DNA from: Rhodospirillaceae bacterium
GTDB taxonomy: Bacteria; Pseudomonadota; Gammaproteobacteria; Steroidobacterales; Rariloculaceae
Reading direction: 5' to 3'
NCBI GenBank assembly: GCA_002718345.1
Contig: PBDA01000044.1
Span: 19,226 to 83,225, forward strand
DNA: 64,000 nucleotides
In this document: piece by piece, positions 1-64,000 of the stretch
Layout of the letters: each line of letters opens with the position of its first letter
How positions within the stretch are numbered: position 1 is the first letter of the stretch
The notes under the pieces: generated by a model
Database searches by the model: none
Told to the model about the DNA's origin: nothing
Seen by the model: the letters and a program-made list of their open reading frames with translations, nothing else
Translations under genes and position numbers: made by a program

Positions 1-249
1 AGCGTTACCGTAGAGAGGACCTCCATTGTGAGCAGAACCAGGATGATTTAGCACCATTATTCGTCCCTTGGAATTAACTGCTACTCCTAATATTTCTCCT
101 AGATTCCTTTCTGGAGAGTACTTAAGAAAATTTGGAACTGAATGAAACGGTATTAAGGGCACATCATCGTTTGATTGTTGTGCGACTGCCGGACTAAGCC
201 ATATAAATGATGAAACAATCATTAAAACCACGGTATTTAAACACTTCAT
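1..249 (-). CDS. Secreted NHL-repeat / six-bladed beta-propeller-like protein; only the N-terminal 83 codons are present because the gene runs off the left edge
   Basis: My own translation of the minus strand from the ATG at 249 gives MKCLNTVVLMIVSSFIWLSPAVAQQSNDDVPLIPFHSVPNFLKYSPERNLGEILGVAVNSKGRIMVLNHPGSAHNGGPLYGNA, open to position 1. It has a signal peptide followed by an LGxxxGVAVxxxGxxxV blade-like motif. It is absent from the ORF track because it is truncated. Confidence 0.45.
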   Translation of the reverse strand, partial: MKCLNTVVLMIVSSFIWLSPAVAQQSNDDVPLIPFHSVPNFLKYSPERNLGEILGVAVNSKGRIMVLNHPGSAHNGGPLYGNA

Positions 250-300
250 AATTATTCCTTTTGAATCTGAAGTTAGTTAATAAAGGTTATCTCTTTAAAG

Positions 301-1389
301 TCACTCTGACATTAGACTACGATAAACTGTAATCGTTTTTTTAATAGTATCCTTTATACGAAATTTACTTTCTATACGCTGACGAGCCGCCTGACCCATT
401 TGTAGACGTAGATCAGGATTTTCATACAACCTACATATAGCATTATTAATTGCCCTAGGATCACGTGTAGGAACCACAATTCCTGTAATGCCATCTACCA
501 CCAACTCAGGACTCCCGCCACAGTCTGTAACTATCGATGGCACACGATAAACCATTGCTTCAATTACAGAACGTGCTAGGCCTTCCCTTTTTATAGAAGG
601 TAACACGAAGACATCACATGCCGCAGTAAGCGGTGTAGCATCTTCTACGTAACCGACCCTGTGTATTTTTCTTGAAACTGGACTTGCCAAGATTTTTTTA
701 TCTAACTTTTTGGAATCCATATCACCAACTAATAGCAAATGAATGTCCCAATCATCAGGAAAATCTTTCATCGCCTCTATCAACACTTCAATCCCCTTGC
801 GGGGCCTATAGGTAGCCACACATCCCACTACAAAAGCGCCTTCTGGAACACCAAAATCCTTCAGATTTGCAGGAGGTTTTTTATACCAATCCACATTATG
901 CCCTTTGTGGATAGTAATGAGATGTTTCGATGGCACACGCAAAGAAACAGGCCACATTCTTAAAAAATGATCACGGACAGCATCTGCTACACATATGATC
1001 CGATCAATCCTGGGATTGAGAGTTCGTTTCCATGAAATAGGATTAAAAAAACTGACATTACCTACAATGCCACGATAAACGACTATTCGAATTGATATTC
1101 CTCTTGTTGCAATCAACCCATTTTGCAATGCTCGATTTCCTAAGAGATGGATAATGTCATATTTGCCTTTATGCAATTCCTCGCGAAGCTGGGAAATTGC
1201 ATGAGAATCATTACGACCTTTAAATTCAATAGGAATAGTGTTTAGACCAGCATCGACAAGTTCCTTATGGCGGTAGTGTTGTTGAGAACAAACGACACTT
1301 ATATCTATTCCCTCTTCATGCATACCTAAAAATGTAGCAATAGTGGGCCGATCCGGGTCTTCAGTGATGCAAAGAACTTTTATTCTCAA
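301..1389 (-). CDS. Glycosyltransferase, GT-B fold (GT4-like), probable LPS core biosynthesis
   Basis: 362 aa. It has the C-terminal GT4-type signature REGLARSVIEAMVYRVPSIVTDCGGSPELVVDGITG. It is divergently paired with a GT9 heptosyltransferase. Confidence 0.8.
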   Translation of the reverse strand: MRIKVLCITEDPDRPTIATFLGMHEEGIDISVVCSQQHYRHKELVDAGLNTIPIEFKGRNDSHAISQLREELHKGKYDIIHLLGNRALQNGLIATRGISIRIVVYRGIVGNVSFFNPISWKRTLNPRIDRIICVADAVRDHFLRMWPVSLRVPSKHLITIHKGHNVDWYKKPPANLKDFGVPEGAFVVGCVATYRPRKGIEVLIEAMKDFPDDWDIHLLLVGDMDSKKLDKKILASPVSRKIHRVGYVEDATPLTAACDVFVLPSIKREGLARSVIEAMVYRVPSIVTDCGGSPELVVDGITGIVVPTRDPRAINNAICRLYENPDLRLQMGQAARQRIESKFRIKDTIKKTITVYRSLMSE

Positions 1390-1507
1390 GGTTTCTCACA
1401 ACTATATAGTTTCGAGAGATATTACTCATCCAAAAGGATAAAGTGAATGTATGTAGAAATTTTATCCTTGGAGTATCATTCACCAATTCTTTAAGCTATT
1501 AACTACG

Positions 1508-2590
1508 GTGTTATCTACTCTCAATTTTCCCCCGAAAAGAATATGCGTTATCAGGCTGTCTTCGATTGGAGACACTTGCCATATGGTTCCTGTTGTCCGT
1601 GCAATTCAAAAAGCTTGGCCGGATACAAAGCTAACATGGTTAATTGGAAAGGTGGAACACGAACTTCTTGCTGGTCTTGACAATGTTGAGTTTATTATCC
1701 TCGATAAAAAACGAGGTATTCGTGGATATGCAGATGTTTTTAGGCAGGTCCGACATAGAAATTTTGATCTTATGCTTCATATGCATGCCTCTTTGCGGGC
1801 AAATCTTGTCAGTCTAATGATTTCCTCAAAAACTCGTCTTGGTTTTGACCGCAATCGTGCTCGAGATTTTCAATGGTATTTTTGCAATAACCACATTCCT
1901 CATTTGCCTCGTCAGCATGTTATGGACGGATTTCTTCAATTTGCTAAGACTTTAAACATTAATCCAAAAGATTTAAGGTGGGATATTCCAATTTCTAAAA
2001 ATGATCGTGATTTTGCGCTTAATCATACAAGTGGTAGCAAACCTATTTTAGTAATTAGCCCATGCACAGGGGAACGTTTTAGAAATTTTAGAAACTGGAA
2101 AGCGAGCCATTACTCAAAAATCGCCGACTTTGCTGATTCACAATATGGGGCGAAAATTATCCTTACTGGCGGAAACACAGAAACAGAAAAAAAATATGGA
2201 GAAAAAATATCACTTAACTGCCAAGGAAACGTAACAAACTTAATTGGAAAAACTACATTAAAACAATTATTAGCTTTATTAGAGCGTGCTACTGTATTGC
2301 TTTGTCCTGACTCAGGGCCTGCACATATGGCTACAGCAGCTGGAACACCTGTTATCGGACTCTATGCAACATCTAATACAAATCGAACAGGCCCCTATAA
2401 AAGTCAACATTTAATCGTTGACAAGTATCCGGAAGCTGTACAGCAGGAATTTAATGCTAGAGTTAGCGAGATAAAATGGGGAAAGCGTGTTCGAAACCCA
2501 CATGCTATGGATTTGATAACTGTACCAGATGTAATGGAAAAACTATCCAAAGCATTTGAGGAAGCAGGAATAAAAACCCTCTCAACCTAA
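1508..2590 (+). CDS. ADP-heptose:LPS heptosyltransferase family (GT9)
   Basis: 360 aa with a GTG start. It carries the GT9 hallmarks RLSSIGDTCHMVPVVRAI (N-terminal) and LLCPDSGPAHMATAAGTPVIGLY (C-terminal). Confidence 0.8.
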   Translation: MLSTLNFPPKRICVIRLSSIGDTCHMVPVVRAIQKAWPDTKLTWLIGKVEHELLAGLDNVEFIILDKKRGIRGYADVFRQVRHRNFDLMLHMHASLRANLVSLMISSKTRLGFDRNRARDFQWYFCNNHIPHLPRQHVMDGFLQFAKTLNINPKDLRWDIPISKNDRDFALNHTSGSKPILVISPCTGERFRNFRNWKASHYSKIADFADSQYGAKIILTGGNTETEKKYGEKISLNCQGNVTNLIGKTTLKQLLALLERATVLLCPDSGPAHMATAAGTPVIGLYATSNTNRTGPYKSQHLIVDKYPEAVQQEFNARVSEIKWGKRVRNPHAMDLITVPDVMEKLSKAFEEAGIKTLST

Positions 2591-2634
2591 CCGAAATTAA
2601 TCATAACAATCTCATATCTGCTTTTAAAATACTC

Positions 2635-4089
2635 CTAGCGACCAGATGTTTGAGATAAAGTTTTAGTCAGGTGGTACAAAAACTCCTGCCCGTCAAAAAA
2701 AGAAGTGATAGATATACGCTCGTCCTGCCCATGTGCACGATTGTCTCCTCGTTCCCTAAAAATACCCGAAACACCGTAAACTGGGATACCTGCATTTCGC
2801 AGATATAGGCCATCAGTTGCACCAGCACTCATGATTGGAATTACAGGTACTCCTGGCCACATGTCTTCAGTAATAGTTTCGATAGGATTTAAAACCTCAG
2901 GCGTCAGAGGAGAAGGAGGTGAAGGCTTTGCATCAGCGAGTGGCGTGATGCTAACTTCACTATCTGCAACCAAAGAATTGAGCATATCTAATACATCAGA
3001 TGGGTGTTCATCAGGCAAGATCCTACAATTAACTATAGCTGTAGCACGTTGAGGCAACGCATTCTCAGCGTGGCCAGCTTCAAGTTGAGTTGCAACACAG
3101 GTAGTACGCATTCGGGAATTGTAGTTAGGAATGATAGCTAACCTGCTAATACTTTCCAGGTCCGGAACATCCTGCAAGATTCCAAGCATTGCAGCACCCA
3201 CTTCATCTGTCTCTAATAATGCAGTACGCTCAAAAAATGATCGAGTCACCTCATTAAGCCTAACCGGAAAGTCATAATCACGGATTCTTCCAAGTGCATC
3301 AGCAAGACGGTAAATTGCATTATCTTTTACAGGAAGTGAACTGTGTCCGCCTGGATTCATAACCTCTATGCGAAAACTCTGATAAATCTTTTCGCTAGCT
3401 TGCACATTATTTGATACATGTAACCCATCTTGAAGAAACCCCCCTCCTCCTTCATTTATAGCAAACTCTGCATCGATCAAATCACGATGGTTAGCAATAA
3501 GCCATGCAACACCGTTATTAGGGCCTGATTCTTCATCAGCAGTAAACGCCATAATGATGTCTCGATCAGGAAGAAAATTTTCTCGAAGCAACCGAATTAA
3601 ATTAGCCACATGAATGGCGATTTCATCTTTATCATCAAGAGTACCTCGGCCATAGTAATACCCATCCATTTCAGTGAATTTGAACGGGTCAACAGTCCAA
3701 TCTTCGGGGTCTGCCTCAACCACATCTAGATGTGCAAGAAAAAGTATCGGTTTGCTAGCAGCATCTCGCCCCCGGTAACGAACAATTAAATTACCTTTTC
3801 GTGGCAATTCACCAAGTACCTGGACATCCCTTTCAGGGAACCCTGCAGCAATGAGGTGATCTGCCATAGCCTGAGCAGCTACAGTTGTACTGCCTGTGCT
3901 ATGGGTAGTATCTATTTCTATAAGCTCATGAAGAAACTCCTTAGCCATTCTCTGATATGGATGAGCAAAATCAGTCTGAGCTAAAGCAGATATTTCTATC
4001 CATGAACAAAGCGCTAAAACCACTACAATGAACTTGATGGAACTCTTAGTAAAAATATTTTTAATTTTTGGAAACTTAGCGCAAATCAT
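2635..4089 (-). CDS. Secreted M20-family metallopeptidase (M20/M25/M40)
   Basis: 484 aa with an N-terminal signal/anchor. It has M20 ligand-type motifs LAHLDVVEA, GRGTLDDK, FTADEESG and HGQDERI. Confidence 0.8.
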   Translation of the reverse strand: MICAKFPKIKNIFTKSSIKFIVVVLALCSWIEISALAQTDFAHPYQRMAKEFLHELIEIDTTHSTGSTTVAAQAMADHLIAAGFPERDVQVLGELPRKGNLIVRYRGRDAASKPILFLAHLDVVEADPEDWTVDPFKFTEMDGYYYGRGTLDDKDEIAIHVANLIRLLRENFLPDRDIIMAFTADEESGPNNGVAWLIANHRDLIDAEFAINEGGGGFLQDGLHVSNNVQASEKIYQSFRIEVMNPGGHSSLPVKDNAIYRLADALGRIRDYDFPVRLNEVTRSFFERTALLETDEVGAAMLGILQDVPDLESISRLAIIPNYNSRMRTTCVATQLEAGHAENALPQRATAIVNCRILPDEHPSDVLDMLNSLVADSEVSITPLADAKPSPPSPLTPEVLNPIETITEDMWPGVPVIPIMSAGATDGLYLRNAGIPVYGVSGIFRERGDNRAHGQDERISITSFFDGQEFLYHLTKTLSQTSGR

Positions 4090-4377
4090 TGTTAATCAGT
4101 CCCTTCTATAAATTGCCTAGCTAGGTGAGCTTTAAAATAACATGGAAAAAACTCTCCGAGTTCCATTCTACCCAGTTTAAAATACCTAAGCTGACAAACA
4201 ACCACAGCTTTTTTTAATTATTTTCTATGCTTAGACTATCTCTAAATATAATTTCTTTTGCGCTTTAAAGCTCCAAGATAGGTAAACTTAACAAAATGAC
4301 TTGAAATCAATAAATTTTCTCTTGGCTTACCTCATGAACCAGAAACAAAAAATAAATACATTAATAGAGGAAAAATA

Positions 4378-5496
4378 ATGAACAAACGAATGATCAAAGC
4401 TAACTTTTATCTTGCTATTACATCGATGGGTATAGCTTTATCAGGAAATACCCAAAACGCTTCGTCAAAGTTTGTTGTTTCAGGATCTGCAGCTAAAGCA
4501 ATGTTGGATACTACATCTATCAACCTTGAAACGGCTGAAAAAATCACGATGGCTTGTGAGCGTTTAGCCGAAGAAGAAGAAGTCAGCATTAGTGTTTATG
4601 TTATTGATAATGATGGTAATAATGTATATATGCACCGAATGGATGGTGAACGTTGGGTAAACACAGCTACTGCAGAAATGAAGGCGCAAACAGCGTTGAC
4701 AATTCGTGGTCCCTCCAAAGAAAGAATGAACCAAGTAATACGCAACCCTAGTGAGGAATGGCAACAAATAGAGCTAGGCGTATTTTCTAATTCGGGTGGT
4801 CTCCCTATTATTGTGGATGATCAACTAATCGGTGCTATTGGGGTTGGTGGATCGGCACCAAGGGTTGAGGAAGGATGGAGTGATGAGATTTGTGCGCATA
4901 AGGCTATGACAGAAGTGATGGGACCACAGCCGCCTCTAGCAGAAGATATTCCACGCCCAAGAACTCCTACAGTTGCTCCAGTTCCGCGGTTTTCAGTAGA
5001 AACACCAACATCTAATCTTCCACCAGAATTTGTGGTCTCAGGGGATGCAGCAGCAGAGATTAGAAATGGAGCCCAAATTTCAGGTGATGCTGCAAGAAAT
5101 GTAGCTCAAGCCTGTCGTGCATGGTCAACAGAAAGGGAAGACACGATGTCATTAGTCATTTTAGATCCCTCGGGCGTGGCTGTTCATGGAGAGAGAATGG
5201 ACGGACAGGTTAATACTGGAATCCAAGCTGCCATGCTTCGAGCTCAAACAGCCCTGCAAAGTCGCGACCCAACCTCAGTACGTGGTGCCGGGTTAGCTAA
5301 TAGACCTTATGGTCTACCCCGTTCTGTTCTGTTATTCGAGTGGCACTTAGAACCGGGTGGACTACCAATAGTCGTTGATGGTCAAATGATAGGTGCGATA
5401 GGTGTGGGTGGAAGTAAGAATGATGAAGCCTGTGCTATTGCAGGACTTCAATCAGTTTTTGGTGATCGAGTTGCAGTGCCCGTTTACCCAAACTGA
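4378..5496 (+). CDS. Secreted protein with two tandem GlcG/HbpS-like (DUF336) domains
   Basis: 372 aa with a signal peptide. The motif GGLPI(I/V)VD-Q(L/M)IGAIGVGGS occurs twice, once in each half. The halves are joined by the Pro-rich linker PQPPLAEDIPRPRTPTVAPVPR. Confidence 0.75.
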   Translation: MNKRMIKANFYLAITSMGIALSGNTQNASSKFVVSGSAAKAMLDTTSINLETAEKITMACERLAEEEEVSISVYVIDNDGNNVYMHRMDGERWVNTATAEMKAQTALTIRGPSKERMNQVIRNPSEEWQQIELGVFSNSGGLPIIVDDQLIGAIGVGGSAPRVEEGWSDEICAHKAMTEVMGPQPPLAEDIPRPRTPTVAPVPRFSVETPTSNLPPEFVVSGDAAAEIRNGAQISGDAARNVAQACRAWSTEREDTMSLVILDPSGVAVHGERMDGQVNTGIQAAMLRAQTALQSRDPTSVRGAGLANRPYGLPRSVLLFEWHLEPGGLPIVVDGQMIGAIGVGGSKNDEACAIAGLQSVFGDRVAVPVYPN

Positions 5497-5543
5497 AAAC
5501 ACTGCCTTACAATGTATATAAGTTATTGCTAAAGGAGATAGCA

Positions 5544-5918
5544 ATGAGTTTAAAAATAAAAGGTACTTTAGCCATATTGGTATTCATGGCGATTAATCCA
5601 ATTGCTTCTGGACACCACTCACATGCCAACTATGTTGAATCAGAATGGTTGTTTCTTGAGGGTACTGTAAGTGAAATCCATTGGATGAACCCTCATAGTT
5701 GGATCTACCTTAATGTAACTGATGCTAATGGACAGCCAAGACCTTGGGCTATTGAAGGTGCTAGCGTGACACAGCTTCGCCGAGATGGATGGACTCAAGA
5801 AAGTATTCAGGTAGGCGATGAACTCCGTATGAGATGCCACCCATTGAAAGATGGTTCTAGAGGTTGTCTACTTGGCTACATAACGCTAGATGATGGTTCA
5901 GAAAAAGAGTTTGACTAA
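5544..5918 (+). CDS. Small secreted His-His/NPH protein, paralog 1 (I believe this is the family listed as DUF6152, unverified)
   Basis: The ATG at 5544 is preceded by AAGGAG; the track start at 5526 is an upstream TTG. The signal peptide ends ...NPIASG and is followed by HHSHANY. The core EIHWMNPHSWIYLNV is shared with the genes at 7660, 25096 and 26217. Confidence 0.7.
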   Translation: MSLKIKGTLAILVFMAINPIASGHHSHANYVESEWLFLEGTVSEIHWMNPHSWIYLNVTDANGQPRPWAIEGASVTQLRRDGWTQESIQVGDELRMRCHPLKDGSRGCLLGYITLDDGSEKEFD

Positions 5919-5958
5919 ATTTATTATTCAATCCGACTTATTAGGGGAAAAAGAAAAA

Positions 5959-6747
5959 ATGCGTCCATTAAAATTAAATATGCTCCTATCGCTCATAATC
6001 GGTTTAGTTGTTTCAGGGGCAGCTTATGCACAAGGCTGGTTTAAGTACGTTAGTGAACAAGATCAGTTTATTGTTAATTTCCCCTCAGACCCCGAAGTAA
6101 TTGAGGAAGATTACGTAACGGAATTTGGCGCAACTATTCCTTCACGTATCTATAGCGTCCAAAACCCAAATGGACGCTATGCGATTACAGTCATAGACTA
6201 CACGGTTGCTGAGCAAGCACACGAAGACCTGTGCCTTCAAATTGCCGCTGAAACCGATATAGTTAGTCCTAATACTTGCAGGGGGCGTGGACATTTCAGA
6301 GATATTAGAGGTGCTATTGCCTATGAATCCTGGAATATTCGCAAAAGAAATAGTGGTGAAATCACCTATGATGCTTTTGGACAGGTAGATGGCGTACCGG
6401 GCCATCAAATACAAATTCTGCACCCAGATCAATCTCGTTCATTCATTGGACTTTACATGCTTAATCAGCGACTTTATCTCTTGGAAGGAACAGTGCCGGA
6501 TGACTACCCTCCTCCAGGACTGTTTCAACAATCTTTAGGCATGCTTGATGAGATGGGAAGACGAATTCGATTTGAAGCTGATGATGAAGGGAATTACTCT
6601 CGTGTACAAACCCGTTATGAATACGTTGGTGTTGAAGATCCAATCACAGGAGAACCGGAATCAGAATTTTCTATAAGTAGTGATGGTCGTCTCAGACAGC
6701 CTAACGAATTTACTGGAGCATGGACACCAGATTCGTCCGAAAATTAG
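5959..6747 (+). CDS. Hypothetical secreted protein
   Basis: The ATG at 5959 follows GGGGAAAAAG, and the signal peptide is MRPLKLNMLLSLIIGLVVSGAAYA. The track start at 5890 overlaps the upstream gene and is unlikely. I recognise no family motif. Confidence 0.55.
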   Translation: MRPLKLNMLLSLIIGLVVSGAAYAQGWFKYVSEQDQFIVNFPSDPEVIEEDYVTEFGATIPSRIYSVQNPNGRYAITVIDYTVAEQAHEDLCLQIAAETDIVSPNTCRGRGHFRDIRGAIAYESWNIRKRNSGEITYDAFGQVDGVPGHQIQILHPDQSRSFIGLYMLNQRLYLLEGTVPDDYPPPGLFQQSLGMLDEMGRRIRFEADDEGNYSRVQTRYEYVGVEDPITGEPESEFSISSDGRLRQPNEFTGAWTPDSSEN

Positions 6748-6823
6748 TAATAATAAAAATCTTCACTATAAGAAGGATAATAAGGATAGAATCTTTTAAA
6801 AAGATAACTGCCTAGGAGGAAAA

Positions 6824-7648
6824 ATGAGCCACCGGGGAATAACAAGACCTAAAAATAATTCTATGATTAAACTTTTGGTGATACTTACCTTAGGGATTTT
6901 GTTAAGTTTTCGTTTTGCACTAGGACAAGACTCACCACCAAATATTGGGGGGGTGTGGAGTACAACAGTCACGGCTATAGATCACCCTAACTGGTCGGTT
7001 GAGGAGCTATTTGCCTGTAACTGCACATCGGAGACCTATGAGTACCTTGATGAGTTGCTTATGCCAGAAAATGATCACCTATCAGCTCTAGAAATTGAAG
7101 AAGCAATCAGCACTTATAATCGTGCAGCTATTCGTGAACTCTATACACAGGAACAAATAGATTATCTCGCTGTCTTTGATCATGCGGACGACCCTTCTAT
7201 CCAGTGTGAGTTATTTGGGGTATTTCGAACCATATTGCATAACGACCCGATACTGATTGAGCAATCCCAAGACCAAATCATAATTAGACCAGAAGATTTG
7301 GCCGCTGATCGTATAATTTACATGGATGGTCGAGGTCACCCAGAAAATGGGCCTTTGTCTGCAATAGGGCATTCGATTGGTTGGTATGAGGGAAATACAT
7401 TAGTTATTGAGACCGCCAATATCTCGGCCAATATTGCGGAAGATGCACTGAATATCCATAACGCTGACAATGCCCGTACAATTGAGCGCTATACTTTGAG
7501 TGAAGATGGGACGCGGCTGCATGGGCAATTCACATTAATTGATCCCATAATGTTTAGTGAGCCACTTGTTTTAGAACGTACTAGAGTTTTCACGCCAGAG
7601 GTTGAGCTATTGGATGCCCCTTGTGAATCAATCTCTGGTGAAATGTAA
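6824..7648 (+). CDS. Secreted ~250-aa partner protein, paralog A (uncharacterised family)
   Basis: AGGAGG lies 5 nt upstream of the ATG, and there is a signal peptide. It shares GVW, IQC, R-I-I-YMDGR, GHSIGWYEGNTLVIET, IDP and a C-terminal C-E motif with the genes at 25469 and 26623. Confidence 0.65.
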   Translation: MSHRGITRPKNNSMIKLLVILTLGILLSFRFALGQDSPPNIGGVWSTTVTAIDHPNWSVEELFACNCTSETYEYLDELLMPENDHLSALEIEEAISTYNRAAIRELYTQEQIDYLAVFDHADDPSIQCELFGVFRTILHNDPILIEQSQDQIIIRPEDLAADRIIYMDGRGHPENGPLSAIGHSIGWYEGNTLVIETANISANIAEDALNIHNADNARTIERYTLSEDGTRLHGQFTLIDPIMFSEPLVLERTRVFTPEVELLDAPCESISGEM

Positions 7649-7659
7649 AAGAGGGAAAA

Positions 7660-8103
7660 ATGATCAATAAAACTTTAATGCTTTTTTGTTGGGCAACAAT
7701 ATTACTCTCATTGCCTTCCCAAGCTCATCATAATCCAGCTGCTCACTATATCGTTGACGAACGCGTAGAAATCAATGGGATTGTCACCGAGTTCAGACCA
7801 GTGAATCCGCACTCACGTATTTACTTAGATGTAACAAACGATGAGGGCGAAATAGAACAATGGATGGCCGAAGGTGACAGTATTATTAATCTCAGACGAG
7901 CAGGCTGGACTGATGATCAATTTAAACCGGGAGACGAGGTTCAAGTCTTAGGGCGCCCTTCAAGATTTGGATATAACTTAGTTGAATGGACCTTTATCAC
8001 TTATTCTGATGGAGTTGAAGTTGGTGGTGGAAATGGCCAGTTCGGCGAAAGAATGAGGTTTGTTCAAACTCGTCTGGATGAGTATCGCCAACAACGCAAC
8101 TGA
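7660..8103 (+). CDS. Small secreted His-His/NPH protein, paralog 2
   Basis: 147 aa. The signal peptide ends ...LPSQA and is followed by HHNPAAHY. The core is EFRPVNPHSRIYLDV, with a later LRRAGW...KPGDEV motif. Confidence 0.7.
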   Translation: MINKTLMLFCWATILLSLPSQAHHNPAAHYIVDERVEINGIVTEFRPVNPHSRIYLDVTNDEGEIEQWMAEGDSIINLRRAGWTDDQFKPGDEVQVLGRPSRFGYNLVEWTFITYSDGVEVGGGNGQFGERMRFVQTRLDEYRQQRN

Positions 8104-8119
8104 TAAAGGAAAGAACTTT

Positions 8120-9052
8120 ATGATCACAAGGCGCCAGATTCTGGCGAACACTGGTCAACTATGCTTGTTGGGAGCATTTACGCCAACTCATTTACGCGCT
8201 CAAATCACCCTTATGCAGAGGGCAATCCCTAAAACTGGCGAATACTTACCAGTCATTGGTCTTGGAACCTATCGCACATTTAACGTTGGGGACGATCCCA
8301 ATGAACTTAACCCTCTTCAAAGGGTTCTAGAGTTGTTTTTTAGACATGGCGGCACAGTGGTGGATTCATCCCCAGCATATGGCCCATCTGAAGCTGCCTT
8401 CGGATATCTAGCAGAACGAATCAATTTGCCTGACGATTTATTTGTAGCTACCAAAGTTCGCGCAGGTAGCCATGCTGAAGGTATTCGTCAAATGGATGCT
8501 TCAGCACAAAAAATGGGCGTTGAAAATATTGATTTAATGCAGGTACATAGTTTGGCTGACTGGAAAACACAACTACCCATACTTAAAGAGAGAAAAGCAC
8601 AGGGCATTTATCGTTATATAGGAATTACTGCCTCTCGTGTGGAACTTTACGATGATTTCATCACTATTATGAATAATGAACCACTCGATTTTATTCAAAT
8701 TAACTATAGCGTTGCTGAAAGACAAGCAGAAGAAAGAATACTTCCGTTAGCCATGGACCGAGGAATCGCAGTATTTGTAAACCGTCCTTTCGTTGCGGGC
8801 GCTTTATTCTCACATGTTCAAAGTAAAGCTCTGCCAGACTGGGCAACAGAATTTGACTGTGATAGCTGGGGACAGTTCTTTCTTAAGTTTGTGCTCTCAC
8901 ATCCAGCTGTCACAGTAGCTCTTCAGGCAACATCAAACCCTCAACACCTTTTAGATAACTTAAGTGCAGGTCAAGGTTTGCTTCCAAATACAGAGCTTCG
9001 CCAACGTATGGTTGATCTGATTGGGCTAACTGGACGACCCCCCTGGACCTAA
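8120..9052 (+). CDS. Aldo/keto reductase with a twin-arginine (Tat) signal peptide
   Basis: From the ATG at 8120 the protein begins MITRRQILANTGQLCLLGAFTPTHLRAQ, which contains a T-R-R-x-I-L Tat motif. The AKR body includes GLGTY, DSSPAYG, IDLMQVHS and RYIGIT. It is a paralog of 18831..19766. Confidence 0.75.
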   Translation: MITRRQILANTGQLCLLGAFTPTHLRAQITLMQRAIPKTGEYLPVIGLGTYRTFNVGDDPNELNPLQRVLELFFRHGGTVVDSSPAYGPSEAAFGYLAERINLPDDLFVATKVRAGSHAEGIRQMDASAQKMGVENIDLMQVHSLADWKTQLPILKERKAQGIYRYIGITASRVELYDDFITIMNNEPLDFIQINYSVAERQAEERILPLAMDRGIAVFVNRPFVAGALFSHVQSKALPDWATEFDCDSWGQFFLKFVLSHPAVTVALQATSNPQHLLDNLSAGQGLLPNTELRQRMVDLIGLTGRPPWT

Positions 9053-9077
9053 TTGCCAGTGACATCCAGACATATAA

Positions 9078-9881
9078 ATGAGCACTCGCGGAACCTTAAC
9101 TTTCTTAGCTAAAAAAAGCCCACCGCCCGTTTATCAAGCATCGGTTGGTGGCAAGAACGCTCGACTAGAATTAGTTGGAAACTATGAGCAACGACTGATG
9201 CACATTTCTGATGGGCGAAAAATGAAAGAAACTTTTACACTAGATCATCATGGTTTTCAGCTATTAAACCATGCAACAACAATGAAAGACTTTTATGACT
9301 CTAACCTAAGAAAAATAATTTACGAAACAGAATGCAAGAAAATAGTGCAAACCGCCACCGGGGCTGAGGATACATTCGTTTTTGATCACACCTTACGCTC
9401 TGGGGATGAGGAGCTGAGAAAACAAAAACTAAGTCGTGAACCAACAACAGTTATTCACAATGATTATACGCCTCGCTCAGCTAAAAAACGTCTTCAGGAT
9501 TTTATGGGATCAAATGCTCAAAAATTCATACAAAAACCATTCGCTATAGTAAACCTGTGGCGACCAATTAAAAAAATTGAATCTTTCCCTATAGCTGTTT
9601 GTGATGCGAATAGTGTCTCCCCAAAAAACTTAATCCGCGCAGAAAGAAGAGCTAAAGATCGTATAGGAGAGATCTTCGTTGCACATTTCAACCCTAAACA
9701 ACGTTGGGTTTATTTCCCCGATATGAGTCCAGAGGAAGTCTTGTTAATCAAAACTTATGATTCCCGAGAAGATGGAAGAGCCCGATGGTGCATACATACT
9801 GCAGTTGATATAGAAAACACACCAGAATCTGCAGCTCCAAGAGAATCAATAGAGTCTCGTATATTTGCCTTTGGGGTGTAA
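9078..9881 (+). CDS. CmcJ/NvfI(AsaB)-like oxidoreductase family protein (tentative)
   Basis: 267 aa. The layout is LDHHGFQLLNH ... TGAEDTFVFDHTLRSG ... VIHNDYTP ... NLWRP, as I recall for this family. No signal peptide. Confidence 0.5.
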   Translation: MSTRGTLTFLAKKSPPPVYQASVGGKNARLELVGNYEQRLMHISDGRKMKETFTLDHHGFQLLNHATTMKDFYDSNLRKIIYETECKKIVQTATGAEDTFVFDHTLRSGDEELRKQKLSREPTTVIHNDYTPRSAKKRLQDFMGSNAQKFIQKPFAIVNLWRPIKKIESFPIAVCDANSVSPKNLIRAERRAKDRIGEIFVAHFNPKQRWVYFPDMSPEEVLLIKTYDSREDGRARWCIHTAVDIENTPESAAPRESIESRIFAFGV

Positions 9882-9987
9882 TACCATCGACAAACAATCC
9901 GTCCACCCACCACAATTTAAACTTAAGCTAAAAACTACTTAAATACAGAAACCAAAACCCTATAAGAGCTAGTAATCAGAATGCTGA

Positions 9988-10722
9988 CTAACGCCTTATA
10001 GGGAGCAGAAGTTCACTGCCGTTATCCCTATGTATATCAAATGACCTTATAGTTATCGCCATAAAATTGTAATAGCCGATTAAACCAACCAAATCCATAA
10101 CACCTTCATTACCAAAAACGTTAATCGCCTTTGAAAATGTATCAGAACTCACCTTATCTTCATTTATTGCTTCACGTGTAAACTGAATGATTGTTTTTTC
10201 CTCTTCCCCAAGACCGGGAATTTTCATGGATTCATCCAGAGGTTTTCTGAATCTAACAATATCTATAATCTCCTGCTGCAACCCATTTCGAGTTGCAGCA
10301 GGCTCGTGTGCGGTATAAATATACTGATTATCTACTTCACGCGCTGTCGTAATAATCGTTAGCTCAGTTAGACGTTGATCTTTTGCAGATCCAAAACGCA
10401 CCCGACTACGAACATCAAAAATAGCTTCCGCTAATACTGGGCTGTTCATTAACATGCCTATAGGGCCACTCAAGCCGCTCTCATAACCTGTTCCAGGTGA
10501 TACATAAGTATCAAAAGCTTCCTGTCCAACAGCATCTAAATTATCTCTGAGTACCATTGGCAAACGAGCTCTGGAATCTTCATGGATATCTGCAGGAACA
10601 TTTTCTGCTGATAAAGGTGATAACAAAAGATAGTCTGCTTCTGATGCATATGATTTATATATCACTCCAACCCCAAAATAGAGCCCGATCAGGCACATGA
10701 AGGAAAAAATTTTTTTATTCAT
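9988..10722 (-). CDS. Secreted carboxymuconolactone decarboxylase (CMD/AhpD-like fold) family protein
   Basis: 244 aa with a signal peptide. It has the CMD-type segment LTELTIITTAREVDNQYIYTAHEPAATRNGL. It has no Cys, so it is not a CxxC AhpD. Confidence 0.55.
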   Translation of the reverse strand: MNKKIFSFMCLIGLYFGVGVIYKSYASEADYLLLSPLSAENVPADIHEDSRARLPMVLRDNLDAVGQEAFDTYVSPGTGYESGLSGPIGMLMNSPVLAEAIFDVRSRVRFGSAKDQRLTELTIITTAREVDNQYIYTAHEPAATRNGLQQEIIDIVRFRKPLDESMKIPGLGEEEKTIIQFTREAINEDKVSSDTFSKAINVFGNEGVMDLVGLIGYYNFMAITIRSFDIHRDNGSELLLPIRR

Positions 10723-10839
10723 AACGAAACACCCACTTAGTTATTCTTGCATAACTTATTTTTTGTTAAATAATATTACGCTATTTTTAACGGGTCTGAA
10801 AAAAGTATTTTTTAACACTAAAAATAATTATCGTTTTAT

Positions 10840-11448
10840 ATGAAACAATCTGGCCGAGAAAAATGGAATAAACGCTATAAAAAAGGGGCATACAGTGCGC
10901 GCTCATATCCTAGCGACCTGCTAGTTAAATGGCTACCAAAAGTACAAAACCAATCAAAAGAATTACATGCTATCGATATAGCCTGTGGTACAGGAAGAAA
11001 TTCAATTTATTTGGCTCAAAATGGCTGGCAAGTTGACTCATTGGATATTTCAGAAGTTGCGCTGAGCATCCTTGAAAAAAAAATACTAAAAGAAAATTTA
11101 TCAATAAGATGCATTAACAAAGACCTTGAGTGCACACTAAGTCGAAACAATGGCTTTTTAGTTGATGCCAATTATGACCTTGTTGTAGTAATCAGGTATA
11201 CCAATCTATCTCTAATAAATAACTTACACCGAATACTTAAACCAGGTGGTTACTTAATTGTAGAGGAACATTTAGTTACAACTCGAAAAGTAATCGGCCC
11301 ACAAAACCCAAAGTATCGAGTTGCACCACAGGCACTCAATGATGCAAGCACAGGGCTTGAAATTATTTCGTATCAGGAGGGTATAGTTGAAGACCCTGAT
11401 AACCGTCTCGCGGCACTAGCCCAATTAATCGCTCGAAAACCTAGCTAG
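10840..11448 (+). CDS. Class I SAM-dependent methyltransferase (TehB-like)
   Basis: 202 aa. Motif I is AIDIACGTGRNSIYLAQNG, followed by DSLDISEVAL and LKPGGYLIVE. Confidence 0.8.
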   Translation: MKQSGREKWNKRYKKGAYSARSYPSDLLVKWLPKVQNQSKELHAIDIACGTGRNSIYLAQNGWQVDSLDISEVALSILEKKILKENLSIRCINKDLECTLSRNNGFLVDANYDLVVVIRYTNLSLINNLHRILKPGGYLIVEEHLVTTRKVIGPQNPKYRVAPQALNDASTGLEIISYQEGIVEDPDNRLAALAQLIARKPS

Positions 11449-11548
11449 ACCGAATAAACCTTACCTAGCTGTTAATGATAGTAATACAATACAATCCTTA
11501 CCTAACAAAAAATATTAATAAGTCCATCGTAATAGAGGGGTATCGACC

Positions 11549-12376
11549 ATGAGACTGCTTAGCTTATTTTTTTTATTGATTTTGGCATCTACCAGTTATG
11601 GGCAACTTGCGGTACCAAACAAAGCGGGCATCACTTTTGGTCACGTCCATTTACAAGTCTCTGACCCTGAAGCCCACACAAAACTTTGGGTTGATCATTT
11701 TGATGGAGTAGTAAGTGAGCAAAATGGCCTCGCAGAAAGGGGACTTACTGCAATACGCTTCCCTAATTTCTTTGTCATATTGGAGAAAGGTGAGCCTACT
11801 GGTGGAACAGCAGGTTCGGTCATGGATCACATTGGATTTAAAGTACGAAATATTGAAGATTTTCTAAATAAGTGGAGAGCAGCTGGCTACTCAGTAGACA
11901 GAGAATTTATTGGGTCAGAGGGACTACCTAATGGATATGTCACGATGCCCGATGGAGTTTGGGTTGAACTCCAAGAAGATCAGGCGCTACCGGTGGAGGT
12001 CTCGGGTTATCACATACATTATCGCACGCCAATGTTTAGAGAACTGCTTGACTGGTATGTGGACCATTTTGACCTTGAAATTCGTCCTAGAGGCAGGATT
12101 GAAACAACTACGAATGTACCCGGAATGAACATGAGTTTTGCCTTGCCTACAGGGGAATGGGCAGGTTCAGAAACAGCACCAACTCGAGGACGATCTTTAG
12201 ATCATATTGGTTTTGAAATAGACAATCTGGAAGTTTTTTATGAAGAACTTGTTGAAAAAGGTGTTGAGTTTGATGTCGAACTTAGAGAAATCGAGGAGAT
12301 TTCAGTTAAGGTTGCAGCATTTACAGATCCCTCAGGCGTTCGGGTTGAATTGACTCAGGGCCTAGATCTTTACTAA
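11549..12376 (+). CDS. Secreted two-domain VOC (glyoxalase/bleomycin-resistance/dioxygenase) family protein
   Basis: 275 aa with a signal peptide. It has two VOC modules, FGHVHLQVSD...DHIGFKV and YHIHY...LDHIGFEIDN. Confidence 0.65.
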   Translation: MRLLSLFFLLILASTSYGQLAVPNKAGITFGHVHLQVSDPEAHTKLWVDHFDGVVSEQNGLAERGLTAIRFPNFFVILEKGEPTGGTAGSVMDHIGFKVRNIEDFLNKWRAAGYSVDREFIGSEGLPNGYVTMPDGVWVELQEDQALPVEVSGYHIHYRTPMFRELLDWYVDHFDLEIRPRGRIETTTNVPGMNMSFALPTGEWAGSETAPTRGRSLDHIGFEIDNLEVFYEELVEKGVEFDVELREIEEISVKVAAFTDPSGVRVELTQGLDLY

Positions 12377-12597
12377 CAAGCTTTAAGCTTAATAACTAAT
12401 AATGGTCGTTTTCATGGCAAAAGAATAAATTAGAACTATCGTTCTTTTTTAACTGGCCATAGCTTACATGCCTATATATTCCTAATAATTCAATATCTCA
12501 AGAATATACAAACCCCGGAATGAAAAGAAAACGAATGTTCTAAATCTGTCGTGAGCTAAGAAATCTGCCTAAAAAGCCTAGATCTGATGCGGGAAGA

Positions 12598-12674
12598 TGG
12601 TGGTGATGGGTGGACTTGAACCACCGACCTGCGGGTTATGAATCCGCCGCTCTTACCAACTGAGCTACATCACC
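12598..12674 (-). tRNA. tRNA with anticodon CAT (elongator tRNA-Met, or tRNA-Ile2 if C34 is lysidinylated)
   Basis: The reverse complement is GGTGATGTAGCTCAGTTGGTAAGAGCGGCGGATTCATAACCCGCAGGTCGGTGGTTCAAGTCCACCCATCACCACCA (77 nt). It folds with a perfect 7-bp acceptor stem, a 4-bp D stem (GCTC/GAGC), a 5-bp T stem (GGTGG/CCACC), the anticodon loop TTCATAA and an encoded CCA. G1-C72 are paired, so it is not an initiator tRNA. There is one A31-C39 mismatch. Confidence 0.9.
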
Positions 12675-12931
12675 AATTATTTTTTATCCAACCAACAACT
12701 TGATTTAATTTTAGCTGCTTTAGTCAATCAAATTGAGAGTGATCCGTAATGTTATTGAGAACATCACCTCTCTAGAACAGCAGGGCAACTCAAGCCCAGA
12801 CACGTGAATTTTACATCAGGGAAAGGAAACTTGCTGGTTTCTGGAGTTGTGTGTTCCTAATAGAAAATAGAAATACAGATAAGTCTTAATAGCAAGATGC
12901 CCCAATTGCACTTGCTTCAAACCTTCCATCA

Positions 12932-13121
<190 letters not shown>

Positions 13122-13132
<11 letters not shown>

Positions 13133-14378
13133 TCATTTCGGGCTCGAGTGGGATACCCGTAATCTCTTCGGGACCGTCAGCCGTAATCAGAACGGTGCGT
13201 CCCATCATCAGGCCCGTGTCCTTATTCCAGTCTGGATCGTAGATATCCGACGCGGTCGCGAACACCATGTTCGGCTGAAACTCGATCGTTGGCATACGTG
13301 CGTAGGCATGCTTTTGCCACGAGCCAGCTGTGCCGCCGTACATGCAGCTCGGAAATTCAGGTGATGCCAAGCCGTGGCCGTGGAAACCGCATTCAACTGA
13401 GCCGAAGCCGGCATCGATGATGGGTTTGCGAAACGCGTGAACGGCGTCTTCGATGAGATTACCAGGCTTCATGGCCGCGATACCGCTCTTTTGAGTTTCG
13501 ACGCAGACTTCATGAATGCGTTGGTACTCGGGTTTGGGCTCACCGAGACAGACGGAAACTTCCGCACCCGTGAGGTAACCCTTGTAGCAGGCATGGTATT
13601 CGCACACGACGATGTCGCCCGCCTCGAGCACACGATGACTTGCCGGAGGCCGTTTGCCGTGGGGTGGCGGTACGGCTCCGGAGCTGATCCAGATCATGTC
13701 CTCTTCGCCACCGCCGTGCAGGTTGGCATGCAGCATGTCGGCATACACCTCGGTTTCACGCACGCCGGGGCGCGCCGATGCGATCAATGCATCTGCCATC
13801 GCTTTGGCCAATTCGGCGGATTTGCGTATGCACGCAACCTCCTCAGGTCCCTTGATGATGCGCGTTTGCTCGATGAGCCAACCGGCTTCGACGAATCGTG
13901 CGCTGTCGAGCGCCGATGCAATGTGCGAGAACTGTTGGAAGGGAACGGCCTCAGGGATAACACGTGGGCGCGTTTCGCCGAATCCGACGATACCGATTGC
14001 GGCGTTGGCGAATCCGCGGTCTCGCAGTGTCTCGACGATGTTGTTTGTCGTCGACTGACCGGATCGAACATCTTCGACCCAGCCGCCGGCAAGGGCGCCC
14101 CACTTCGTCACGTCATGTGGGAAGCCAGACCAGATAACCGGATCGCCATCTAGTGGGAAGAGCACACAGCCCGGCGCAACGCGACCTGTTAAATAGCGGT
14201 TGTTAGCGAGAGCGGATTCCCACTTTGATTCATTTCCCCAAACCAGCAGGCAGTCGAGTCCGGCCAGATCCATACGCCAGCGCACTTCGCGCCAGCGGCG
14301 GTCGCGCTCAGTTGCCGTTACGTCTGGCCACTCTCGGTCTGCCAGTTCCCCGACCATGTTGGCCTGTTCTGTTGCCAT
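13122..14378 (-). CDS. M24-family hydrolase, creatinase/Xaa-Pro peptidase-like, encoded in the high-GC patch
   Basis: It has a creatinase/prolidase-type N-terminal domain followed by a pita-bread fold region ([35 protein letters not shown]). The canonical metal-ligand Asp/His-Glu positions look substituted, as in creatinase-type members. The preferred start is the ATG at 14378, preceded by GGAGGAG; the track start at 14423 is also possible. Confidence 0.7.
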
Positions 14379-14431
14379 ACTTCCAGCTCCTCCATTCTTA
14401 TATAGCCGTTTTCTGCAAGACACCTAACAAA

Positions 14432-14596
14432 TTATCCAAAAATAACCCGGCCGTTATCTCGTAGTGTTGAGTCATAACACTGCATTCTGACTTCTGAAAA
14501 ATCCTCAACAGTTGCCGTACTTAGCCCATCATATCTTCCAGTTGCACAACCTGTTGCGATAATAATAAGGAAGGTTAGCAACAATATAAAGTTCAA
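14432..14596 (-). CDS. Possible small lipoprotein (54 aa, TTG start)
   Basis: My own translation is LNFILLLTFLIIIATGCATGRYDGLSTATVEDFSEVRMQCYDSTLRDNGRVIFG, with the lipobox IATGC. AAGAAAGGA lies about 10 nt upstream. It falls below the track length cutoff. Confidence 0.3.
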   Translation of the reverse strand: MNFILLLTFLIIIATGCATGRYDGLSTATVEDFSEVRMQCYDSTLRDNGRVIFG

Positions 14597-14662
14597 GCAT
14601 TGTCTATCCTTTCTTTAATCTTACTAGTAGTAAAATTGCACTTATTTTTTAAGAATAAAAAA

Positions 14663-14689
14663 ACAGCCCTGAAGTATTTTCAGGGCTGT
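14663..14689 (-). terminator. Rho-independent terminator downstream of the TonB-dependent receptor gene
   Basis: An 11-bp perfect stem ACAGCCCTGAA / TTCAGGGCTGT with a 5-nt loop. On the minus strand it is followed by a T7 run. It lies 34 nt after the receptor stop codon. Confidence 0.8.
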
Positions 14690-14722
14690 TTAAGGTTGCG
14701 AATTATCTAGTGTTAATTAATA

Positions 14723-16873
14723 TCAAAACGAGTAATTAAATTTCACACCAAGATTTCTGCCTGGGAGTGGAACTTGGTCTTTAACAAAAGATGTATGGTT
14801 TCTTGCAATTTCATCAAGAAGATTATGTCCAAAAATAGTTACAGCAAACTGTCCATTTGAACCGACAACATCAAAGGTTTTTGTTAATTGAGCACCTAAC
14901 AACTGAAAACCATTAGATGCGGTTTCGTTTTGTGCGAGATTAGTTACTCTATCAACATCTTTTACGTCAACAGACCACTCTAGGTTATTTTGGGAATAAT
15001 AGGATAATGAGTAAAGGTATCTAGAAGGCATCATTCGGGGGATATAGGCACCATTACTGAATTTCCCTGAAATATCATCCCTGCCGAACGAGACATCAAC
15101 TAGGCCAGATCCTATTTCAAAGCTCTTTCCAATTTCTAACTCATAACCAGATATCTCCGCATCTCTTTGCAAGTAGTTTGCAACTAGCAGCCCTTCTTCC
15201 TTTTTAGTTGAGTCTAAAAGATAAATGTAATTATCAACATTATTATTATAAAAACTCAATGTTCCATAAAAATAATCATTCTCAACATTTACAGTTAAAT
15301 CCAAGTTTGTGGATTTTTCTGCTCTTAGGTTCGTATTTCCCTCTTCAAATCTGCTTGTAGCTAGGTGAGGACCATTCATGAATAGTTCTACTGCAGAAGG
15401 AGCTCTTTCTACACCTGCTACACCTAATGATATATGCCACATGTCATTCAGTTGGCGGCCTATGCTAAATGCCAAACTGGACCCATCGTAGTCTTTATCA
15501 TAAGCAGTGGATTCATCATGATGTTCCTCTTCCTCTTCCTCTTCCTCTTCATGTTCATGGGCTTTAATCGAACCTTTTCGGTTGATTTGATCAACTCTAA
15601 AACCAGCGTCTAATTCAAAACCGCCAATCTCTCTGCTTGCATAATAGCCAAAAGAGTTTTCTGTATTTTGAGCGGGCTGCATGAATACTTCTTTGCCTAT
15701 TATTGAAGTGTCTTCTTCAACGAATCTCATGACAACTTTTTGTGTCATTAAATCATTGCTGAGGTCAAATATTGCACCGTATTCTTTAGCATCATTTGTA
15801 AATTTAGTGGGGCCTGCATGATGCTCTTCTTCTTCCTCTTCCTCCTCATCTTCATCGTGGTGCACTTCCGCATGTGCCTCGGTTAATTTGTAATCGCTAT
15901 TTCTGAAGTAATAATCCATTTGTTGAATGAAGTTATTGTTGAAGTTAAATGCACCTTCTATATTTATTACATCAGATTTTGTGGTGCTGAAGATTCTTTC
16001 ATCTTCGTGTTCTTCCTCTTCCTCCTCATCTTCATCGTGGTGCACTTCCGCATGAAAAGGAATCCCATAGACGCTCTCTATATTGCTAGCAGAAAAACCT
16101 ACGTAACCCCAATCCTCAACCCATGAAAAGCCTATTCGGTTTGACTCAGACTCATAATCAGAGTTCTTTAAGTAATCCAAGTCTTCTTCATGATGATCCT
16201 CTTCCTCTCCTTCATGCTCTTCTTCTTCAGCATGAATAATTGATTTAAGGGGGACATCATAGTTGCCAAATTCAGATTTTTTATGTGAAAAAGTGAAATT
16301 CATATCACCTAAAAATTCCACATTATTTTGATATGAAAGATTACGTGTATCTCCACCATTTACTGATTGGCCCTCTACGCCTAGTTTTAGTTCTGGCCCA
16401 GTAAAATCTTCTCTAGCTATGGTGTTATCAACTATATTAACTACTCCGCCAACACCTCCATTGGCATAAAGCAAGGAGGCCGGTCCTCTGACAACTTCAA
16501 TTTGCTGAATATTATTCATATCAATAGCTTGACTATGGTCAGCACCTAATCCTGAGACATCTCTTACAACCATAGAGTTATTAAGAACTTTTACTCGGCC
16601 ACCAGATAATCCTCGAATAACTGGCTGTCCAACTGCTGTCCCATAGTCTGCTGAACCTACACCTAAAAGATTGTCTAGAGCTTCGCCTAAACTTTGGGTT
16701 GAGAAATTACCGATTGCATCACCACTGACAATATGAAGTGGGTCTGCAATTTCAGATATTAGCTGGTCCGTAAAAGAAGAAGTAACCACTACTTCTTCCA
16801 TCTCTTGTCCAATTACAAAATTGGCAAATAATGCACTTACTAGTATCAGTACACTACGAAAATACTTCCTCAT
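14723..16873 (-). CDS. TonB-dependent outer-membrane receptor with four His/Glu-rich insertions (candidate divalent-metal, e.g. zinc, receptor)
   Basis: 716 aa with a signal peptide. It has a plug region (VVVTSS...PVIRGL...VVRGP), a C-terminal barrel and a terminal F. The inserts are HAEEEEHEGEEEDHHEED, HAEVHHDEDEEEEEEHEDE, HAEVHHDEDEEEEEEEEHHAG and KAHEHEEEEEEEEEHHDE. Confidence 0.85.
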   Translation of the reverse strand: MRKYFRSVLILVSALFANFVIGQEMEEVVVTSSFTDQLISEIADPLHIVSGDAIGNFSTQSLGEALDNLLGVGSADYGTAVGQPVIRGLSGGRVKVLNNSMVVRDVSGLGADHSQAIDMNNIQQIEVVRGPASLLYANGGVGGVVNIVDNTIAREDFTGPELKLGVEGQSVNGGDTRNLSYQNNVEFLGDMNFTFSHKKSEFGNYDVPLKSIIHAEEEEHEGEEEDHHEEDLDYLKNSDYESESNRIGFSWVEDWGYVGFSASNIESVYGIPFHAEVHHDEDEEEEEEHEDERIFSTTKSDVINIEGAFNFNNNFIQQMDYYFRNSDYKLTEAHAEVHHDEDEEEEEEEEHHAGPTKFTNDAKEYGAIFDLSNDLMTQKVVMRFVEEDTSIIGKEVFMQPAQNTENSFGYYASREIGGFELDAGFRVDQINRKGSIKAHEHEEEEEEEEEHHDESTAYDKDYDGSSLAFSIGRQLNDMWHISLGVAGVERAPSAVELFMNGPHLATSRFEEGNTNLRAEKSTNLDLTVNVENDYFYGTLSFYNNNVDNYIYLLDSTKKEEGLLVANYLQRDAEISGYELEIGKSFEIGSGLVDVSFGRDDISGKFSNGAYIPRMMPSRYLYSLSYYSQNNLEWSVDVKDVDRVTNLAQNETASNGFQLLGAQLTKTFDVVGSNGQFAVTIFGHNLLDEIARNHTSFVKDQVPLPGRNLGVKFNYSF
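15830..15874. repeat. Copy 1 of a perfect 45-bp direct repeat inside the receptor gene
   Basis: The sequence ttcttcctcttcctcctcatcttcatcgtggtgcacttccgcatg is identical at 15830-15874 and 16010-16054. The offset is 180 bp, so the copies are in frame. Each encodes HAEVHHDEDEEEEE. Confidence 0.9.
16010..16054. repeat. Copy 2 of the perfect 45-bp direct repeat inside the receptor gene
   Basis: See copy 1; the two copies were compared base by base. Confidence 0.9.
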
Positions 16874-16921
16874 TTCAGGGCTCCTTTAAAATAAAACTTA
16901 AATTCTTAGATCAGAAAAAAA

Positions 16922-17191
16922 TTAAATTTTTGGAGGTGCCCTTGATTGAAAGCCTCTGGGGGCCAGAGAGAAGAAAACATCTTTCATTTGCAATGAAAGA
17001 GTTTCGGACAAAGTAACTGTTGAGATTACTAGTGATGATACAACCGTATCAGATATATCATTCTTGCAAAACTGGCATTCTATTTGTGCAGTTTCACTGT
17101 CTGAATAAGCATGATAAACAACATCCAAAGAAGTAGAAGCCAGAAACAAAAAGCTGGCTATAACAAACATTTTATGGGTTGCTTTACTCAT
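16922..17191 (-). CDS. Small exported hypothetical protein with a C-x-x-C motif, immediately upstream of the TonB-dependent receptor
   Basis: 89 aa. The signal-like N-terminus is MSKATHKMFVIASFLFLASTS, followed by HAYSDSETAQIECQFCK. Small H/C-motif proteins often accompany metal receptors. The C-terminal third looks non-genic, so the extent is uncertain. Confidence 0.35.
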   Translation of the reverse strand: MSKATHKMFVIASFLFLASTSLDVVYHAYSDSETAQIECQFCKNDISDTVVSSLVISTVTLSETLSLQMKDVFFSLAPRGFQSRAPPKI

Positions 17192-17280
17192 CAGCGCTAA
17201 TTTTTCATGCCTATATGAATATAGTCAAGAAAAAAATACTAAAGCTCGTTAAATACCTGTTAAATTAACGGCAGTTTTTA

Positions 17281-17297
17281 AATTATTTCAAATAATT
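17281..17297. promoter_or_regulatory. Perfect 8-1-8 AT-rich palindrome, candidate Fur-family (Fur/Zur-like) operator
   Basis: The sequence is AATTATTTcAAATAATT. It lies 90 nt upstream of the ATG at 17191 of the small-protein/receptor unit and contains ATTAT/ATAAT half-site-like cores. Confidence 0.25.
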
Positions 17298-17360
17298 ACG
17301 GAACTTACACAGGCACTTCAAAAAACCAAAATCTGCAAGTAATAGAACTTTAAAAGGTAA

Positions 17361-17981
17361 TTAGTTTTCCATTTCGAGCATTTCTAAGGCATAACGCAAC
17401 GTGCCTTCGCCATCAACTCGTTCACGGAAACTTTCAATAAAAACTTTCCCAACAATTTCATTATTTAAATTGACCACAAAAACGCCAGGATGAGGAATTC
17501 CATAAGCAGGCTCTCCCGGGCTGTATTGTTCATTCAATATCCCTAAAGCCGATATAGTTGAAGTATCAATATCGGAAATAAAGGGATAGGTTAAATTACC
17601 GGCATTAATAAATTCTTGCTGAAGTTCAGGTGAATCGTAAGTTATAACAACAATTCCAACCCCAGCCTCTTCGTAATCTTCAGCATTATTTTGCAACTGC
17701 CCGAGTTGCTCTCTACAAAATGGTCACCAATCAACGGAACGAATTGCAAAAACAACAAGCCCCTTTTCCCCATAAAACTGGCTAACACTAGTAATTTCTT
17801 GCCCGCCATAAATTGCCCGTATTTCTGGAAACAGAGAACCTATAGACAGGCCTGGATCAAAGGAATCTGTATCTTCATACAGGAACATATTATCCAAGTT
17901 AGGTTGTGCCTGTACTACACGTAATGAAATCATCCACACCAATACCAGAAGAAATGCAGGAAAAAGTTTATTTAATTTCAT
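17361..17981 (-). CDS. Exported AhpC/TSA (redoxin) family thiol peroxidase/oxidoreductase, candidate selenoprotein with U-x-x-C active site (in-frame TGA at 17726-17724)
   Basis: Track ORFs 17724..17981 and 17361..17696 share one frame. Read through, the junction is ...FAIRSVDW-TGA-PFCREQLGQLQNNAEDYEEAGVGIVVITYD.... The N-terminal signal peptide is MKLNKLFPAFLLVLVWMISLRVVQA. The downstream redoxin body includes FPFISD-type and PGVFVVN motifs. Confidence 0.6.
17688..17721 (-). promoter_or_regulatory. Candidate bacterial SECIS hairpin
   Basis: The mRNA reads UGA-CC-AUUUU-GUAGAGA-GCAACU-CGGGC-AGUUGC-AAAAU. This gives a 6-bp perfect upper stem, the G-rich apical loop CGGGC about 20-24 nt after the UGA, and a possible 5-bp lower stem with a 7-nt bulge. 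Confidence 0.45.
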
Positions 17982-18051
17982 TTTAACAAGGCCTTAAATC
18001 TCTTAAGTTGACTATTATACCTTTGGTTTGTCACTGAACCCCAACTCTTTA

Positions 18052-18831
18052 CTATTTCAAAAAAGTTAGCATAGCGTCCAAAAATAATCTTGGATCCTGG
18101 AGTTGTGGGCAGTGGCCTATTCCTGGCAATTCCTGAAGTTCTGAATTGCTAATTCCCGAATTAAGCTCATATGAAAGAGCAGGTGGGGTTGTCGCATCAG
18201 CAAGTCCAACAATAATTTGGGTTGGGTTTTTAATTTCTCCAAGTCTAGGGCGATTATCTAGGAAGGTAAGTGCTAAAGCTGCATTTGCAAACAAAAAAGG
18301 ATCCGCTTTTGACAGATGGAGACGTCTACGCTCCATAATAGATGGATTATTTCTAATAAAGTCTTCAGGAAACATTCTTTTGATTGCGGCATCTAATACA
18401 GAATCCATTCCTTCAGTCTGTGCCTTCTTAGCAAGAATTCTTAGAGGCTCTTTGGCCGGCTCCGGAAATCCCGGGCCTGTATCAACTAACACTAGCTTTT
18501 TAAAACTACGGCCATGATGAATTGCTAGACTTCCAGCAACAAAACCACCAAAACCATTTCCAACCACATGAGTATCACCAGACAAACAAAGTGCACTCAT
18601 TGTTTCTGCCACCAAGTCCGCATAGGAGTCGACAGTTTGTCCAATTGGACCAGTTGAGCCCCCAAAACCTGGGAAATTTATTCGAGTAACACGATACCGA
18701 GCACTTAATTCATCTATCACATCATCGTAAACCGTCATTTCTGCAAGAAGGGTTGGAAGCAGCAACAGATCTGGGCCACCTCCTATCTGATTATACTCAA
18801 CCTGATTTTTTCCAACCTTGAGATTCGGCAT
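18052..18831 (-). CDS. Alpha/beta-fold hydrolase
   Basis: 259 aa. It has NFPGFGGS, a nucleophile elbow HVVGNGFGG-type segment, and the C-terminal LPGIGHCPQLQDP typical of the fold. Confidence 0.75.
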   Translation of the reverse strand: MPNLKVGKNQVEYNQIGGGPDLLLLPTLLAEMTVYDDVIDELSARYRVTRINFPGFGGSTGPIGQTVDSYADLVAETMSALCLSGDTHVVGNGFGGFVAGSLAIHHGRSFKKLVLVDTGPGFPEPAKEPLRILAKKAQTEGMDSVLDAAIKRMFPEDFIRNNPSIMERRRLHLSKADPFLFANAALALTFLDNRPRLGEIKNPTQIIVGLADATTPPALSYELNSGISNSELQELPGIGHCPQLQDPRLFLDAMLTFLK

Positions 18832-19766
18832 TAGATTTGATCAATATATGCTCTCATCCGTTCCCTTGCTGCAGTATCAGGCATTCCCCCGAGAGGCGCT
18901 CTAGCATTCTCTGCCATATGATGAGGATTGCTAGTCTCAGTTAGTACGCATGTAACAGTAGGGTGAGAAAGGATGTACTTAAGAGAAAATTGTGCCCAGC
19001 TCTCACAATCAAATTCTGCTGTCCAGTCAGGAAGTGGTACTCCCTGAAGACGCTGAAAATAGGCACCATTCATAAAAGGTCGATTGAGAAGCACCGCAAG
19101 ACCCATGTCCTCTGCTAACGGTAACAAACGTTCTTCAGCACGCCTTTCAGTGACAGAGTAGTTCATCTGAACAAAGTCAGGTGTTTCACGGCCTAAAAAT
19201 TCTTCAAGTTGATCGTAGAGACGGTATTCGGAAACAGTAACGCCAATATAACGGGCATGCCCTTCTTCTTTCCATTGCTGGAGGTTTTCCCACTGGGTAT
19301 CCAAATCAGTCAGACTAAAAATCTGCACAAGATCAATTGTTTCCCTGCGATAGAGTCTTTGAGTCTCGCGAAACTGTTGAATGCCAGCTTCTTTGCCAAC
19401 TTTATCAATCTTGGTTGTCACAAAAAGGGAGTTACGAAGATCTGGGGCACTCAACACCTGACCAAGGCCAGCATCGTTTTCAGGATTTCTTGGCCATGTA
19501 TCAACAACACTACCTCCACTATCACGAAGTGTTCTCAAAACTGCAGCAAGTGGGTCCATTCCATTAGAAGAAACCTCAGATACAACCTTACTAGAACCTA
19601 GTCCCACGACAGGCAGAGCTTCCCCTGTTGATGGTATAAGTCGCTGTGGCATCTGATTTTGAGCAAATAAGGGGCTAGAACTCAACCCGGAAACACCCAA
19701 AGCTGACAACGTTGCAATGAAATCTCTGCGTGTAGTTGAAAAAATTTTGTCTACTTCTTTCTGCAC
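18831..19766 (-). CDS. Aldo/keto reductase with a twin-arginine (Tat) signal peptide
   Basis: 311 aa. The N-terminus is STTRRDFIATLSALGVSGLSSSPLFAQ. The AKR body is clearly paralogous to 8120..9052, sharing LPVVGLGS, YIGVT, NYSVTERRAEERLLPLA and PDWTAEFDCESWAQF. Confidence 0.75.
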   Translation of the reverse strand: MQKEVDKIFSTTRRDFIATLSALGVSGLSSSPLFAQNQMPQRLIPSTGEALPVVGLGSSKVVSEVSSNGMDPLAAVLRTLRDSGGSVVDTWPRNPENDAGLGQVLSAPDLRNSLFVTTKIDKVGKEAGIQQFRETQRLYRRETIDLVQIFSLTDLDTQWENLQQWKEEGHARYIGVTVSEYRLYDQLEEFLGRETPDFVQMNYSVTERRAEERLLPLAEDMGLAVLLNRPFMNGAYFQRLQGVPLPDWTAEFDCESWAQFSLKYILSHPTVTCVLTETSNPHHMAENARAPLGGMPDTAARERMRAYIDQI

Positions 19767-19799
19767 GATCTTACTCCGAAACTATTGTTATCAAATTAC

Positions 19800-20825
19800 T
19801 TATTCGTCTATCACATCATTCATATGTCGATCGAAAAAACCAATGGAATCAGAAATTGCTTCGCGCTGGATTTCATCTGGAACATAATTGCCTGCGTCAT
19901 CTCTCCATACATACACAAAACCATGAACATCATGGTCATAACTTTTCCATTCCACATTCTTATCTGCCTCTGATAGAAGCTCATAATTAACTCGGAATAT
20001 TGGCTGATTGTGATCACGGTCACGACCTTGCACAAATATAGGTGTATCAATTGTGCTAATTCTTGCCATCGCGACATCTTTGTTTATTGCCTCATGAGTC
20101 GCCTTTACTGCTGCTTGGAGAGTTTGATCGTCATAGGCATCTGCTGTTTCCAGAGGAGACATTCCATCCTCTCCATACTCTTCGGAACTAATCTCACTCA
20201 GCGATACAACTTCTCCTCTAGCCATAAAGCCGGCTGAGGCGGGCTCAGAAGCTATTCCAGCTGCCAGCCCATAATAGATGCTCGTAATTTTCATTAGCAT
20301 TTCCCCAGCGTGACTAACGCCCATCCACCCTACTTTGTCTGGATCAATGTAAGGCAAGTTACTCACATATTCTATGATTCTAATGGCATCCTCATATTCT
20401 AGTGGAGCTCTATTGAATACTGGTCGTCCTGACCATGGTTGAGCTTCTAATGAATCCTCTCCATAAATAGGTACTTCCACTTCTGAACGGTAACGCAACC
20501 AGGCAACAGCATAGCCCGCATCTAAAAATTGCTCGAGAGTCCAACTTCTATTATGACTATAGTCCTTAACATAATCATATCCTTCGCCGCCATTACCGGA
20601 AGAAAATAAAACCGCTGGGAAAGGGCCATCACCGTCTGGCTTACGAAAACCGATAGGCGTCAGAAGCCCATCATCAGTTGAGACGAGATGATAAGTAACC
20701 GGAATATCCGACCCTGAAATACCTTCTGTATGATAAATTAAGCCATCCTGAGCGCTCACCCTATTAAATATAAACAAAGCAATAAATATTGGGACAATTA
20801 ACCCTAGTCGACACGAAATTTTCAT
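19800..20825 (-). CDS. Secreted alpha/beta hydrolase (dienelactone hydrolase / S9-like)
   Basis: 341 aa with a signal peptide. It has a GWMGVSHAGEM nucleophile-elbow-like motif and a C-terminal HGF. Confidence 0.6.
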   Translation of the reverse strand: MKISCRLGLIVPIFIALFIFNRVSAQDGLIYHTEGISGSDIPVTYHLVSTDDGLLTPIGFRKPDGDGPFPAVLFSSGNGGEGYDYVKDYSHNRSWTLEQFLDAGYAVAWLRYRSEVEVPIYGEDSLEAQPWSGRPVFNRAPLEYEDAIRIIEYVSNLPYIDPDKVGWMGVSHAGEMLMKITSIYYGLAAGIASEPASAGFMARGEVVSLSEISSEEYGEDGMSPLETADAYDDQTLQAAVKATHEAINKDVAMARISTIDTPIFVQGRDRDHNQPIFRVNYELLSEADKNVEWKSYDHDVHGFVYVWRDDAGNYVPDEIQREAISDSIGFFDRHMNDVIDE

Positions 20826-20898
20826 TATTTTTCTCCTAAACGCTACTGGCTAGTCACTCACCATTATGAAGCAAGTATAACGTGACATTCTTCACTTA

Positions 20899-22383
20899 CT
20901 AAACCGTACTAAAAGTGGGCCAGTAAATGGACAAAAAATAACCAACTATCACTACTGCTATTAGTGATAGAAGACATGCCCAAAAACCCTTAACTGCCAT
21001 AGTTTTAAGATTGATGCCATAGCCGGCAGCAACAGCAGGGCCGCCGGCTGAAGTTGGCAACATAAAGCCACAGTTACCAACCGTTGTAACAATATAGACA
21101 AATGGCAAAGGGTTTATGTCCAGACTCTGAAATGTGCTTATAGTAATGGGAACAGTAATAGCAATAGCAGCTGTATTATTTGTTATCTGTGTCATTAACA
21201 AAGTAAGTCCAGCAAAAACAAAAACAGCTAAAATTCCACCTTGATTAGCATATGGCAATAAGGATTCGGCAATATATCCTGCAGTTCCAGTTTCAGTAAG
21301 GACTCGACCCAGAGCTGTACCTCCTGCAAAAAGATAGAATAAGCCCCACATCATTTTCCCTTGCGCATATTCCCAAGTTATTAGATTTTCTCCGTTTGAA
21401 CGGACTAGGAAACAAACAATTGCACAACACAAAAATGCGTAAGCTGGTGTTAATGCAGGAATCAATTCAACGTATAAAGGGCGGGAAAACGCAAGAAGAG
21501 CAGCCCCCATAAACAAAAAGAATCCCCACTTTTCCTGGCTACTCATTGGGCCAAGTGACTTAAGTTCTGATAAAAAGAATTCCTTAGTACCTTCTACCTC
21601 AGCGATTTCTGGTTTAAAAGCAAAACGAACATAAATAAAAGTCACCACCATAACTGCCAAACTCAATGGCAAAAACCGAGTTACCCAAGTTGCAAAAAGA
21701 AATTCTTCTCCAGTAACCATCTCCTGGATATACTCAACTGTGAGCAAATTAGGAGCACCTCCCAAAGGTGATGTTGCTCCCCCAGCACTTGTACCCCATG
21801 CTACTGCAATTACTAGAGCTGTTCCCAGGTTACTATCCCAAAGGTCCTCAATGCCTATAAACCTGAGCATTGCAACGACGATGGGAATCATAGTTGCTGC
21901 CACAATGGTATTAGGAAGAAATGCACTAAGGATCATGCCTATAGCAAACCAAGAAAGTATTTGTCGCGTTGTGTTAGTACCTACCCCAATTAAAGAAGCA
22001 AGAGCAATACGCCGATCTAACCCCCATCTTGTCCAACAGGTAGTTAAAACATTTGCCGATAACAAAAGAATTACTAACTCTGCAGCATAAGCCGGCAAAA
22101 TGCGTTCAACAGGCACAAAATTAAATAACGCTGCAGTAGCCAACGGCAAAAATCCCGTTACTGCAAGATGAACTGGACGGGTAATCCACCACAACGCCAT
22201 CCATAAAAGCAAACCAATACTGCAACGTACCTCGTATGGCAATCCCAAAAAGGGAATGACAGCTAAAACAAAAAAAATAGTTGGTCCAGCAATTACTGTA
22301 GCAACTCTTTTTCTATCTACATGGATAACAGACTCTGAATTGGATGTTTTCGTTACTTCTGATGTTGATTTAGATTCAGACAC
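20899..22383 (-). CDS. SLC13/DASS-type (ArsB/NhaD superfamily) anion:sodium symporter
   Basis: 494 aa and polytopic. It has duplicated hairpin motifs SAGGATSPLGGAPNL and MLPTSAGGPAVA, typical of DASS permeases. Confidence 0.7.
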   Translation of the reverse strand: MSESKSTSEVTKTSNSESVIHVDRKRVATVIAGPTIFFVLAVIPFLGLPYEVRCSIGLLLWMALWWITRPVHLAVTGFLPLATAALFNFVPVERILPAYAAELVILLLSANVLTTCWTRWGLDRRIALASLIGVGTNTTRQILSWFAIGMILSAFLPNTIVAATMIPIVVAMLRFIGIEDLWDSNLGTALVIAVAWGTSAGGATSPLGGAPNLLTVEYIQEMVTGEEFLFATWVTRFLPLSLAVMVVTFIYVRFAFKPEIAEVEGTKEFFLSELKSLGPMSSQEKWGFFLFMGAALLAFSRPLYVELIPALTPAYAFLCCAIVCFLVRSNGENLITWEYAQGKMMWGLFYLFAGGTALGRVLTETGTAGYIAESLLPYANQGGILAVFVFAGLTLLMTQITNNTAAIAITVPITISTFQSLDINPLPFVYIVTTVGNCGFMLPTSAGGPAVAAGYGINLKTMAVKGFWACLLSLIAVVIVGYFLSIYWPTFSTV

Positions 22384-22559
22384 ATAAAAACCTGTTGTAC
22401 TTATTTAATGAGTGTTAGTTGGCTTCTTAGCTGCTCCAGTGTCAAGTCTATTAGGTATGTTTTATTAAAACATTTAAAAAAATAACGATTTCAGTCTCAA
22501 CAGAAGGCACCTTCGTAAGTAAAATCATAGCAACACTTACATTAAAACGGTAAAAATCA

Positions 22560-24425
22560 GTGAAACTCCGGCTAAAGAAAACAGTTCTTTTAATTTCATC
22601 AATAGCGTGCGTTACGCTGCCATTTGAGTTATTTGCTCAAACACAGATGCTAGTTATTAAAGGAGGCACTCTAATAGATGGCAATGGAGGCAAACCCACA
22701 CCAAATACAGTTGTAATAATGCAGAACAACCGAATTATTAGTGTCTCAAATACCGATGAAGCTCAATATCCTGACAACAGCATCATTATTAATGCGGAAG
22801 GAAAATTCATTCTGCCAGGTCTATGGGATTCTCAGGTAAGTTATAACTGGTATTACGGCGAAGTAATGTTGAATTACGGGATCACATCAACCATTGATGT
22901 AGGAAACTCTGGTGAAATTGCTGTTCCACACAGGGATGCGGTACATGCCGGAATCCTTCGTGCTCCAAGAACCTATACTGGGATCTCAAGACTTAACCGA
23001 ATTCCAGATGGAGGAACCGGACTAGAGACAATTTTGACGCCTGCCAGGGACCCCCAATCAAATCAAGAAGCACGGGCACTAGCACAGGCTTTTATTGATG
23101 CAGGTGCTGATGCGCTGATGTTTAATGATGGGTCTATGCCTTTTGAATACTACTTAGAGGCAATAGATGTTGCAGACAGCAATAACACTCCAGTTTTCAC
23201 AAGAAGCTATGGGCCAATTTATGGTCCTTGGGAAGCTGTAGAACGGACAACTCATAATATTCCACATTCAGCGGGTATCTGGCGAGCTGTAACCAATCCA
23301 CTGCCAACTGAAAATGACAAAAGAGATTGGCTGGATATGTATGCTGATTTGGATGATTCTAGGGCCAGAGACCTTATTGATCGTTTAATTGATAACGGAA
23401 CGGCACTCACCCCCACTTTTCAAGCAAACTTTAGAGGATACCCAGCAGACTGGGAACAATTTGAAAAAGAGGATAGGGAGTTTTTTAATAATGCACACCC
23501 AAACTTAATGGCGTACTACCCGGAAGCAAGAAAGCAAGCAGCTCTTAATTTTTATCAACCAAGAGGGCCATGGAATATTGATGAAGAAGAAGTTCGTGCT
23601 CGCAAAATGCACGGGTTTAAAAATGCTTTGCGTTTCCACAAGATGTTTGCAGATTCGGGAGGACGCCTAGTACCCGGTGCAAACACGAATCCTTCACGTG
23701 TCCCAGGAGAAAACTTGCATCATGAAATTGCCGTATTTGTTGAAGCAGGAATAACTCCAATGCAAATTATTCAAGGGGCAACAAAATGGTCAGCAGAAAT
23801 GCTCCTTCTAGGAGATGAAATTGGCACGATAGAAATGGGAAAGTTAGCTGATGTAATCATTGTGAATGAAAATCCATTAGAAGATATTAAAAATCTTCGC
23901 CAAATTGATACCGTTATTATGAACGGTAAAGTTATACCACTAGGATACGATGTATCCTACGAAGATCCATTTCATCGAAATTCTGAACTTAATCCACCTG
24001 TTGAGTCACTACACTGGGTTACCGCCTTTAAAAGAATTGCCCAGGAAGCAAGGGGATTCAGATTTGTAGGACGCCCACCCGGAGGGCCAGGCACTCCGCT
24101 TCCAAACCCAATAGAAGCGCCTCAACCAGCAATAGAAAAAATTACTCCTGTAATGGTAACTCAAGGCGACCCTACAACAACCATTTCACTTACTGGGTTT
24201 AATTTTGTTTTAAAATCAAGGGTTTACTTTAACGGAACTTCAGTTCCCTATACTCCACTGAGCCCCACTGAACTTGAAGTCATCATCGATTCCAGTCTTC
24301 TTCACGAAGCTGGATGGTCAAATATCGTAATTGTGAACCCTGAGCCTTTAGATCCAGAGCTTGGTTACCCCTGGGGAAATGGCATTTCAAATAAAGCGCA
24401 CCTTATTATCAACTATCGTTATTAG
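22560..24425 (+). CDS. Secreted amidohydrolase-family protein with a C-terminal IPT/TIG-like domain
   Basis: 621 aa with a GTG start and a signal peptide. The N-terminal VIKGGTLIDGNG and C-terminal GTIEMGKLADVIIVNENPL are amidohydrolase hallmarks. The last ~100 aa (ITPVMVTQGDPTTTISLTGFNF...VYFNGTSVPYT...VIVNPEP) look like an IPT/TIG domain. Confidence 0.65.
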   Translation: MKLRLKKTVLLISSIACVTLPFELFAQTQMLVIKGGTLIDGNGGKPTPNTVVIMQNNRIISVSNTDEAQYPDNSIIINAEGKFILPGLWDSQVSYNWYYGEVMLNYGITSTIDVGNSGEIAVPHRDAVHAGILRAPRTYTGISRLNRIPDGGTGLETILTPARDPQSNQEARALAQAFIDAGADALMFNDGSMPFEYYLEAIDVADSNNTPVFTRSYGPIYGPWEAVERTTHNIPHSAGIWRAVTNPLPTENDKRDWLDMYADLDDSRARDLIDRLIDNGTALTPTFQANFRGYPADWEQFEKEDREFFNNAHPNLMAYYPEARKQAALNFYQPRGPWNIDEEEVRARKMHGFKNALRFHKMFADSGGRLVPGANTNPSRVPGENLHHEIAVFVEAGITPMQIIQGATKWSAEMLLLGDEIGTIEMGKLADVIIVNENPLEDIKNLRQIDTVIMNGKVIPLGYDVSYEDPFHRNSELNPPVESLHWVTAFKRIAQEARGFRFVGRPPGGPGTPLPNPIEAPQPAIEKITPVMVTQGDPTTTISLTGFNFVLKSRVYFNGTSVPYTPLSPTELEVIIDSSLLHEAGWSNIVIVNPEPLDPELGYPWGNGISNKAHLIINYRY

Positions 24426-24870
24426 CTTTTGATGACCGCCAACTATCTATGGAAAGCCAATCATAAGAATGCGCTGCAACTAAAATACAGAAGTAAAGTG
24501 TATAGTGCATATTATTGCCAACAGTTCCCCAAGCCTGTCTAGTGGTATTGCCAAAAATCAACACCAGCATCATTAATGCTCCCGTTACGGACATCCAATA
24601 ACTAAACAGTCCCAAGGCCAAAAGAATGCCAAATACAACCTCAAAATAAGGTAAAACCCAAAGAAACGCAGTAACCCAAAGTTCAGGCAGAAAAGAAGGT
24701 GTAGCTATATCGGTAAACAGAGCAACTTGGCTATCAACCCATGCGCCTGTATCACTAATAATTCTCATAAACCCATGAAAGAACATATTGACCCCCAGGG
24801 TTATTCGAAACAGCGCATATGCCATCTGAAAACGGGACGCTCCAACAATACAATGCATTACCCTTCCCAT
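24409..24870 (-). CDS. DoxX-family inner-membrane protein
   Basis: 153 aa with four predicted TM segments. It has a LFRITLGVNMFFHGFMRI DoxX-like N-terminus. Confidence 0.6.
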   Translation of the reverse strand: MGRVMHCIVGASRFQMAYALFRITLGVNMFFHGFMRIISDTGAWVDSQVALFTDIATPSFLPELWVTAFLWVLPYFEVVFGILLALGLFSYWMSVTGALMMLVLIFGNTTRQAWGTVGNNMHYTLYFCILVAAHSYDWLSIDSWRSSKANNDS

Positions 24871-25095
24871 GTTATCTCCCTCTATTCAAGTATTATGTTT
24901 ACCTTGGGAAAATAGAGCTTCGCTTGGCTGGGTGTTTGGGTCAAGCTTAAAACTAAAATTTAGTGGAAAAAATATATGTTGCAGTTCAGAATTAGTGTAT
25001 AAATTTTAATCAAATAAACAAAACAAAACTGGCATTCTTTGATAATAACAAAAAGTTCTCATTTGGAATCTATAGTGGTAAAACGACTTCTTTTC

Positions 25096-25464
25096 ATGGC
25101 TTCAGGCATTTTTATAGTTTTCAGCGGAATTTCTATTAAAGCCCATCATGCAAACTCTATGTATGACAGAGCGTCTAATATCACCATTTCCGGGGTTGTA
25201 ACAAGATGGCAGTTTATCAATCCACATGCAGGCCTATGGTTAGAAGTGACCAATGAAACTAACGAAGCACAAGAATGGTCAGCAGAGTTTCAAGGAACTT
25301 TAGATCTTTATCGTCACTTCCAATTCAATAAAGACACATTTAAGCCAGGTGACACAATCACACTTATTGGGCATCCGGCCAGAACGGGCGGTCCAACTAT
25401 TAGCGCAAGAATAGTAATATTTTCTGATGGAACAGAAGTTGATGTGCGAAGTGCGCCAGACTAA
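25096..25464 (+). CDS. Small secreted His-His/NPH protein, paralog 3
   Basis: From the ATG at 25096 the signal peptide is MASGIFIVFSGISIKA, followed by HHANSMYD. It has the WQFINPHAGLWLEV core and NKDTFKPGDTITLIG. The track start at 25039 is an upstream TTG. Confidence 0.7.
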   Translation: MASGIFIVFSGISIKAHHANSMYDRASNITISGVVTRWQFINPHAGLWLEVTNETNEAQEWSAEFQGTLDLYRHFQFNKDTFKPGDTITLIGHPARTGGPTISARIVIFSDGTEVDVRSAPD

Positions 25465-25468
25465 ATAT

Positions 25469-26188
25469 ATGTTATTCAATTTTTTATCAAAATTTGGAGT
25501 TTACTCACTACTCTCTCTGATAACTGTGGTTTCTGAAGCACAATCCATTCCTGACCTGTCTGGTGTATGGCAAAGAAATTTCCCAGGCGCCTCATCGCTG
25601 GTCTCTGAGCCTCCCATGACCCTCTGGGCACAAGAACGTTTTGACCTAGCCAAACCGCTTCACGGTCCAAGAACTGCATCGGCCACTGAGTCAAATGCTT
25701 CTGAAATTCAATGCCTCCCAATGGGTTTTCCAGGAACTTACTATCGACCAAGACCCTTTGAAATCATTCAGCTCCCAGATAGGATAGTGATGCTTTTTGA
25801 AGTTAATAATTTCTGGAGAATTGTGTATATGGATGGTCGGGATTTCCCAGAAGTCCCTCTACATACTTGGAATGGCTACTCAATAGGTCGTTATGAAGAT
25901 GATACTCTAGTCATTGAAACAAAACATATTCTAGGCTGGGAATCAGAAAATCAGCAAAGGTGGATAGACCGACTTGGGCACCCTTTCAGTGACGAAATAA
26001 CAATTGTAGAAAGAATTAAGCGTGTTGATAGAGACACTCTCACTAATCAAGTCACTATTCATGACCCTATCGCTTATGAATCTACATTAAATGGAACGCT
26101 AAACTTTGCTAGAAGAGATTTTGAACTTGCAGAATTTGTATGTCAGGAACTTATGTTATCTGCTTTACCTGAAATGAGGCCTGAATAA
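25469..26188 (+). CDS. Secreted ~240-aa partner protein, paralog B
   Basis: The ATG at 25469 lies 4 nt after the upstream stop, and there is a signal peptide. It shares long identical runs with 26623..27375: RPRPFEIIQLPDR, PLHTWNGYSIG, TLVIET, DPIAYE, CQELMLS. Confidence 0.7.
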   Translation: MLFNFLSKFGVYSLLSLITVVSEAQSIPDLSGVWQRNFPGASSLVSEPPMTLWAQERFDLAKPLHGPRTASATESNASEIQCLPMGFPGTYYRPRPFEIIQLPDRIVMLFEVNNFWRIVYMDGRDFPEVPLHTWNGYSIGRYEDDTLVIETKHILGWESENQQRWIDRLGHPFSDEITIVERIKRVDRDTLTNQVTIHDPIAYESTLNGTLNFARRDFELAEFVCQELMLSALPEMRPE

Positions 26189-26216
26189 CCATCGCATTGC
26201 AGAGGATGTATTCAAT

Positions 26217-26612
26217 ATGGAAACTCAAGCAAAGACCGCTTTAATCTTATGTGCTCTTATATTATTTACTCTAAATACTGGATCTGAGGCACATCATGCT
26301 AACTCCGCTTATGATAGAACAAAATCAATTTCAGTAACTGGCACAGTCACCCAATGGCAGTTTATTAATCCTCATGTTGGAATATTTCTAGATGTCATAA
26401 ATGAACAGGGAAACACTGAAAACTGGTCAGGTGAGTTTCAAAGCGTTCAAGATTTATATAGATTTTTCCGCTGGAATAAAGATACTTTTAAACCCGGAGA
26501 CGAGGTAACAATTATTGGCAACCCTGACAGAAGGCCAAACATGCGGTCAATGTGGACCGAAGCAGTAGAGCTTCCAGATGGCACCCATATCAACGTCAGA
26601 AACGACCCATAA
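26217..26612 (+). CDS. Small secreted His-His/NPH protein, paralog 4
   Basis: 131 aa. The signal peptide ends ...NTGSEA and is followed by HHANSAYD. It has WQFINPHVGIFLDV and NKDTFKPGDEVTIIG. Confidence 0.7.
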   Translation: METQAKTALILCALILFTLNTGSEAHHANSAYDRTKSISVTGTVTQWQFINPHVGIFLDVINEQGNTENWSGEFQSVQDLYRFFRWNKDTFKPGDEVTIIGNPDRRPNMRSMWTEAVELPDGTHINVRNDP

Positions 26613-26622
26613 AGTATTGATT

Positions 26623-27375
26623 ATGAGAAGTCACCGATTAATAGCTCAGACAATTATCCTATTGGTTGGGTTTAGCGTCATAACAAGCACATTTGCACAA
26701 ACTCCAGAACTCTCAGGAGTCTGGCAAAGTTTGTGGGGAGGAAGAGGTGGTCCTAGATACCCAACACTCGCTTCTCCTGATCTCGTAAACGAAGAACCTC
26801 CGCTGACACAGTGGGGTCAAGACCGCTTTGCATTGGCAAAGCCTATTCATGGGCCTAACCCCGCTTCTGCTACAGATTCAAATGCGGCAGAATTATTGTG
26901 TCTTCCAATGGGCATACCTCACGCCTATTTTAGACCGAGGCCTTTTGAAATCATCCAACTCCCAGATCGGGTAGTCATGCTATTTGAGACAGATAATTTT
27001 TGGCGAGTAATTTACACGGACGGACGGGAATTCCCTGAAATTCCTTTACACACATGGAATGGTTATTCAATCGGTCACTATGAAGAAGAAACATTAGTTA
27101 TTGAAACACGTTATTTCATTGGTTGGGAATCGGAACAGCAACAACGCTGGCTTGACCGTTTAGGCTGGCCTCATAGTGACGAATTACGGCTCACTGAAAG
27201 AATTATTCGTATTGATGAGCAAACACTACAAAACAATATCACCATTGATGATCCAATTGCTTATGAAAAACCCTGGAATTCAAGCATCACTTACACATCT
27301 AGAGACTTTGAGCTTACCGAATTTATCTGCCAAGAACTTATGCTGTCTGAGTTACCGGAAATGAAACCAGAATGA
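26623..27375 (+). CDS. Secreted ~250-aa partner protein, paralog C
   Basis: From the ATG at 26623 the signal peptide is MRSHRLIAQTIILLVGFSVITSTFAQ. It is closely similar to 25469..26188 along its full length. Confidence 0.7.
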   Translation: MRSHRLIAQTIILLVGFSVITSTFAQTPELSGVWQSLWGGRGGPRYPTLASPDLVNEEPPLTQWGQDRFALAKPIHGPNPASATDSNAAELLCLPMGIPHAYFRPRPFEIIQLPDRVVMLFETDNFWRVIYTDGREFPEIPLHTWNGYSIGHYEEETLVIETRYFIGWESEQQQRWLDRLGWPHSDELRLTERIIRIDEQTLQNNITIDDPIAYEKPWNSSITYTSRDFELTEFICQELMLSELPEMKPE

Positions 27376-27410
27376 CAGTAAAGAAAATATTCTTCTTCAG
27401 GAGATACTGT

Positions 27411-28535
27411 ATGAAAATTAAAAAAGCTATGGGCTTAGTTATTTCACTGTGCTGTTTATCTTTCACTGTTAGCGCACAGATGGAAGTACCCCAATACAAA
27501 TTTGATGCAGAATGGCCAAAGTTGCCGCTACCTAATCAATGGTGGATGCAAGGTATTACTGGTTTATATGTTGATCATGAGGACAATATCTGGGTACTTA
27601 ATCGCCCAAGCAACCTTAATAATACAGAAAATTATGCTCAGCTTGATCCGCCGGCAGCAGAATGCTGCATAGCTCCACCAGCTGTAATTGTTTTTGATAC
27701 GGACGGAAATGTAATTCGTTCATGGGATACTCAAGAAGGTCACGGTATGATGGTAGATCGTGATGGGTATGTATGGATTGGCTCCGACACAGTGCGAAAA
27801 TTCACATCAGACGGGGAATTAATAGCTGCAATAGAAAGAATTCCAGAAGCCGAACCACCCGAAGGCAAGTACCCATCGGATGTAGAAATTATCGTTGATC
27901 AAATTGAAGAAGTCAGAGCCGATGAAGAGATGAGAGAGTTATATACCATTGATAACTATCTAAATGGCAGGGTGATGGTTTACGACATGGATACGTTAGA
28001 ATTCAAGCGTGGCTGGGGGGCATATGGTAAACCCCTTAGTGAGATCGGCGTAGTGGCTACTGATGGGCCTGCTAATGGAGGGGGCGTTGAGTTTTACAGT
28101 GGTGAGTCTCCTGATAGAGACATTGAAACCGTTTCAACCGATTTTGTTGGACATGTAACCTTAGATCTTTCCAATGATGGCTGGGTCTATGTAGCAGATC
28201 GTCGTGGAAACAGAATTCAAGTGTTTAGCAAGCAGGGAGACTTTCAAAAAGAATTTTTCCTTGCAACATGGACTCGACAACGTGGTTCAGCAGGCGGTGT
28301 GGCTTTTTCTCATGACCCTGATCAAAGATTTTTAATTATTCCTGACATACAAAACAATACAATTTGGATTCTAGATAGAGACGATGGCAACGTTGTAAAT
28401 AGAGTAGGAAGTGCTGGAGACAATGGAGGCCAATTTCATGGCTTACATATGCTCGATGTAGATTCTAATGGGAATATTTACACTGGCGAAGTTCAACAGG
28501 GAGAGCGAGTTCAGCGTTTTCGCCTAATAAATTAA
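27411..28535 (+). CDS. Secreted NHL-repeat six-bladed beta-propeller protein (peptidyl-alpha-hydroxyglycine alpha-amidating lyase-like family)
   Basis: From the ATG at 27411 there is a signal peptide. Repeated blade motifs are DNIWVLNRP, DGYVWIGSD, GWVYVADRRGNRIQVFSKQGDF and NGNIYTGEVQQGERVQRF. Confidence 0.65.
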   Translation: MKIKKAMGLVISLCCLSFTVSAQMEVPQYKFDAEWPKLPLPNQWWMQGITGLYVDHEDNIWVLNRPSNLNNTENYAQLDPPAAECCIAPPAVIVFDTDGNVIRSWDTQEGHGMMVDRDGYVWIGSDTVRKFTSDGELIAAIERIPEAEPPEGKYPSDVEIIVDQIEEVRADEEMRELYTIDNYLNGRVMVYDMDTLEFKRGWGAYGKPLSEIGVVATDGPANGGGVEFYSGESPDRDIETVSTDFVGHVTLDLSNDGWVYVADRRGNRIQVFSKQGDFQKEFFLATWTRQRGSAGGVAFSHDPDQRFLIIPDIQNNTIWILDRDDGNVVNRVGSAGDNGGQFHGLHMLDVDSNGNIYTGEVQQGERVQRFRLIN

Positions 28536-28645
28536 ATTTAAACATGATGCCAAAGTAATTCATGTAAATTTGGGTAAAAAAATTGAAAAAAAAATATCTA
28601 TCGATAAAAAGTTTACTTGTCTTTCTTTTTTTAGGACTTGTAAGC

Positions 28646-29524
28646 ATGAATAACTGGGGACAGATAACCGAACGCAATTCAAAAATTATTTTAGTATCAG
28701 GCGCTACAGGCACTCAGGGTGGCGCAGTTGCGCGGGAGTTGGTAAAACGCGGTTATAGTGTTAGAGGACTGACAAGAAACCCTAATAGCGAAGCGTCCCA
28801 AGCTTTACAAATGCTTGGTGTACAGATGGTACAGGGAGATTTTGATGATCCAGCCTCCCTAGATAGAGCACTGGAAGGGACATATGGAACTTTTTCCGTT
28901 CAGCAATACCGTGGTGTAGGCATTGATGGAGAAATTCGACAGGGTAAGGCTTTTGCTGATGCCGCCAAGCGGGCAAAAATCAAACACTTCATTTACACAT
29001 CGGTTGCGAAAGCACCTCTTAGAACAGGGGTTCCGCAATTTGAAAGTAAATTAGTGATTGAAAACTATATTCAATCCCTTGAAATTCCATATACGATCGT
29101 TCGTCCAGCAAGCTTTATGAGCACTGTTGAGGTATGGAGAGCCGATGCTGAAGCGGGAGAATTTAGTGGCCCCCAAGCACCAGAATTTGAGAGAGTATTT
29201 GTAGCTCCTTCTGATATTGGGCGCTTTGTTGCAGAAGCTTTTGACGATCCATCAAACTGGATTGGGCGAATTCTTTCAATTGCAAGTGACCGAACAACCT
29301 ATAAAAATATTGCAGATGCCATGAGCCGTGTTATGGATAGGCCTGTTGTCTATAAGCAACTTCCATGGGAAGAATTCACTGCAACTGCTTCTCCAATAGC
29401 TATTGCTGCAACGACCTGGTACAGAGACAATGTTGATCCTGTGGATGTAACAGAGCTACGCAGGGAGTTTCCATGGCTTTTGACGTTTGAAGAATATCTA
29501 ATCGAAGCAGGATGGGAAAAATAA
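28646..29524 (+). CDS. NmrA-family NAD(P)-binding protein
   Basis: It has a Rossmann motif ILVSGATGTQGGAVARELVKRGYSVRGLTRNP. I prefer the ATG at 28646. The track start is a TTG at 28583, which would add a hydrophobic signal-like N-terminus, so localisation is ambiguous. Confidence 0.7.
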   Translation: MNNWGQITERNSKIILVSGATGTQGGAVARELVKRGYSVRGLTRNPNSEASQALQMLGVQMVQGDFDDPASLDRALEGTYGTFSVQQYRGVGIDGEIRQGKAFADAAKRAKIKHFIYTSVAKAPLRTGVPQFESKLVIENYIQSLEIPYTIVRPASFMSTVEVWRADAEAGEFSGPQAPEFERVFVAPSDIGRFVAEAFDDPSNWIGRILSIASDRTTYKNIADAMSRVMDRPVVYKQLPWEEFTATASPIAIAATTWYRDNVDPVDVTELRREFPWLLTFEEYLIEAGWEK

Positions 29525-29528
29525 AGTT

Positions 29529-30407
29529 TTGACTCAACCTATGCGTCCTCATGAACGCCTACCTTATAGCGCAATAGTAGATCGACCGAAGCTACCGCTT
29601 CCCGATAATGGTCGAGTTGCAGTTTGGACTATTGTTAATGTAGAAGAATGGTCAATAGATCATCCAATGCCCCGGGCAGTTCTACCTCCACCTCGAGGAG
29701 AGCCATTACTTCCTGATCTCGCAAACTGGGCTTGGCATGAATATGGAATGCGCGTTGGTTTTTGGAGGATACTTGAAGCAATTCGTGCTACAGGTCATCG
29801 CGCTACTTTGGCTACTAATGGTTCAGTGTGTCATACATATCCCCGAGTTATAGAAGCGGCGGTAAATTATGACTGGGAAATTATGGGACATGGGTTCTTA
29901 CAAGGACCAATGCATAAAGTGCCAGATCAACGCAAAAGCATCCGCGATACAATTGACGCAATTCGTAATGCAACAGGAAAACCTCCACGTGGATGGGAAA
30001 GCCCGGGTCTAACAGAAACGTTCGAAACTCCAGATCTTTTAGCAGAAGAAGGTATTGAGTATGTGGCTGACTGGGTAGTAGATGATCAACCGGTAGAGAT
30101 CAGCACAACAGCAGGCAAACTAATATCAGTACCTTATACTGTTGAGGTCAATGACATACCTATGATGGCATTGCAGCAACATACATCTGACACTCTCCTT
30201 CGTCGTGGTATTGACCACTTTGATCGCTTATATGAAGAAGGCGCTAACCACACTCGTGTAATGGCAATTAGTGTCCATCCATTTTTAAGTGGAGCACCCC
30301 ATCGTATTAAGTACTTAGAAGAGCTTTATGATTATATTTTATCTAAGCCTGATGTTTGTATGATGACAGGTGAAGAAATACTCGACTGGTATAAAGCTGT
30401 TCGTTGA
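29529..30407 (+). CDS. Polysaccharide deacetylase (CE4) family protein, PuuE-allantoinase-like
   Basis: 292 aa. The N-terminus RLPYSAIVDRPKLPLPDNGRVAVWTIVNVEEW and the later HGF...H motifs match this subfamily as I recall it. The TTG at 29529 or the ATG at 29541 could be the start. Confidence 0.6.
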   Translation: MTQPMRPHERLPYSAIVDRPKLPLPDNGRVAVWTIVNVEEWSIDHPMPRAVLPPPRGEPLLPDLANWAWHEYGMRVGFWRILEAIRATGHRATLATNGSVCHTYPRVIEAAVNYDWEIMGHGFLQGPMHKVPDQRKSIRDTIDAIRNATGKPPRGWESPGLTETFETPDLLAEEGIEYVADWVVDDQPVEISTTAGKLISVPYTVEVNDIPMMALQQHTSDTLLRRGIDHFDRLYEEGANHTRVMAISVHPFLSGAPHRIKYLEELYDYILSKPDVCMMTGEEILDWYKAVR

Positions 30408-30410
30408 ATT

Positions 30411-31373
30411 TTATTTCTGAATGCCCCCTGCCTCCTTCTTGTAATTGTTGTCTATGTACCAACACATATAGTCAATCAGCGTTATCGGCTCAAATTCAGC
30501 AGGTCTTTTGTCAGTAACACAAGAGTGTAACGGGGTTGCAAGCGTATCTGGGTTCGGATTAAAAAACATTGCCATAGAATACCTATCCTCTGGTGGTGGA
30601 ATTACGCGGTGAGGGGTTGCCAAAAATCGTCCATTCGACCAGCGGTTTAGAAATTCTCCTGTATTAACAATTATTCCATTCTCTACTGGTACAGCTGGGA
30701 TCCAATCACCTTTTTGACTCAGAATTTCTAACCCGGCAACACTAGACATGGGCAATAGTGTTATAAACCCATGATCCGAGTGAGGAGAAATGCCAAATTG
30801 ATTGTCATCTGGTTCTACTGCAGGATAGTACGCATTACGTGTCCACCAGGTTGGCCGAGTGAAATGAGGATCAAAATAACTGGCTGGCAAATCAAGAGCC
30901 AAAGCATAAAGAGGGAGCATTGCATAACCAAGTCTTGCTAATGCTTCTTGATAGGCAATCATGGCGTTGCGAAACTCGGGCATTCCTTCTGGCCATTGAT
31001 TTGGTCCTACAAACCGTAATCCTGCGAGAATATCCTCATCATCAAAAGATCTTTCCCGAGCAATAGTAATGGTTTCATTTAAGTCCTTTTTTGTATTTTT
31101 ATTGAACTTCGATGTTACATAAACAGTTGAACGAATAGGTACATAGCCAACAGAGTTTTCATTTATTTTGACCTTTAATTTTTCCTTCAATGGGAGAGAA
31201 AAAAACTGCCGCAATGCATCATATGCTCTTTCGATGGTTGAGTGATGTACTCCATGATTAATAACAATATAAAATCCAACATTCTCTTGTATGTCCCTTA
31301 GTTTGGTTGCTAAGCTATCACGCGCCTTGGTATCTCCGGCTAGATAGGGTCCTAAGTCAAGAGTAGGTATCAT
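30411..31373 (-). CDS. 2-oxoglutarate/Fe(II)-dependent oxygenase (isopenicillin N synthase-like)
   Basis: 320 aa. It has the facial triad context HSDHGFITLL ... ATPHRV and the N-terminal DIOX_N-like segment IPTLDLGPYL. Confidence 0.8.
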   Translation of the reverse strand: MIPTLDLGPYLAGDTKARDSLATKLRDIQENVGFYIVINHGVHHSTIERAYDALRQFFSLPLKEKLKVKINENSVGYVPIRSTVYVTSKFNKNTKKDLNETITIARERSFDDEDILAGLRFVGPNQWPEGMPEFRNAMIAYQEALARLGYAMLPLYALALDLPASYFDPHFTRPTWWTRNAYYPAVEPDDNQFGISPHSDHGFITLLPMSSVAGLEILSQKGDWIPAVPVENGIIVNTGEFLNRWSNGRFLATPHRVIPPPEDRYSMAMFFNPNPDTLATPLHSCVTDKRPAEFEPITLIDYMCWYIDNNYKKEAGGIQK

Positions 31374-31518
31374 TATCTTAATATGTTGTTAGTGTGCCTC
31401 TATAGTAGCCCAATGATATATGTAATCTGCAAGAAAAATTATTCCTTTAAGGTCAAACTAACTTATAACTCATGTAGCTGGTTAAACTACAAATTAAATA
31501 TACTGGAGCACTAAATAA

Positions 31519-31971
31519 ATGCTGAATAAGACATGGAATATCTATCTCTCCGGGGAAATTCATTCTGATTGGAGAGATCAAATCATGGAAGGCTCGAATG
31601 CTATTAACCTACCCGTAAAATTTTCTGGTCCGGTTACAGATCATGATGCTAGCGACTTGTGCGGAGTCAAAATACTGGGGGAAGAAAAAAATCAATTTTG
31701 GCAGGATAGAAAGGGTGCCGGGATTAATGCCATTCGAACATCTAATCTTATAAGCTGCGCTGATATAGTTGTTGTTAGATTTGGCGAAAAGTTCAAACAA
31801 TGGAACGCTGCTTTTGATGCAGGATATGCTGCTGCTCTTAACAAATCATTAATTATTCTCCATGCGGAAGATAATAATCACGCGTTAAAAGAAGTTGATG
31901 CTGCTGCTAATGCTACTGCTCGAACACCAGAGCAGGTCGTGAAAATTTTAGAATATGTAATAAATGGCTAA
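31519..31971 (+). CDS. YtoQ-family protein (nucleoside 2-deoxyribosyltransferase-like fold)
   Basis: 150 aa. The N-terminus is WNIYLSGEIHSDWRDQI, followed by a KQWNAAFDAGYAAAL pattern, as in YtoQ. Confidence 0.6.
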   Translation: MLNKTWNIYLSGEIHSDWRDQIMEGSNAINLPVKFSGPVTDHDASDLCGVKILGEEKNQFWQDRKGAGINAIRTSNLISCADIVVVRFGEKFKQWNAAFDAGYAAALNKSLIILHAEDNNHALKEVDAAANATARTPEQVVKILEYVING

Positions 31972-32013
31972 TAGTTGAATCCAAGTTTTTAGGGAAACTT
32001 TGGTAAAAATAAC

Positions 32014-32463
32014 TTAAACAGCTTCAATATTCATTTCAAAATCTTGAGTAAGCTTGTCAATTGTGGCGCTCAATAGTTCATGTTCTCCTTCTGTGAGTTC
32101 CCTTGTTAGTCTTTGATCAAATTCAAACGCTGATTTATTAGCCAAATCTTTAATTTCATGACCTTTTTCCGTAAGCCAAAAAAATACGCTACGCCCATCT
32201 TTTAGATCAAATTCTTTTCTAACAAGCCCCCTCTGTATAAGTGTTCCACTAGCTCGACTGAGCTGAGCTTTATCAGCATGAGTAATATCAGCAAGTTCAT
32301 GCAATCTTAGCGGTCTTAGGGTATCCAAGTGGCCGAGCACCAACCATTCAGCCATAGATAGATTAAATTTATTGTTGAGAAAACGGCTAGATTGGCGACT
32401 AATAAGCCTAGAAAGAACTATTAATCGAACTGCAAGGGTTTGTTTTTTCCCAATTTCAGTCAT
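32014..32463 (-). CDS. MarR-family transcriptional regulator
   Basis: 149 aa. The winged-helix segment is LSMAEWLVLGHLDTLRPLRLHELADITHADKAQLSRASGTLIQRGLV. Confidence 0.85.
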   Translation of the reverse strand: MTEIGKKQTLAVRLIVLSRLISRQSSRFLNNKFNLSMAEWLVLGHLDTLRPLRLHELADITHADKAQLSRASGTLIQRGLVRKEFDLKDGRSVFFWLTEKGHEIKDLANKSAFEFDQRLTRELTEGEHELLSATIDKLTQDFEMNIEAV

Positions 32464-32489
32464 TGGTTCCGAATATTTATTCTTTATGT

Positions 32490-32506
32490 CAGTTAGACAC
32501 TAACTG
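32490..32506. promoter_or_regulatory. Candidate MarR operator (7-3-7 perfect inverted repeat)
   Basis: The sequence is CAGTTAGacaCTAACTG, 27 nt upstream of the marR-family ATG at 32463. Confidence 0.3.
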
Positions 32507-32707
32507 CATATATGATTTTTCGCCCTAAGATAAAAAATACGTATCAGCGTATAACCAAATCCTTTATACCCTGTCGTTTAAAGAGTGTGGTTTAAATGAA
32601 CAAAAAATAATAAACCAAGCGGTATTAACCCATGAAACAATCCGTATCAATCTCTATTAAAAAACTAACTAGACGTCTTAATATATGTAGGAAAATAAAA
32701 AATCACC

Positions 32708-32739
32708 TAGATTCCTCAGCTTTTCTGCTGAGGAATCTA
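32708..32739 (-). terminator. Rho-independent terminator after the dienelactone hydrolase gene
   Basis: A 13-bp perfect stem TAGATTCCTCAGC / GCTGAGGAATCTA with a 6-nt loop, followed on the minus strand by a T-rich tract (GGTGATTTTTTATTTT). Confidence 0.8.
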
Positions 32740-32771
32740 ATAAAATGAGTATGGTGATTTATCTCTAGCAA

Positions 32772-33488
32772 CTAAAAAAGCTCCTCTAAAAAATTAGACA
32801 TAGCCTGCCAGGAGCGTTGATAAGCAGCCTCACTATAACTGTAACCATTTTCAGGATCTTTAGCTGCAGGGTTAGTAAAGGCATGATAGGTATTACCATA
32901 TCCATGAAGCTGCCAATCTGCCTCCGCAGCACTCATCTCAGAGGCAAATGAAACCGCTTGATCGGGGGTTGCCATTGGATCATCCCAACCGTGTAACGCT
33001 AATACCCTGGCCTGAATTTTATTTCCATCAGTATTACCAGGAGGGAAAAACAAGCCGTGAAAACTCACCACACCCGCAACCTGTGCTCCAACACGAGCTA
33101 AATCCAATACAGACAGCCCCCCAAAGCAGAAACCAATTGCTGCCGCCTTTGAAGCATCAACATTATCTTGCTGTTTAGCCACCTCTAGAGCATGAAGTAG
33201 ACGACCTTGAAGCATAGCCCTATCATCTAAAAACGGCTGCATGAGAGCCGCATTTTCTTCAGGACTTCCACCACGCACACCTTTGCCATAAAGATCTACG
33301 CAAAAAGCCGAGTATCCAAGCTCAGCTAAATTACGCGCGTTTCCTTGCTCATACTCTCCCTGCCCAGCCCAAGCATGCGCAACAAGAATTATGGGAGATG
33401 GCTGTTCATTTTCATCATTCCACGCAAAGTATCCTTCAAATGTCAGATCATCCTGACCGTATTCCACAGCTTTAGCTTGAATCGCCAT
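32772..33488 (-). CDS. Dienelactone hydrolase family protein
   Basis: 238 aa with a DLH pattern: VAHAWAG, AIGFCFGG (Cys nucleophile elbow), LHGWDDP, YHAF. Confidence 0.8.
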   Translation of the reverse strand: MAIQAKAVEYGQDDLTFEGYFAWNDENEQPSPIILVAHAWAGQGEYEQGNARNLAELGYSAFCVDLYGKGVRGGSPEENAALMQPFLDDRAMLQGRLLHALEVAKQQDNVDASKAAAIGFCFGGLSVLDLARVGAQVAGVVSFHGLFFPPGNTDGNKIQARVLALHGWDDPMATPDQAVSFASEMSAAEADWQLHGYGNTYHAFTNPAAKDPENGYSYSEAAYQRSWQAMSNFLEELF

Positions 33489-33556
33489 TAGTTGTTTTTC
33501 TCCTATTTCTACTAAACATTAGATTGTGCACCATATTCATGATGCCGTATAAATTA

Positions 33557-36500
33557 TTACTCAGAACGGCTTAACTGTCGAAAATACTCTGCTACCGCAT
33601 CTTCGTACTCCTGTGAAATATTTACTGGAGTCTCAGTACGAACAGAAGATCTCCCAAGATCATAATTGTCTTGTGTGAGCCTCAATTCTAATTGCTCAAC
33701 AAGACTCAACATTGAAAGATATTCTTGCTCAAGCAACTCAGGGTTACGCCCCAAATTACTTCTTAGAGCATCAGCTAATTCCCTTACTGCTTCTAGTTGT
33801 TCGGTGGTTAGTCCCTCTGCCCGAAGCCGTGTACCTAAAACAAGCAAGTCACGCCCAGCTTCCTGCAACCGATCCTGTAACTCATCATATTTTTGAGGAT
33901 CTGAATTTAAAGGCTGATTGGTATCCCAAAAGCTTAAACCACGCCTAGCACTGTTAAAATCTCCACCACCTAATTGACCGTTATTCATTTGTTCTCCAAA
34001 AGACGTTTGATTGTTAGCTTGTATTTGATTATCTAACTGGTCTGATGTGGAGTTTTGTAAGTCTGCTAAATCTCGTCGCAAAGCCTGTAATTCTGCAACA
34101 AGCTCTGATGTAGGAGAAGCCTGATTTTGATGTCCATCTCGCGCCTCACGACTCGCCGTGATAAGCGCCTGTTCTGTGTTCCTGCGCAACTCATCTAAAG
34201 CATTTGTGACTATGCCTTCAAACGGTGCTAATTCATCTGCTAGGCCACGACGAATCATCTCTGCTGCATATTCTAATCGACGAACAACCTGATTACGTTG
34301 TAAATCCGATAGAGCAGCATTTAACTGTGCAGAGGCATCTGGTGTCTGACCCCTATACCTTTGTGAAACTCTTTGTAGATCTTCTTCAAGGCCTTCTAAA
34401 TCTGCCTGCATCTCCCATTTTCTTTCAGCCAACTCAATCGTCTCTTCATAATTTAAGGGGCTTTCACGAACACCATCATTATCTCTATTTGCTAAAGCCT
34501 CACTTGCAACCTGCTGTAATTCTGCTGCTAGCTGTCTTTGATTATTTAAAAGAGATTCAGCTTGTTCAGTAAGATCCGAAAAAACTTGCTCGGCATCGGC
34601 TTGTCTTTGAGCGGTCAACTGCTCAAGTGCTCTATCTAGTTGGCGTCTTGCCTGTTCAACGGCACGCTGATTTTGCTCCTGATCTATGCCATTTTGATCC
34701 TGAGCCCTATCCATTGCTTGAAGTGCGTTATCCAACTGTTGAATGGCTTCATCTGTTGCACTACCTCGCGTGGTTCTTTGGTCAGACCGCTGTTGTCCAG
34801 ATTGTGGCTGTGCAGCTGCTTGACGTAATTCTTCCAGTTGCCTCCGTAATTCCTCTGTTTCCCTTCTCAACTCCTCCTGACGCCAACGTTCCTCCTCAGT
34901 AAGTCCTCTTTGTTGGTTATTAGACTGACGTGCGAGATTCTCTTGTCGTCTTGCAAGCTCCTGCAACTTTGCTATTGCCTCATCTACCTCAGCCTCAGGA
35001 GTGTCAAAAGAAGCAGGTGATTCAGTTTCATACTGATTCTTCTCAAGATCCATCTCAAGCTCAAAAAGCTCAGCTAGATCACGCCCAGCAAAACCGCCTG
35101 GGCCACCACCTCCTCCCTGCTGAAAGGACACCTGAATGTCTGTAAAAACTGATTCAGCTTTTAAAAGATGTTGTAAAGCTTCCTGTTCTGAAGGAACTGC
35201 ATTATCAAACTCTAGATCTGTCAATCTATCCGCAGCTGGAATCATCGCCTCTGCGGCATTTTCAAGGCTTTGCACAAAAAGTTGAATTTGGTCATCGACA
35301 CTTGTTAGCTGACGAGCCCTAGTTCTGTTAGCAAGGGTTCGTGCTTGATCAGCAAGAGTTCTTTGAAGCTCTGCCAACATTCTTGCGTTATCTTGCAATT
35401 GCTGCTCATCTTGGAACCCAGTTTGTTCCTCCTGTTCCCGAATGAGATTCCAGGTTGCAAGCAAAATTTCTTTCTGGCGCTGGGAAATTTCATTCTGTTG
35501 CTGCTGCCCACCACCACCACCTCCACCTCCTTGCATGGATTGTGAATAGCTGCGCTCAAATGGTTGTACTTCAACAAAAAACAAATCTGTACGCTCAGAT
35601 GTGTCCCGATCATGCGCTTCAGCAAAGTAGGAAATAAGATCGCCCGGGGCAAGATTTGTGGTTACGGGGTCCTCAGTCACCCCATCATCAACTAATATAT
35701 CTAACAAATTATCTGCGCCAACCGTTTTTCCTATCTCTTCCAGATACAGAACCTCTTCATTCAGTGAGTAAGTACCATCTGCCTCTAATTCCACAATATT
35801 CCATTCACCACCATTAATTGCGTAATGCAATTCCAACCTATCTAAAGCAAAATCATCAGTTGCCTCAACACGAATAGAAACTTCCTCAATATTACTAGCT
35901 TTCCAGTCACGCCCAGGCTTCATAACTTTCACTGCGGGCTTATTGTCAGGCACCACATCAATAAAATAATCATCTGATAACCTAACAGAATCAGAATTGA
36001 AGAAAGTAGAGACGTAATACTCCCCATCTTCCTGGACTTCTACTGTAGCTTTAGCAATGGAACCCTCAGTTATCATGGAAATATCTTTTCCGTTAACAAC
36101 AAGTTCGGCGCCGTCAAAAAGTGGCTGGGCTGTCGTTATTTCTACCTCAACTTGCGTGCCTGAAACCGCTTTTATATCGCCACCTGAATTGACTACCTTG
36201 GATCCTAGCTCAGTCCATTCTGGATAGTGGTAGGTCAACTTAATACTTGAAACCCTTGGAAGATCTACTACTTCAATTTCATATTCAGCACTATGAACAC
36301 CCGCTGATATGACGTAATACCGAAATGGTTCGCGAACACCAAAAAAAGTGAACTCAAAGTCGTCATCCTCACTGACGTTCATGGGAGCACTTTCCCAATC
36401 TTCGCTTCCCTCAAAGAGAGCAAACACCTCTGCTTCAGTTGGGTTAAAACCCTCGGCATTTGCATCAACAAATAGATCTCCTCCTCGTCTCACAGCGCTG

Positions 36501-37099
36501 TCTCCAGGAGTTACTACTATCCTTTGTGGTGGTAATGTGTCTTCAAGGACCCAGCCTACCCAAAGATGACGTACACCATATCTCCAGTTATCTGGCCCAA
36601 ATGAAGCAAACCAAACAAGTACGCCTAGAGCAATAAAACCAACAACTGCAGGAACTGAAATTTCCCAATTAGGGATTCTCATAGAAGGCGGTACACGCTC
36701 TACAACCTTAAGCGCGTCTTCAGCTAAGAGACCAAGAAAAGGAGAGCTCTTTTTTGGGTTTTCTTTGTTCTGAGTTAAAAGCTGATCATAGGTCTCTAAT
36801 CGCCCATCGATACCAGAAGTTCTCTTTTCTATCTCAAAGACTCCTCGAGTTCTTCGCAAAACACGAAGAGGTCTCACAAGAAGTATCATCGCAATTGCGA
36901 ACAATGAGATAATGAGGAATAGGCGGGCACCGCTTATAAGCTCAGAAGGGAAAGCCTGACGTGTTCCAATAAAAACAGCTGTGAGGGTAACAACTAGCGC
37001 AACCAAAGATAGCACTGCTGCGCCTCTTAACATAACCAATGCCTTTATGCGTTGACGAAAATCCTCAAGATATTTTTCGAGTTTTTTTTGTGCAATCAT
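33557..37099 (-). CDS. Large membrane-anchored DUF4175-like protein with beta-rich middle region, poly-Gly tracts and a very long Q/E/R-rich coiled-coil tail
   Basis: 1180 aa. Two N-terminal TM helices are followed by RPLRVLRRTRG. GGGGGGGQQQQ and GGGGGPGG tracts sit mid-protein. The C-terminal ~500 aa is heptad-like and Q/E/R-rich. It is the last gene of the MoxR/DUF58/BatA operon and has a 4-nt start/stop overlap with its upstream neighbour. Confidence 0.6.
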   Translation of the reverse strand: MIAQKKLEKYLEDFRQRIKALVMLRGAAVLSLVALVVTLTAVFIGTRQAFPSELISGARLFLIISLFAIAMILLVRPLRVLRRTRGVFEIEKRTSGIDGRLETYDQLLTQNKENPKKSSPFLGLLAEDALKVVERVPPSMRIPNWEISVPAVVGFIALGVLVWFASFGPDNWRYGVRHLWVGWVLEDTLPPQRIVVTPGDSAVRRGGDLFVDANAEGFNPTEAEVFALFEGSEDWESAPMNVSEDDDFEFTFFGVREPFRYYVISAGVHSAEYEIEVVDLPRVSSIKLTYHYPEWTELGSKVVNSGGDIKAVSGTQVEVEITTAQPLFDGAELVVNGKDISMITEGSIAKATVEVQEDGEYYVSTFFNSDSVRLSDDYFIDVVPDNKPAVKVMKPGRDWKASNIEEVSIRVEATDDFALDRLELHYAINGGEWNIVELEADGTYSLNEEVLYLEEIGKTVGADNLLDILVDDGVTEDPVTTNLAPGDLISYFAEAHDRDTSERTDLFFVEVQPFERSYSQSMQGGGGGGGGQQQQNEISQRQKEILLATWNLIREQEEQTGFQDEQQLQDNARMLAELQRTLADQARTLANRTRARQLTSVDDQIQLFVQSLENAAEAMIPAADRLTDLEFDNAVPSEQEALQHLLKAESVFTDIQVSFQQGGGGGPGGFAGRDLAELFELEMDLEKNQYETESPASFDTPEAEVDEAIAKLQELARRQENLARQSNNQQRGLTEEERWRQEELRRETEELRRQLEELRQAAAQPQSGQQRSDQRTTRGSATDEAIQQLDNALQAMDRAQDQNGIDQEQNQRAVEQARRQLDRALEQLTAQRQADAEQVFSDLTEQAESLLNNQRQLAAELQQVASEALANRDNDGVRESPLNYEETIELAERKWEMQADLEGLEEDLQRVSQRYRGQTPDASAQLNAALSDLQRNQVVRRLEYAAEMIRRGLADELAPFEGIVTNALDELRRNTEQALITASREARDGHQNQASPTSELVAELQALRRDLADLQNSTSDQLDNQIQANNQTSFGEQMNNGQLGGGDFNSARRGLSFWDTNQPLNSDPQKYDELQDRLQEAGRDLLVLGTRLRAEGLTTEQLEAVRELADALRSNLGRNPELLEQEYLSMLSLVEQLELRLTQDNYDLGRSSVRTETPVNISQEYEDAVAEYFRQLSRSE

Positions 37100-39096
37100 G
37101 CCTTCATTCCTCTTCGCACCCTAAGATGCCAGTTTCCCACCCAAGATTCCACGAAAACCACTATCAACAGCATGAAAAGTACCCAAGGCCAAAGATCAAT
37201 GGATGCATTATTAACAATTTGCATATTCCCAGAAATTTCTTGAGAAGACTGGGACCCAAGATTATTCCATCTTTCTAGACCGTTAGCAGGCATTGAAGTT
37301 ATATCAGATTCCTGAGAATCTAGATTTACCGCAACTGCTTGTACCTGCCCTTCAGCCAAAATCTCATAAAAACCAATTTGATCAACAACCGTATCACTTC
37401 CTAAACCTGAACCTGCCAAACCAAGAGCTTTTTCTCCATTGGGCGAAAAAATTTGGCCTCCTGAAAGACCCATTGCCTGCGCTGATAGTGTACTTCCTAA
37501 CCCAGCACTAGTGCTTAAAAGAAAATCATTTGTCATGTATAACGATAGTTCCGCTATGAATGGCACAAACGCGGGCTGCAAAGGCAAATCATTCCATTGT
37601 CGATCAAGAGAAGAAGTAAAAATCATGACACGCCCTTCGCCTTGGACATGCTCTACCAACAACGGCGAACCATCCTCAAGGCTAATCAAAATCGTATCAT
37701 TTGGCTCTGTCTCCACAGCCGTGTGTCGATAAAACCGTACTGACCTGAGTCCTTGAAATTGATTTGATAAGGTATGGGAACTATCCACATTACCAATAGT
37801 GAGAAACTCGTCCTGAGTATTTCCGAGCTGAGAAAATGAATTAATACTGTGTCCGGTTATAGGGACTGTATTCAGTCCAGTTGAACGTTGAGATAGTCCC
37901 ATAAAAACAGTTCCACCAGACTCTACATAATTACGCAAAATTGATGAATCACTGTCTGCTAATGAGCCACCATCAGAGACAACAACAAATGCAAAATCTT
38001 CAGGCGAATAAATAGTGAGTTCAGTTGGCAGAATTTGCTCAACGGTATAGGCTTGATCAGCCAATATGCCAAGAGCTGATGTTAAAAAAATTGATGAATC
38101 ATCACGGTTATTGGTGGTAATTAAGAGAATTGGTTGAGGCGTAGGTCGTTTAACTACTAAAAATCTCTCATCATCAACAGACAAATCATCATTTGGTATT
38201 AGTTCAGCTACGACCTGATTCACCCCAGCGGAAAGCTCAACGCCTGCAAAACTGACTTGTGCTGCTCGATTTGCGCTAATTAAAACATCTTGCTCTGCAA
38301 CTTTGGCGCCATTAAGTCTCAACGTAACTGTTCGCTGAACTTCCTGTTCAGAGTACCCGTGAAGACTGGCAGTAAAATCGCCCGACATAGGCATCCAAGT
38401 AAGTCCATCCAAAGCCCAGTTTTCCTCTCCACTAACAGAAATGTTATGAACTTCAAGCTCCAAAGGAATTCGAGGAGACAAATCAGCAAAACGAGTAGGT
38501 AAAGAGCTTTGTTGAGCGTCAGTAATTATGTGCAAAACCACAGGTAACTCTGCCCCACGCAATACAGCTTCCATCGAACTCATTAATTGACCATAGTCAA
38601 TTCTAAAAGGGCCCGGCTGAATAGCCTCTATAGCTTGACGAATTGGCGCCCGATCGAGTGAGGGCTCTGCTAACACCTCTATGACCCTGCCAGCAGCTAC
38701 TACCTCAATAGCATCAGTAGCGCCCACCTCATCAATAAGATTATTTGCTGTTAACTGAGCACGAGCCCAACGATCACCCAGTGACATAGATGCTGAACGA
38801 TCCATTACAATGACATGAAGCCTTGATGTTTCGGTCATTATGTTTTGCAACTGTCCTTCAAGCATAAGTCCTACAAAAACTAGAACTAAAAGAGCTAAGA
38901 CACCAACCCTTAATGCAAATAACAAGAGGTACTGAAGCTTTTTAGCTAGCACACGTCTCGGCTCTCCAGGCTCTAGAAACATCACGGAACTAAAGGGCTG
39001 CCGATTTGGATTCTCCGAAGACAATCGATGCAGCAAAACTGGAATGCCAATTGCTAAAAGTCCTAAAAAAAATGCAGGGGCAAGTAGTGTCATCAA
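37096..39096 (-). CDS. BatA-type (aerotolerance-regulator N-terminal, double-TM) protein with a VWA domain
   Basis: 666 aa. The N-terminus is LLAPAFFLGLLAIGIPVLLHRL. The MIDAS-like motif is VIVMDRSASMSLGD. There is a C-terminal TM helix. Confidence 0.7.
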   Translation of the reverse strand: MMTLLAPAFFLGLLAIGIPVLLHRLSSENPNRQPFSSVMFLEPGEPRRVLAKKLQYLLLFALRVGVLALLVLVFVGLMLEGQLQNIMTETSRLHVIVMDRSASMSLGDRWARAQLTANNLIDEVGATDAIEVVAAGRVIEVLAEPSLDRAPIRQAIEAIQPGPFRIDYGQLMSSMEAVLRGAELPVVLHIITDAQQSSLPTRFADLSPRIPLELEVHNISVSGEENWALDGLTWMPMSGDFTASLHGYSEQEVQRTVTLRLNGAKVAEQDVLISANRAAQVSFAGVELSAGVNQVVAELIPNDDLSVDDERFLVVKRPTPQPILLITTNNRDDSSIFLTSALGILADQAYTVEQILPTELTIYSPEDFAFVVVSDGGSLADSDSSILRNYVESGGTVFMGLSQRSTGLNTVPITGHSINSFSQLGNTQDEFLTIGNVDSSHTLSNQFQGLRSVRFYRHTAVETEPNDTILISLEDGSPLLVEHVQGEGRVMIFTSSLDRQWNDLPLQPAFVPFIAELSLYMTNDFLLSTSAGLGSTLSAQAMGLSGGQIFSPNGEKALGLAGSGLGSDTVVDQIGFYEILAEGQVQAVAVNLDSQESDITSMPANGLERWNNLGSQSSQEISGNMQIVNNASIDLWPWVLFMLLIVVFVESWVGNWHLRVRRGMKA

Positions 39097-40010
39097 CCGC
39101 GGCCTTGTCGAAATAGCAGGTAATCTCTTAGGGGCTTATCTAAAGGGTCTTTTATGTTGATAAGTAAATGGTCTGTACCTGCCCCAGCGGCACTAACTTG
39201 AAGGTTGTCGATATGCTGCTGAATTTTATTCCTATATCGTGAATGCATAAATATAGGTGATACTTCCATTGACTCCCCAGTCTCCATATCCTCCATCAAA
39301 GCAGACTCTTGTAATTCAGGGTTTAACTCCTGAGGATCTAGCAACTGAAACAATGCTACATCTTGCCCCTGATAAGCTAGAGGTTGAACACTTTTAATCA
39401 TCGACTCAGGCTCACAGTAAAAGTCCGAAATAATAACTACCAAACCACGTCCACTCTCAAACTGGCGAAATTTCTCAAATGGGATATTTAAATCTGTGCC
39501 AGCACCAGGCGCAGCACGATCAATAGCATGAATAATTCTGCTTAATTTTCCGACACGCGAGGATGCTGGACGATACTCACGAATTTCATCATCAAAAACA
39601 ATCAAACCTACTGCATCATGCTGCTGAGTCGCTAAATAAGCCAAGGTTGCTGCCAAAAACTTTCCGTATTGCAATTTTGTTATTGGGCCAGAGCCGTACC
39701 CCATTGAGGCACTTGAATCGAGCAGAATCACTAATCTGGTGTTTGTCTCACCAAGAAACCGCTTGATGTAAGTACGCTCTGTCCGAGCATATACATTCCA
39801 ATCTATAAAACGCGGATCATCGCCTTCAGCGTAGGCCTTATATTCAGCAAATTCCTGACTAAAACCAAAAAATGGCGATCGATGGAGCCCATTTAGAAAC
39901 CCATGCACAGCTGCTCTTGCAACTAATTCCAGATTTGAAAGACTAGCCAGAACTTCAGGATTTAAAAGTTTCTGCATTTCTACTGACTTTCTTTCAGTTG
40001 CTGCAACCAT
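39093..40010 (-). CDS. DUF58 family protein (VWA-like)
   Basis: 305 aa. It has SPFFGFSQEFAEYKAYAEGDDPRFIDW and VILLDSSASMGYG. Its position directly downstream of MoxR is canonical. Confidence 0.8.
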   Translation of the reverse strand: MVAATERKSVEMQKLLNPEVLASLSNLELVARAAVHGFLNGLHRSPFFGFSQEFAEYKAYAEGDDPRFIDWNVYARTERTYIKRFLGETNTRLVILLDSSASMGYGSGPITKLQYGKFLAATLAYLATQQHDAVGLIVFDDEIREYRPASSRVGKLSRIIHAIDRAAPGAGTDLNIPFEKFRQFESGRGLVVIISDFYCEPESMIKSVQPLAYQGQDVALFQLLDPQELNPELQESALMEDMETGESMEVSPIFMHSRYRNKIQQHIDNLQVSAAGAGTDHLLINIKDPLDKPLRDYLLFRQGRG

Positions 40011-40019
40011 TAACTACCT

Positions 40020-41063
40020 CTACCCTGCTTTAGAAGTGCGTCCAGAATCTAAGGCATCTTCAACAAGTTGTGTCAAAACATCATCTACACTAATTTTGTC
40101 CGAATCCGCAAAGTAATTAGTAAGCACACGATGTCTCATCACAGGCAAAGCTAGTGCGGCTATATCATCTTGAGTTACGTGATAACGCCCCATCATCAAA
40201 GCTCTAGACTTTGCAGCCAATGATAAAAACATTGTTGCACGTACACTTGCTCCATATTGCACATACCGTTTAACAACCTCTGGAGACAGTGGATCCTCCG
40301 GTCGCGAAGCACGAACAAGCTTCACAGCAAAGCGGCTAACAGATTCTGAAATTGGAACTTGTCTAACAAGTTCTTGAAATTGAAGAATCTGTTCTGGTGT
40401 AGTAACAGCCGATACTTCCGGAATATCCATTCTTGTCGTAAACCTATCAACGACAGCAAGCTCTTCATCATCGGTAAGATAGTCCAAAACCACGTTAAAC
40501 AAAAACCTATCTAACTGTGCCTCGGGTAGCGGATAAGTTCCCTCTAACTCAATTGGGTTTTGTGTTGCCAGCACAAAAAATGGCGGCTCAATTTCATGCA
40601 AATTACCACGAACGGTAACAGTTCTCTCCTGCATAGCTTCTAAAAGTGCTGATTGGGTTTTTGGTGGTGTTCTATTGATCTCATCAGCTAATAAAACATT
40701 GGCAAAAAGAGGACCAGGAACAAACGTCCAGGTTCTATTACCTGTAGTAGCATCTTCTTCAATAATATCGGTACCCGTCACGTCCGTCGGCATTAAATCC
40801 GGGGTAAACTGTATTCTTTTAAAAGACAGTCCTAGAGCAACAGCAAGTGTTCTTACTAGCATGGTTTTTGCTGTACCTGGCATTCCAGTTATCAAGCAGT
40901 GTCCACCTACTAACAGGGTCATCAAAAGATTGTCCACCACTTCCTCTTGTCCAATAATGACTTTTCTTACTTCAACACGAATAGCATCAAGGGAGCCCTT
41001 GAATGTTTCTATCAACGCTCGAGCTTCTTCAGTGTTAAGTTGGTTGGCTGTTTCTGAACTCAA
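40020..41063 (-). CDS. MoxR-family AAA+ ATPase
   Basis: 347 aa. Walker A is GMPGTAKT, Walker B is LLADEINR, and the sensor/arginine finger region is ATQNPIELEGTYPLPEAQLDRF. Confidence 0.9.
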   Translation of the reverse strand: MSSETANQLNTEEARALIETFKGSLDAIRVEVRKVIIGQEEVVDNLLMTLLVGGHCLITGMPGTAKTMLVRTLAVALGLSFKRIQFTPDLMPTDVTGTDIIEEDATTGNRTWTFVPGPLFANVLLADEINRTPPKTQSALLEAMQERTVTVRGNLHEIEPPFFVLATQNPIELEGTYPLPEAQLDRFLFNVVLDYLTDDEELAVVDRFTTRMDIPEVSAVTTPEQILQFQELVRQVPISESVSRFAVKLVRASRPEDPLSPEVVKRYVQYGASVRATMFLSLAAKSRALMMGRYHVTQDDIAALALPVMRHRVLTNYFADSDKISVDDVLTQLVEDALDSGRTSKAG

Positions 41064-43339
41064 CGTAAAATCTCCAATAATAATTGCTGAGCCTCTCTAT
41101 AATGAGGGGCGGTTTCCAAAGCATACAACAAATGCTCTCTCGTCTTTTCTTGATCCTCTAGTTGTTTATAGGCTCTAGCTAATCGATAGTGAGCAGAAGC
41201 TTCATCATGCGGGCTCGTAGCTAGAAATGCTAAATACTCACGTAATGCAAGCTCCCCATTTTCCGATTCAAGAAACCAATCGCCCAGTTTTCGGTGAAGT
41301 GACTCATCTAGTGGTGCAACAAAAATTACATCGCTTAAAACTTCAATAGCATCCCCAGAACGATCTGACTCATATAACCAGTCAGCTAGTTGATGCAATA
41401 CACCAGGCTCATAACCACCAAGCCTCCAATATTGTTCTAGAGTAGCAATCGCTGCGTCTATCTGACCAAGTTCCTCATGGGCTTTAGCATGCAGGATGTA
41501 AATGTCTCCTTCCTCAACATAATCAGGATACATATCAATCGATGCGGCACTTGAATCCAACACACTCTCCCAATTACCTTCATTAGCAGCCACATGTGCT
41601 CGTTCTGTATGTTCCTTCCAATCATCCAAAATAGCCAAGACAGACTGAAACTCTGAGTCAATAAATGCATCGAAACCCTCATCGAATTCATTTGAATCTA
41701 CACCAAGCCCATCCTCAATTGCCTCAGCGGTAACTGCTCCATTTCTATACAGTCGAAGTAGTTCTATAAGGCCTGCCTGCCCCCAGCGGCTTTCTATATA
41801 CTGACAAATAAGACCCGCTTGCATATAAGAAACCATAATCTGCCCCTGATAAGTTGGTCGAATGAAACCGCTATCCAGGTCTAAGATTGGTAGAAACTTG
41901 TCCTCCTTCATTGCATCAAGAACATGTAGTGGAATATGGCGACCCGGCCTTGGGCCTGTCATCCATTCCTCGAAGACTGAGACACCCTCACTAAACCATC
42001 TTGGAACTAGGTGGTTTGTAGACTCCAACGTAAATACATGAGCTATTTCGTGCCAGAGAGTTGTACCCCAGTGAAATTCACCCTCACCTCTACCAGATGG
42101 GCTATCCATCGCAACTAGGTAACCAAATGCGACGCCTAATAGACCAATACCAGGTAACCCTGACGTCCTCACTGCAAAATCATCATGATCAGGATATAAC
42201 TCCGCTACAACAGGCTCCTGTAGCTCAAACTGATAGCGTTTGGAAAATACGTCTATGCTTTCTGCCACAAGACTTGCTACATATTCCTCAAGAATAGGGG
42301 CCTCATCTTTATGCAGACGTAAAATCATTCCGGGTCTTTTGGCTTTATCCGCATCCGCCACATCAGCTTCTATCTCAGGCAACTCTCGTTCCAAAACCTG
42401 AAAATTTTCAAAGCTATCAATAAGCCGCAATGTGTTAACTATTTGAGCACTGTAGGGATCCCCATCATAAGCAAGCGAGAGATGATGCTGTGCTTCATTA
42501 ACCCGATTAGTTCTAAGAAGGTTAATGCCTAGTTCAGCATGGGCAGACCAAAGATCTGGCTGTATGCTCACGGCCTTAAATAGAAGCTCCGTCGCTTCAC
42601 GATATCGTCTTGTTATTACATAGAAGTGGGCAGGTATCGCATAAATATCTCCGTAATGAGGATTGAAATTCAGCGAAAGATCCGTCCATTCACTTTCAAC
42701 AATATCGTTTAGAAGATCAACAGAGGCCTTAAGAGCATAGACTTCCAGAGGCGGCAGCCCTTTTTGCTCTGCGATCATGAGCGCTTCATTTAATGACTCA
42801 TCTGCGGCTTCTAAAGCGCCTTCTTCAAGGCTCATTTGAGCATTCAATAAATGTGCTTCAAGCTGTAATTCATCTGCCTCTAAAACCCCCTGCACAAGGG
42901 CTTTAGCTCTATCCTCAAAACGACCAGCAGCAACTGCAGCCAACCCTAGCTTTGCAGGCAAATACTCTGCATTAAGCTCCAACGCCTCCTCAAAAAGCTG
43001 AATAGCATCACTATTTTGATGCGTCATGAGAAACAAACGGGCCCAGCGAGTTCTAACTCGCGGGGATTCGGGATTGATTTCTACACCAGTTCTAAAATAA
43101 GCATTAGCAGCCTGAAGATCCCCGACACGCCAAGCAGATTCCGCCCTAATCAGAGCATCTGTGCTACTACTCAGCAAAGAAAGATAACAATCATTCGCCT
43201 CTTGACGCTGTCCACTATAAAAATGTTCGTCACATGTCTTTAAAGCAGAATCACGGTCAGCAGAATAATCAATAGGCTGCGTATTCGCTGACTGTAAACA
43301 GAAAAAATAAAAGCTAAAGAAAATAATCCGCAGATTCAC
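41060..43339 (-). CDS. Secreted TPR-repeat protein with an embedded HExxH zinc-metalloprotease-like (peptidase MA/gluzincin-like) domain
   Basis: 759 aa with a signal peptide. It has N- and C-terminal TPR-like repeats. WHEIAHVF (HExxH at about 42038-42052) is followed by WFSEGVSVFEE. Confidence 0.6.
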   Translation of the reverse strand: MNLRIIFFSFYFFCLQSANTQPIDYSADRDSALKTCDEHFYSGQRQEANDCYLSLLSSSTDALIRAESAWRVGDLQAANAYFRTGVEINPESPRVRTRWARLFLMTHQNSDAIQLFEEALELNAEYLPAKLGLAAVAAGRFEDRAKALVQGVLEADELQLEAHLLNAQMSLEEGALEAADESLNEALMIAEQKGLPPLEVYALKASVDLLNDIVESEWTDLSLNFNPHYGDIYAIPAHFYVITRRYREATELLFKAVSIQPDLWSAHAELGINLLRTNRVNEAQHHLSLAYDGDPYSAQIVNTLRLIDSFENFQVLERELPEIEADVADADKAKRPGMILRLHKDEAPILEEYVASLVAESIDVFSKRYQFELQEPVVAELYPDHDDFAVRTSGLPGIGLLGVAFGYLVAMDSPSGRGEGEFHWGTTLWHEIAHVFTLESTNHLVPRWFSEGVSVFEEWMTGPRPGRHIPLHVLDAMKEDKFLPILDLDSGFIRPTYQGQIMVSYMQAGLICQYIESRWGQAGLIELLRLYRNGAVTAEAIEDGLGVDSNEFDEGFDAFIDSEFQSVLAILDDWKEHTERAHVAANEGNWESVLDSSAASIDMYPDYVEEGDIYILHAKAHEELGQIDAAIATLEQYWRLGGYEPGVLHQLADWLYESDRSGDAIEVLSDVIFVAPLDESLHRKLGDWFLESENGELALREYLAFLATSPHDEASAHYRLARAYKQLEDQEKTREHLLYALETAPHYREAQQLLLEILR

Positions 43340-43342
43340 TTG

Positions 43343-44242
43343 TCACTCAATTCCTCGTACATCATCTATTTCGCGTTGCACCAATGCCAATTCCAACAGC
43401 AAGCTCTGAAGCGCATCAAGATAAACGTCGTTATCCATTCCCCCACGATTCTGTCGTAGTGTTTCTACATCTCTTTCCAATTCATCCAACTCATCCATAA
43501 GTATTTCTAGCTCAGCTGTCATTAGGACTCTTTCCTGAAGTAGAGCAAGGTTCAAAGCGAAAGAGTTTTCGCCCACAATGGCTGGATGTTCAGTTGCTAG
43601 CAGACCCTCACTCTCATAACTCTCTGCTACTTTAGTCGCTGCAAAATCGAAAGCCTCCCGAACAGTAACTGCACCATTTTTATTTATATCTGCCTCATCA
43701 CTTGAAAGTGCTGCCGCCCAATACGCTCCAAACCGAGTGGCGTTTCTCTCTCCAGGGCTTTTAGTTGCGGTAATGAGTGTTCGACCCTCTGATGCCCAAG
43801 ATTCAAGCACAGCACCACTTGCACTTGTTGTATTAACTACAACTTGTTGTGTCGCTGGAATATTTTCTAATAAAGACGCAAGAGTCTCACCATCAATGTC
43901 TGGCCCAGGTAAGTTAAATTTATATTGCTCACCATCATGAGTACCATGGCCAATAAAAAAAACTGCTAACTGGTCTTTAGCAGTTATTACCTCAGATATT
44001 CGCTGCAACTCTGCTATGAGCGATTCACGACTGGCTTTGTGTCCAATAAGTAGTGAAATATTTGAATCATCCCCATTTGATCGGAGTGCTGCCTGAGCCA
44101 TTGATTCTGCCTGTGCCTCAAAACGCTCTTGATAACGTTGCTCACCACCTAACCCTGCCACGATCAGGTAGTGGAGTTCAGCATGAGCATTGGTTACTAC
44201 CCCAATGACGCTAAAAACAAAACAAATTAAAGCGGCCCTCAT
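43343..44242 (-). CDS. Secreted caspase/legumain (C13)-fold-like protein with Ser at the nucleophile position and a C-terminal coiled coil
   Basis: The start at 44242 forms an ATGA overlap with the upstream stop. The signal peptide is MRAALICFVFSVIGVVTNAHA. The pattern is HYLIVAGLGG ... LAVFFIGHGTHDG ... QVVVNTTSASGAV, compared with the C13 pattern H-G ... E-A-C-x-S-G. Confidence 0.4.
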   Translation of the reverse strand: MRAALICFVFSVIGVVTNAHAELHYLIVAGLGGEQRYQERFEAQAESMAQAALRSNGDDSNISLLIGHKASRESLIAELQRISEVITAKDQLAVFFIGHGTHDGEQYKFNLPGPDIDGETLASLLENIPATQQVVVNTTSASGAVLESWASEGRTLITATKSPGERNATRFGAYWAAALSSDEADINKNGAVTVREAFDFAATKVAESYESEGLLATEHPAIVGENSFALNLALLQERVLMTAELEILMDELDELERDVETLRQNRGGMDNDVYLDALQSLLLELALVQREIDDVRGIE

Positions 44243-46482
44243 AGGCGCCCCCAATAAAGTCTTAATACCCACTCTCCGCATTTTAAAAACAAAAGAAGCA
44301 GAAAATTAAACGGCATATTCCAAAGATCAAGCAACTCACGTTCAAGTATTCCTGCTTCGGAAAATTGGACTGCTTCGGGAACTTGATCTAATTCTCCTAA
44401 AGTGAAGTATTGTCCGCTGCTTATATTAGATAGACGTTCCAAAAGGGATCTGTTCTGTTGATATTGAAAGTGCTCAGATATTCCATTAACACGACGTACT
44501 GATGCCTTAGCTGTGCCTAGTAATTCCCCCCCAGAGTCAACGGCAGCTTCAAAGTGATATAGGCCATCTTCCTCAGCCAGGATTGTTGTTTCATAGGTAC
44601 CAGGCTCACCTGGGACCGCGCTCATTGAAATCATGAAAGGCACAGAAAAATCTCTTCTCACAGCAAGCGAAATGGCAGCATCAGAGACTGGTTGATACGA
44701 CTCTCCTTGAACTTGGGCCCTCAGAGTGATCTCGTTCTGATCTCCGTAAAAAGCACGACCCGCAGTAAGTGAAATCATTCGGGGAGTAGCTGAAACAAGT
44801 GCTTGCAATATCTGTCGCCAAAATGTCTCATGCCGCTGATCCTCAGATGACAGTTGCATTTGCCAACGCCATGTTCCGCCGCTAGCAAGTATATAAGCTA
44901 CACCTTTCCCAAATCGCTGATGAACCAACAGAGGCTGTGGTGTACCCCGTACGTCAGCCTCAAGTAATGTAACTGCCCCAGACTTTACCTGACCAAGGTA
45001 CTGAAAATCAGCAATTTCAGGCATCTCAGCCCAAAGCTGGGTATTCATTTCGGCATCAGAAGATAAGCTAGTTAGAAGAGACTCTTCGCCTTCTGTTGTC
45101 AAAGCAACTTTTACGGGAACACGAACAAAGCTGGGTGCATCAATCTCTGGAAGCTGCGCCGGTAAAGCCTCTGCAACGATACTATTGCCCCAACCGCCAT
45201 CTGCAAGTCCTCTCCGTCCTCCTAACATAAGAAGACTGCCCCCACGCTCACTGACAAAGTCTCTGACCCACAATTGTTGCTCTTCACTGAGTTCAGCAGC
45301 GGCAAAACTACCTATGATTAATGCGTCGTATGCATAAAGAGCTTCACGTGTCTCTGGAAAACCGTTTTCCAATTCGGTCTCACTTGCTATACCTTGGCGA
45401 TAAAATTTATTAGGTGTGGTACGCAAAAGACTCGCTAATCTAATTGGTGAGTCTTCTTCCAGGGCACGTCGCACAAACTTATATTCCCAACGAGGCTCTC
45501 CTTCAACATATAGTATGCTCCTCCGTTCCTCAGGCACTTGAACTGTTCGGTACTGAACATTGTTCGTCGTATTGTTCTCTCCAGGAATAGCATCTAAACT
45601 GAATCGTAAATCTCGAACACCGGCGTCTCCAGTATCAAATTCCACCCAATGTGTAGTTAGATTCACTCCCTGCAGTAGCTCGACATCCTCAGAAGCAAGA
45701 ATCATGTCACCATCGTAGACACGTATTCTTGTCACCGCAGGCCCTGAGTGCTGAATACTTACTTGGGCACTTACTCGCGAACCAACCATGGACTGCGCTG
45801 TTAAAACAACTTCACGGAGCTCAATATCCTCTGGGACCGCCTCACGCCCAACGCCAACTGCATGTATGGGCACTCCATAACTACCAATTTCTGCTAGTTT
45901 TGCAGCATCCAATGTCTCCGAATTATCCGCTCCGTCACTGATAAGTACTACGGCTCCGAGAGCCGATGAACCTGCCTCTTGCAAAACACTTACTAATGCA
46001 TCACCAATACGGGTAGCATCTCCTGGAGCAGGGATCTCATCTAAGTCTTCTATGCTTTCCAAATTGGCAGCAAAAGTATAAAGCTTCGTATTAAAGCGTT
46101 CTGAAAGTTCCTCCAAAACACCACCATTAAGTAATGTCACTGCCTGCTGGAGCCGGGAAATCTCACCCTCCCCATGACTCATGCTGGCCGACGCATCAAT
46201 GACTACAGCAACAGAATTCTCCTGTGGTCGAAGTGTTTGAGTAGAAAGGGAGGGTCGCCAAAGCAAAGTCAGCAAAACAACGATCATTGCAACTTGCAAA
46301 AAGCCCAAAACAAATAACCTACCAAGACTCATTGCTTGCTTATATTTTATGAGGCTATAACCGACTACAATCGTCGTAATTAATATAAGAACAAGCAACG
46401 CCCAGAGAGGCCAATCTCGGGCAAAGAGAAACTCGCTATTTTCAAATATTGTGCGAGAGTATTTAAACAAGAACTCAAACAA
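44239..46482 (-). CDS. Membrane protein with a VWA domain and a GATase1-like (DUF1355/ThuA-like) C-terminal region; first gene of the Bat-like operon
   Basis: 747 aa with two N-terminal TM helices. The MIDAS motif is VAVVIDASASMSHGEG. Later it has YDALIIGSFAAAELSEEQQLWVRDFVSERGGSLLMLGG. Confidence 0.65.
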   Translation of the reverse strand: MFEFLFKYSRTIFENSEFLFARDWPLWALLVLILITTIVVGYSLIKYKQAMSLGRLFVLGFLQVAMIVVLLTLLWRPSLSTQTLRPQENSVAVVIDASASMSHGEGEISRLQQAVTLLNGGVLEELSERFNTKLYTFAANLESIEDLDEIPAPGDATRIGDALVSVLQEAGSSALGAVVLISDGADNSETLDAAKLAEIGSYGVPIHAVGVGREAVPEDIELREVVLTAQSMVGSRVSAQVSIQHSGPAVTRIRVYDGDMILASEDVELLQGVNLTTHWVEFDTGDAGVRDLRFSLDAIPGENNTTNNVQYRTVQVPEERRSILYVEGEPRWEYKFVRRALEEDSPIRLASLLRTTPNKFYRQGIASETELENGFPETREALYAYDALIIGSFAAAELSEEQQLWVRDFVSERGGSLLMLGGRRGLADGGWGNSIVAEALPAQLPEIDAPSFVRVPVKVALTTEGEESLLTSLSSDAEMNTQLWAEMPEIADFQYLGQVKSGAVTLLEADVRGTPQPLLVHQRFGKGVAYILASGGTWRWQMQLSSEDQRHETFWRQILQALVSATPRMISLTAGRAFYGDQNEITLRAQVQGESYQPVSDAAISLAVRRDFSVPFMISMSAVPGEPGTYETTILAEEDGLYHFEAAVDSGGELLGTAKASVRRVNGISEHFQYQQNRSLLERLSNISSGQYFTLGELDQVPEAVQFSEAGILERELLDLWNMPFNFLLLLFLKCGEWVLRLYWGRL

Positions 46483-46687
46483 AATTTTTATTCTTCTTTC
46501 TCAAGTGGACTTGATAAAACAAACAATAGCAAAACTTGTAAAGATACTATCAATATGCTCTTCTCATGATGATATCACCATGGAACTCTTTGTTGTGCTG
46601 CAATGTCAGCATTTTTCATTAAACAAATAGTTTTGAACAAGCTTCCACCAACCGGAAAAATACAACCCGTGTTATCTTATAAATAAC

Positions 46688-56229: not shown

Positions 56230-58254
56230 ATGCCTAACAAACTTTCAAAAGAAACAAGTCCCTACCTTCTTCAACATGCGGAGAACCCTGTTGACTGGTT
56301 TGCATGGAATGAAGATTCACTTCAGCTTGCTTTCCAAAAAAACAAGCCAATTCTGCTCTCCATAGGTTATTCAGCATGCCATTGGTGCCATGTAATGGCA
56401 CATGAATCTTTTGAAGACAAAGCAACGGCAACGCTAATGAATGATTTATTCATCAATATAAAGGTAGACCGAGAAGAGCGCCCCGATATTGATAAGGTCT
56501 ATCAAACAGCCCATCAATTAATGGCGCGTGCGCCCGGCGGATGGCCGTTAACTGTATTTTTAACCCCTAATCAATTACCAATCTTCACTGGCACTTACTT
56601 TCCACGCGAATTATTCAAACAAATTCTAGAACGAGTAGAAACTTATTACCAAAGCAACGCAATAAACATAAAAAAACAAGGACAAGAACTACAAAAAGCC
56701 TTACAACGTCTCGATCAGACGGAGAAAAGCAGCAAGCTCACACTTGAACCTCTTAAAGAGGCAAGGAGAAAGCTAGAATCTATCTTTGATGATAAATATG
56801 GCGGTTTTGGTAGTGCTCCAAAATTTCCACATCCTACACATATCAATTCACTACTAGCAGCATGGGAAAAATCTGCAAAAAAAGAGCCTCCTGATCTTCA
56901 GTCATTATTCATGGCTTCCCTAACACTTAAACGCATGGGGGAAGGCGGGCTTTATGATCACCTCAAAGGAGGATTTTTTCGATATTCAGTAGATCAGCAC
57001 TGGTCTATTCCTCATTTTGAAAAAATGCTCTATGACAATGCAACATTACTTTCATCTTATTCGGATGCACATGCTGCAACTGATGAAATCCTATTCAAAC
57101 AGATTGCCATAGAAACTGCTGATTGGATTATTGATGATATGCAGGACGAAAAAGGTGGATATTATTCTGCTATTGATGCCGACTCTGAAGGTGAAGAAGG
57201 AAAATATTATGTTTGGACCCAGAATCAAGTAAAAGATGTACTGAATGAGGACGAGCACTTAATCGCCAGTAAATATTTTGGGCTAACAAATCAGCCTAAC
57301 TTTGAACAAAAAACATGGCATCTTCAAAAAAGCATACCTTTGCAGGAAATAAAAACCTCTCTACCTAAAAATCAAATTAATAAAAAACTTGAGTCGGGTA
57401 AGGCAAAATTGTTATCTGCTCGGGAGCAAAGGATAGCGCCTCAAAAAGACAAAAAGATATTAGTCTCATGGAATGGTCTCACAATAAAGGCAATGGCACG
57501 AGCGGCTCGTAACCTTGATCGTCCAGATCTAGCTCAATCTGCCACCGATGCAGTTGATTTCATACGGTCACGTCTCTGGAAAAATGGTAGGCTTTTAGCA
57601 GTATACAAAGATGGAAAAGCCCGTTTCCCCGCTTATCTGGACGATTACGCTTTTCTTGCAGCAGGTTTAATAGAGCTTTTGCAGTATCGGTGGCGGTCAG
57701 AGGATTTAGCGCTGACATATTCGCTAATGAAGGTAGTACTTGAACAATTCGAAGATGCAGATGGTGGGTTCTTTTTCACATCTCATGACCATGAAAATTT
57801 GATTCATAGACCGAAACAACTTGCGGATGAAGCAATGCCATCTGGAAATGGCATTTCTGCACAAAATTTTATTATTTTAGGTCACTTGCTTGGAGATCTT
57901 GATTTTATTGCTGCTGCTAAAAGAGCTCTAGAAGCTTCTAGCTCTGCATTAAAAACATACCCTGAAGCTCATGGCTCTATGTTAGAAGCATTACAATCTT
58001 TGGTACACCCTCCTGAACTAATCATTATTCGAGGCACACAAGGACATAAATTAAATAAATGGAAGCAATATGTTAGTACTGGATACCAGCCCCGCAGAAA
58101 AAGCTTTGCGATTTCCAGTGAAGAAACAAACCTGCCGGAATTTCTCGCCCAGAGAAAACCAAGAGGTGAAATAGTTGCATATATTTGCCAAGGCACAAAT
58201 TGCAAGGCGCCAATTACAGATTTTAATCAATTCACTGCAGCGCTGAATAAATAA
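56230..58254 (+). CDS. Thioredoxin-domain protein of the DUF255/YyaL family (N-terminal Trx-like domain plus (alpha/alpha)6 barrel)
   Basis: The ATG is at 56230; the track start at 56044 overlaps lgt. It has [30 protein letters not shown] and FEKMLYDNA. Confidence 0.8.
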
Positions 58255-58286
58255 TCCTCGAGAATCTTAAATATTATTGCATCATC

Positions 58287-58787
58287 CTAAAATGAATTCA
58301 TTTTTCCAAAGAGATTGGTTATTACCCTAAATGCGCAGTTATAAGCATTTGGCCATTCACTTCTGCGTGGTCCAGAAACATTCAAAGTTAAAATAGAAAA
58401 GCTGTGAATAAAATTTATGAGTTTTTGAGTTATTTGTGTGCATGATATTTTACATACGTCTATCAAAAGATACGGTTTTAATTCAGCATCACAAAATTCT
58501 TTTGTTAACTCCGTACCACCACTAATAGAGCCAGAAAAAATAATTAATGTACCATCAGTGTCTCTAACGTTTTGCAACGTCCGATCCGCATATTTTGAGC
58601 TTGGCAAATCACATACAGGGAAAATAGCTGGTATCTTTCCATCTTCGGATCGTCGCCCCGAAGGACACCAACCACCGCATGGCACTTTAGCCTTAAGTGC
58701 TGCTGCCAAAGCTCCCTGATCAACACCAGTTTGTCCACCAGATACGATCTTTAAATAAAATACGTTCACGACTTTTTTGTCATTCAA
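58287..58787 (-). CDS. YpsA-type SLOG-fold protein (family also annotated as putative molybdenum carrier)
   Basis: 166 aa. It has IVSGGQTGVDQGALAAALKAKVPCGGWCPSGRRSEDGKIP. Confidence 0.6.
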   Translation of the reverse strand: MNDKKVVNVFYLKIVSGGQTGVDQGALAAALKAKVPCGGWCPSGRRSEDGKIPAIFPVCDLPSSKYADRTLQNVRDTDGTLIIFSGSISGGTELTKEFCDAELKPYLLIDVCKISCTQITQKLINFIHSFSILTLNVSGPRRSEWPNAYNCAFRVITNLFGKMNSF

Positions 58788-58840
58788 CTAACCAATAACT
58801 AAGATGACCTATCTATAGGCAGAAATACAACTTTTCTATT

Positions 58841-61630
58841 TCATTCCAAAGCCTGGCGTCGCCACTCTGAACCATCTCTAACTAATTCATAGCTAGGCCA
58901 ATAACGCTTATCAAGTGTTAAGGTAATAACCTCTGAAGCATTATTCCAGGTAACGGTATTTAATCGAACTGAATCTCTATCACCAAGACCACTCACAGAG
59001 GCAAGAAAACTATTTAAATCTGGTGTGAGTTGTCCGTTAACACCCATTATTCTCCTCCCAGCATATAGGCCAGAACGACTTGCTGGAGAACCGAGCCCAA
59101 AATGAGATACATAAACTCCCTCTGCCTCTATCCCCCTTTGTACTGAAACTGCTCGATGGGGTGCCTGTAGCAAAGCTCCAGCCCAAGACACAACTCGATT
59201 AATTCCCTCGCCATCTAGAGCAACAGTCTCAACTCGCTTAGTGAGCTCTTGGCCATCACGGTATACAGTAACTTCTACTTCAGTGCTTTGGGAGGCACCT
59301 TCTATTTCTCTAAATGTATTCCAGACTTTACCGTTCACACTAAGAAGGATATCTCCTGCTCGAAAAAACTCGGCCGCTGGTGAGCCTGCAACAGCACTCG
59401 ATACAGCAAGTACTTGACGTCTTTGAGGACTATGCGCTTCATAACGTTTAACCCAGTTCTCCGGTAACCCAAAATTACGAGCAGATGCCAACGGCATTAA
59501 TCCCCACTCCACTTCTAGTGAATACAACGACTCATTTGCCTTCATATGCTCAATCATATTGACTATCAAATAGGATGGAATTCCCATATTGATTTGCCGA
59601 AAATCACGACCCTGCTGATATGCAAAACTTGCCCAAAGTGCTTTTACCCGAGCGGCGGCATCAATAATGACACCATCAAATTCATCAGGCCCATTGACTA
59701 ATTCAATTGCTTCAAGATTGTAGTCTCTAAATCGGAGGGTTCTTGATAAAGGCAGGTTTGCCGCTCTAACAGCCCGAACATCACTTGGTTGAGATACTAG
59801 TGTATGGTCAGCTTTCAATCCAACAACCTCTATCGCATCACCTGGTTGTACCTCGTCACTTGAAAAGTTGGCTGTTTGTACTGGCGTATCTCCAATTAAC
59901 TTAGGATCGTAAGAAACTACTGCCAAGTTATGCAGAGGATGAATGTATTCAACTCTACCTGGTATCTCCAGCGAACCCGCAAAGGTTATGCGAACATCCC
60001 CCAAAGCGACCGGTACTGTATTGCGATCTACAACAACCCAACCCCTCTCGGCATCGGCAATTATGCCAGTACCGTAATAATGACGATCAGAAACCCCAGA
60101 AACAGTGTAAGGCATATCAAAATTTACCAGCACTAAAGATGGCGTTATCCGCTGAACATGACTATCCCCACGTAATGGAAATGTTGTCGTTCCAACAGGA
60201 AATTTTTCAGTAGGTGGTCCATCAGCAATAGCTTCACACGGCCACAAACCAGATTCATCATCACGAATACACCGTTGGGCTGGAAACCAGCTTCGACTAT
60301 TTCTTACAGATCGCTGACGCTCGGTCCTTGGATCATCGAATTGAGCAAACCGTACACTCAGTCTTTGCCCTTCAGGAATGGATTCTATTACTTGCTGAAA
60401 GTCATCCAAAGTTTCCATGCGTTTGCCATCAATACTTGTGATCAAGCTAGCTCGCGGTATCGCTGAAGAACCAAAAACATAGCCTGGACTGGCAACATAG
60501 ACCCCAGAAACTGGTCGATTAAAATGTCGTGCTTGCTGATATGACAGCGTGTGAAATATTCCTTCACCAAATTCTATGAATTCATCAGAGGTGATCTGGT
60601 GCAGATCATCTACTAACAGTGACTGTCTCATTAAGACACCACCTCGTTCGATCTCAACAATCACCTGCTCGCCAACACCATCATCCAATTTTTCAGCCAG
60701 TGGAACAAAACTGGCCATCAAATCATGATTAAGACTTATGACTATATCCCCTGGCTGAAGGAAATCAGCAGCACCGGCACCAGGAATTACTTGTTCGACT
60801 ACCAACAATCCATTCTGTTCAGGAAATGCCTCTCGCATCATTTCCTCAGATTCATTCGTTAGACCTAAACGACGAAGTTCTGCATAAGGCTTATGAACAA
60901 ATTCCGTTTGAAGAGTTCCCCGTGATACATGCTGCCCTTCTTGCAAAAGCTTTAAAGCCCTACTTACACGATTGAGCGGTAGAAAAAAACTAGAGGCGGC
61001 CTGTGTATTAGCACCAGCATTCAAAGCTAAGACCCTACCCTGGATATCCACAACTGGAGACCCAGAAGATCCCCCAGATGTGCCAGATGCTGCTTGAAAA
61101 TAAAAAGTATTAAAATCATTGTAGTTGCCACGACCATAATTGGGAGCTTGGCGATCCAAGCGGGCAATGGTCCCTGCAAGAATAGATAGCTGTTCTCCTG
61201 CATCATTCCCAATAACTCTAATATCGCGACCAATGTGCGCAGCTGAAGGCACTAACTCAAGTTCACTGGGTTCTATAAACCTTAGATCCTCAGGGTCAAA
61301 CTTGAAGAACCCAAAATCGTGCACGGGATCTCGATACACAGGAACAAGATCTACTTCTTCTTGATTTAAGAATATAGCTTGGGCAACAACTGGCCCCGGC
61401 GTAACAACATGCCGATTTGTTAATATCAAACCTTGCTTAGCATCAACAACAAAACCAGTTGCCTGACTAGATTGATTTCGTTCTGTATCAAATGCTCGGG
61501 TGCTATCTACCTGAATTGATACAACACCCGATGATATTTGATCTAAGGTTGTATTCCAGGAAAAATCCTGGGCTCCAAGACTTCCAACAACCATCATCAT
61601 GATGATTGGAATTAATTGAATTGCTTTCAT
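58841..61630 (-). CDS. Large secreted trypsin-like (S1C, Nma111-like) serine protease with PDZ domains
   Basis: 929 aa with a signal peptide. The His context is LTNRHVV and the Ser context is GTSGGSSGSPVVD. It has several PDZ-like segments (for example PGDIVISLN and AGDILLSVNG). Confidence 0.75.
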   Translation of the reverse strand: MKAIQLIPIIMMMVVGSLGAQDFSWNTTLDQISSGVVSIQVDSTRAFDTERNQSSQATGFVVDAKQGLILTNRHVVTPGPVVAQAIFLNQEEVDLVPVYRDPVHDFGFFKFDPEDLRFIEPSELELVPSAAHIGRDIRVIGNDAGEQLSILAGTIARLDRQAPNYGRGNYNDFNTFYFQAASGTSGGSSGSPVVDIQGRVLALNAGANTQAASSFFLPLNRVSRALKLLQEGQHVSRGTLQTEFVHKPYAELRRLGLTNESEEMMREAFPEQNGLLVVEQVIPGAGAADFLQPGDIVISLNHDLMASFVPLAEKLDDGVGEQVIVEIERGGVLMRQSLLVDDLHQITSDEFIEFGEGIFHTLSYQQARHFNRPVSGVYVASPGYVFGSSAIPRASLITSIDGKRMETLDDFQQVIESIPEGQRLSVRFAQFDDPRTERQRSVRNSRSWFPAQRCIRDDESGLWPCEAIADGPPTEKFPVGTTTFPLRGDSHVQRITPSLVLVNFDMPYTVSGVSDRHYYGTGIIADAERGWVVVDRNTVPVALGDVRITFAGSLEIPGRVEYIHPLHNLAVVSYDPKLIGDTPVQTANFSSDEVQPGDAIEVVGLKADHTLVSQPSDVRAVRAANLPLSRTLRFRDYNLEAIELVNGPDEFDGVIIDAAARVKALWASFAYQQGRDFRQINMGIPSYLIVNMIEHMKANESLYSLEVEWGLMPLASARNFGLPENWVKRYEAHSPQRRQVLAVSSAVAGSPAAEFFRAGDILLSVNGKVWNTFREIEGASQSTEVEVTVYRDGQELTKRVETVALDGEGINRVVSWAGALLQAPHRAVSVQRGIEAEGVYVSHFGLGSPASRSGLYAGRRIMGVNGQLTPDLNSFLASVSGLGDRDSVRLNTVTWNNASEVITLTLDKRYWPSYELVRDGSEWRRQALE

Positions 61631-61781
61631 ACATATAATTGTATGGGCCTAACTACCTCTATGACCAGAAAACTTTATTTATAAATAAATAAATGTTTAT
61701 CTCCTAATTCATCGATCAGCCCAATTTCACTTGTGTGCAGTGATTTCCTAGACATATATTACTAATCTTAAGCACTCTCGC

Positions 61782-63017
61782 CTACGCAGAATACAATACC
61801 GTTCTTGAGCTTTGTGCTCTATAACCAAAGGCCTGACGCATTATCATAGATTTTGCAAATGGCATGGCATCAACCGCGCTTAGTCCTATTGATCTAATTG
61901 ACGGTGCAATTTTCCCAGAAATACCAAAAAGTCTGTGGAGCGCATCAAGCGCAAAAAGCATCTTTAAATTATCACCTTTTCTATTGCGTTCATAACGACG
62001 CAAAACACGATAATCACCTATATCTTCTCTTTTTTTCTGTGCTTCTATAAGCACTTCAGCTAGAACAGCTGCATCCATCAGGCCAAGATTCATACCCTGT
62101 CCGGCAAGAGGGTGTATTGTGTGTGCAGCATCACCGAGAAGAACCGTCCTGTTTCCACAATACCGACTCGCATAAGATGCTTGGATCGGAAAACTGGCAC
62201 TATTGGATTCTAGGCTTATTTGCCCAAGGACCCCACCACTTGCATGTTGAAGTTCAGTTATAAATTTAGTTTGTTCGATCTTACATAGAGTTTTTGCATG
62301 ATGAGCGTCTGTAGACCAAACAACAGAACTACAGCCATCTTTTAATGGCAAAAATGCTAGAGGTCCCTGAGGTAAAAACCGTTGCCAAGCCGTTGCCATA
62401 TGAGAATACTCAGTTGATACATGCGTAACTATTGCCCGTTGCTCGTATGGGATATTAGTGACAGGAATTCCAAGCTCATCACGTACAGTTGAATCACTGC
62501 CGTCAGCGGCAATTAAAACGGCTGCTGATAAAGTTTCACCCTTTGAAGTTACTATCTGAACTCTTTCATCATTAACATCAATTTCATCTAACTCTGTGTT
62601 GAAAGAAATTTTTACGCCGTAATTTTTTGCTGATTCTATTAACACACTCCGAAGTAGATTATTTTCTACAATGTGACCTAAATCAGGTTCGCCTATTTCT
62701 GCGCTATCAAATGTTAATGAACCTACGCGGGAGTCATATTCTCCCTGCCACACATGCATTCGCTCATAAGAAGATGCCCTACAATCAACTATGGAATTCC
62801 AAACACCAAGACCACTTAAAATATTTTGAGAAACTCGGGATAGTGCATAAACCCGCAAATCAGTTTTATCTGCCATCCAAATCGGGACATCGCCAGAATC
62901 AAAAAGATGTACCTTAATTTCTTCAAACCTCGAACATGAGGCTAATAACGCCGCCATACATAAACCTACAGGCCCACCACCAACGATAACTACTGAGGGA
63001 TGTTGTGTGATGTTCAA
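61782..63017 (-). CDS. ubiI: UbiH/UbiF/VisC/COQ6-family FAD-dependent ubiquinone biosynthesis hydroxylase (UbiI/VisC-like by position)
   Basis: 411 aa. It has the VVIVGGGPVGL dinucleotide fold, ADGSDSTVR and GDAAHTIHPLAGQGMNLG. It has a 4-nt overlap with the upstream ubiH-like gene. Confidence 0.6.
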   Translation of the reverse strand: MNITQHPSVVIVGGGPVGLCMAALLASCSRFEEIKVHLFDSGDVPIWMADKTDLRVYALSRVSQNILSGLGVWNSIVDCRASSYERMHVWQGEYDSRVGSLTFDSAEIGEPDLGHIVENNLLRSVLIESAKNYGVKISFNTELDEIDVNDERVQIVTSKGETLSAAVLIAADGSDSTVRDELGIPVTNIPYEQRAIVTHVSTEYSHMATAWQRFLPQGPLAFLPLKDGCSSVVWSTDAHHAKTLCKIEQTKFITELQHASGGVLGQISLESNSASFPIQASYASRYCGNRTVLLGDAAHTIHPLAGQGMNLGLMDAAVLAEVLIEAQKKREDIGDYRVLRRYERNRKGDNLKMLFALDALHRLFGISGKIAPSIRSIGLSAVDAMPFAKSMIMRQAFGYRAQSSRTVLYSA

Positions 63018-64000
63018 GAGCTTAGAGGTAGACCACGAGATAGCCTAGACAACCGTCCATTCAATCCCATCGTTTGACGCGCAAGCGTAGCTTTTGCGCC
63101 TGGAAGCAAATCAAACGTCATTAATCCAAGCCCACGAGTCATAGCGAGCAGTCCTGAGTTATAACCAAATAGTCTCACTAAACCATGAGTAAATTGCGAA
63201 ACACGACGCTGATCTGCTAACCGTGACGCCTGATAACAAGCCAGAAGCTCATCATTGCCCAAGTCAGCTTTACTATCAGCATGGTTAGTATCTGCAAGAA
63301 GCTCTGCAATTGCTGCAATATCTCTTAGAGCCAAATTAAAGCCCTGCCCTGCAACAGGATGCAAGCTTAAAGCAGCATTGCCTAATAACACAGACCGACG
63401 TGCTGTCAAAACATCACTACGGACCCTTTTTAGAGGATAAGTTGCCCGAGAACCTATGCGATTTATTCTGCCCAAACGACTTCCAAAGACACTTTTCAAT
63501 TCCAGAGCAAACTGTTTGTTATCCAAGCTAATAACTTTTTCTGCCTGTTTAGGGTCAAGTGTCCAAACAACACCCATCCGATCTCTACGAAGAGGCAAAA
63601 AAGCTAGGGGGCCATTCGACGTAAAGCGCTCAAATGCTTGGCCGTGATGCATAATTTCAGTTTGGCAGTTGAAAATAATTGCATGCTGTTCATAAGTATA
63701 CTCTTGAACCGAAATACCCATTTCTTCACGAACTTTCGACCTAACTCCATCAGCAGCAACGACTAATTTAGCTTGCACCTTACAGCGACCAGATTTTGTT
63801 TTAACTCCAGCTGTAACAGCGTCATTAACAATACTCAGGCAATCTAGCTTTGCTGGAGCTAAACAGGTCAGGGAATTAAATTCTGATAACTGTGACCAAA
63901 CTTTGTCACCTAATACCCGGTTTTCAATCGTGTACCCTAATGCTGAGACACCTTCTTCCTCAGCAATTATTTTTGATGTTCCAAAACAACCACGTTCAGA
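63014..64000 (-). CDS. ubiH: UbiH-like 2-octaprenyl-6-methoxyphenol hydroxylase, 5'-truncated by the window edge
   Basis: The track ORF starts at an internal GTG (63778). My translation of 63779-64000 in the same frame has no stop (...YTIENRVLGDKVWSQLSEF...AKLVVAADGVRSKVRE), so the gene continues past position 64000. It also has GNAALSLHPVAGQGFNLALRD. Confidence 0.7.
   Translation of the reverse strand, partial: SERGCFGTSKIIAEEEGVSALGYTIENRVLGDKVWSQLSEFNSLTCLAPAKLDCLSIVNDAVTAGVKTKSGRCKVQAKLVVAADGVRSKVREEMGISVQEYTYEQHAIIFNCQTEIMHHGQAFERFTSNGPLAFLPLRRDRMGVVWTLDPKQAEKVISLDNKQFALELKSVFGSRLGRINRIGSRATYPLKRVRSDVLTARRSVLLGNAALSLHPVAGQGFNLALRDIAAIAELLADTNHADSKADLGNDELLACYQASRLADQRRVSQFTHGLVRLFGYNSGLLAMTRGLGLMTFDLLPGAKATLARQTMGLNGRLSRLSRGLPLSS

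Follow-up and report, generated by a model that had tools for sequence, protein, structure and literature searches.

Paired DUF6152 small proteins and exported partners form a probable metal-holding two-part family at a duplicated locus of a Rariloculaceae genome

The locus at 5.5-8.1 kb of the window (the whole 64,000-nucleotide stretch of DNA analysed here) consists of two gene pairs, 5544 with 5959 and 6824 with 7660, each combining a small protein of the Pfam family DUF6152 with an exported partner. The partner at 5959 belongs to a family designated here as HYP and the partner at 6824 to a family designated as PART. Our tentative proposal, to which we give somewhat less than an even chance, is that the locus encodes two adjacent two-subunit exported proteins, in which an N-terminal-His metal center would lie against a ligand-binding partner to form a periplasmic metal-dependent, probably redox, module.

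Organization of the gene cluster

The five genes starting at 5544, 5959, 6824, 7660, and 8120 were located where a preliminary description of this DNA had placed them, all on the plus strand, with intergenic gaps of 40, 76, 11, and 16 nt in order and a Shine-Dalgarno-like purine-rich stretch just 5' of every start codon. They are preceded by the first gene of the conserved cluster (4378..5496, +), which encodes an exported HbpS-like/GlcG protein with two domains (Pfam PF03928 in two stretches, E 7e-40) and a readable signal peptide. The first pair comprises a DUF6152 small subunit of the HYP-associated type (5544..5918, +; 124 aa) and the exported HYP protein (5959..6747, +; 262 aa), assigned as a second partner family from its adjacency to DUF6152 genes. 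In the second pair, the exported PART protein (6824..7648, +; 274 aa), assigned using AlphaFold2 and BLASTP and predicted to carry a signal peptide, a helical domain, and a calycin-like beta-barrel, is followed by its DUF6152 small subunit (7660..8103, +; 147 aa). An aldo/keto reductase with a twin-arginine signal (8120..9052, +; 310 aa; Pfam PF00248) and a CmcJ/NvfI-family oxidoreductase lacking a signal peptide (9078..9881, +; NCBIfam NF041278, E 3.8e-81) lie downstream.

Promoter and terminator scans of 4-11 kb returned sites at no more than the shuffled-sequence level, and the terminator scan found no plus-strand terminator between 4378 and 9881. Among Rfam elements, 3.5-29 kb contains one tRNA and nothing else. 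The motifs quoted earlier for the small proteins, HHSHANY...WMNPHSWIYLNV and HHNPAAHY...PVNPHSRIYLDV, are readable in their translations, as are those of the partner proteins (GVW, IQC, RIIYMDGR, GHSIGWYEGNTLVIET, and a C-terminal Cys).

HYP as a second partner family

The protein at 5959 had been described as an extra secreted hypothetical bracketed by the DUF6152 system. Our analysis instead identifies it as the cognate partner of 5544, and the locus as two pairs, because the HYP family adjoins DUF6152 genes and the 5544 protein clusters with HYP-associated DUF6152 proteins. A same-strand DUF6152 gene lies next to HYP in 42 of the 52 testable metagenome loci, marine and soil (81%), and many loci with HYP and DUF6152 have no PART gene nearby. 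The closest relatives of the 5544 protein in other loci are all DUF6152 proteins that adjoin a HYP gene. Across the family, the nearest DUF6152 relative in another locus shares the partner type in 61/61 cases for HYP, 75/78 for PART, and 60/64 for fused proteins. A single small-partner-small system into which an unrelated secreted gene was inserted at 5959 is thus very improbable: although the order small, hypothetical, partner, small is genuine, and 5959 and PART are unrelated in sequence, the frequent HYP-DUF6152 adjacency (often with PART absent), the grouping of 5544, and the partner-then-small unit kept by the 6824-type clade, at most of whose loci no upstream small protein occurs, all speak against it.

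By sequence comparison, HYP is an alternative DUF6152 partner unrelated to PART. That HYP might be a very diverged PART was ruled out by hhalign, which returned a probability of 0.7-1.4% with one short beta-hairpin motif aligning. The signal peptide of HYP 5959, as read from its translation, would be cleaved between ...GAAYA and QGW. The family numbers 317 homologues, some with a fused NIPSNAP domain, and has no relative in Pfam, NCBIfam, or PADLOC (even at E <= 1 across whole alignments) or in PDB sequence and profile searches.

DUF6152 and PART as one unit

DUF6152 and PART appear to behave as subunits of one protein. Both domains occur in a single ORF in 54 natural fusions found in 85 loci, with DUF6152 N-terminal in all of them, and where PART genes are unfused, a same-strand DUF6152 gene adjoins in 73/96. 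The two components also diverge together, a congruence that the preliminary description had proposed as a check on co-evolution: pairwise identities of small and partner proteins correlate with r = 0.88 across 129 pairs, a mirror-tree value inflated by shared ancestry and reached in none of 500 Mantel permutations, and co-divergence among paralogues inside one locus gives r = 0.82. On plasmids, both genes are carried, adjacent to each other, by the same 8 of 72,556 records. Fused examples are P0103-P0120.

Relationship to the 25-27 kb locus

A second set of pairs in the window lies at 25-27 kb, where a DUF6152 small subunit (25039..25464, +) precedes a PART-family partner (25469..26188, +), and a further small subunit (26217..26612, +) precedes a further partner (26623..27375, +). 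All four small proteins of the window belong to DUF6152 (PF19649), as their suggested homology implied, with scores of 94.6 (5544), 76.4 (7660), 75.6 (25039), and 84.2 bits (26217) against a gathering cut-off of 27 bits, and E-values of 3e-21 to 4e-27. BLASTP aligned the 6824 partner with the 25469 partner (ORF from 25427) at 33% identity over 157 aa (E 6e-14) and with the 26623 partner (ORF from 26578) at E 4e-12. At about 30% identity, the partners are therefore related as claimed, and the 5.5-8.1 kb locus carries the 25-27 kb system a second time in deeply diverged form, its partner and small proteins both falling into shared families.

The two window lineages share only 26-32% identity in both components and fall into separate clades. 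In the 6824/7660-type clade, the partner gene comes first in every one of the 46 pairs and is separated from the small gene by about 17 nt, whereas the 25-kb pairs fall in a clade ordered small then partner. Of the history previously suggested, at least two old lineages plus one recent duplication, the first part stands and the second does not. Between the two 25-kb pairs, identity is 59-61% for the partners and 45-46% for the small proteins; the duplication is not recent, because orthologues of the 6824 partner in other MAGs are closer to it, at 78-84%, than the 25-kb partners are to each other. Diversification of the paralogues for different substrates or metals is a plausible candidate reading.

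The DUF6152 small subunit

The most conspicuous feature of the small subunit is its predicted mature N-terminus. For 5544, cleavage is predicted between ASG and HH, giving a mature protein that starts HHSHANY with NPH 25 residues on; 25039 is predicted to be cleaved between IKA and HHANSMY, again with NPH 25 residues on, and the mature form of 7660 would begin HHNPAAHY. His-His directly follows the predicted signal-peptidase site in 221/227 unique DUF6152 sequences (97%), and a hydrophobic core lies upstream of it in 219 of these 221. The residue at -1 is A, G, or S in 95%, and the residue at -3 is small or aliphatic. Spacing from HH to (N)PH is fixed at 26-27 residues. In an alignment of 129 sequences, H23 and H24 are conserved at 98%, P50 and H51 at 99%, N49 at 91%, W68 at 92%, and E71 at 88%; the conserved columns include three His and no Met. 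An aromatic residue is also conserved 6-7 positions past HH.

The small protein is predicted to be an OB-fold barrel. The AlphaFold2 model of 7660 (pLDDT 84.1) contains five strands, with one helix inserted between the third and fourth and an extra C-terminal helix at residues 127-146; it is uncertain at residues 21-30 (pLDDT 62-68). Foldseek matches of this model are OB-fold domains of LysRS, SSB, and PriB, all weak (best E about 2e-3). The conserved Trp and Glu (W68, E71) are placed on strand 3 and NPH in the strand 1-2 loop. From this geometry, E71 would close strand 3, whose pairing partner is the beginning of strand 2, and the 13-residue N-terminal segment could fold back alongside strand 1. 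No relatives of the small protein emerged from PDB sequence or profile searches.

Pfam lists DUF6152 as a family of unknown function. No paper in the literature searched mentions DUF6152, so neither its association with two partner families and its fusions nor its His-His placement at the cleavage site is described in that literature.

The PART partner

PART is predicted to be a disulfide-bearing calycin-like barrel under a helical cap. The signal peptide read from the 6824 translation would be cleaved between ...FALG and QDSPP, and the AlphaFold2 model (pLDDT 91.2, pTM 0.84) places a helical domain at about 59-137 and a beta-barrel at about 143-256. When this model was searched with Foldseek, CRABP/FABP, avidins, and lipocalins were retrieved as weak matches (best E about 2e-3, TM about 0.5 on target). 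Residues C128, C267, R163, E221, R222, and D240 are invariant family-wide, with R163 and R222 present in 98-100% of 129 sequences; GVW (W45) is invariant in a 73-sequence alignment. In the model, the invariant Arg/Glu/Arg/Asp residues lie on barrel strands. No His or Met is conserved among the 129 PART sequences.

Scans of Pfam, NCBIfam, and PADLOC gave nothing meaningful for PART, even at E <= 1 across whole alignments, and PDB sequence and profile searches gave no relatives. The PART profile nevertheless matches 11,878 cluster representatives (E <= 1e-3), and 5,759 of them still match at E <= 1e-10. Neither a Pfam model nor a solved structure exists for this family, and the literature searched contains no paper on it.

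Neighboring genes and distribution

The gene at 8120 had been described as a Tat-exported aldo/keto reductase, an assignment consistent with its Pfam score (PF00248, 104.3 bits vs a cut-off of 24), with a readable Asp/Tyr/Lys/His catalytic tetrad (VVDSSPAYG, ATKV, MQVHSL), and with a predicted twin-arginine-type signal (MITRRQILAN and then a hydrophobic stretch), which orthologues share as MISRRQVLAN. An aldo/keto reductase gene lies directly 3' of the module only in loci L006-L008, L017, L018, and L030. The CmcJ/NvfI oxidoreductase gene is kept after it in L006-L008, L017, and L018, and in L021 directly follows the second DUF6152 gene, with no aldo/keto reductase match. HbpS-like genes were found in 7/85 loci, directly 5' of the first DUF6152 gene in L006, L007, L008, L017, and L018, and, in L009, as a single-domain copy with a fused module on either side. 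These three neighbors (aldo/keto reductase, CmcJ-like oxidoreductase, and HbpS-like protein) are clade-specific accessories outside the core module.

A universal functional neighbor was sought and rejected: the commonest, an NHL propeller, occurs in 14/85 loci, followed by sulfatases (12), TonB-dependent receptors (12), and aldo/keto reductases (8). TonB-dependent receptors also lie near the module in Croceibacterium and Sphingobium. Many of the neighbors encode exported metal-dependent hydrolases, among them amidohydrolases, Lactamase_B-fold proteins, and an M20 peptidase. Across the 85 loci, copper-homeostasis genes (copA, cueO, sco, PCuAC) are not recurrent, and genes for RND efflux pumps, adaptors, and outer-membrane factors are absent from the recurrent neighbors. 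Pairs of genes for DUF6644 membrane proteins stand beside the module in several genomes, sphingomonads among them (about 6 loci), and are absent from the window; DUF6644 shows faint CopD, DUF2214, and HemJ-like matches, with no PDB relatives in sequence and profile searches. None of six proteins matched the PADLOC anti-phage models at E <= 0.01. Carriers of the module are mostly uncultured sediment and soil bacteria, namely Woeseiaceae, Rariloculaceae, sphingomonads, and Acidobacteriota, with Croceibacterium atlanticum 26DY36 and Novosphingobium humi among the cultured ones.

Proposed mechanism and alternatives

We infer from the conserved residues an N-terminal-histidine metal center, most likely copper. 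His1, through its amino group and imidazole, His2, the (N)PH histidine, and possibly the strand-3 Glu would together hold one metal ion at an end of the OB barrel, making a histidine-brace-like center in which copper would be the likeliest metal. The site would dock against the partner, which may offer a pocket for a small ligand or substrate, and the pair would serve as a periplasmic enzyme or binding module, metal-dependent and probably redox in nature, with paralogues differing in the ligand handled. The DUF6644 gene pairs lend this reading weak support, whereas the lack of recurrent copper-homeostasis genes, the absence of a conserved His or Met in PART, and the beta-sandwich fold of known histidine-brace proteins count against it. 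To our knowledge, no histidine-brace center on an OB-fold has been reported, and a literature search for the histidine brace with an OB-fold or with uncharacterized bacterial proteins found nothing relevant. The histidine brace is defined by the amino group and imidazole of an N-terminal His together with a second His (PMC10952591).

A non-catalytic role as a periplasmic metal chaperone or buffer is unlikely. Here, the OB subunit would capture Cu, Zn, or Ni for exported metalloenzymes or a membrane importer, with the partner acting as an adaptor. The periplasmic chaperones CusF and SilF are the only OB-fold proteins known as pure metal binders (PMC10656224), and most bacterial histidine-brace-like proteins (CopC, YcnI, PmoF1) are tied to copper transport (PMC10952591). 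The frequent exported metal-dependent hydrolases, the CopD-like DUF6644 gene pairs of sphingomonads, and the TonB-dependent receptors, in the 12 loci as well as in Croceibacterium and Sphingobium, would also suit such a role. However, the observation of six modules within 12 kb, many loci per genome, and deeply diverged partners is hard to explain with a chaperone; two unrelated partner families co-diverging with the small subunit suggest ligand specificity rather than one metal, and the module has no consistent neighbor among metal transporters or metal-responsive regulators.

More speculative, and also unlikely, is an extension of the proposed metal-center module in which OB-fold histidine-brace copper centers with interchangeable or fused barrel subunits holding the substrate would constitute a large family of periplasmic copper oxygenases or peroxygenases, acting on small organic molecules in bacteria of marine sediment and soil, with the CopD/HemJ-like DUF6644 supplying copper or electrons in some genomes.

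We consider it unlikely that the pair is metal-free, as a periplasmic small-molecule carrier or an envelope or stress protein (cf. the OB-fold BOF proteins and bacterial lipocalins), with His-His serving pH sensing, processing, or the subunit interface. The fold class of the partner (lipocalin, FABP, avidin) typically comprises small-molecule binders, and the invariant Arg/Glu/Arg/Asp could make a polar-ligand site. Nevertheless, the strongest conserved feature of DUF6152, three near-invariant His with constant spacing of which two stand precisely at the predicted mature N-terminus, is of a kind that characterizes metal sites.

Still less probable is the binding or traffic of haem or another tetrapyrrole, with a CcmE-like OB subunit providing His and Tyr ligands and the partner barrel holding the macrocycle. 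CcmE is an OB-fold protein with an HxxxY haem-binding motif, and some calycins bind haem. The exported tandem HbpS-like (haem-degrading-type) gene that heads the cluster and the single-domain copy in L009, the NIPSNAP fusion in some HYP homologues, the recurrent TonB-dependent receptors, and the DUF6152 aromatic shortly after HH would all accord with this role. Haem ligation, however, needs no His exactly at the signal-peptidase site, where nearly all of the sequences have it; the small proteins have no CcmE match in Pfam at E <= 0.1, CcmE is absent from the top 50 Foldseek matches, and HbpS-like genes occur in few of the loci.

Significance

DUF6152 and its partners are a widespread, unstudied two-part family that probably holds a metal ion. 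Its obligate two-subunit architecture, two alternative partner families, and natural fusions are now defined, and the N-terminal His-His/(N)PH metal site is a testable chemical hypothesis. If copper is bound, histidine-brace chemistry would reach a new fold and a new class of small-molecule substrates; a chaperone role would instead make the module the second kind of periplasmic metal carrier with an OB-fold, CusF/SilF being the first. Either way, these results would help annotate many genes of abundant, mostly uncultured sediment and soil bacteria, and because cultured carriers exist, experiments are feasible.

Comparison with known systems

DUF6152 resembles histidine-brace proteins (LPMOs, PmoB of pMMO, CopC/PmoF1, X325/Bim1, and the mono-histidine brace of YcnI) in being exported with an N-terminal His exposed by cleavage, as predicted for DUF6152, and in having a second conserved His elsewhere, for which H51 is the candidate; in the histidine brace this second His completes a T-shaped copper site with three nitrogens. 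In DUF6152, an aromatic residue and a carboxylate are also conserved. The DUF6152 module beside CopD-like membrane-protein genes in some genomes parallels the CopC-CopD arrangement. The known histidine-brace families adopt a beta-sandwich (immunoglobulin-like, fibronectin-like, or cupredoxin-like), whereas the fold predicted for DUF6152 is an OB barrel. DUF6152 further differs in its two consecutive N-terminal His, its separate or fused partner subunit, the lack of any sequence or Pfam relation, and the lack of linked copper-homeostasis genes.

CusF/SilF are likewise small periplasmic OB-fold proteins, and the candidate metal site of DUF6152 would also lie at the barrel end with His and Trp. 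In the CusF/SilF site, one His and one Trp are joined by two Met (PMC10656224). The ion bound is Cu(I) or Ag(I), and both proteins serve an efflux pump, CusCBA or Sil, whereas DUF6152 has no efflux-pump genes nearby, no conserved Met, three conserved His including the N-terminus, and no CusF match in Pfam at E <= 0.1.

For PART, calycins (lipocalins, FABP/CRABP, avidins) are the best, though weak, structural matches to the predicted antiparallel beta-barrel of the C-terminal domain. Calycins form an antiparallel beta-barrel of 8-10 strands around a ligand pocket, and their sequence signature is a first-strand G-x-W that packs against a conserved Arg or Lys; the exported PART recalls this signature with its own first-strand G-x-W and its invariant Arg. 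PART departs from calycins in its inserted helical domain of about 80 residues and its conserved disulfide, and it has no lipocalin or ZinT match in Pfam. ZinT/YodA is a periplasmic metal-binding calycin-like protein with a His-rich N-terminus; in the DUF6152-PART pair, the His-rich element is instead carried by a separate OB subunit rather than by the barrel protein itself.

Gene Organization and Genomic Context

Five plus-strand ORFs fill positions 5544-9052, in the order and at the coordinates assigned to them in the preliminary description. According to the ORF listing, supplemented by Pfam for the small proteins and the reductase and by alignment to the 25-27 kb partners for PART, these encode a small exported DUF6152 protein (5544-5918), a hypothetical protein representing a family here termed HYP (5959-6747), a partner protein of the family PART (6824-7648), a second DUF6152 protein (7660-8103), and an aldo/keto reductase (8120-9052). 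The successive intergenic gaps measure 40, 76, 11, and 16 nt, and purine-rich, ribosome-binding-like stretches precede all five start codons. Every motif previously quoted for the small proteins and the partner was found in the translations. All four of the window's small proteins match Pfam model DUF6152 (PF19649), scoring 75.6-94.6 bits where the cut-off is 27, which bears out the proposed homology between those at 5.5-8.1 kb and those at 25-27 kb; the 6824 partner is likewise related to the two 25-27 kb partners (33% identity, E 6e-14 and 4e-12).

The reductase is an aldo/keto reductase by Pfam (104 bits), and its suggested Tat export signal was confirmed as a twin-arginine start, TRRQIL, that is kept in orthologues. 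Its Asp/Tyr/Lys/His tetrad is intact. The predicted periplasmic export, in a folded state, of a nicotinamide-dependent enzyme is unusual, and would require a tightly bound cofactor.

These genes belong to a conserved run comprising an exported tandem HbpS-like protein, small protein, HYP, PART, small protein, Tat-signal aldo/keto reductase, CmcJ/NvfI-family oxidoreductase, and a divergent gene for a secreted 244-residue protein without a family match (9988-10722, minus strand). Five other loci from metagenome-assembled genomes (MAGs; L006, L007, L008, L017, and L018) keep the whole run, and L021 keeps part of it; in L006-L008 and L021 the 244-residue protein is likewise encoded divergently at this place. 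A plus-strand scan of 4378-9881 detected no terminator-like site, and the region is thus compatible with a single operon.

HYP, a Second Partner Family

The hypothetical protein at 5959 had been regarded as an extra gene bracketed by one system, a view that comparison with its relatives does not sustain. The 317 HYP homologues carry no family name, and some are fused to a NIPSNAP domain (PF07978), found at the C-terminus of many homologues of ~368 aa (P0350-P0380). Scanning metagenomes with the HYP alignment yielded 80 loci of marine and soil origin, wherein a same-strand DUF6152 gene adjoins HYP, on either side, in 42 of 52 testable cases; in many of these HYP/DUF6152 loci, PART is absent from the neighbourhood. 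DUF6152 proteins also sort by partner: the nearest relative in another locus has the same partner type in 61/61 cases for HYP, 75/78 for PART, and 60/64 for fused proteins, and the window's 5544 protein groups among the HYP-associated members. Read from this adjacency and sorting, the 5.5-8.1 kb locus is two pairs, one formed by 5544 and 5959 and the other by 6824 and 7660.

Homology between HYP 5959 and PART was considered and rejected (profile-profile probability 0.7-1.4%). One database protein, P0077, is a HYP-PART fusion without a signal peptide between its two parts, and the C-terminal tail of HYP (PNEFTGAWTPD, 6690-6747) resembles the start of the mature partner (PPNIGGVWST, 6920-6960). 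Together, the fusion and the tail hint that HYP and PART were once one gene or work together.

DUF6152 and PART as a Unit

The first homology search had already retrieved proteins of 320-340 residues with PF19649 ahead of the partner domain (P0103-P0120). When the PART alignment was scanned against one genome per species, 80 loci were obtained, all from MAGs and mostly from Gammaproteobacteria (among them Candidatus Rariloculaceae, Woeseiaceae, and Arenicellaceae); some carry the labels Terriglobia, Acidobacteriota, or Gemmatimonadales. ORF calling and HMM searches of the loci gave 174 partner-domain and 172 DUF6152 ORFs; 54 ORFs contain both domains, with DUF6152 N-terminal in every fusion. 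Of the unfused partners whose flanks were long enough to judge, 73 of 96 lie within 250 nt of a DUF6152 gene on the same strand, typically at a gap of 15-25 nt. Arrays also occur: one locus holds five pairs and one fusion in 12 kb, and another three fusions and several pairs. As an independent check on cultured bacteria, a tblastn search of 72,556 plasmids located the small protein on 8 and the partner, adjacent to it, on these same 8, the hosts being Novosphingobium, Sphingobium, and Croceibacterium. Proteins of the module in Croceibacterium atlanticum 26DY36 are recorded as WP_053833713.1, WP_046903031.1, and WP_053833712.1.

The co-evolution of small proteins and partners that had been raised earlier agrees with their pairwise identities, which correlate at r = 0.88 (129 pairs; 0 of 500 Mantel permutations reach this value) and, among within-locus paralogues, at r = 0.82 (n = 72 comparisons), shared ancestry inflating correlations of this kind. 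The within-locus correlation nevertheless indicates that each pair duplicates and diverges as a whole. Of the window's two lineages, 6824/7660 falls in a 46-pair clade in which the partner always precedes the small protein; this type is further marked by an extended N-terminal domain of the partner and by a helix at the C-terminus of the small protein. The 25-kb pairs fall in a clade with the small protein first. With only 26-32% identity between the two lineages in both components, the proposal of two old lineages stands. The recent duplication proposed alongside them does not: the tandem pairs at 25-27 kb share 59-61% identity in their partners and 45% in their small proteins, below the 78-84% that 6824 shares with orthologues from other MAGs, and their duplication would thus be old.

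Across all 85 loci, no neighbour is invariant and only the small/partner pair is constant. NHL propellers (14), sulfatases (12), TonB-dependent receptors (12), and aldo/keto reductases (8) are the commonest neighbours, joined by amidohydrolases, Lactamase_B-fold proteins, and PQQ dehydrogenases; the pairs are thus located in regions rich in exported enzymes. In the window, an NHL-repeat beta-propeller gene (27372-28535, plus strand), weakly matching the ScyF NHL model below its cut-off, shares an ATGA overlap with the stop codon of the partner at 26578-27375, which suggests translational coupling. Upstream of the 25-kb locus is an exported amidohydrolase carrying a TIG domain (22560-24425), and amidohydrolase genes likewise precede DUF6152 arrays in L003, L063, and L078; a DoxX/MauE-like membrane protein (Pfam DoxX, E 3e-8; 24409-24870, minus strand) is divergent from that locus. 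Elsewhere are a tRNA gene (12601-12674, minus strand; Rfam RF00005, 72 bits) and, at 48297-54485, the order lptD-surA-pdxA-rsmA-apaH, read from protein N-termini; window GC content is 42%. This gene order and the nearest relatives, all gammaproteobacterial MAGs, suggest that the source MAG, which NCBI labels 'Rhodospirillaceae bacterium', in fact comes from a gammaproteobacterium.

Tandem gene pairs for DUF6644 (PF20349) membrane proteins adjoin the module in Novosphingobium PP1Y, N. humi, Sphingobium TomTYG65, and one MAG, and within 7 kb of it in two further loci (L170 5809-6812, L171 1413-2478, L173 4101-5076, L174 8168-9186, L042 396-1351, and L053 15155-16075); the window has none. These proteins have an invariant His and faint matches to DUF2214 (5/12), CopD (2/12), SirB, and UPF0093/HemJ, all of which belong to one Pfam clan. 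The arrangement would recall the CopC-CopD pairing, and DUF6644 could possibly be a membrane counterpart able to supply copper or electrons, lending weak additional support to the metal-centre model discussed below.

Structural Features of the Two Subunits

Searches of Pfam, NCBIfam, and PDB sequences returned no match for PART. The 6824 model (pLDDT 91.2, pTM 0.84) comprises a signal peptide, a helical domain (~59-137), and a beta-barrel (~143-256) whose best, though weak, structural matches are calycin-type barrels, namely CRABP/FABP, avidins, and lipocalins (E from 2e-3 upward). A profile built from 73 partners matched 11,878 representatives of 50%-identity clusters at E <= 1e-3 and 5,759 at E <= 1e-10, with the barrel as the conserved part; PART is a very large family without a name. 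Some proteins of 450-530 residues carry two barrel domains (P0234, P0242-P0244, P0247, and others). Across 129 diverse partners, C128, C267, R163, E221, R222, D240, and glycines and prolines are conserved, and neither histidine nor methionine is; C128 and C267 probably form a disulfide.

The 7660-type small protein, modelled with AlphaFold2 (pLDDT 84.1), consists of a signal-peptide helix, five strands, the third and fourth of them separated by a helix, and an additional C-terminal helix. Its predicted mature chain spans residues 23-147, that of 6824 about 35-274. Foldseek matches in the PDB were limited to generic domains of the OB-fold (LysRS anticodon-binding domain, SSB, and PriB; E ~2e-3, target TM ~0.6). 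In 221 of 227 unique DUF6152 sequences, His-His immediately follows a signal-peptidase-type site, with A, G, or S at -1 in 95%, a small or aliphatic residue at -3, and a hydrophobic core upstream in 219 of the 221. A PH motif, NPH in 183 sequences, follows 26-27 residues later. Conservation among 129 diverse sequences reaches 98% for H23 and H24, 99% for P50 and H51, 92% for W68, and 88% for E71.

Putative Metal Centre and Comparison with Known Systems

Histidines fixed at the first two positions of the predicted mature chain argue for the importance of a free amino terminus, in the manner of the copper histidine brace, whose defining elements are the N-terminal amino group and imidazole together with a second histidine (PMC10952591). 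In the modelled secondary structure, NPH would occupy the strand 1-2 loop and E71 the end of strand 3, beside the start of strand 2, and the 13-residue N-terminal segment could fold back along strand 1; three histidines and a glutamate could thus meet at one barrel end. The best explanation is a putative single-metal centre, most likely copper, on the OB subunit, which would pack against a partner supplying a ligand pocket, with paralogous pairs differing in ligand.

Three alternatives rank lower: a non-catalytic metallochaperone, a metal-free ligand carrier, and a binder of haem or a tetrapyrrole, to which the HbpS-like neighbour, fusions with NIPSNAP, and the likeness of the OB-fold to CcmE point. 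The histidines at the cleavage site place all three below the metal-centre model, and the many co-diverging paralogues place them below a reading as an enzyme or binding module.

In the literature searched, no description of the pairing of DUF6152 with two partner families, of the fusions, or of the N-terminal His-His signature was found. For the small subunit a DUF entry already exists, DUF6152, to which all the small proteins belong; the locus itself is genuine and conserved, and represents a two-subunit system of exported proteins that is widespread yet uncharacterised. CusF and SilF are the sole OB-folds known as purely metal binders (PMC10656224); DUF6152 has neither their His/Met/Met/Trp site nor their efflux-pump linkage, and this identity is ruled out. 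So is membership of a known histidine-brace family: those are beta-sandwiches, whereas DUF6152 is an OB-fold without sequence relation to any of them. PART resembles calycins at the level of fold only. The system is best placed among periplasmic proteins with a putative N-terminal-histidine metal site, with a modest chance of representing a histidine-brace enzyme family of new fold.

Follow-up and report, generated by a model that had tools for sequence, protein, structure and literature searches.

On the minus strand of the window, the whole 64,000-nucleotide stretch of DNA that we analyzed, lies a gene of 2151 nt whose product is probably a TonB-dependent outer-membrane transporter of the ZnuD family. 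It would import a divalent trace-metal cation in free or labile form, most likely zinc.

14723..16873, minus strand: TonB-dependent receptor gene of the ZnuD family (in the broad sense), 716 aa (open reading frame, Pfam, NCBIfam, PDB, Foldseek)
16775..16798, minus strand: TonB-box-like motif EEVVVTSS, residues 26-33, directly after the signal peptide (read from the sequence by eye)
14661..14691, minus strand: hairpin plus T-run resembling a terminator, 32 nt past the receptor stop codon

The reading frame starts with ATG and its product matched the Pfam Plug (1e-16) and TonB-dependent barrel (3e-22) domains, which bore out the assignment as a TonB-dependent receptor made in the first-pass annotation. 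Possession of a plug and a 22-stranded β-barrel places the protein in the TonB-dependent receptor superfamily. The C-terminus (…KFNYSF) carries the terminal aromatic residue expected of TonB-dependent receptors. At the position of the TonB-box-like motif the family consensus reads EIEEVIVTSS, and EEVVVTSS resembles TonB boxes such as DTLVVTA.

The best NCBIfam match of the receptor was ZnuD with 222 bits. This lies below the curated threshold of 950 bits for the ZnuD model NF038289, which covers close orthologues only. Because the score is so far under the cutoff, the receptor is not an orthologue of neisserial ZnuD. As a single sequence, it matched ZnuD in the PDB with an E-value of 4e-35 (phmmer). 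The broad family profile A4 matched ZnuD end to end with 1.2e-160, followed by PhuR with 3e-41. A Foldseek search with the receptor model likewise retrieved ZnuD (1e-37, TM 0.75-0.88) ahead of OprC (1e-27). By sequence, profile and fold, the nearest characterized relative is ZnuD, in line with the comparison to ZnuD made in the first-pass annotation.

Four segments quoted in the first-pass annotation were all present exactly in the 716-aa reading frame. They are short cassettes rich in His, Glu and Asp and are listed together with a further loop of the barrel.

16175..16234, minus strand: cassette 1, HAEEEEHEGEEEDHHEEDLD, residues 214-233, loop L2 (between strands β3 and β4 in the AF2 model, pLDDT <50)
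15998..16054, minus strand: cassette 2, HAEVHHDEDEEEEEEHEDE, residues 274-292, loop L3, conversion donor (AF2 strand order)
15812..15874, minus strand: cassette 3, HAEVHHDEDEEEEEEEEHHAG, residues 334-354, loop L4 (AF2 strand order)
15512..15565, minus strand: cassette 4, KAHEHEEEEEEEEEHHDE, residues 437-454, loop L6 (AF2 strand order)
15182..15205, minus strand: loop L8, STKKEEGL, residues 557-564, without a cassette (site of the fifth cassette in most relatives)

The AF2 model of the receptor (pLDDT 71, pTM 0.75) comprised 22 strands, and the cassettes, its low-confidence regions, formed odd-to-even strand connections when counted from either end. Their positions correspond to ZnuD loops 3, 6 and 11. 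The model predicts that all four cassettes (L2, L3, L4 and L6) are extracellular, which is the outcome that an AlphaFold check proposed earlier had anticipated. The start of cassette 2 aligned with cluster 1 of ZnuD (241-HSHEYDD), a crystallographic Cd/Zn site, so that the L3 cassette (residues 274-292) represents the flexible His/Asp/Glu-rich loop 3 of the ZnuD family. Cassette 4 corresponds to residues 430-459 of ZnuD loop 6.

Cassettes consist of 41% Glu, 19.5% His and 14% Asp; elsewhere in the proteins His accounts for 1.3%. In 200 relatives, only L2, L3, L4, L6 and L8 were variable in length (sd 5.6-9.4 aa), and these five loops contained 67-88% His/Glu/Asp, while the length of the remaining loops and of all periplasmic turns was essentially fixed. 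L2 ranged from 13 to 45 aa across the family. The L4 cassette of relatives reads HAEEHEEEE…HHEAGP, and most of them carry a fifth cassette (LLDETEEEH…HEGL) in L8, which was lost in the gene described here. The four cassettes had been regarded as an extreme version of such loops. In fact, 89 of the 120 closest homologues contain five, and the total cassette length of 92 aa falls short of their median of 118 aa. Taken alone, the window's gene is ordinary: apart from a slight reduction it is typical of its family, and the interest lies in the family.

The high-affinity zinc site of ZnuD is formed by D99, H100, E340 and H499 (PMC4557270). The equivalent positions of the receptor are as follows.

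16535..16540, minus strand: D112 and H113 at the apical loop of the plug, counterparts of ZnuD Asp-99 and His-100 (HMMER alignments to 4rdr)
15878..15880, minus strand: E332, equivalent to ZnuD Glu-340 (profile A4, invariant E against ZnuD chain E354)
15365..15367, minus strand: H503 in loop L7, equivalent to ZnuD His-499 (alignment to ZnuD)

In the numbering of 4rdr, the chain number equals the mature number plus 14, and chain E354 is mature E340. The central region failed to align with ZnuD when the single sequence or a narrow profile was used, and was aligned only with the broad profile built from representatives 26-48% identical. In these alignments, all four zinc ligands have counterparts in the receptor. 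D112 and H113 were invariant in both A1 and A4. Moreover, none of 60 sequences with 26-48% identity deviated at D112, H113, E332 or H503, and each of these four residues was kept in 133-134 of 135 representatives (E332 in 134).

Two of the cassettes share a perfect 45-bp direct repeat with an offset of 180 bp, found exactly where the first-pass annotation had located it.

16010..16054, minus strand: copy A of the exact 45-bp repeat, within L3
15830..15874, minus strand: copy B, codons 1-15 of the L4 cassette, overwritten by L3 sequence

The repeat begins at a His codon, both of its edges are sharp and the flanks are unrelated. Among 82 family genes, the longest exact repeat between cassettes had a median of 17.5 bp. 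Just two of the 82 exceeded 45 bp, both with repeats made of short tandem units; the repeat of the window is aperiodic. It is more than low-complexity chance. An assembly artefact was ruled out by identical DNA in four independent assemblies: four contigs, which come from separate Tara samples and were built with different assemblers, match the 2151-nt gene with 0 mismatches. Furthermore, 45 bp is presumably shorter than the reads and k-mers of these assemblies.

In 81% relatives, L3 opens with HAEV, the ancestral start of this cassette, and L4 opens with HAEEHEEE. Since the two starts differ in these relatives and the L4 of the window's gene (22 aa) does not exceed theirs (about 23-26 aa) in length, the event was a replacement rather than an insertion. 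We therefore interpret the repeat as a recent gene conversion, in which L3 sequence was copied over 15 codons at the start of an L4 cassette that already existed. The earlier view that the identity of the two copies reflects a recent intragenic event agrees with the sharp edges and the aperiodic sequence. Its second part, that two of the insertions were generated by duplication, was rejected: the cassettes are ancestral, since relatives with as little as about 40% identity carry them in the same loops, and L4 was not lengthened.

Length variation of the poly-Glu runs between strains had also been predicted and was seen among near-identical strains, in which every internal indel outside the signal peptide falls within the cassettes. 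Cassette 1 carries a 3-aa deletion in a >99% identical strain, and cassette 4 has two additional Glu in two near-identical strains. Slippage and conversion between loops recur across the family. We propose that the cassettes evolve as coding microsatellites, in which slippage of GAA/GAG codons alters length between strains and inter-loop gene conversion homogenizes the sequences, the 45-bp repeat being one recent L3-to-L4 case.

The receptor gene is preceded by a small gene on the same strand, upstream of which lies a palindrome.

16922..17191, minus strand: 89-aa partner gene; motifs ECQFCKN (CxxC) and, at the C-terminus, SRAPPKI (open reading frame)
17281..17297, no strand assigned: AATTATTTGAAATAATT, a perfect 8-1-8 palindrome that precedes the partner gene by about 90-105 nt

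The sequence of the 89-aa partner includes a signal peptide and a His motif. Its gene stops 48 nt before the receptor start, and an AAAGGAG ribosome-binding site lies inside this gap. Of 80 related loci, 65 carry a homologue of the partner directly upstream of the receptor and in the same orientation; H27, C39, C42, P86 and P87 of the partner are invariant. No Pfam or NCBIfam family matched the partner at E≤1, and a word-based homologue search returned only four close relatives, labelled 'hypothetical'. At 10-11 loci, a MerC-family gene (Pfam 1e-26) follows the receptor on the same strand with a median gap of 74 nt. In the window, neither znuABC, zur nor MerC adjoins the receptor (MerC searched by tblastn, near neighbors by Pfam), and the near neighbors are unrelated enzymes. 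A neighboring redoxin gene contains an in-frame TGA. A SECIS-like fold after this TGA was discarded, as the 6-bp hairpin found there had a fold energy no better than that of shuffled sequence.

A search for upstream Zur or Fur boxes had been recommended, and scanning the window revealed neither before the receptor; most relatives lacked them as well. Scans of 66 upstream regions for Fur and full-length gammaproteobacterial Zur sites gave no matches. Near-matches numbered 4 in 80 promoter regions against 1.7 expected. The only convincing core among the scanned regions was a perfect GTTAT-N3-ATAAC between the TATAAT box and the partner start codon in the Woeseiaceae locus L023. No riboswitch or other Rfam element was found upstream. 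In a SAR86 subclade, de novo k-mer and palindrome searches uncovered a simple σ70-type promoter that is conserved and lacks an obvious operator; beyond this they yielded lineage-specific palindromes only. The palindrome AATTATTTGAAATAATT is unique in the window, yet 17 of 100 shuffles gave at least one match, so that it is not significant and constitutes weak evidence.

All these results can be combined in a model of trace-metal uptake. Four disordered, strongly anionic loops (L2, L3, L4 and L6) would form a crown at the mouth of the barrel and catch metal ions through weak multidentate binding. The ions would be passed inward to a buried tetrahedral site composed of D112 and H113 at the plug apex, E332 at the end of β7 and H503 in L7, from which a TonB-driven movement of the plug would free them into the periplasm. 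This extends to several loops the 'fishing-net' model proposed for loop 3 of ZnuD. The co-transcribed, secreted His/CxxC protein of 89 aa probably serves as periplasmic acceptor or chaperone, and in some relatives the MerC-family inner-membrane protein may complete the route.

The identity of the metal is the point at which a different reading deserves most attention. His/Glu loops and an N2O2 site would accept Co, Cd, Ni, Cu, Fe(II) or Mn as well, and Mg and Ca of seawater would largely occupy poly-Glu. The same ZnuD-fold cation transporter with capture loops might carry a different metal that is scarce in the ocean (Co, Cd, Ni, Cu, Mn or inorganic iron), or have a broad specificity, an option that we consider unlikely. 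Neither the Asp-His-Glu-His site nor His/Glu/Asp ligands are zinc-exclusive, the loop sites of ZnuD themselves bind Cd, and the second structural match, OprC, is a copper transporter. MerC-family proteins are known, by their Pfam name, for Hg and Cd transport, the invariant His and CxxC of the partner would suit soft or borderline metals, and the Zur box occurs in one lineage only. Zinc is favored by full conservation of the zinc site known from the only characterized homologue, with each of its four residues kept. In addition, the cassettes are nearly devoid of Met and Cys (a single Cys across the cassettes from 120 proteins), unlike copper sites, and the single recognizable operator is a Zur box and not of the Fur or Nur type.

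It is quite improbable that the cassettes are hypervariable low-complexity surface decoration, whether a tolerated neutral microsatellite expansion or a trait under selection for surface charge or for escape from phages or grazers, and that transport relies on the buried site alone. This would fit the extreme length polymorphism confined to the cassette loops even among >99% identical strains, the recurrent slippage and conversion between loops, and members such as P0160 and P0163 that possess an intact Asp-His-Glu-His site with few or no cassettes. However, the His/Glu/Asp(/Gly) composition is held down to about 40% identity and the His-rich L3 down to about 26%. Because composition is preserved across relatives, pure variability selection or drift is disfavored; moreover, anchor residues such as H274 are conserved, and crystals of ZnuD show metal bound at the homologous loop. 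A function as haem or haemoprotein receptor of the TonB-hemin type is least probable by far. The NCBIfam TonB-hemin match (2e-32) and the appearance of PhuR, ShuA and ChuA among the structural or profile matches point in this direction, and haem receptors, like ZnuD, use two facing histidines from the plug apex and an L7-type loop. Nevertheless, the score of 113 bits with TIGR01785 (TonB-hemin) stays below the cutoff of 317, the family profile favors ZnuD by about 120 orders of magnitude, and the zinc site is completed by an invariant Asp and an invariant Glu. The linked genes encode the CxxC protein and MerC, with no haem-utilization genes among them, and ZnuD with the same site does not bind haem (PMC4557270).

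The family of this putative divalent-cation transporter comprises >5,000 distinct homologue clusters. Relatives with cassettes in the same loops number in the thousands and occur in SAR86, Porticoccaceae/SAR92, Halieaceae and Woeseiaceae. Tentatively, and with less confidence than in the function of the receptor itself, we suggest that it belongs to a very large uncharacterized marine branch of ZnuD (SAR86, SAR92/Porticoccaceae, Halieaceae, Woeseiaceae, OCS116 and PS1 clade). The branch might define a compact, undescribed trace-metal uptake module of up to three parts: the secreted His/CxxC/…SRAPP protein, the receptor, whose antenna loops are hypermutable and number up to five, and in many cases an inner-membrane permease of the MerC type. 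A literature search found no paper on the marine family or on multi-loop His/Glu receptors, an absence that is no proof of novelty.

Zn, Co and Cd are scarce in the surface ocean and biologically cycled. To our knowledge, their uptake across the outer membrane of dominant heterotrophs such as SAR86 and SAR92 is essentially undescribed. If the suggestion is true, the module would be a main route for picomolar zinc (or Co/Cd) into abundant ocean heterotrophs, and antenna length would be tuned per strain via microsatellite slippage and inter-loop gene conversion. In this family the zinc site of ZnuD is complete, and the capture loop occurs in up to five copies. It offers a gene marker for metatranscriptomics or proteomics of trace-metal stress, an unannotated partner protein open to characterization, and a natural experiment in which microsatellites and conversion vary the length of a putative ligand-capture surface between strains.

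The closest known system is ZnuD (TdfJ) of Neisseria meningitidis with the structures PDB 4RDR/4RDT/4RVW (Calmettes et al. 2015, PMC4557270). Like the receptor, it has a 22-strand barrel, a plug, a TonB box and the four zinc ligands, which in the receptor are assigned by alignment. Both share a flexible His/Asp/Glu-rich loop 3 starting at the same position and the L7 motif ERxPS…ELxxxGxHxAT…GNxxL, at an identity of only about 21%. In ZnuD, His/Asp clusters are restricted to loop 3 and lie within a long structured loop, whereas the receptor displays short, Glu-dominated, disordered cassettes in L2, L3, L4 and L6 (and L8 in relatives). ZnuD belongs to a pathogen; the receptor belongs to a free-living marine bacterium. 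Gene linkage connects the receptor with a small CxxC/SRAPP protein (in relatives with MerC as well), and the window showed no Zur box for it.

ZnuK, ZnuL and ZnuM of Caulobacter are Zur-regulated TonB-dependent receptors that scavenge zinc in free-living bacteria (PMC4176598). Their likeness to the receptor concerns the proposed role and the Zur core: the Caulobacter core GTTAT-N3-ATAAC precedes the homologous operon in L023 in perfect form, while Zur regulation of the window's own operon is not supported. The His/Asp loop of ZnuA and PA4063 provide examples of disordered His and acidic zinc-capture loops with a proposed hand-over to a higher-affinity site (PMC8561739); these proteins are periplasmic and of unrelated folds, and the likeness is one of principle only. 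Finally, OprC/NosA (PDB 6FOK) resembles the receptor as a TonB-dependent transporter of free metal ions with a buried site, but this site is built from Cys, Met and His, His/Glu cassettes are absent, and its Foldseek E-value is ten orders weaker than that of ZnuD.

Translation of the minus strand bore out the TonB-dependent receptor of the first-pass annotation, with all four quoted His/Glu/Asp-rich segments (cassettes) present exactly. Pfam assigned a Plug domain and a TonB-dependent barrel, and the N-terminus bears a TonB-box-like EEVVVTSS.

14723-16873, minus strand: TonB-dependent receptor ORF, 716 aa
15830-15874 and 16010-16054: copies of a 45-bp exact repeat, starting at a His codon
16922-17191, minus strand: partner gene, 89-aa ORF, stop 48 nt upstream of the receptor start

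The proposed likeness to ZnuD was supported by NCBIfam, phmmer, Foldseek and a broad profile. ZnuD of Neisseria meningitidis was the top match by every method used (phmmer against PDB sequences, 4e-35; Foldseek, 1e-37 with TM 0.75-0.88, followed by the copper transporter OprC at 1e-27). Relatives at 26-48% identity came from searching 1.84 billion representative proteins exhaustively, and a profile made from 60 of them aligned ZnuD end to end with E=1.2e-160, compared with 3e-41 for the next PDB match, the haem receptor PhuR; a haem receptor is very unlikely. All four ligands of the buried high-affinity zinc site of ZnuD (D99, H100, E340 and H499; chain number = mature number + 14) align to receptor residues (D112, H113, E332 and H503), which do not vary among the 60 aligned sequences and are found in 133-134 of 135 representatives. 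Furthermore, the L3 cassette starts at the position of ZnuD cluster 1 (241-HSHEYDDCHAD), a stretch seen to bind Cd/Zn in crystals. Judged by alignment, the top-match status and the zinc ligands place the receptor in the ZnuD family in the broad sense. Orthology to neisserial ZnuD was rejected, as the NCBIfam model scored 222 bits against a cutoff of 950 bits.

An AlphaFold2 model calculated from 36 homologues (mean pLDDT 71, pTM 0.75) displayed the plug followed by 22 β-strands, with the cassettes located as follows:

Residues 209-233: cassette 1, between β3 and β4 (loop L2)
Residues 272-293: cassette 2, between β5 and β6 (loop L3)
Residues 335-356: cassette 3, between β7 and β8 (loop L4)
Residues 438-454: cassette 4, between β11 and β12 (loop L6)

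The assignment was the same whichever end the strands were counted from, and loops 3, 6 and 11 named in the ZnuD crystal structure (PMC4557270) align to L3, L6 and L11. Strand count, short periplasmic turns (2-7 residues) and loop agreement with ZnuD place all four cassettes in extracellular loops; placement in periplasmic turns or the plug, the main objection raised in the first-pass annotation, is not what the model predicts. The cassettes were modelled at pLDDT below 50, suggesting that they are disordered.

With a cutoff of E≤1e-10, a word-indexed search gave 5,053 homologue clusters; identity is 49-100% in the best 120. Five cassettes occur in 89 of these 120, compared with four in the window, and median total cassette length is 118 aa as against 92 aa. 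The receptor is therefore not the extreme version it had been taken for; it is a typical, slightly reduced member of a marine branch. Glu (41%), His (19.5%), Asp (14%) and Gly (9%) dominate the cassettes of the 120 closest homologues, while His makes up only 1.3% of the residues outside them. Among 200 aligned relatives, length varies only in L2, L3, L4, L6 and L8 (sd 5.6-9.4 aa, ranges up to 15-67 aa), where the His/Glu/Asp share is 67-88%; length is virtually constant in L1, L5, L7, L9, L10 and L11 and in each of the ten periplasmic turns. The L8 cassette is absent from the window's clade, in which L8 reads …LLDSTKKEEGLL…. Further out in the family, almost every representative has an acidic, His-rich L3 and the L2 cassette is common, and cassettes in L4, L6 and L8 are largely limited to the marine branch, a distribution suggesting that cassettes spread step by step from an ancestral ZnuD-like L3. 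According to genome records, the carriers are SAR86, SAR92/Porticoccaceae, Luminiphilus/Halieaceae, Woeseiaceae, OCS116 and the PS1 clade, and the closest relatives, at about 81%, bear the labels Gammaproteobacteria and Candidatus Rariloculaceae. NCBI tags the identical protein (P0001) as 'MAG: Rhodospirillaceae bacterium'; its close relatives all carry one or the other of those two labels, the wider family is mostly gammaproteobacterial, and the Rhodospirillaceae label of the source MAG is probably wrong.

Repeat finder and direct comparison reproduced the 45-bp direct repeat, exact, in frame and 180 bp apart, with unrelated flanks on either side. The longest exact repeat between different cassettes has a median of 17.5 bp in 82 family genes. 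The window's repeat ranks third and is aperiodic, and the two longer ones are made of short tandem units; low complexity by itself does not explain it. Four contigs of different Tara Oceans samples and assemblers carry the 2151-nt gene with 0 mismatches, and the underlying reads and assembly k-mers should both be longer than the repeat, which rules out the assembly collapse considered earlier. In the 81% relatives, L3 starts with HAEVHH(E)DEDEEE as in the window, and L4 begins HAEEHEEEEE and finishes …HH(E)AGP. The window L4 keeps the tail EEHHAGP, its first 15 codons are identical to L3, and with 22 aa it is no longer than in these relatives (about 23-26 aa). Of the two origins proposed, duplication or conversion, an insertion creating a cassette is therefore rejected, and the sequences show replacement, by non-reciprocal gene conversion of L3 into L4. 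Exchanges between loops recur across the family: five related loci (L051, L038, L048, L052 and L082) have exact repeats of 37-50 bp between loops, and one strain variant has an L6-type DHDHEEEDHDEEE block inserted in L3.

The expected slippage of poly-Glu between strains was confirmed in three clusters. In the window's ≥90% cluster (three full-length sequences, only five substitution columns) only L2 (a 3-aa deletion) and L6 (two additional Glu) contain indels. In two neighbouring clusters (12 and 13 sequences) internal indels fall in cassettes, except for one single-residue signal-peptide gap. They mostly alter poly-Glu length by 1-5 residues, part of which may be short-read error, and several length alleles recur in multiple sequences.

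The partner-receptor gap contains a ribosome-binding site, and a terminator-like hairpin follows the receptor. In 65 of 80 related loci a partner homologue directly precedes the receptor, on the same strand; 3 of the remaining loci are truncated there. The partner family has a signal peptide (typically …SxSA↓DP), a His motif (HDH), an invariant Cys-x2-Cys (ECQxCxN) and a variable linker before an invariant C-terminal (S)RAPP; it matched no Pfam or NCBIfam family, and database searching gave few relatives, all without name. Close downstream of the receptor, 10-11 loci (L023, L019, L029, L035, L046, L047, L051, L052, L054, L068) encode a MerC-family membrane protein (Pfam 1e-26) on the same strand, with a median gap of 74 nt (260 nt in L023); one further locus has it upstream of the pair, and none was found in the window.

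Several other neighbours were observed:

13122-14423, minus strand: M24 metallopeptidase/creatinase-like gene, just downstream of the receptor
12598-12674: tRNA-Met adjoining the M24 gene
14432-14596, minus strand: small ORF with lipoprotein-type signal (…LIIIATGC…), between receptor terminator and M24 gene
17361-17981, minus strand: secreted AhpC/TSA-redoxin-fold gene, one 206-codon frame with a single in-frame TGA (17724-17726)

The GC content of the M24 gene (about 58%, genome roughly 41%) and the adjacent tRNA-Met, an arrangement also seen on independent Tara contigs, suggest a horizontally acquired insertion. The small ORF is not conserved in an 81% relative (L005). In the redoxin frame, which gene callers cut into 85-aa and 111-aa ORFs, the context …SVDW-TGA-PFC… gives U-x-x-C where redoxins have CxxC, so the product is a candidate selenocysteine protein. 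A 6-bp hairpin (GCAACU-CGGGC-AGUUGC) begins 17 nt after the TGA, with fold energy no better than shuffled sequence, and tRNA-Sec is absent from the window. In 23 SAR86 loci, among them L038 (10390-12969), the cassette-bearing receptor is followed about 96 nt downstream, on the same strand, by a second TonB-dependent receptor, unrelated to it and about 860 aa long. In a subset of 11 SAR86 loci (e.g. L047 3704-4762) a zinc-type alcohol dehydrogenase gene (ADH_N/ADH_zinc_N) precedes the partner-receptor pair by about 320 nt in the same orientation; this synteny may be coincidental.

Partner, receptor and MerC genes of the Woeseiaceae locus L023 form a self-contained three-gene unit (Zur-box core and MerC gene: L023 2005-2021 and 4730-5170). 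A TATAAT box is followed by a perfect Zur-box core, ATGTTATGTTATAACAT (GTTAT-N3-ATAAC), directly before the likely start codon; only three perfect cores exist in 1.22 Mb of related loci. The upstream Zur/Fur boxes contemplated in the first-pass annotation were found neither in the window nor in related loci other than L023, and a riboswitch search upstream gave no hit. Therefore, metal-responsive regulation of the window gene is unsupported. Nine loci of a SAR86 subclade (L037, L025, L033, L036, L043, L028, L034, L083, L041) share a plain, strongly conserved promoter-like sequence, CTTGAAAAA-N17-TGGTCTAGTAT, some 20-50 nt ahead of the partner gene. Its leader is very short and no operator is visible, which hints at constitutive expression.

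On the best-supported reading, the receptor would be a TonB-dependent transporter of the ZnuD type that takes up a free divalent trace-metal cation, with zinc the likeliest substrate. The 'fishing-net' capture step put forward for ZnuD loop 3 (PMC4557270) would be extended by several disordered, anionic His/Glu loops, delivering to the conserved Asp-His-Glu-His site. The secreted His/CxxC partner could plausibly accept the metal downstream, as could MerC in some lineages. Which metal is carried is the main uncertainty: Co, Cd, Ni, Cu, Fe(II) or Mn would suit the chemistry equally well, and relatives of MerC are known for Hg and Cd. The view of the cassettes as mere hypervariable decoration would agree with their polymorphism; against it stand their strictly conserved composition and anchor residues and the metal binding of the homologous ZnuD loop.

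In the literature searched, where absence is no proof, we found no description of a marine branch with cassettes in up to five loops, of cassette evolution by slippage and inter-loop conversion, or of receptor linkage to the SRAPP (partner) protein and a MerC gene. ZnuD and its His/Asp loop are already known, and so, therefore, is the kind of receptor to which this protein belongs.

Follow-up and report, generated by a model that had tools for sequence, protein, structure and literature searches.

On the minus strand of the window, by which we mean the whole 64,000-nucleotide stretch of DNA that was analysed, two short ORFs share one reading frame. The 5' ORF (17981..17724) encodes 85 aa, while the 3' ORF (17696..17361) begins at a TTG and encodes 111 aa. 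Between them lie only a TGA at 17726-17724 and nine sense codons (PFCREQLGQ), so that 17981..17361 is a single frame interrupted solely by this TGA. The initial annotation had described the same arrangement, and translation of the region confirmed every coordinate. Reading through the TGA yields a product of 206 aa (...RSVDW-U-PFCREQLGQLQ...), which matched the Pfam family AhpC-TSA (PF00578) with an E-value of 1.3e-20 and 74 bits (cut-off 26), and Redoxin with an E-value of 2.5e-15. Judging from comparison with related sequences, the two ORFs are one gene for a 206-residue, putatively exported thioredoxin-fold redox protein, in which the in-frame TGA almost certainly encodes selenocysteine (Sec). 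The features of this gene are listed in Table 1.

Table 1. Features of the predicted selenoprotein gene, in window coordinates.
Feature	Position	Strand	Basis or detail
Predicted selenoprotein CDS, complete	17361..17981	minus	translation; 206 codons plus TAA stop (17363-17361)
Predicted Sec-type signal peptide, residues 1-25, MKLNKLFPAFLLVLVWMISLRVVQA / QPNLD	17907..17981	minus	read from sequence
UGA codon 86, predicted to be read as selenocysteine	17724..17726	minus	Sec/Cys column; four assemblies
Redox motif U86-P-F-C89, thioredoxin-like UxxC	17715..17726	minus	alignments to homologues, AhpE and 5um7
Bacterial SECIS-like hairpin	17693..17709	minus	RNAalifold; covariation
G161-I-P-H-P165-G166 loop, probable cis-Pro loop facing UxxC	17484..17501	minus	conservation

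We aligned the joined product to its homologues and found that the TGA column holds either Sec or Cys. Among 85 related loci, the equivalent of codon 86 is TGA in 52 and a cysteine codon in 33 (TGC in 22, TGT in 11). The TGA-bearing loci span approximately 42-100% identity, and the alternation occurs at the identical codon. In 67 full-length homologues, Cys is nearly invariant (at least 90%) at this column. A neighbour-joining tree indicated that Sec is ancestral for the main clade and that there is one derived Cys clade, with two parsimony changes. TGA has not been reassigned, as 15 of the 47 window genes with 150 aa or more end in an ordinary TGA stop, and so does one of the orthologues (L001). 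A scan of the window for any TGA with an open stretch of 50 or more codons on each side returned, besides this gene, only one pair of adjacent genes (41060-44305). The pair lacks a redox motif, and the scan thus yielded no second selenoprotein candidate in the window.

Downstream of the UGA, the transcript can form a hairpin with a 5' arm GCAACU (17709-17704), an apical loop CGGGC (17703-17699) and a 3' arm AGUUGC (17698-17693). The stem begins 14 nt after the UGA, in agreement with the initial annotation, and the loop starts 20 nt past it (17723-17704); this last distance is 20-21 nt in all orthologues, without indels. RNAalifold on 41 TGA forms recovered exactly this 6-bp helix, with 99.2% of the cells paired. 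Two pairs vary without a single mismatch in these 41 sequences: pair 24-34 is GC in 27, AU in 11 and GU in three, and pair 25-33 is CG in 36 and UA in five. Compensatory GC/AU changes occurred in at least five clades. The observed covariation was reached by none of 500 shuffles, and controls slid along the alignment were at most 57% paired. In the 43 distinct TGA forms the stem is 98.8% paired, and all six pairs are in register in 40. The Cys forms, by comparison, are 61.6% paired at the hairpin, have a complete stem in 0 of 33 and have a mean hairpin energy of +0.9 kcal/mol versus -7.7 kcal/mol in the TGA forms. The hairpin is therefore a conserved element of the TGA orthologues, kept with compensatory changes, and is absent as a complete stem from their Cys counterparts.

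The loop and the codons that make up the stem are similarly restricted. The stem has 6 bp and the loop 5 nt; in some orthologues one more pair forms, which gives 7 bp and a loop of 3 nt. G[G/U] occurs among the three leading loop nucleotides of every one of the 43 TGA forms (the window loop reads C-G-G-G-C). Column 21 is G in 40 of the 43 irrespective of the encoded residue, C is the last base of the first Leu/Phe codon in 39 of them (CUC/UUC), and the second Leu codon is always YUG. Synonymous positions in the hairpin region are thus frozen. Some of the pairing is dictated by the peptide Q-L-x-Q-L itself, since CAG and CUG are reverse complements. In the single Cys form with the peptide QLVQLQ (L072), five of the six stem pairs still form.

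The folding energy of the hairpin is unremarkable. The window hairpin folds at -6.6 kcal/mol, alone or in a 47-nt context, and at -9.3 kcal/mol when 66 nt are included. The TGA forms average -11.4 kcal/mol, and these energies depend on the segment folded. In single-sequence folding, the window hairpin was no stabler than its shuffled versions (z 0.5 to 0.7, with 135-144 of 200 shuffles folding at least as well). Since z-scores of approximately 0 to 1 were obtained for Sec and Cys forms alike, stability alone is unusable as evidence. A search of Rfam, using the gathering threshold for the whole window and permissive settings for 17600-17800, returned no SECIS or other relevant family.

The published model of bacterial SECIS elements places an upper stem of 4-16 bp, with an apical loop of 3-9 nt, directly after the UGA (PMC13188914, Fig. 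2). It further calls for a G at one or both of the two leading positions of the apical loop, as a rule with G or U next to it, for a spacing of 16-37 nt between UGA and apical loop, and for a minimum free energy no higher than -7.5 kcal/mol (PMC13188914). The hairpin agrees with the published rules for loop, stem, loop G and spacing. The bacterial SECIS geometry proposed in the initial annotation therefore stands on these counts, while the energy of the AT-rich window copy is borderline (-6.6 or -9.3 versus -7.5 kcal/mol). A lower stem of AUUUU (17721-17717) and AAAAU (17692-17688), also suggested there, is present in the window. Counts across orthologues show no conservation of it: in the P-F group, to which the window belongs, 12 of 28 sequences have a mismatch at pair 12-39, and in the P-Y group 14 of 15 have one at pair 11-40. 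We thus rejected the lower stem as a conserved feature.

We searched for selA, selB, selD and tRNA-Sec with ARAGORN, a motif scan and Pfam on ten window genes (eight of them adjoining the locus), with a 10-kb extension beyond each window end. These searches turned up none of the four, either in the 64-kb window itself or in the extensions at its left and right ends. The locus of an orthologue with 53% identity (L026) contains, in order, selD (602-1693), the redoxin gene (1833-2531), a CoA-transferase, tRNA-SeC (3778-3871) and the C-terminus of selB (3935-4519).

Other neighbours of the gene are less widely shared. The upstream aldo-keto reductase and hydrolase are common to the two nearest relatives only. 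A conserved operon with the downstream 89-aa CQFC ORF and a TonB-dependent receptor was considered and rejected, as this arrangement is not conserved among relatives. Scans for promoters and terminators gave nothing above shuffled expectation. In the window's own clade, the gene recurrently adjoins secreted proteins containing DUF6152, which could be periplasmic partners or substrates. We also considered whether overlapping pairs of a DUF6152 gene and a downstream ORF are programmed frameshifts; this was rejected because each downstream ORF has a later Met of its own and a signal-like N-terminus.

Four other explanations of the TGA were weighed. Read-through in other systems can be stimulated by downstream structures. 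It is conceivable, if improbable, that the UGA is read through without selenocysteine, with a near-cognate or suppressor tRNA inserting Trp, Cys or Arg and the hairpin acting as a general stimulator. The thermodynamically unremarkable hairpin would fit this, as would the fact that the organism's Sec machinery was not seen in the window or the 10 kb beyond its left end. However, the position is that of the nucleophilic Cys of a CxxC motif, which would be functional with Cys or Sec only, and the family shows the classic Sec/Cys alternation over the 85 loci. The loop also keeps the G[G/U] signature and the spacing typical of SelB-dependent elements, and one orthologue lies among selD, tRNA-Sec and selB.

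Very improbable is the possibility that the locus encodes two separate polypeptides, a secreted one of 85 residues and a cytoplasmic one of 111 residues starting at the TTG at 17696, which associate or act independently. Every public gene call treats the locus in this way, and databases hold many 113-114-aa 'proteins' that begin just past the CxxC. Conversely, the nine codons from the TGA to the TTG, nominally intergenic, are conserved as protein: P-[F/Y]-C is invariant across orthologues, with P87 and C89 invariant or nearly so. The supposed starts vary among orthologues (ATG, GTG and TTG at different residues), and the window TTG falls within the 3' arm of the hairpin. The C-terminal piece lacks both redox residues, and the Cys homologues are single chains. 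In the structural model described below, the break falls past strand beta-3, where helix alpha-1 begins, and would divide a single thioredoxin-fold domain. The initial annotation had argued that neither half makes sense alone.

A decaying pseudogene, in which a TGC or TGT codon has mutated to TGA, is effectively refuted by the comparative sequence data. TGA is one substitution away from either cysteine codon, no sel genes are visible in the window, and one relative (L004) has an extra TAA at codon 67, which implies that individual copies can be damaged or mis-assembled. Against this, the same TGA is found in 52 loci spanning approximately 42-100% identity and is followed by a covarying hairpin that is specific to the TGA forms. 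Purifying selection is strong in both halves of the gene (dN/dS 0.09-0.14). Compared with the L001 orthologue, dN/dS is 0.136 in the N-terminal part before the TGA and 0.094 in the C-terminal part after it, and comparison with a second orthologue (L008) gave the same result (about 0.13 and 0.09). These low values on either side of the TGA imply that both halves are translated. The window copy has no frameshift and no further stop, and neither have four metagenome assemblies obtained independently from the same population. These assemblies come from different samples and centres (ERZ27286375, JGI 3300020478, a TARA sample and ERZ6778701), differ by 0-1 nt across the gene and all contain the TGA, which we conclude is genuine. 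Nothing specific to the locus favours a sequencing or assembly error, and with an identical TGA in four assemblies and in 51 other loci its probability is negligible and it can be called already refuted. The Sec/Cys column, the purifying selection, the covarying hairpin, the four assemblies and the orthologue within a selD, tRNA-Sec and selB cluster together bear out the original proposal of one gene in which a UGA at the first cysteine position of a CxxC motif encodes Sec.

The N-terminus of this predicted selenoprotein has the features of an export signal, namely a basic N-region, a 15-residue hydrophobic core and V-Q-A before the cleavage site (VQA|QP). Close orthologues retain ...LQA|QPNLDNMF. 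A hydrophobic signal or anchor segment is present in all 44 distinct N-termini of TGA forms; the Kyte-Doolittle mean over 12 residues exceeds 1.8 in 43 of them, in which the segment follows basic residues, and three have a lipobox. These observations agree with the export signal recognised earlier and predict an extracytoplasmic location, in a heuristic reading of the N-terminal sequences.

To place the redox motif, we considered alignments and a structural model. Upstream of the motif is an invariant R81-S82-x-D-W85. In the alignment to AhpE, U86 falls on the Thr of the peroxiredoxin (Prx) motif and C89 on the peroxidatic Cys, and in the alignment to 5um7, a thioredoxin-signature protein, WCPFC falls on WCPDC. 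As U86 occupies the Thr position of TxxC and C89 that of the peroxidatic Cys, the motif is a thioredoxin-like UxxC and does not contain a peroxidatic Sec. The TGA had initially been placed at either the peroxidatic Cys or the first Cys of CxxC; the second of these holds, while the peroxidatic position is taken by C89. The PxxxT/SxxC motif is not kept, its Pro position being the invariant Ser82 and its Thr position Sec/Cys86. Across 68 sequences G161, I162, P165 and G166 do not vary, and P163 is kept in at least 90%. The AhpE segment 'GIANRGTF' aligns with 'GIPHPGVF', which puts P165 at the position of the catalytic Arg; the Prx Arg is therefore absent. GIPHPG is probably a cis-Pro loop that faces the UxxC, and P165 stands where such a Pro would be expected in proteins of the TlpA/ResA type. 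An AlphaFold2 model of a Cys homologue with 54-56% identity (P0003) had a pLDDT of 89.5. Its top Foldseek matches were all Prx (BCP, AhpE, PrxQ and AhpC), with E-values of about 1e-9 to 1e-10 (best 6e-10) and target-normalised TM-scores of at most 0.85. The model thus points to a Prx-type thioredoxin fold.

From these results we suggest how the gene may be decoded and what its product may do. At UGA86, the 6-bp hairpin with its G-containing loop, 14-31 nt downstream, would recruit SelB-GTP-Sec-tRNA(Sec), presumably by binding SelB, and selenocysteine would be inserted in place of termination. The signal peptide would then carry the unfolded chain through the Sec translocon and be cleaved after Ala25. 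In the periplasm, U86 at the N-terminus of helix alpha-1 would be the nucleophile of a U-P-F-C89 selenenylsulfide/selenol-thiol couple, which would face the invariant GIPHPG loop. Considering that the catalytic Pro, Thr and Arg of Prx are replaced by Ser82, Sec86 and Pro165, we infer from sequence that the protein is a thiol-disulfide (selenosulfide) oxidoreductase acting in the manner of TlpA/ResA rather than a peroxidase. A SECIS within the coding sequence would also restrict the encoded peptide, here to Q-[L/F]-[G/V]-[Q/E]-L-Q. In the Cys-containing clade the hairpin is lost and the peptide is mostly Q-M-I-Q-L-Q. The 43 Sec and 33 Cys forms thus provide a clean natural experiment on the constraint that a coding-region SECIS imposes on synonymous sites and on the peptide.

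The practical value of these results lies in annotation. Public gene calls split the locus into 85 and 111 aa in four assemblies, and the expectation that standard annotation would miss the gene was borne out by every public call and by dozens of orthologues. What results is an 85-aa orphan ORF and a 'peroxiredoxin' cut down to 111-114 aa, and in one public entry the UGA is translated as Trp. NCBIfam has no model that covers the family, which is in part why annotation pipelines split the gene. The locus adds one more predicted periplasmic UxxC selenoprotein from an oxic marine bacterium and leaves knowledge of selenocysteine decoding unchanged. A wider reading, tentative and rather unlikely, is that the family is an old and strictly extracytoplasmic selenoenzyme of marine Gammaproteobacteria, exported through the Sec translocon or membrane-anchored, and perhaps also a principal client that keeps the Sec-decoding machinery in these genomes. 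The embedding of one orthologue in selD, tRNA-Sec and selB would speak for this, as would the ancestral Sec of the main clade with its derived, hairpin-less Cys clade and the recurrent secreted DUF6152 neighbours in the window's clade. If true, it would mean a previously undescribed Sec-dependent periplasmic redox pathway.

An exported selenoprotein was initially considered unusual. For the selenoprotein MccSep of Geobacter sulfurreducens (gsu2937-2936), however, experiments have established a periplasmic location, and its signal peptide of 25 residues is cleaved off (bioRxiv 10.1101/2025.11.18.688581); export is therefore not very unusual. Like the window gene, MccSep had been called as two ORFs on either side of an in-frame UGA, and it has a SECIS-like element and a signal peptide. 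Its fold and chemistry are unrelated (five c-type haems and polysulfide reduction), and it is a precedent for export only.

With the peroxiredoxins (BCP/PrxQ, AhpE and AhpC) the window protein shares the overall fold and the Pfam AhpC-TSA match, but not the residues at the three catalytic positions. In Sec-containing Prx the Sec is peroxidatic (TxxU), whereas that of the window protein lies three residues upstream of this position. TlpA, ResA, StoA and DsbE (CcmG) have W-C-x-x-C, an opposing Pro-containing loop and an N-terminal signal or anchor in common with it. Sequence matches to models and structures of ResA and StoA are weak, and the NCBIfam scores for ResA (31.1 bits, cut-off 170) and StoA (23.4 bits, cut-off 210) do not pass. 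Unlike the TlpA/ResA proteins, the window protein has Sec for the first Cys, and its fold is closest to solved peroxiredoxin structures; the neighbourhood of the gene showed neither a DsbD/CcdA-type reductant nor a cytochrome-maturation context. The best-scoring named NCBIfam models both describe thioredoxin-fold families with Sec-containing members. These are NF040769 'SelL-related redox protein' (37.6 bits, cut-off 120, E=1.6e-9) and NF041054 'ResA-like WAxxUGC motif-containing protein' (20.2 bits, cut-off 300, E=3e-4). Both scores are far under the cut-offs, so the window protein is a member of neither.

The closest known system consists of the selenoproteins named 'Prx-like protein' or 'Prx-like 1', with pfam00578 and UxxC (PMC1088965, Zhang, Fomenko & Gladyshev 2005; PMC2398784, Zhang & Gladyshev 2008). 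A 'Prx-like thiol:disulfide oxidoreductase' with PF00578 and UxxC/UxxU is classed elsewhere as 'predicted with high confidence' (PMC13188914). The window protein shares with Prx-like 1 the Pfam domain, the UxxC in place of the TxxU/TxxC of Prx (PMC1088965) and a marine metagenomic origin. The GOS dataset holds direct orthologues of the window protein. A 'Prx-like 1' read from it (JCVI_READ_1091141210084; ...RSVDWUPYCKRQLVQLQ...YGIPYPG...) is 45% identical to the window protein over 164 ungapped residues (E=2e-52), and a second read (JCVI_READ_1095907043969) matches one group of the related loci (L055-L062) over the stretch compared. The two papers (PMC1088965, PMC2398784) do not discuss an export signal, a hairpin contrast between Sec and Cys forms or linkage to sel genes, and 'signal peptide' and 'periplasm' occur in neither. 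The redoxin class is thus not new, as had been recognised, and because the family has been in lists of marine selenoproteins since 2005-2008, the present result is an annotation fix and not a discovery. The gene very probably encodes an approximately 20-kDa extracytoplasmic thioredoxin-fold oxidoreductase of the 'Prx-like 1 / Prx-like thiol:disulfide oxidoreductase' selenoprotein family, from which it differs in nothing of kind, being a further unannotated member from a gammaproteobacterial population of 42% GC.

The minus strand around the TGA codon reads CGT TCC GTT GAT TGG TGA CCA TTT TGT AGA GAG CAA CTC GGG CAG TTG CAA. Only this TGA and nine sense codons separate two ORFs in the same frame, and reading through them yields a product of 206 residues with the motif RSVDW-U-PFC. 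The coordinates given for the ORFs, the TGA and the hairpin in the initial annotation all agreed with the window sequence. The joined protein matched the Pfam families AhpC-TSA (1.3e-20) and Redoxin (2.5e-15), and its N-terminus (MKLNKLFPAFLLVLVWMISLRVVQA/QPNLD) resembles a signal peptide.

Coordinates of the redoxin gene, its surroundings in the window and the related locus L026
Feature	Location	Strand	Remarks
85-aa ORF	window 17981..17724	minus	same frame as 111-aa ORF
TGA codon	window 17726-17724	minus	read from window sequence
Hairpin GCAACU/CGGGC/AGUUGC	window 17709-17693	minus	
111-aa ORF	window 17696..17361	minus	TTG start; same frame as 85-aa ORF
Aldo-keto reductase	window 18831-19766	minus	
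89-aa ORF	window 16922-17191	minus	
TonB-dependent receptor	window 14723-16873	minus	
Block between redoxin and tRNA-Met	window 12598-17360		~4.7 kb
DUF6152 genes (four)	window 5526-5918, 7660-8103, 25039-25464, 26217-26612	plus	
Peptidase-C13-like and TPR/peptidase-MA ORFs	window 41060-44305	minus	TGA at 43345-43343
selD	L026 602-1693	same as redoxin	AIRS and AIRS_C domains, GGGCGCK motif
TGA-containing redoxin	L026 1833-2531		
Family-III CoA-transferase	L026 2545-3720	opposite to redoxin	
tRNA-SeC, anticodon TCA	L026 3778-3871	opposite to redoxin	
selB C-terminal part	L026 3935-4519	opposite to redoxin	winged-helix domains; runs off locus

The in-frame TGA is shared by many relatives. Among the hits of a protein search, ~85 were full-length homologues (roughly 211 aa) that carry W-C-P-[YF]-C, and ~30 were "proteins" of 113-114 aa beginning just 3' of the CxxC, a pattern that marks orthologues as split at this very site. 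The homologous codon was TGA in all six MAGs found in the genome collection (62-75% identity). Across 85 loci from this collection and a metagenome scan, the equivalent of codon 86 was TGA in 52, TGC in 22 and TGT in 11. Sixteen contigs from independent metagenomes represent the window's own population, and the four that were read all carry the TGA and match the window's copy of the gene with at most one nucleotide difference. This answers the earlier call for read support as far as assemblies allow.

Selection has acted on both sides of the codon. Compared with the nearest relative, L001, dN/dS was 0.136 in the mature N-terminal part and 0.094 after the TGA, and the same was found with L008; against more distant relatives, synonymous sites were saturated. 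Hence both halves are translated. Among the 47 window genes with 150 aa or more, 15 end in TGA as their ordinary stop, so the code is not reassigned. A neighbour-joining tree placed the TGA state across the whole main clade, with one derived Cys clade (Halioglobus type) nested inside it and a Cys outgroup outside, which requires two changes by parsimony.

Several individual loci deviate or stand out. L015 (JABAHS010044188.1) carries two tandem redoxin paralogues on one contig, at 2180 and 2866, both with a TGA and the version of the hairpin with a 7-bp stem and GGU loop. The copy in the Ca. Rariloculaceae MAG L004 (JBJKYM010000015.1) has an additional in-frame TAA at codon 67 (about 3199-3201), and may be truly inactivated or reflect an assembly error. 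The recorded sequence of the homologue P0064 (L092 272-859) has Trp in place of Sec, while its DNA has TGA followed by the hairpin, indicating that the gene caller used a TGA=Trp code. Within the Cys clade, P0092 (L093 1001-1645; 15 member sequences) has a genuine Ser codon (AGC) at this position, giving SxxC.

Folded alone, the window hairpin reaches -6.6 kcal/mol (z-score 0.5-0.7), and the majority of shuffles are at least as stable. While its single-sequence stability is unimpressive, the comparative signal is strong. The hairpin region is free of indels, and 41-43 distinct TGA forms were aligned in register; RNAalifold on these gave exactly the 6-bp helix. In the TGA forms 98.8% of cells were paired, compared to 61.6% in the Cys forms. 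All six pairs were present in 40/43 TGA forms but in 0/33 Cys forms, and mean hairpin energies were -7.7 and +0.9 kcal/mol, respectively. Among TGA forms, the pair at alignment columns 24-34 was GC in 27-29, AU in 11 and GU in 3, with no A-C mismatch, and its AU state occurs in at least five separate tree clades. Pair 25-33 was CG in 36-38 and UA in 5, again without mismatch. None of 500 shuffles attained the covariation score of the real alignment, and when the 3' arm was slid as a control, pairing was at most 57%.

Synonymous positions in the TGA-form hairpin are frozen in a way that codon bias cannot explain. The variable codon 5' of the stem has G in its third position in 40/43 TGA forms, whatever the amino acid, and the first Leu/Phe codon ends in C, the first loop nucleotide, in 39/43 (CUC/UUC). 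Pairing keeps the second Leu codon as YUG in every TGA form. The window itself uses different codons for its two Gln residues (CAA, CAG) and for its two Leu residues (CUC, UUG), exactly as pairing needs. Because CAG is the reverse complement of CUG, part of the stem is encoded by the peptide Q-L-x-Q-L itself: L072, the only Cys form with QLVQLQ, still makes 5/6 pairs.

Published bSECIS constraints comprise a loop of 3-9 nt, a stem of 4-16 bp, a spacing of 16-37 nt and a G among the first two nucleotides of the loop, usually as G[G/U] (PMC13188914). Loops in the TGA forms lie 20-21 nt from the UGA; their sequence is CGGGC or CGUGC or, where the stem has 7 bp, GGU/GUG/GUC. The hairpin falls within these limits, and only the energy limit of -7.5 kcal/mol is borderline for the AT-rich window copy. 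Rfam returned no match for the hairpin. The initial proposal of a SECIS-like hairpin is borne out by covariation specific to TGA forms and by these constraints, while the additional lower stem AUUUU/AAAAU is not conserved among orthologues.

No sel gene was found in the window, where tRNA-Met is the sole tRNA (Pfam on ten window genes, eight round the locus), or in the 10 kb past its left end. A motif scan of all fetched DNA detected a SelD signature in L026 (Ga0315339_1000021), a 405-kb metagenome contig whose redoxin orthologue is 53% identical to the window protein. The orthologue there shares a cluster with selD, tRNA-SeC and selB, which links the family physically to selenocysteine decoding and is no proof of the trait in the window organism.

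The Cys homologue P0003 was modelled with AlphaFold2 (pLDDT 89.5): a thioredoxin fold is preceded by a low-confidence N-terminal helix, which we interpret as a signal or anchor. Among solved structures, the peroxiredoxins Bcp, AhpE, PrxQ and AhpC come closest to this model (E ~1e-9; target-normalised TM-score up to 0.85). In a HMMER alignment to AhpE the Prx catalytic residues are missing from the window protein: the peroxidatic Cys corresponds to C89, the Thr of TxxC to U86, the Pro to invariant S82 and the catalytic Arg to invariant P165 (GIPHPG). The WCPDC of a thioredoxin-signature protein aligned with WCPFC. By these alignments, the active site is a thioredoxin/TlpA-like UxxC on a Prx scaffold, with GIPHPG as the probable cis-Pro loop. 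No NCBIfam model reached its cut-off, the best being "SelL-related redox protein" (37.6 bits vs 120).

The proposed export is supported by the signal-like N-terminus in the window and by a hydrophobic segment after basic residues in 44/44 distinct TGA-form N-termini. Members of the window's clade have cleavable signals (...LQA/QPNLDNMF), whereas uncleaved anchors occur in other clades and lipoboxes in a few. Judging from these N-termini, an extracytoplasmic location appears to hold for the family as a whole.

What the data show directly are a conserved TGA, purifying selection and a conserved hairpin; the remaining steps of the best-supported mechanism we infer. The hairpin would recruit SelB-GTP-Sec-tRNA(Sec) to insert Sec at UGA86, and the preprotein would pass through the Sec translocon and be cleaved after A25. 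In the periplasm, U86 could attack disulfides of its substrates or other oxidised forms of sulfur, and C89 would resolve the mixed selenenylsulfide. No DsbD/CcdA-type gene is adjacent to the redoxin.

Upstream of the redoxin lie an aldo-keto reductase and an alpha/beta hydrolase, an order common only to the two nearest relatives. The twin-arginine-like N-terminus of the reductase (STTRRDFIATLSALGVSG...LFAQ) suggests Tat export. Downstream are an 89-aa ORF, a TonB-dependent receptor and an M24 peptidase, a block absent from L001 and L008, where tRNA-Met is directly 3' of the redoxin. The 89-aa ORF, called as a gene in 4/4 assemblies, has a hydrophobic segment near its N-terminus, carries a CQFC motif and matched no Pfam family. 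The receptor contains four very acidic, His-rich insertions (e.g. HAEVHHDEDEEEEEEEEHH and KAHEHEEEEEEEEEHHDE), suggestive of a metal-binding loop array. Promoter and terminator scans gave nothing convincing.

DUF6152-containing proteins recurrently flank the redoxin in the wider clade and may be functionally associated with it. Each of the four DUF6152 genes in the window adjoins an uncharacterised protein (~250-285 aa) whose N-terminus looks like a signal. In relatives L002, L003, L004, L009, L010 and L014, the Sec-redoxin has as direct neighbours proteins (335-367 aa) that carry DUF6152 at the N-terminus, and their C-terminal part resembles the window's separate ORFs. Elsewhere in the window, the peptidase-C13-like and TPR/peptidase-MA ORFs are also in frame, with a TGA and one codon between them. 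This pair has no redox motif, and they are therefore probably just adjacent genes.

Considering the conserved TGA, the dN/dS values and the covarying hairpin, the initial reading as a single Sec-encoding gene was right, and we regard the window gene as very probably genuine. This unannotated gene adds a member to an already known selenoprotein family and is neither new in kind nor unusual. The "Prx-like protein" (UxxC) was a known family by 2005 with 22 Sargasso Sea sequences (PMC1088965), "Prx-like 1" (pfam00578, UxxC) comprised 225 Sec sequences in GOS (PMC2398784), and a 2026 review still lists the family as "predicted with high confidence" (PMC13188914). Direct orthologues stand under "#Prx-like 1" in the GOS supplementary dataset, with DWUPYC 19 times and DWUPFC 11 times; one of them, JCVI_READ_1091141210084, shares 45% identity with the window protein across 164 residues without gaps (E = 2e-52). 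Nor is a periplasmic selenoprotein as exceptional as first supposed. Signal-sequence selenoprotein substrate-binding proteins and lipoproteins split at in-frame TGA codons have been predicted. MccSep of Geobacter, likewise annotated as two ORFs, carries a signal peptide of 25 residues that is cleaved off, and the protein is periplasmic by experiment (bioRxiv 10.1101/2025.11.18.688581).
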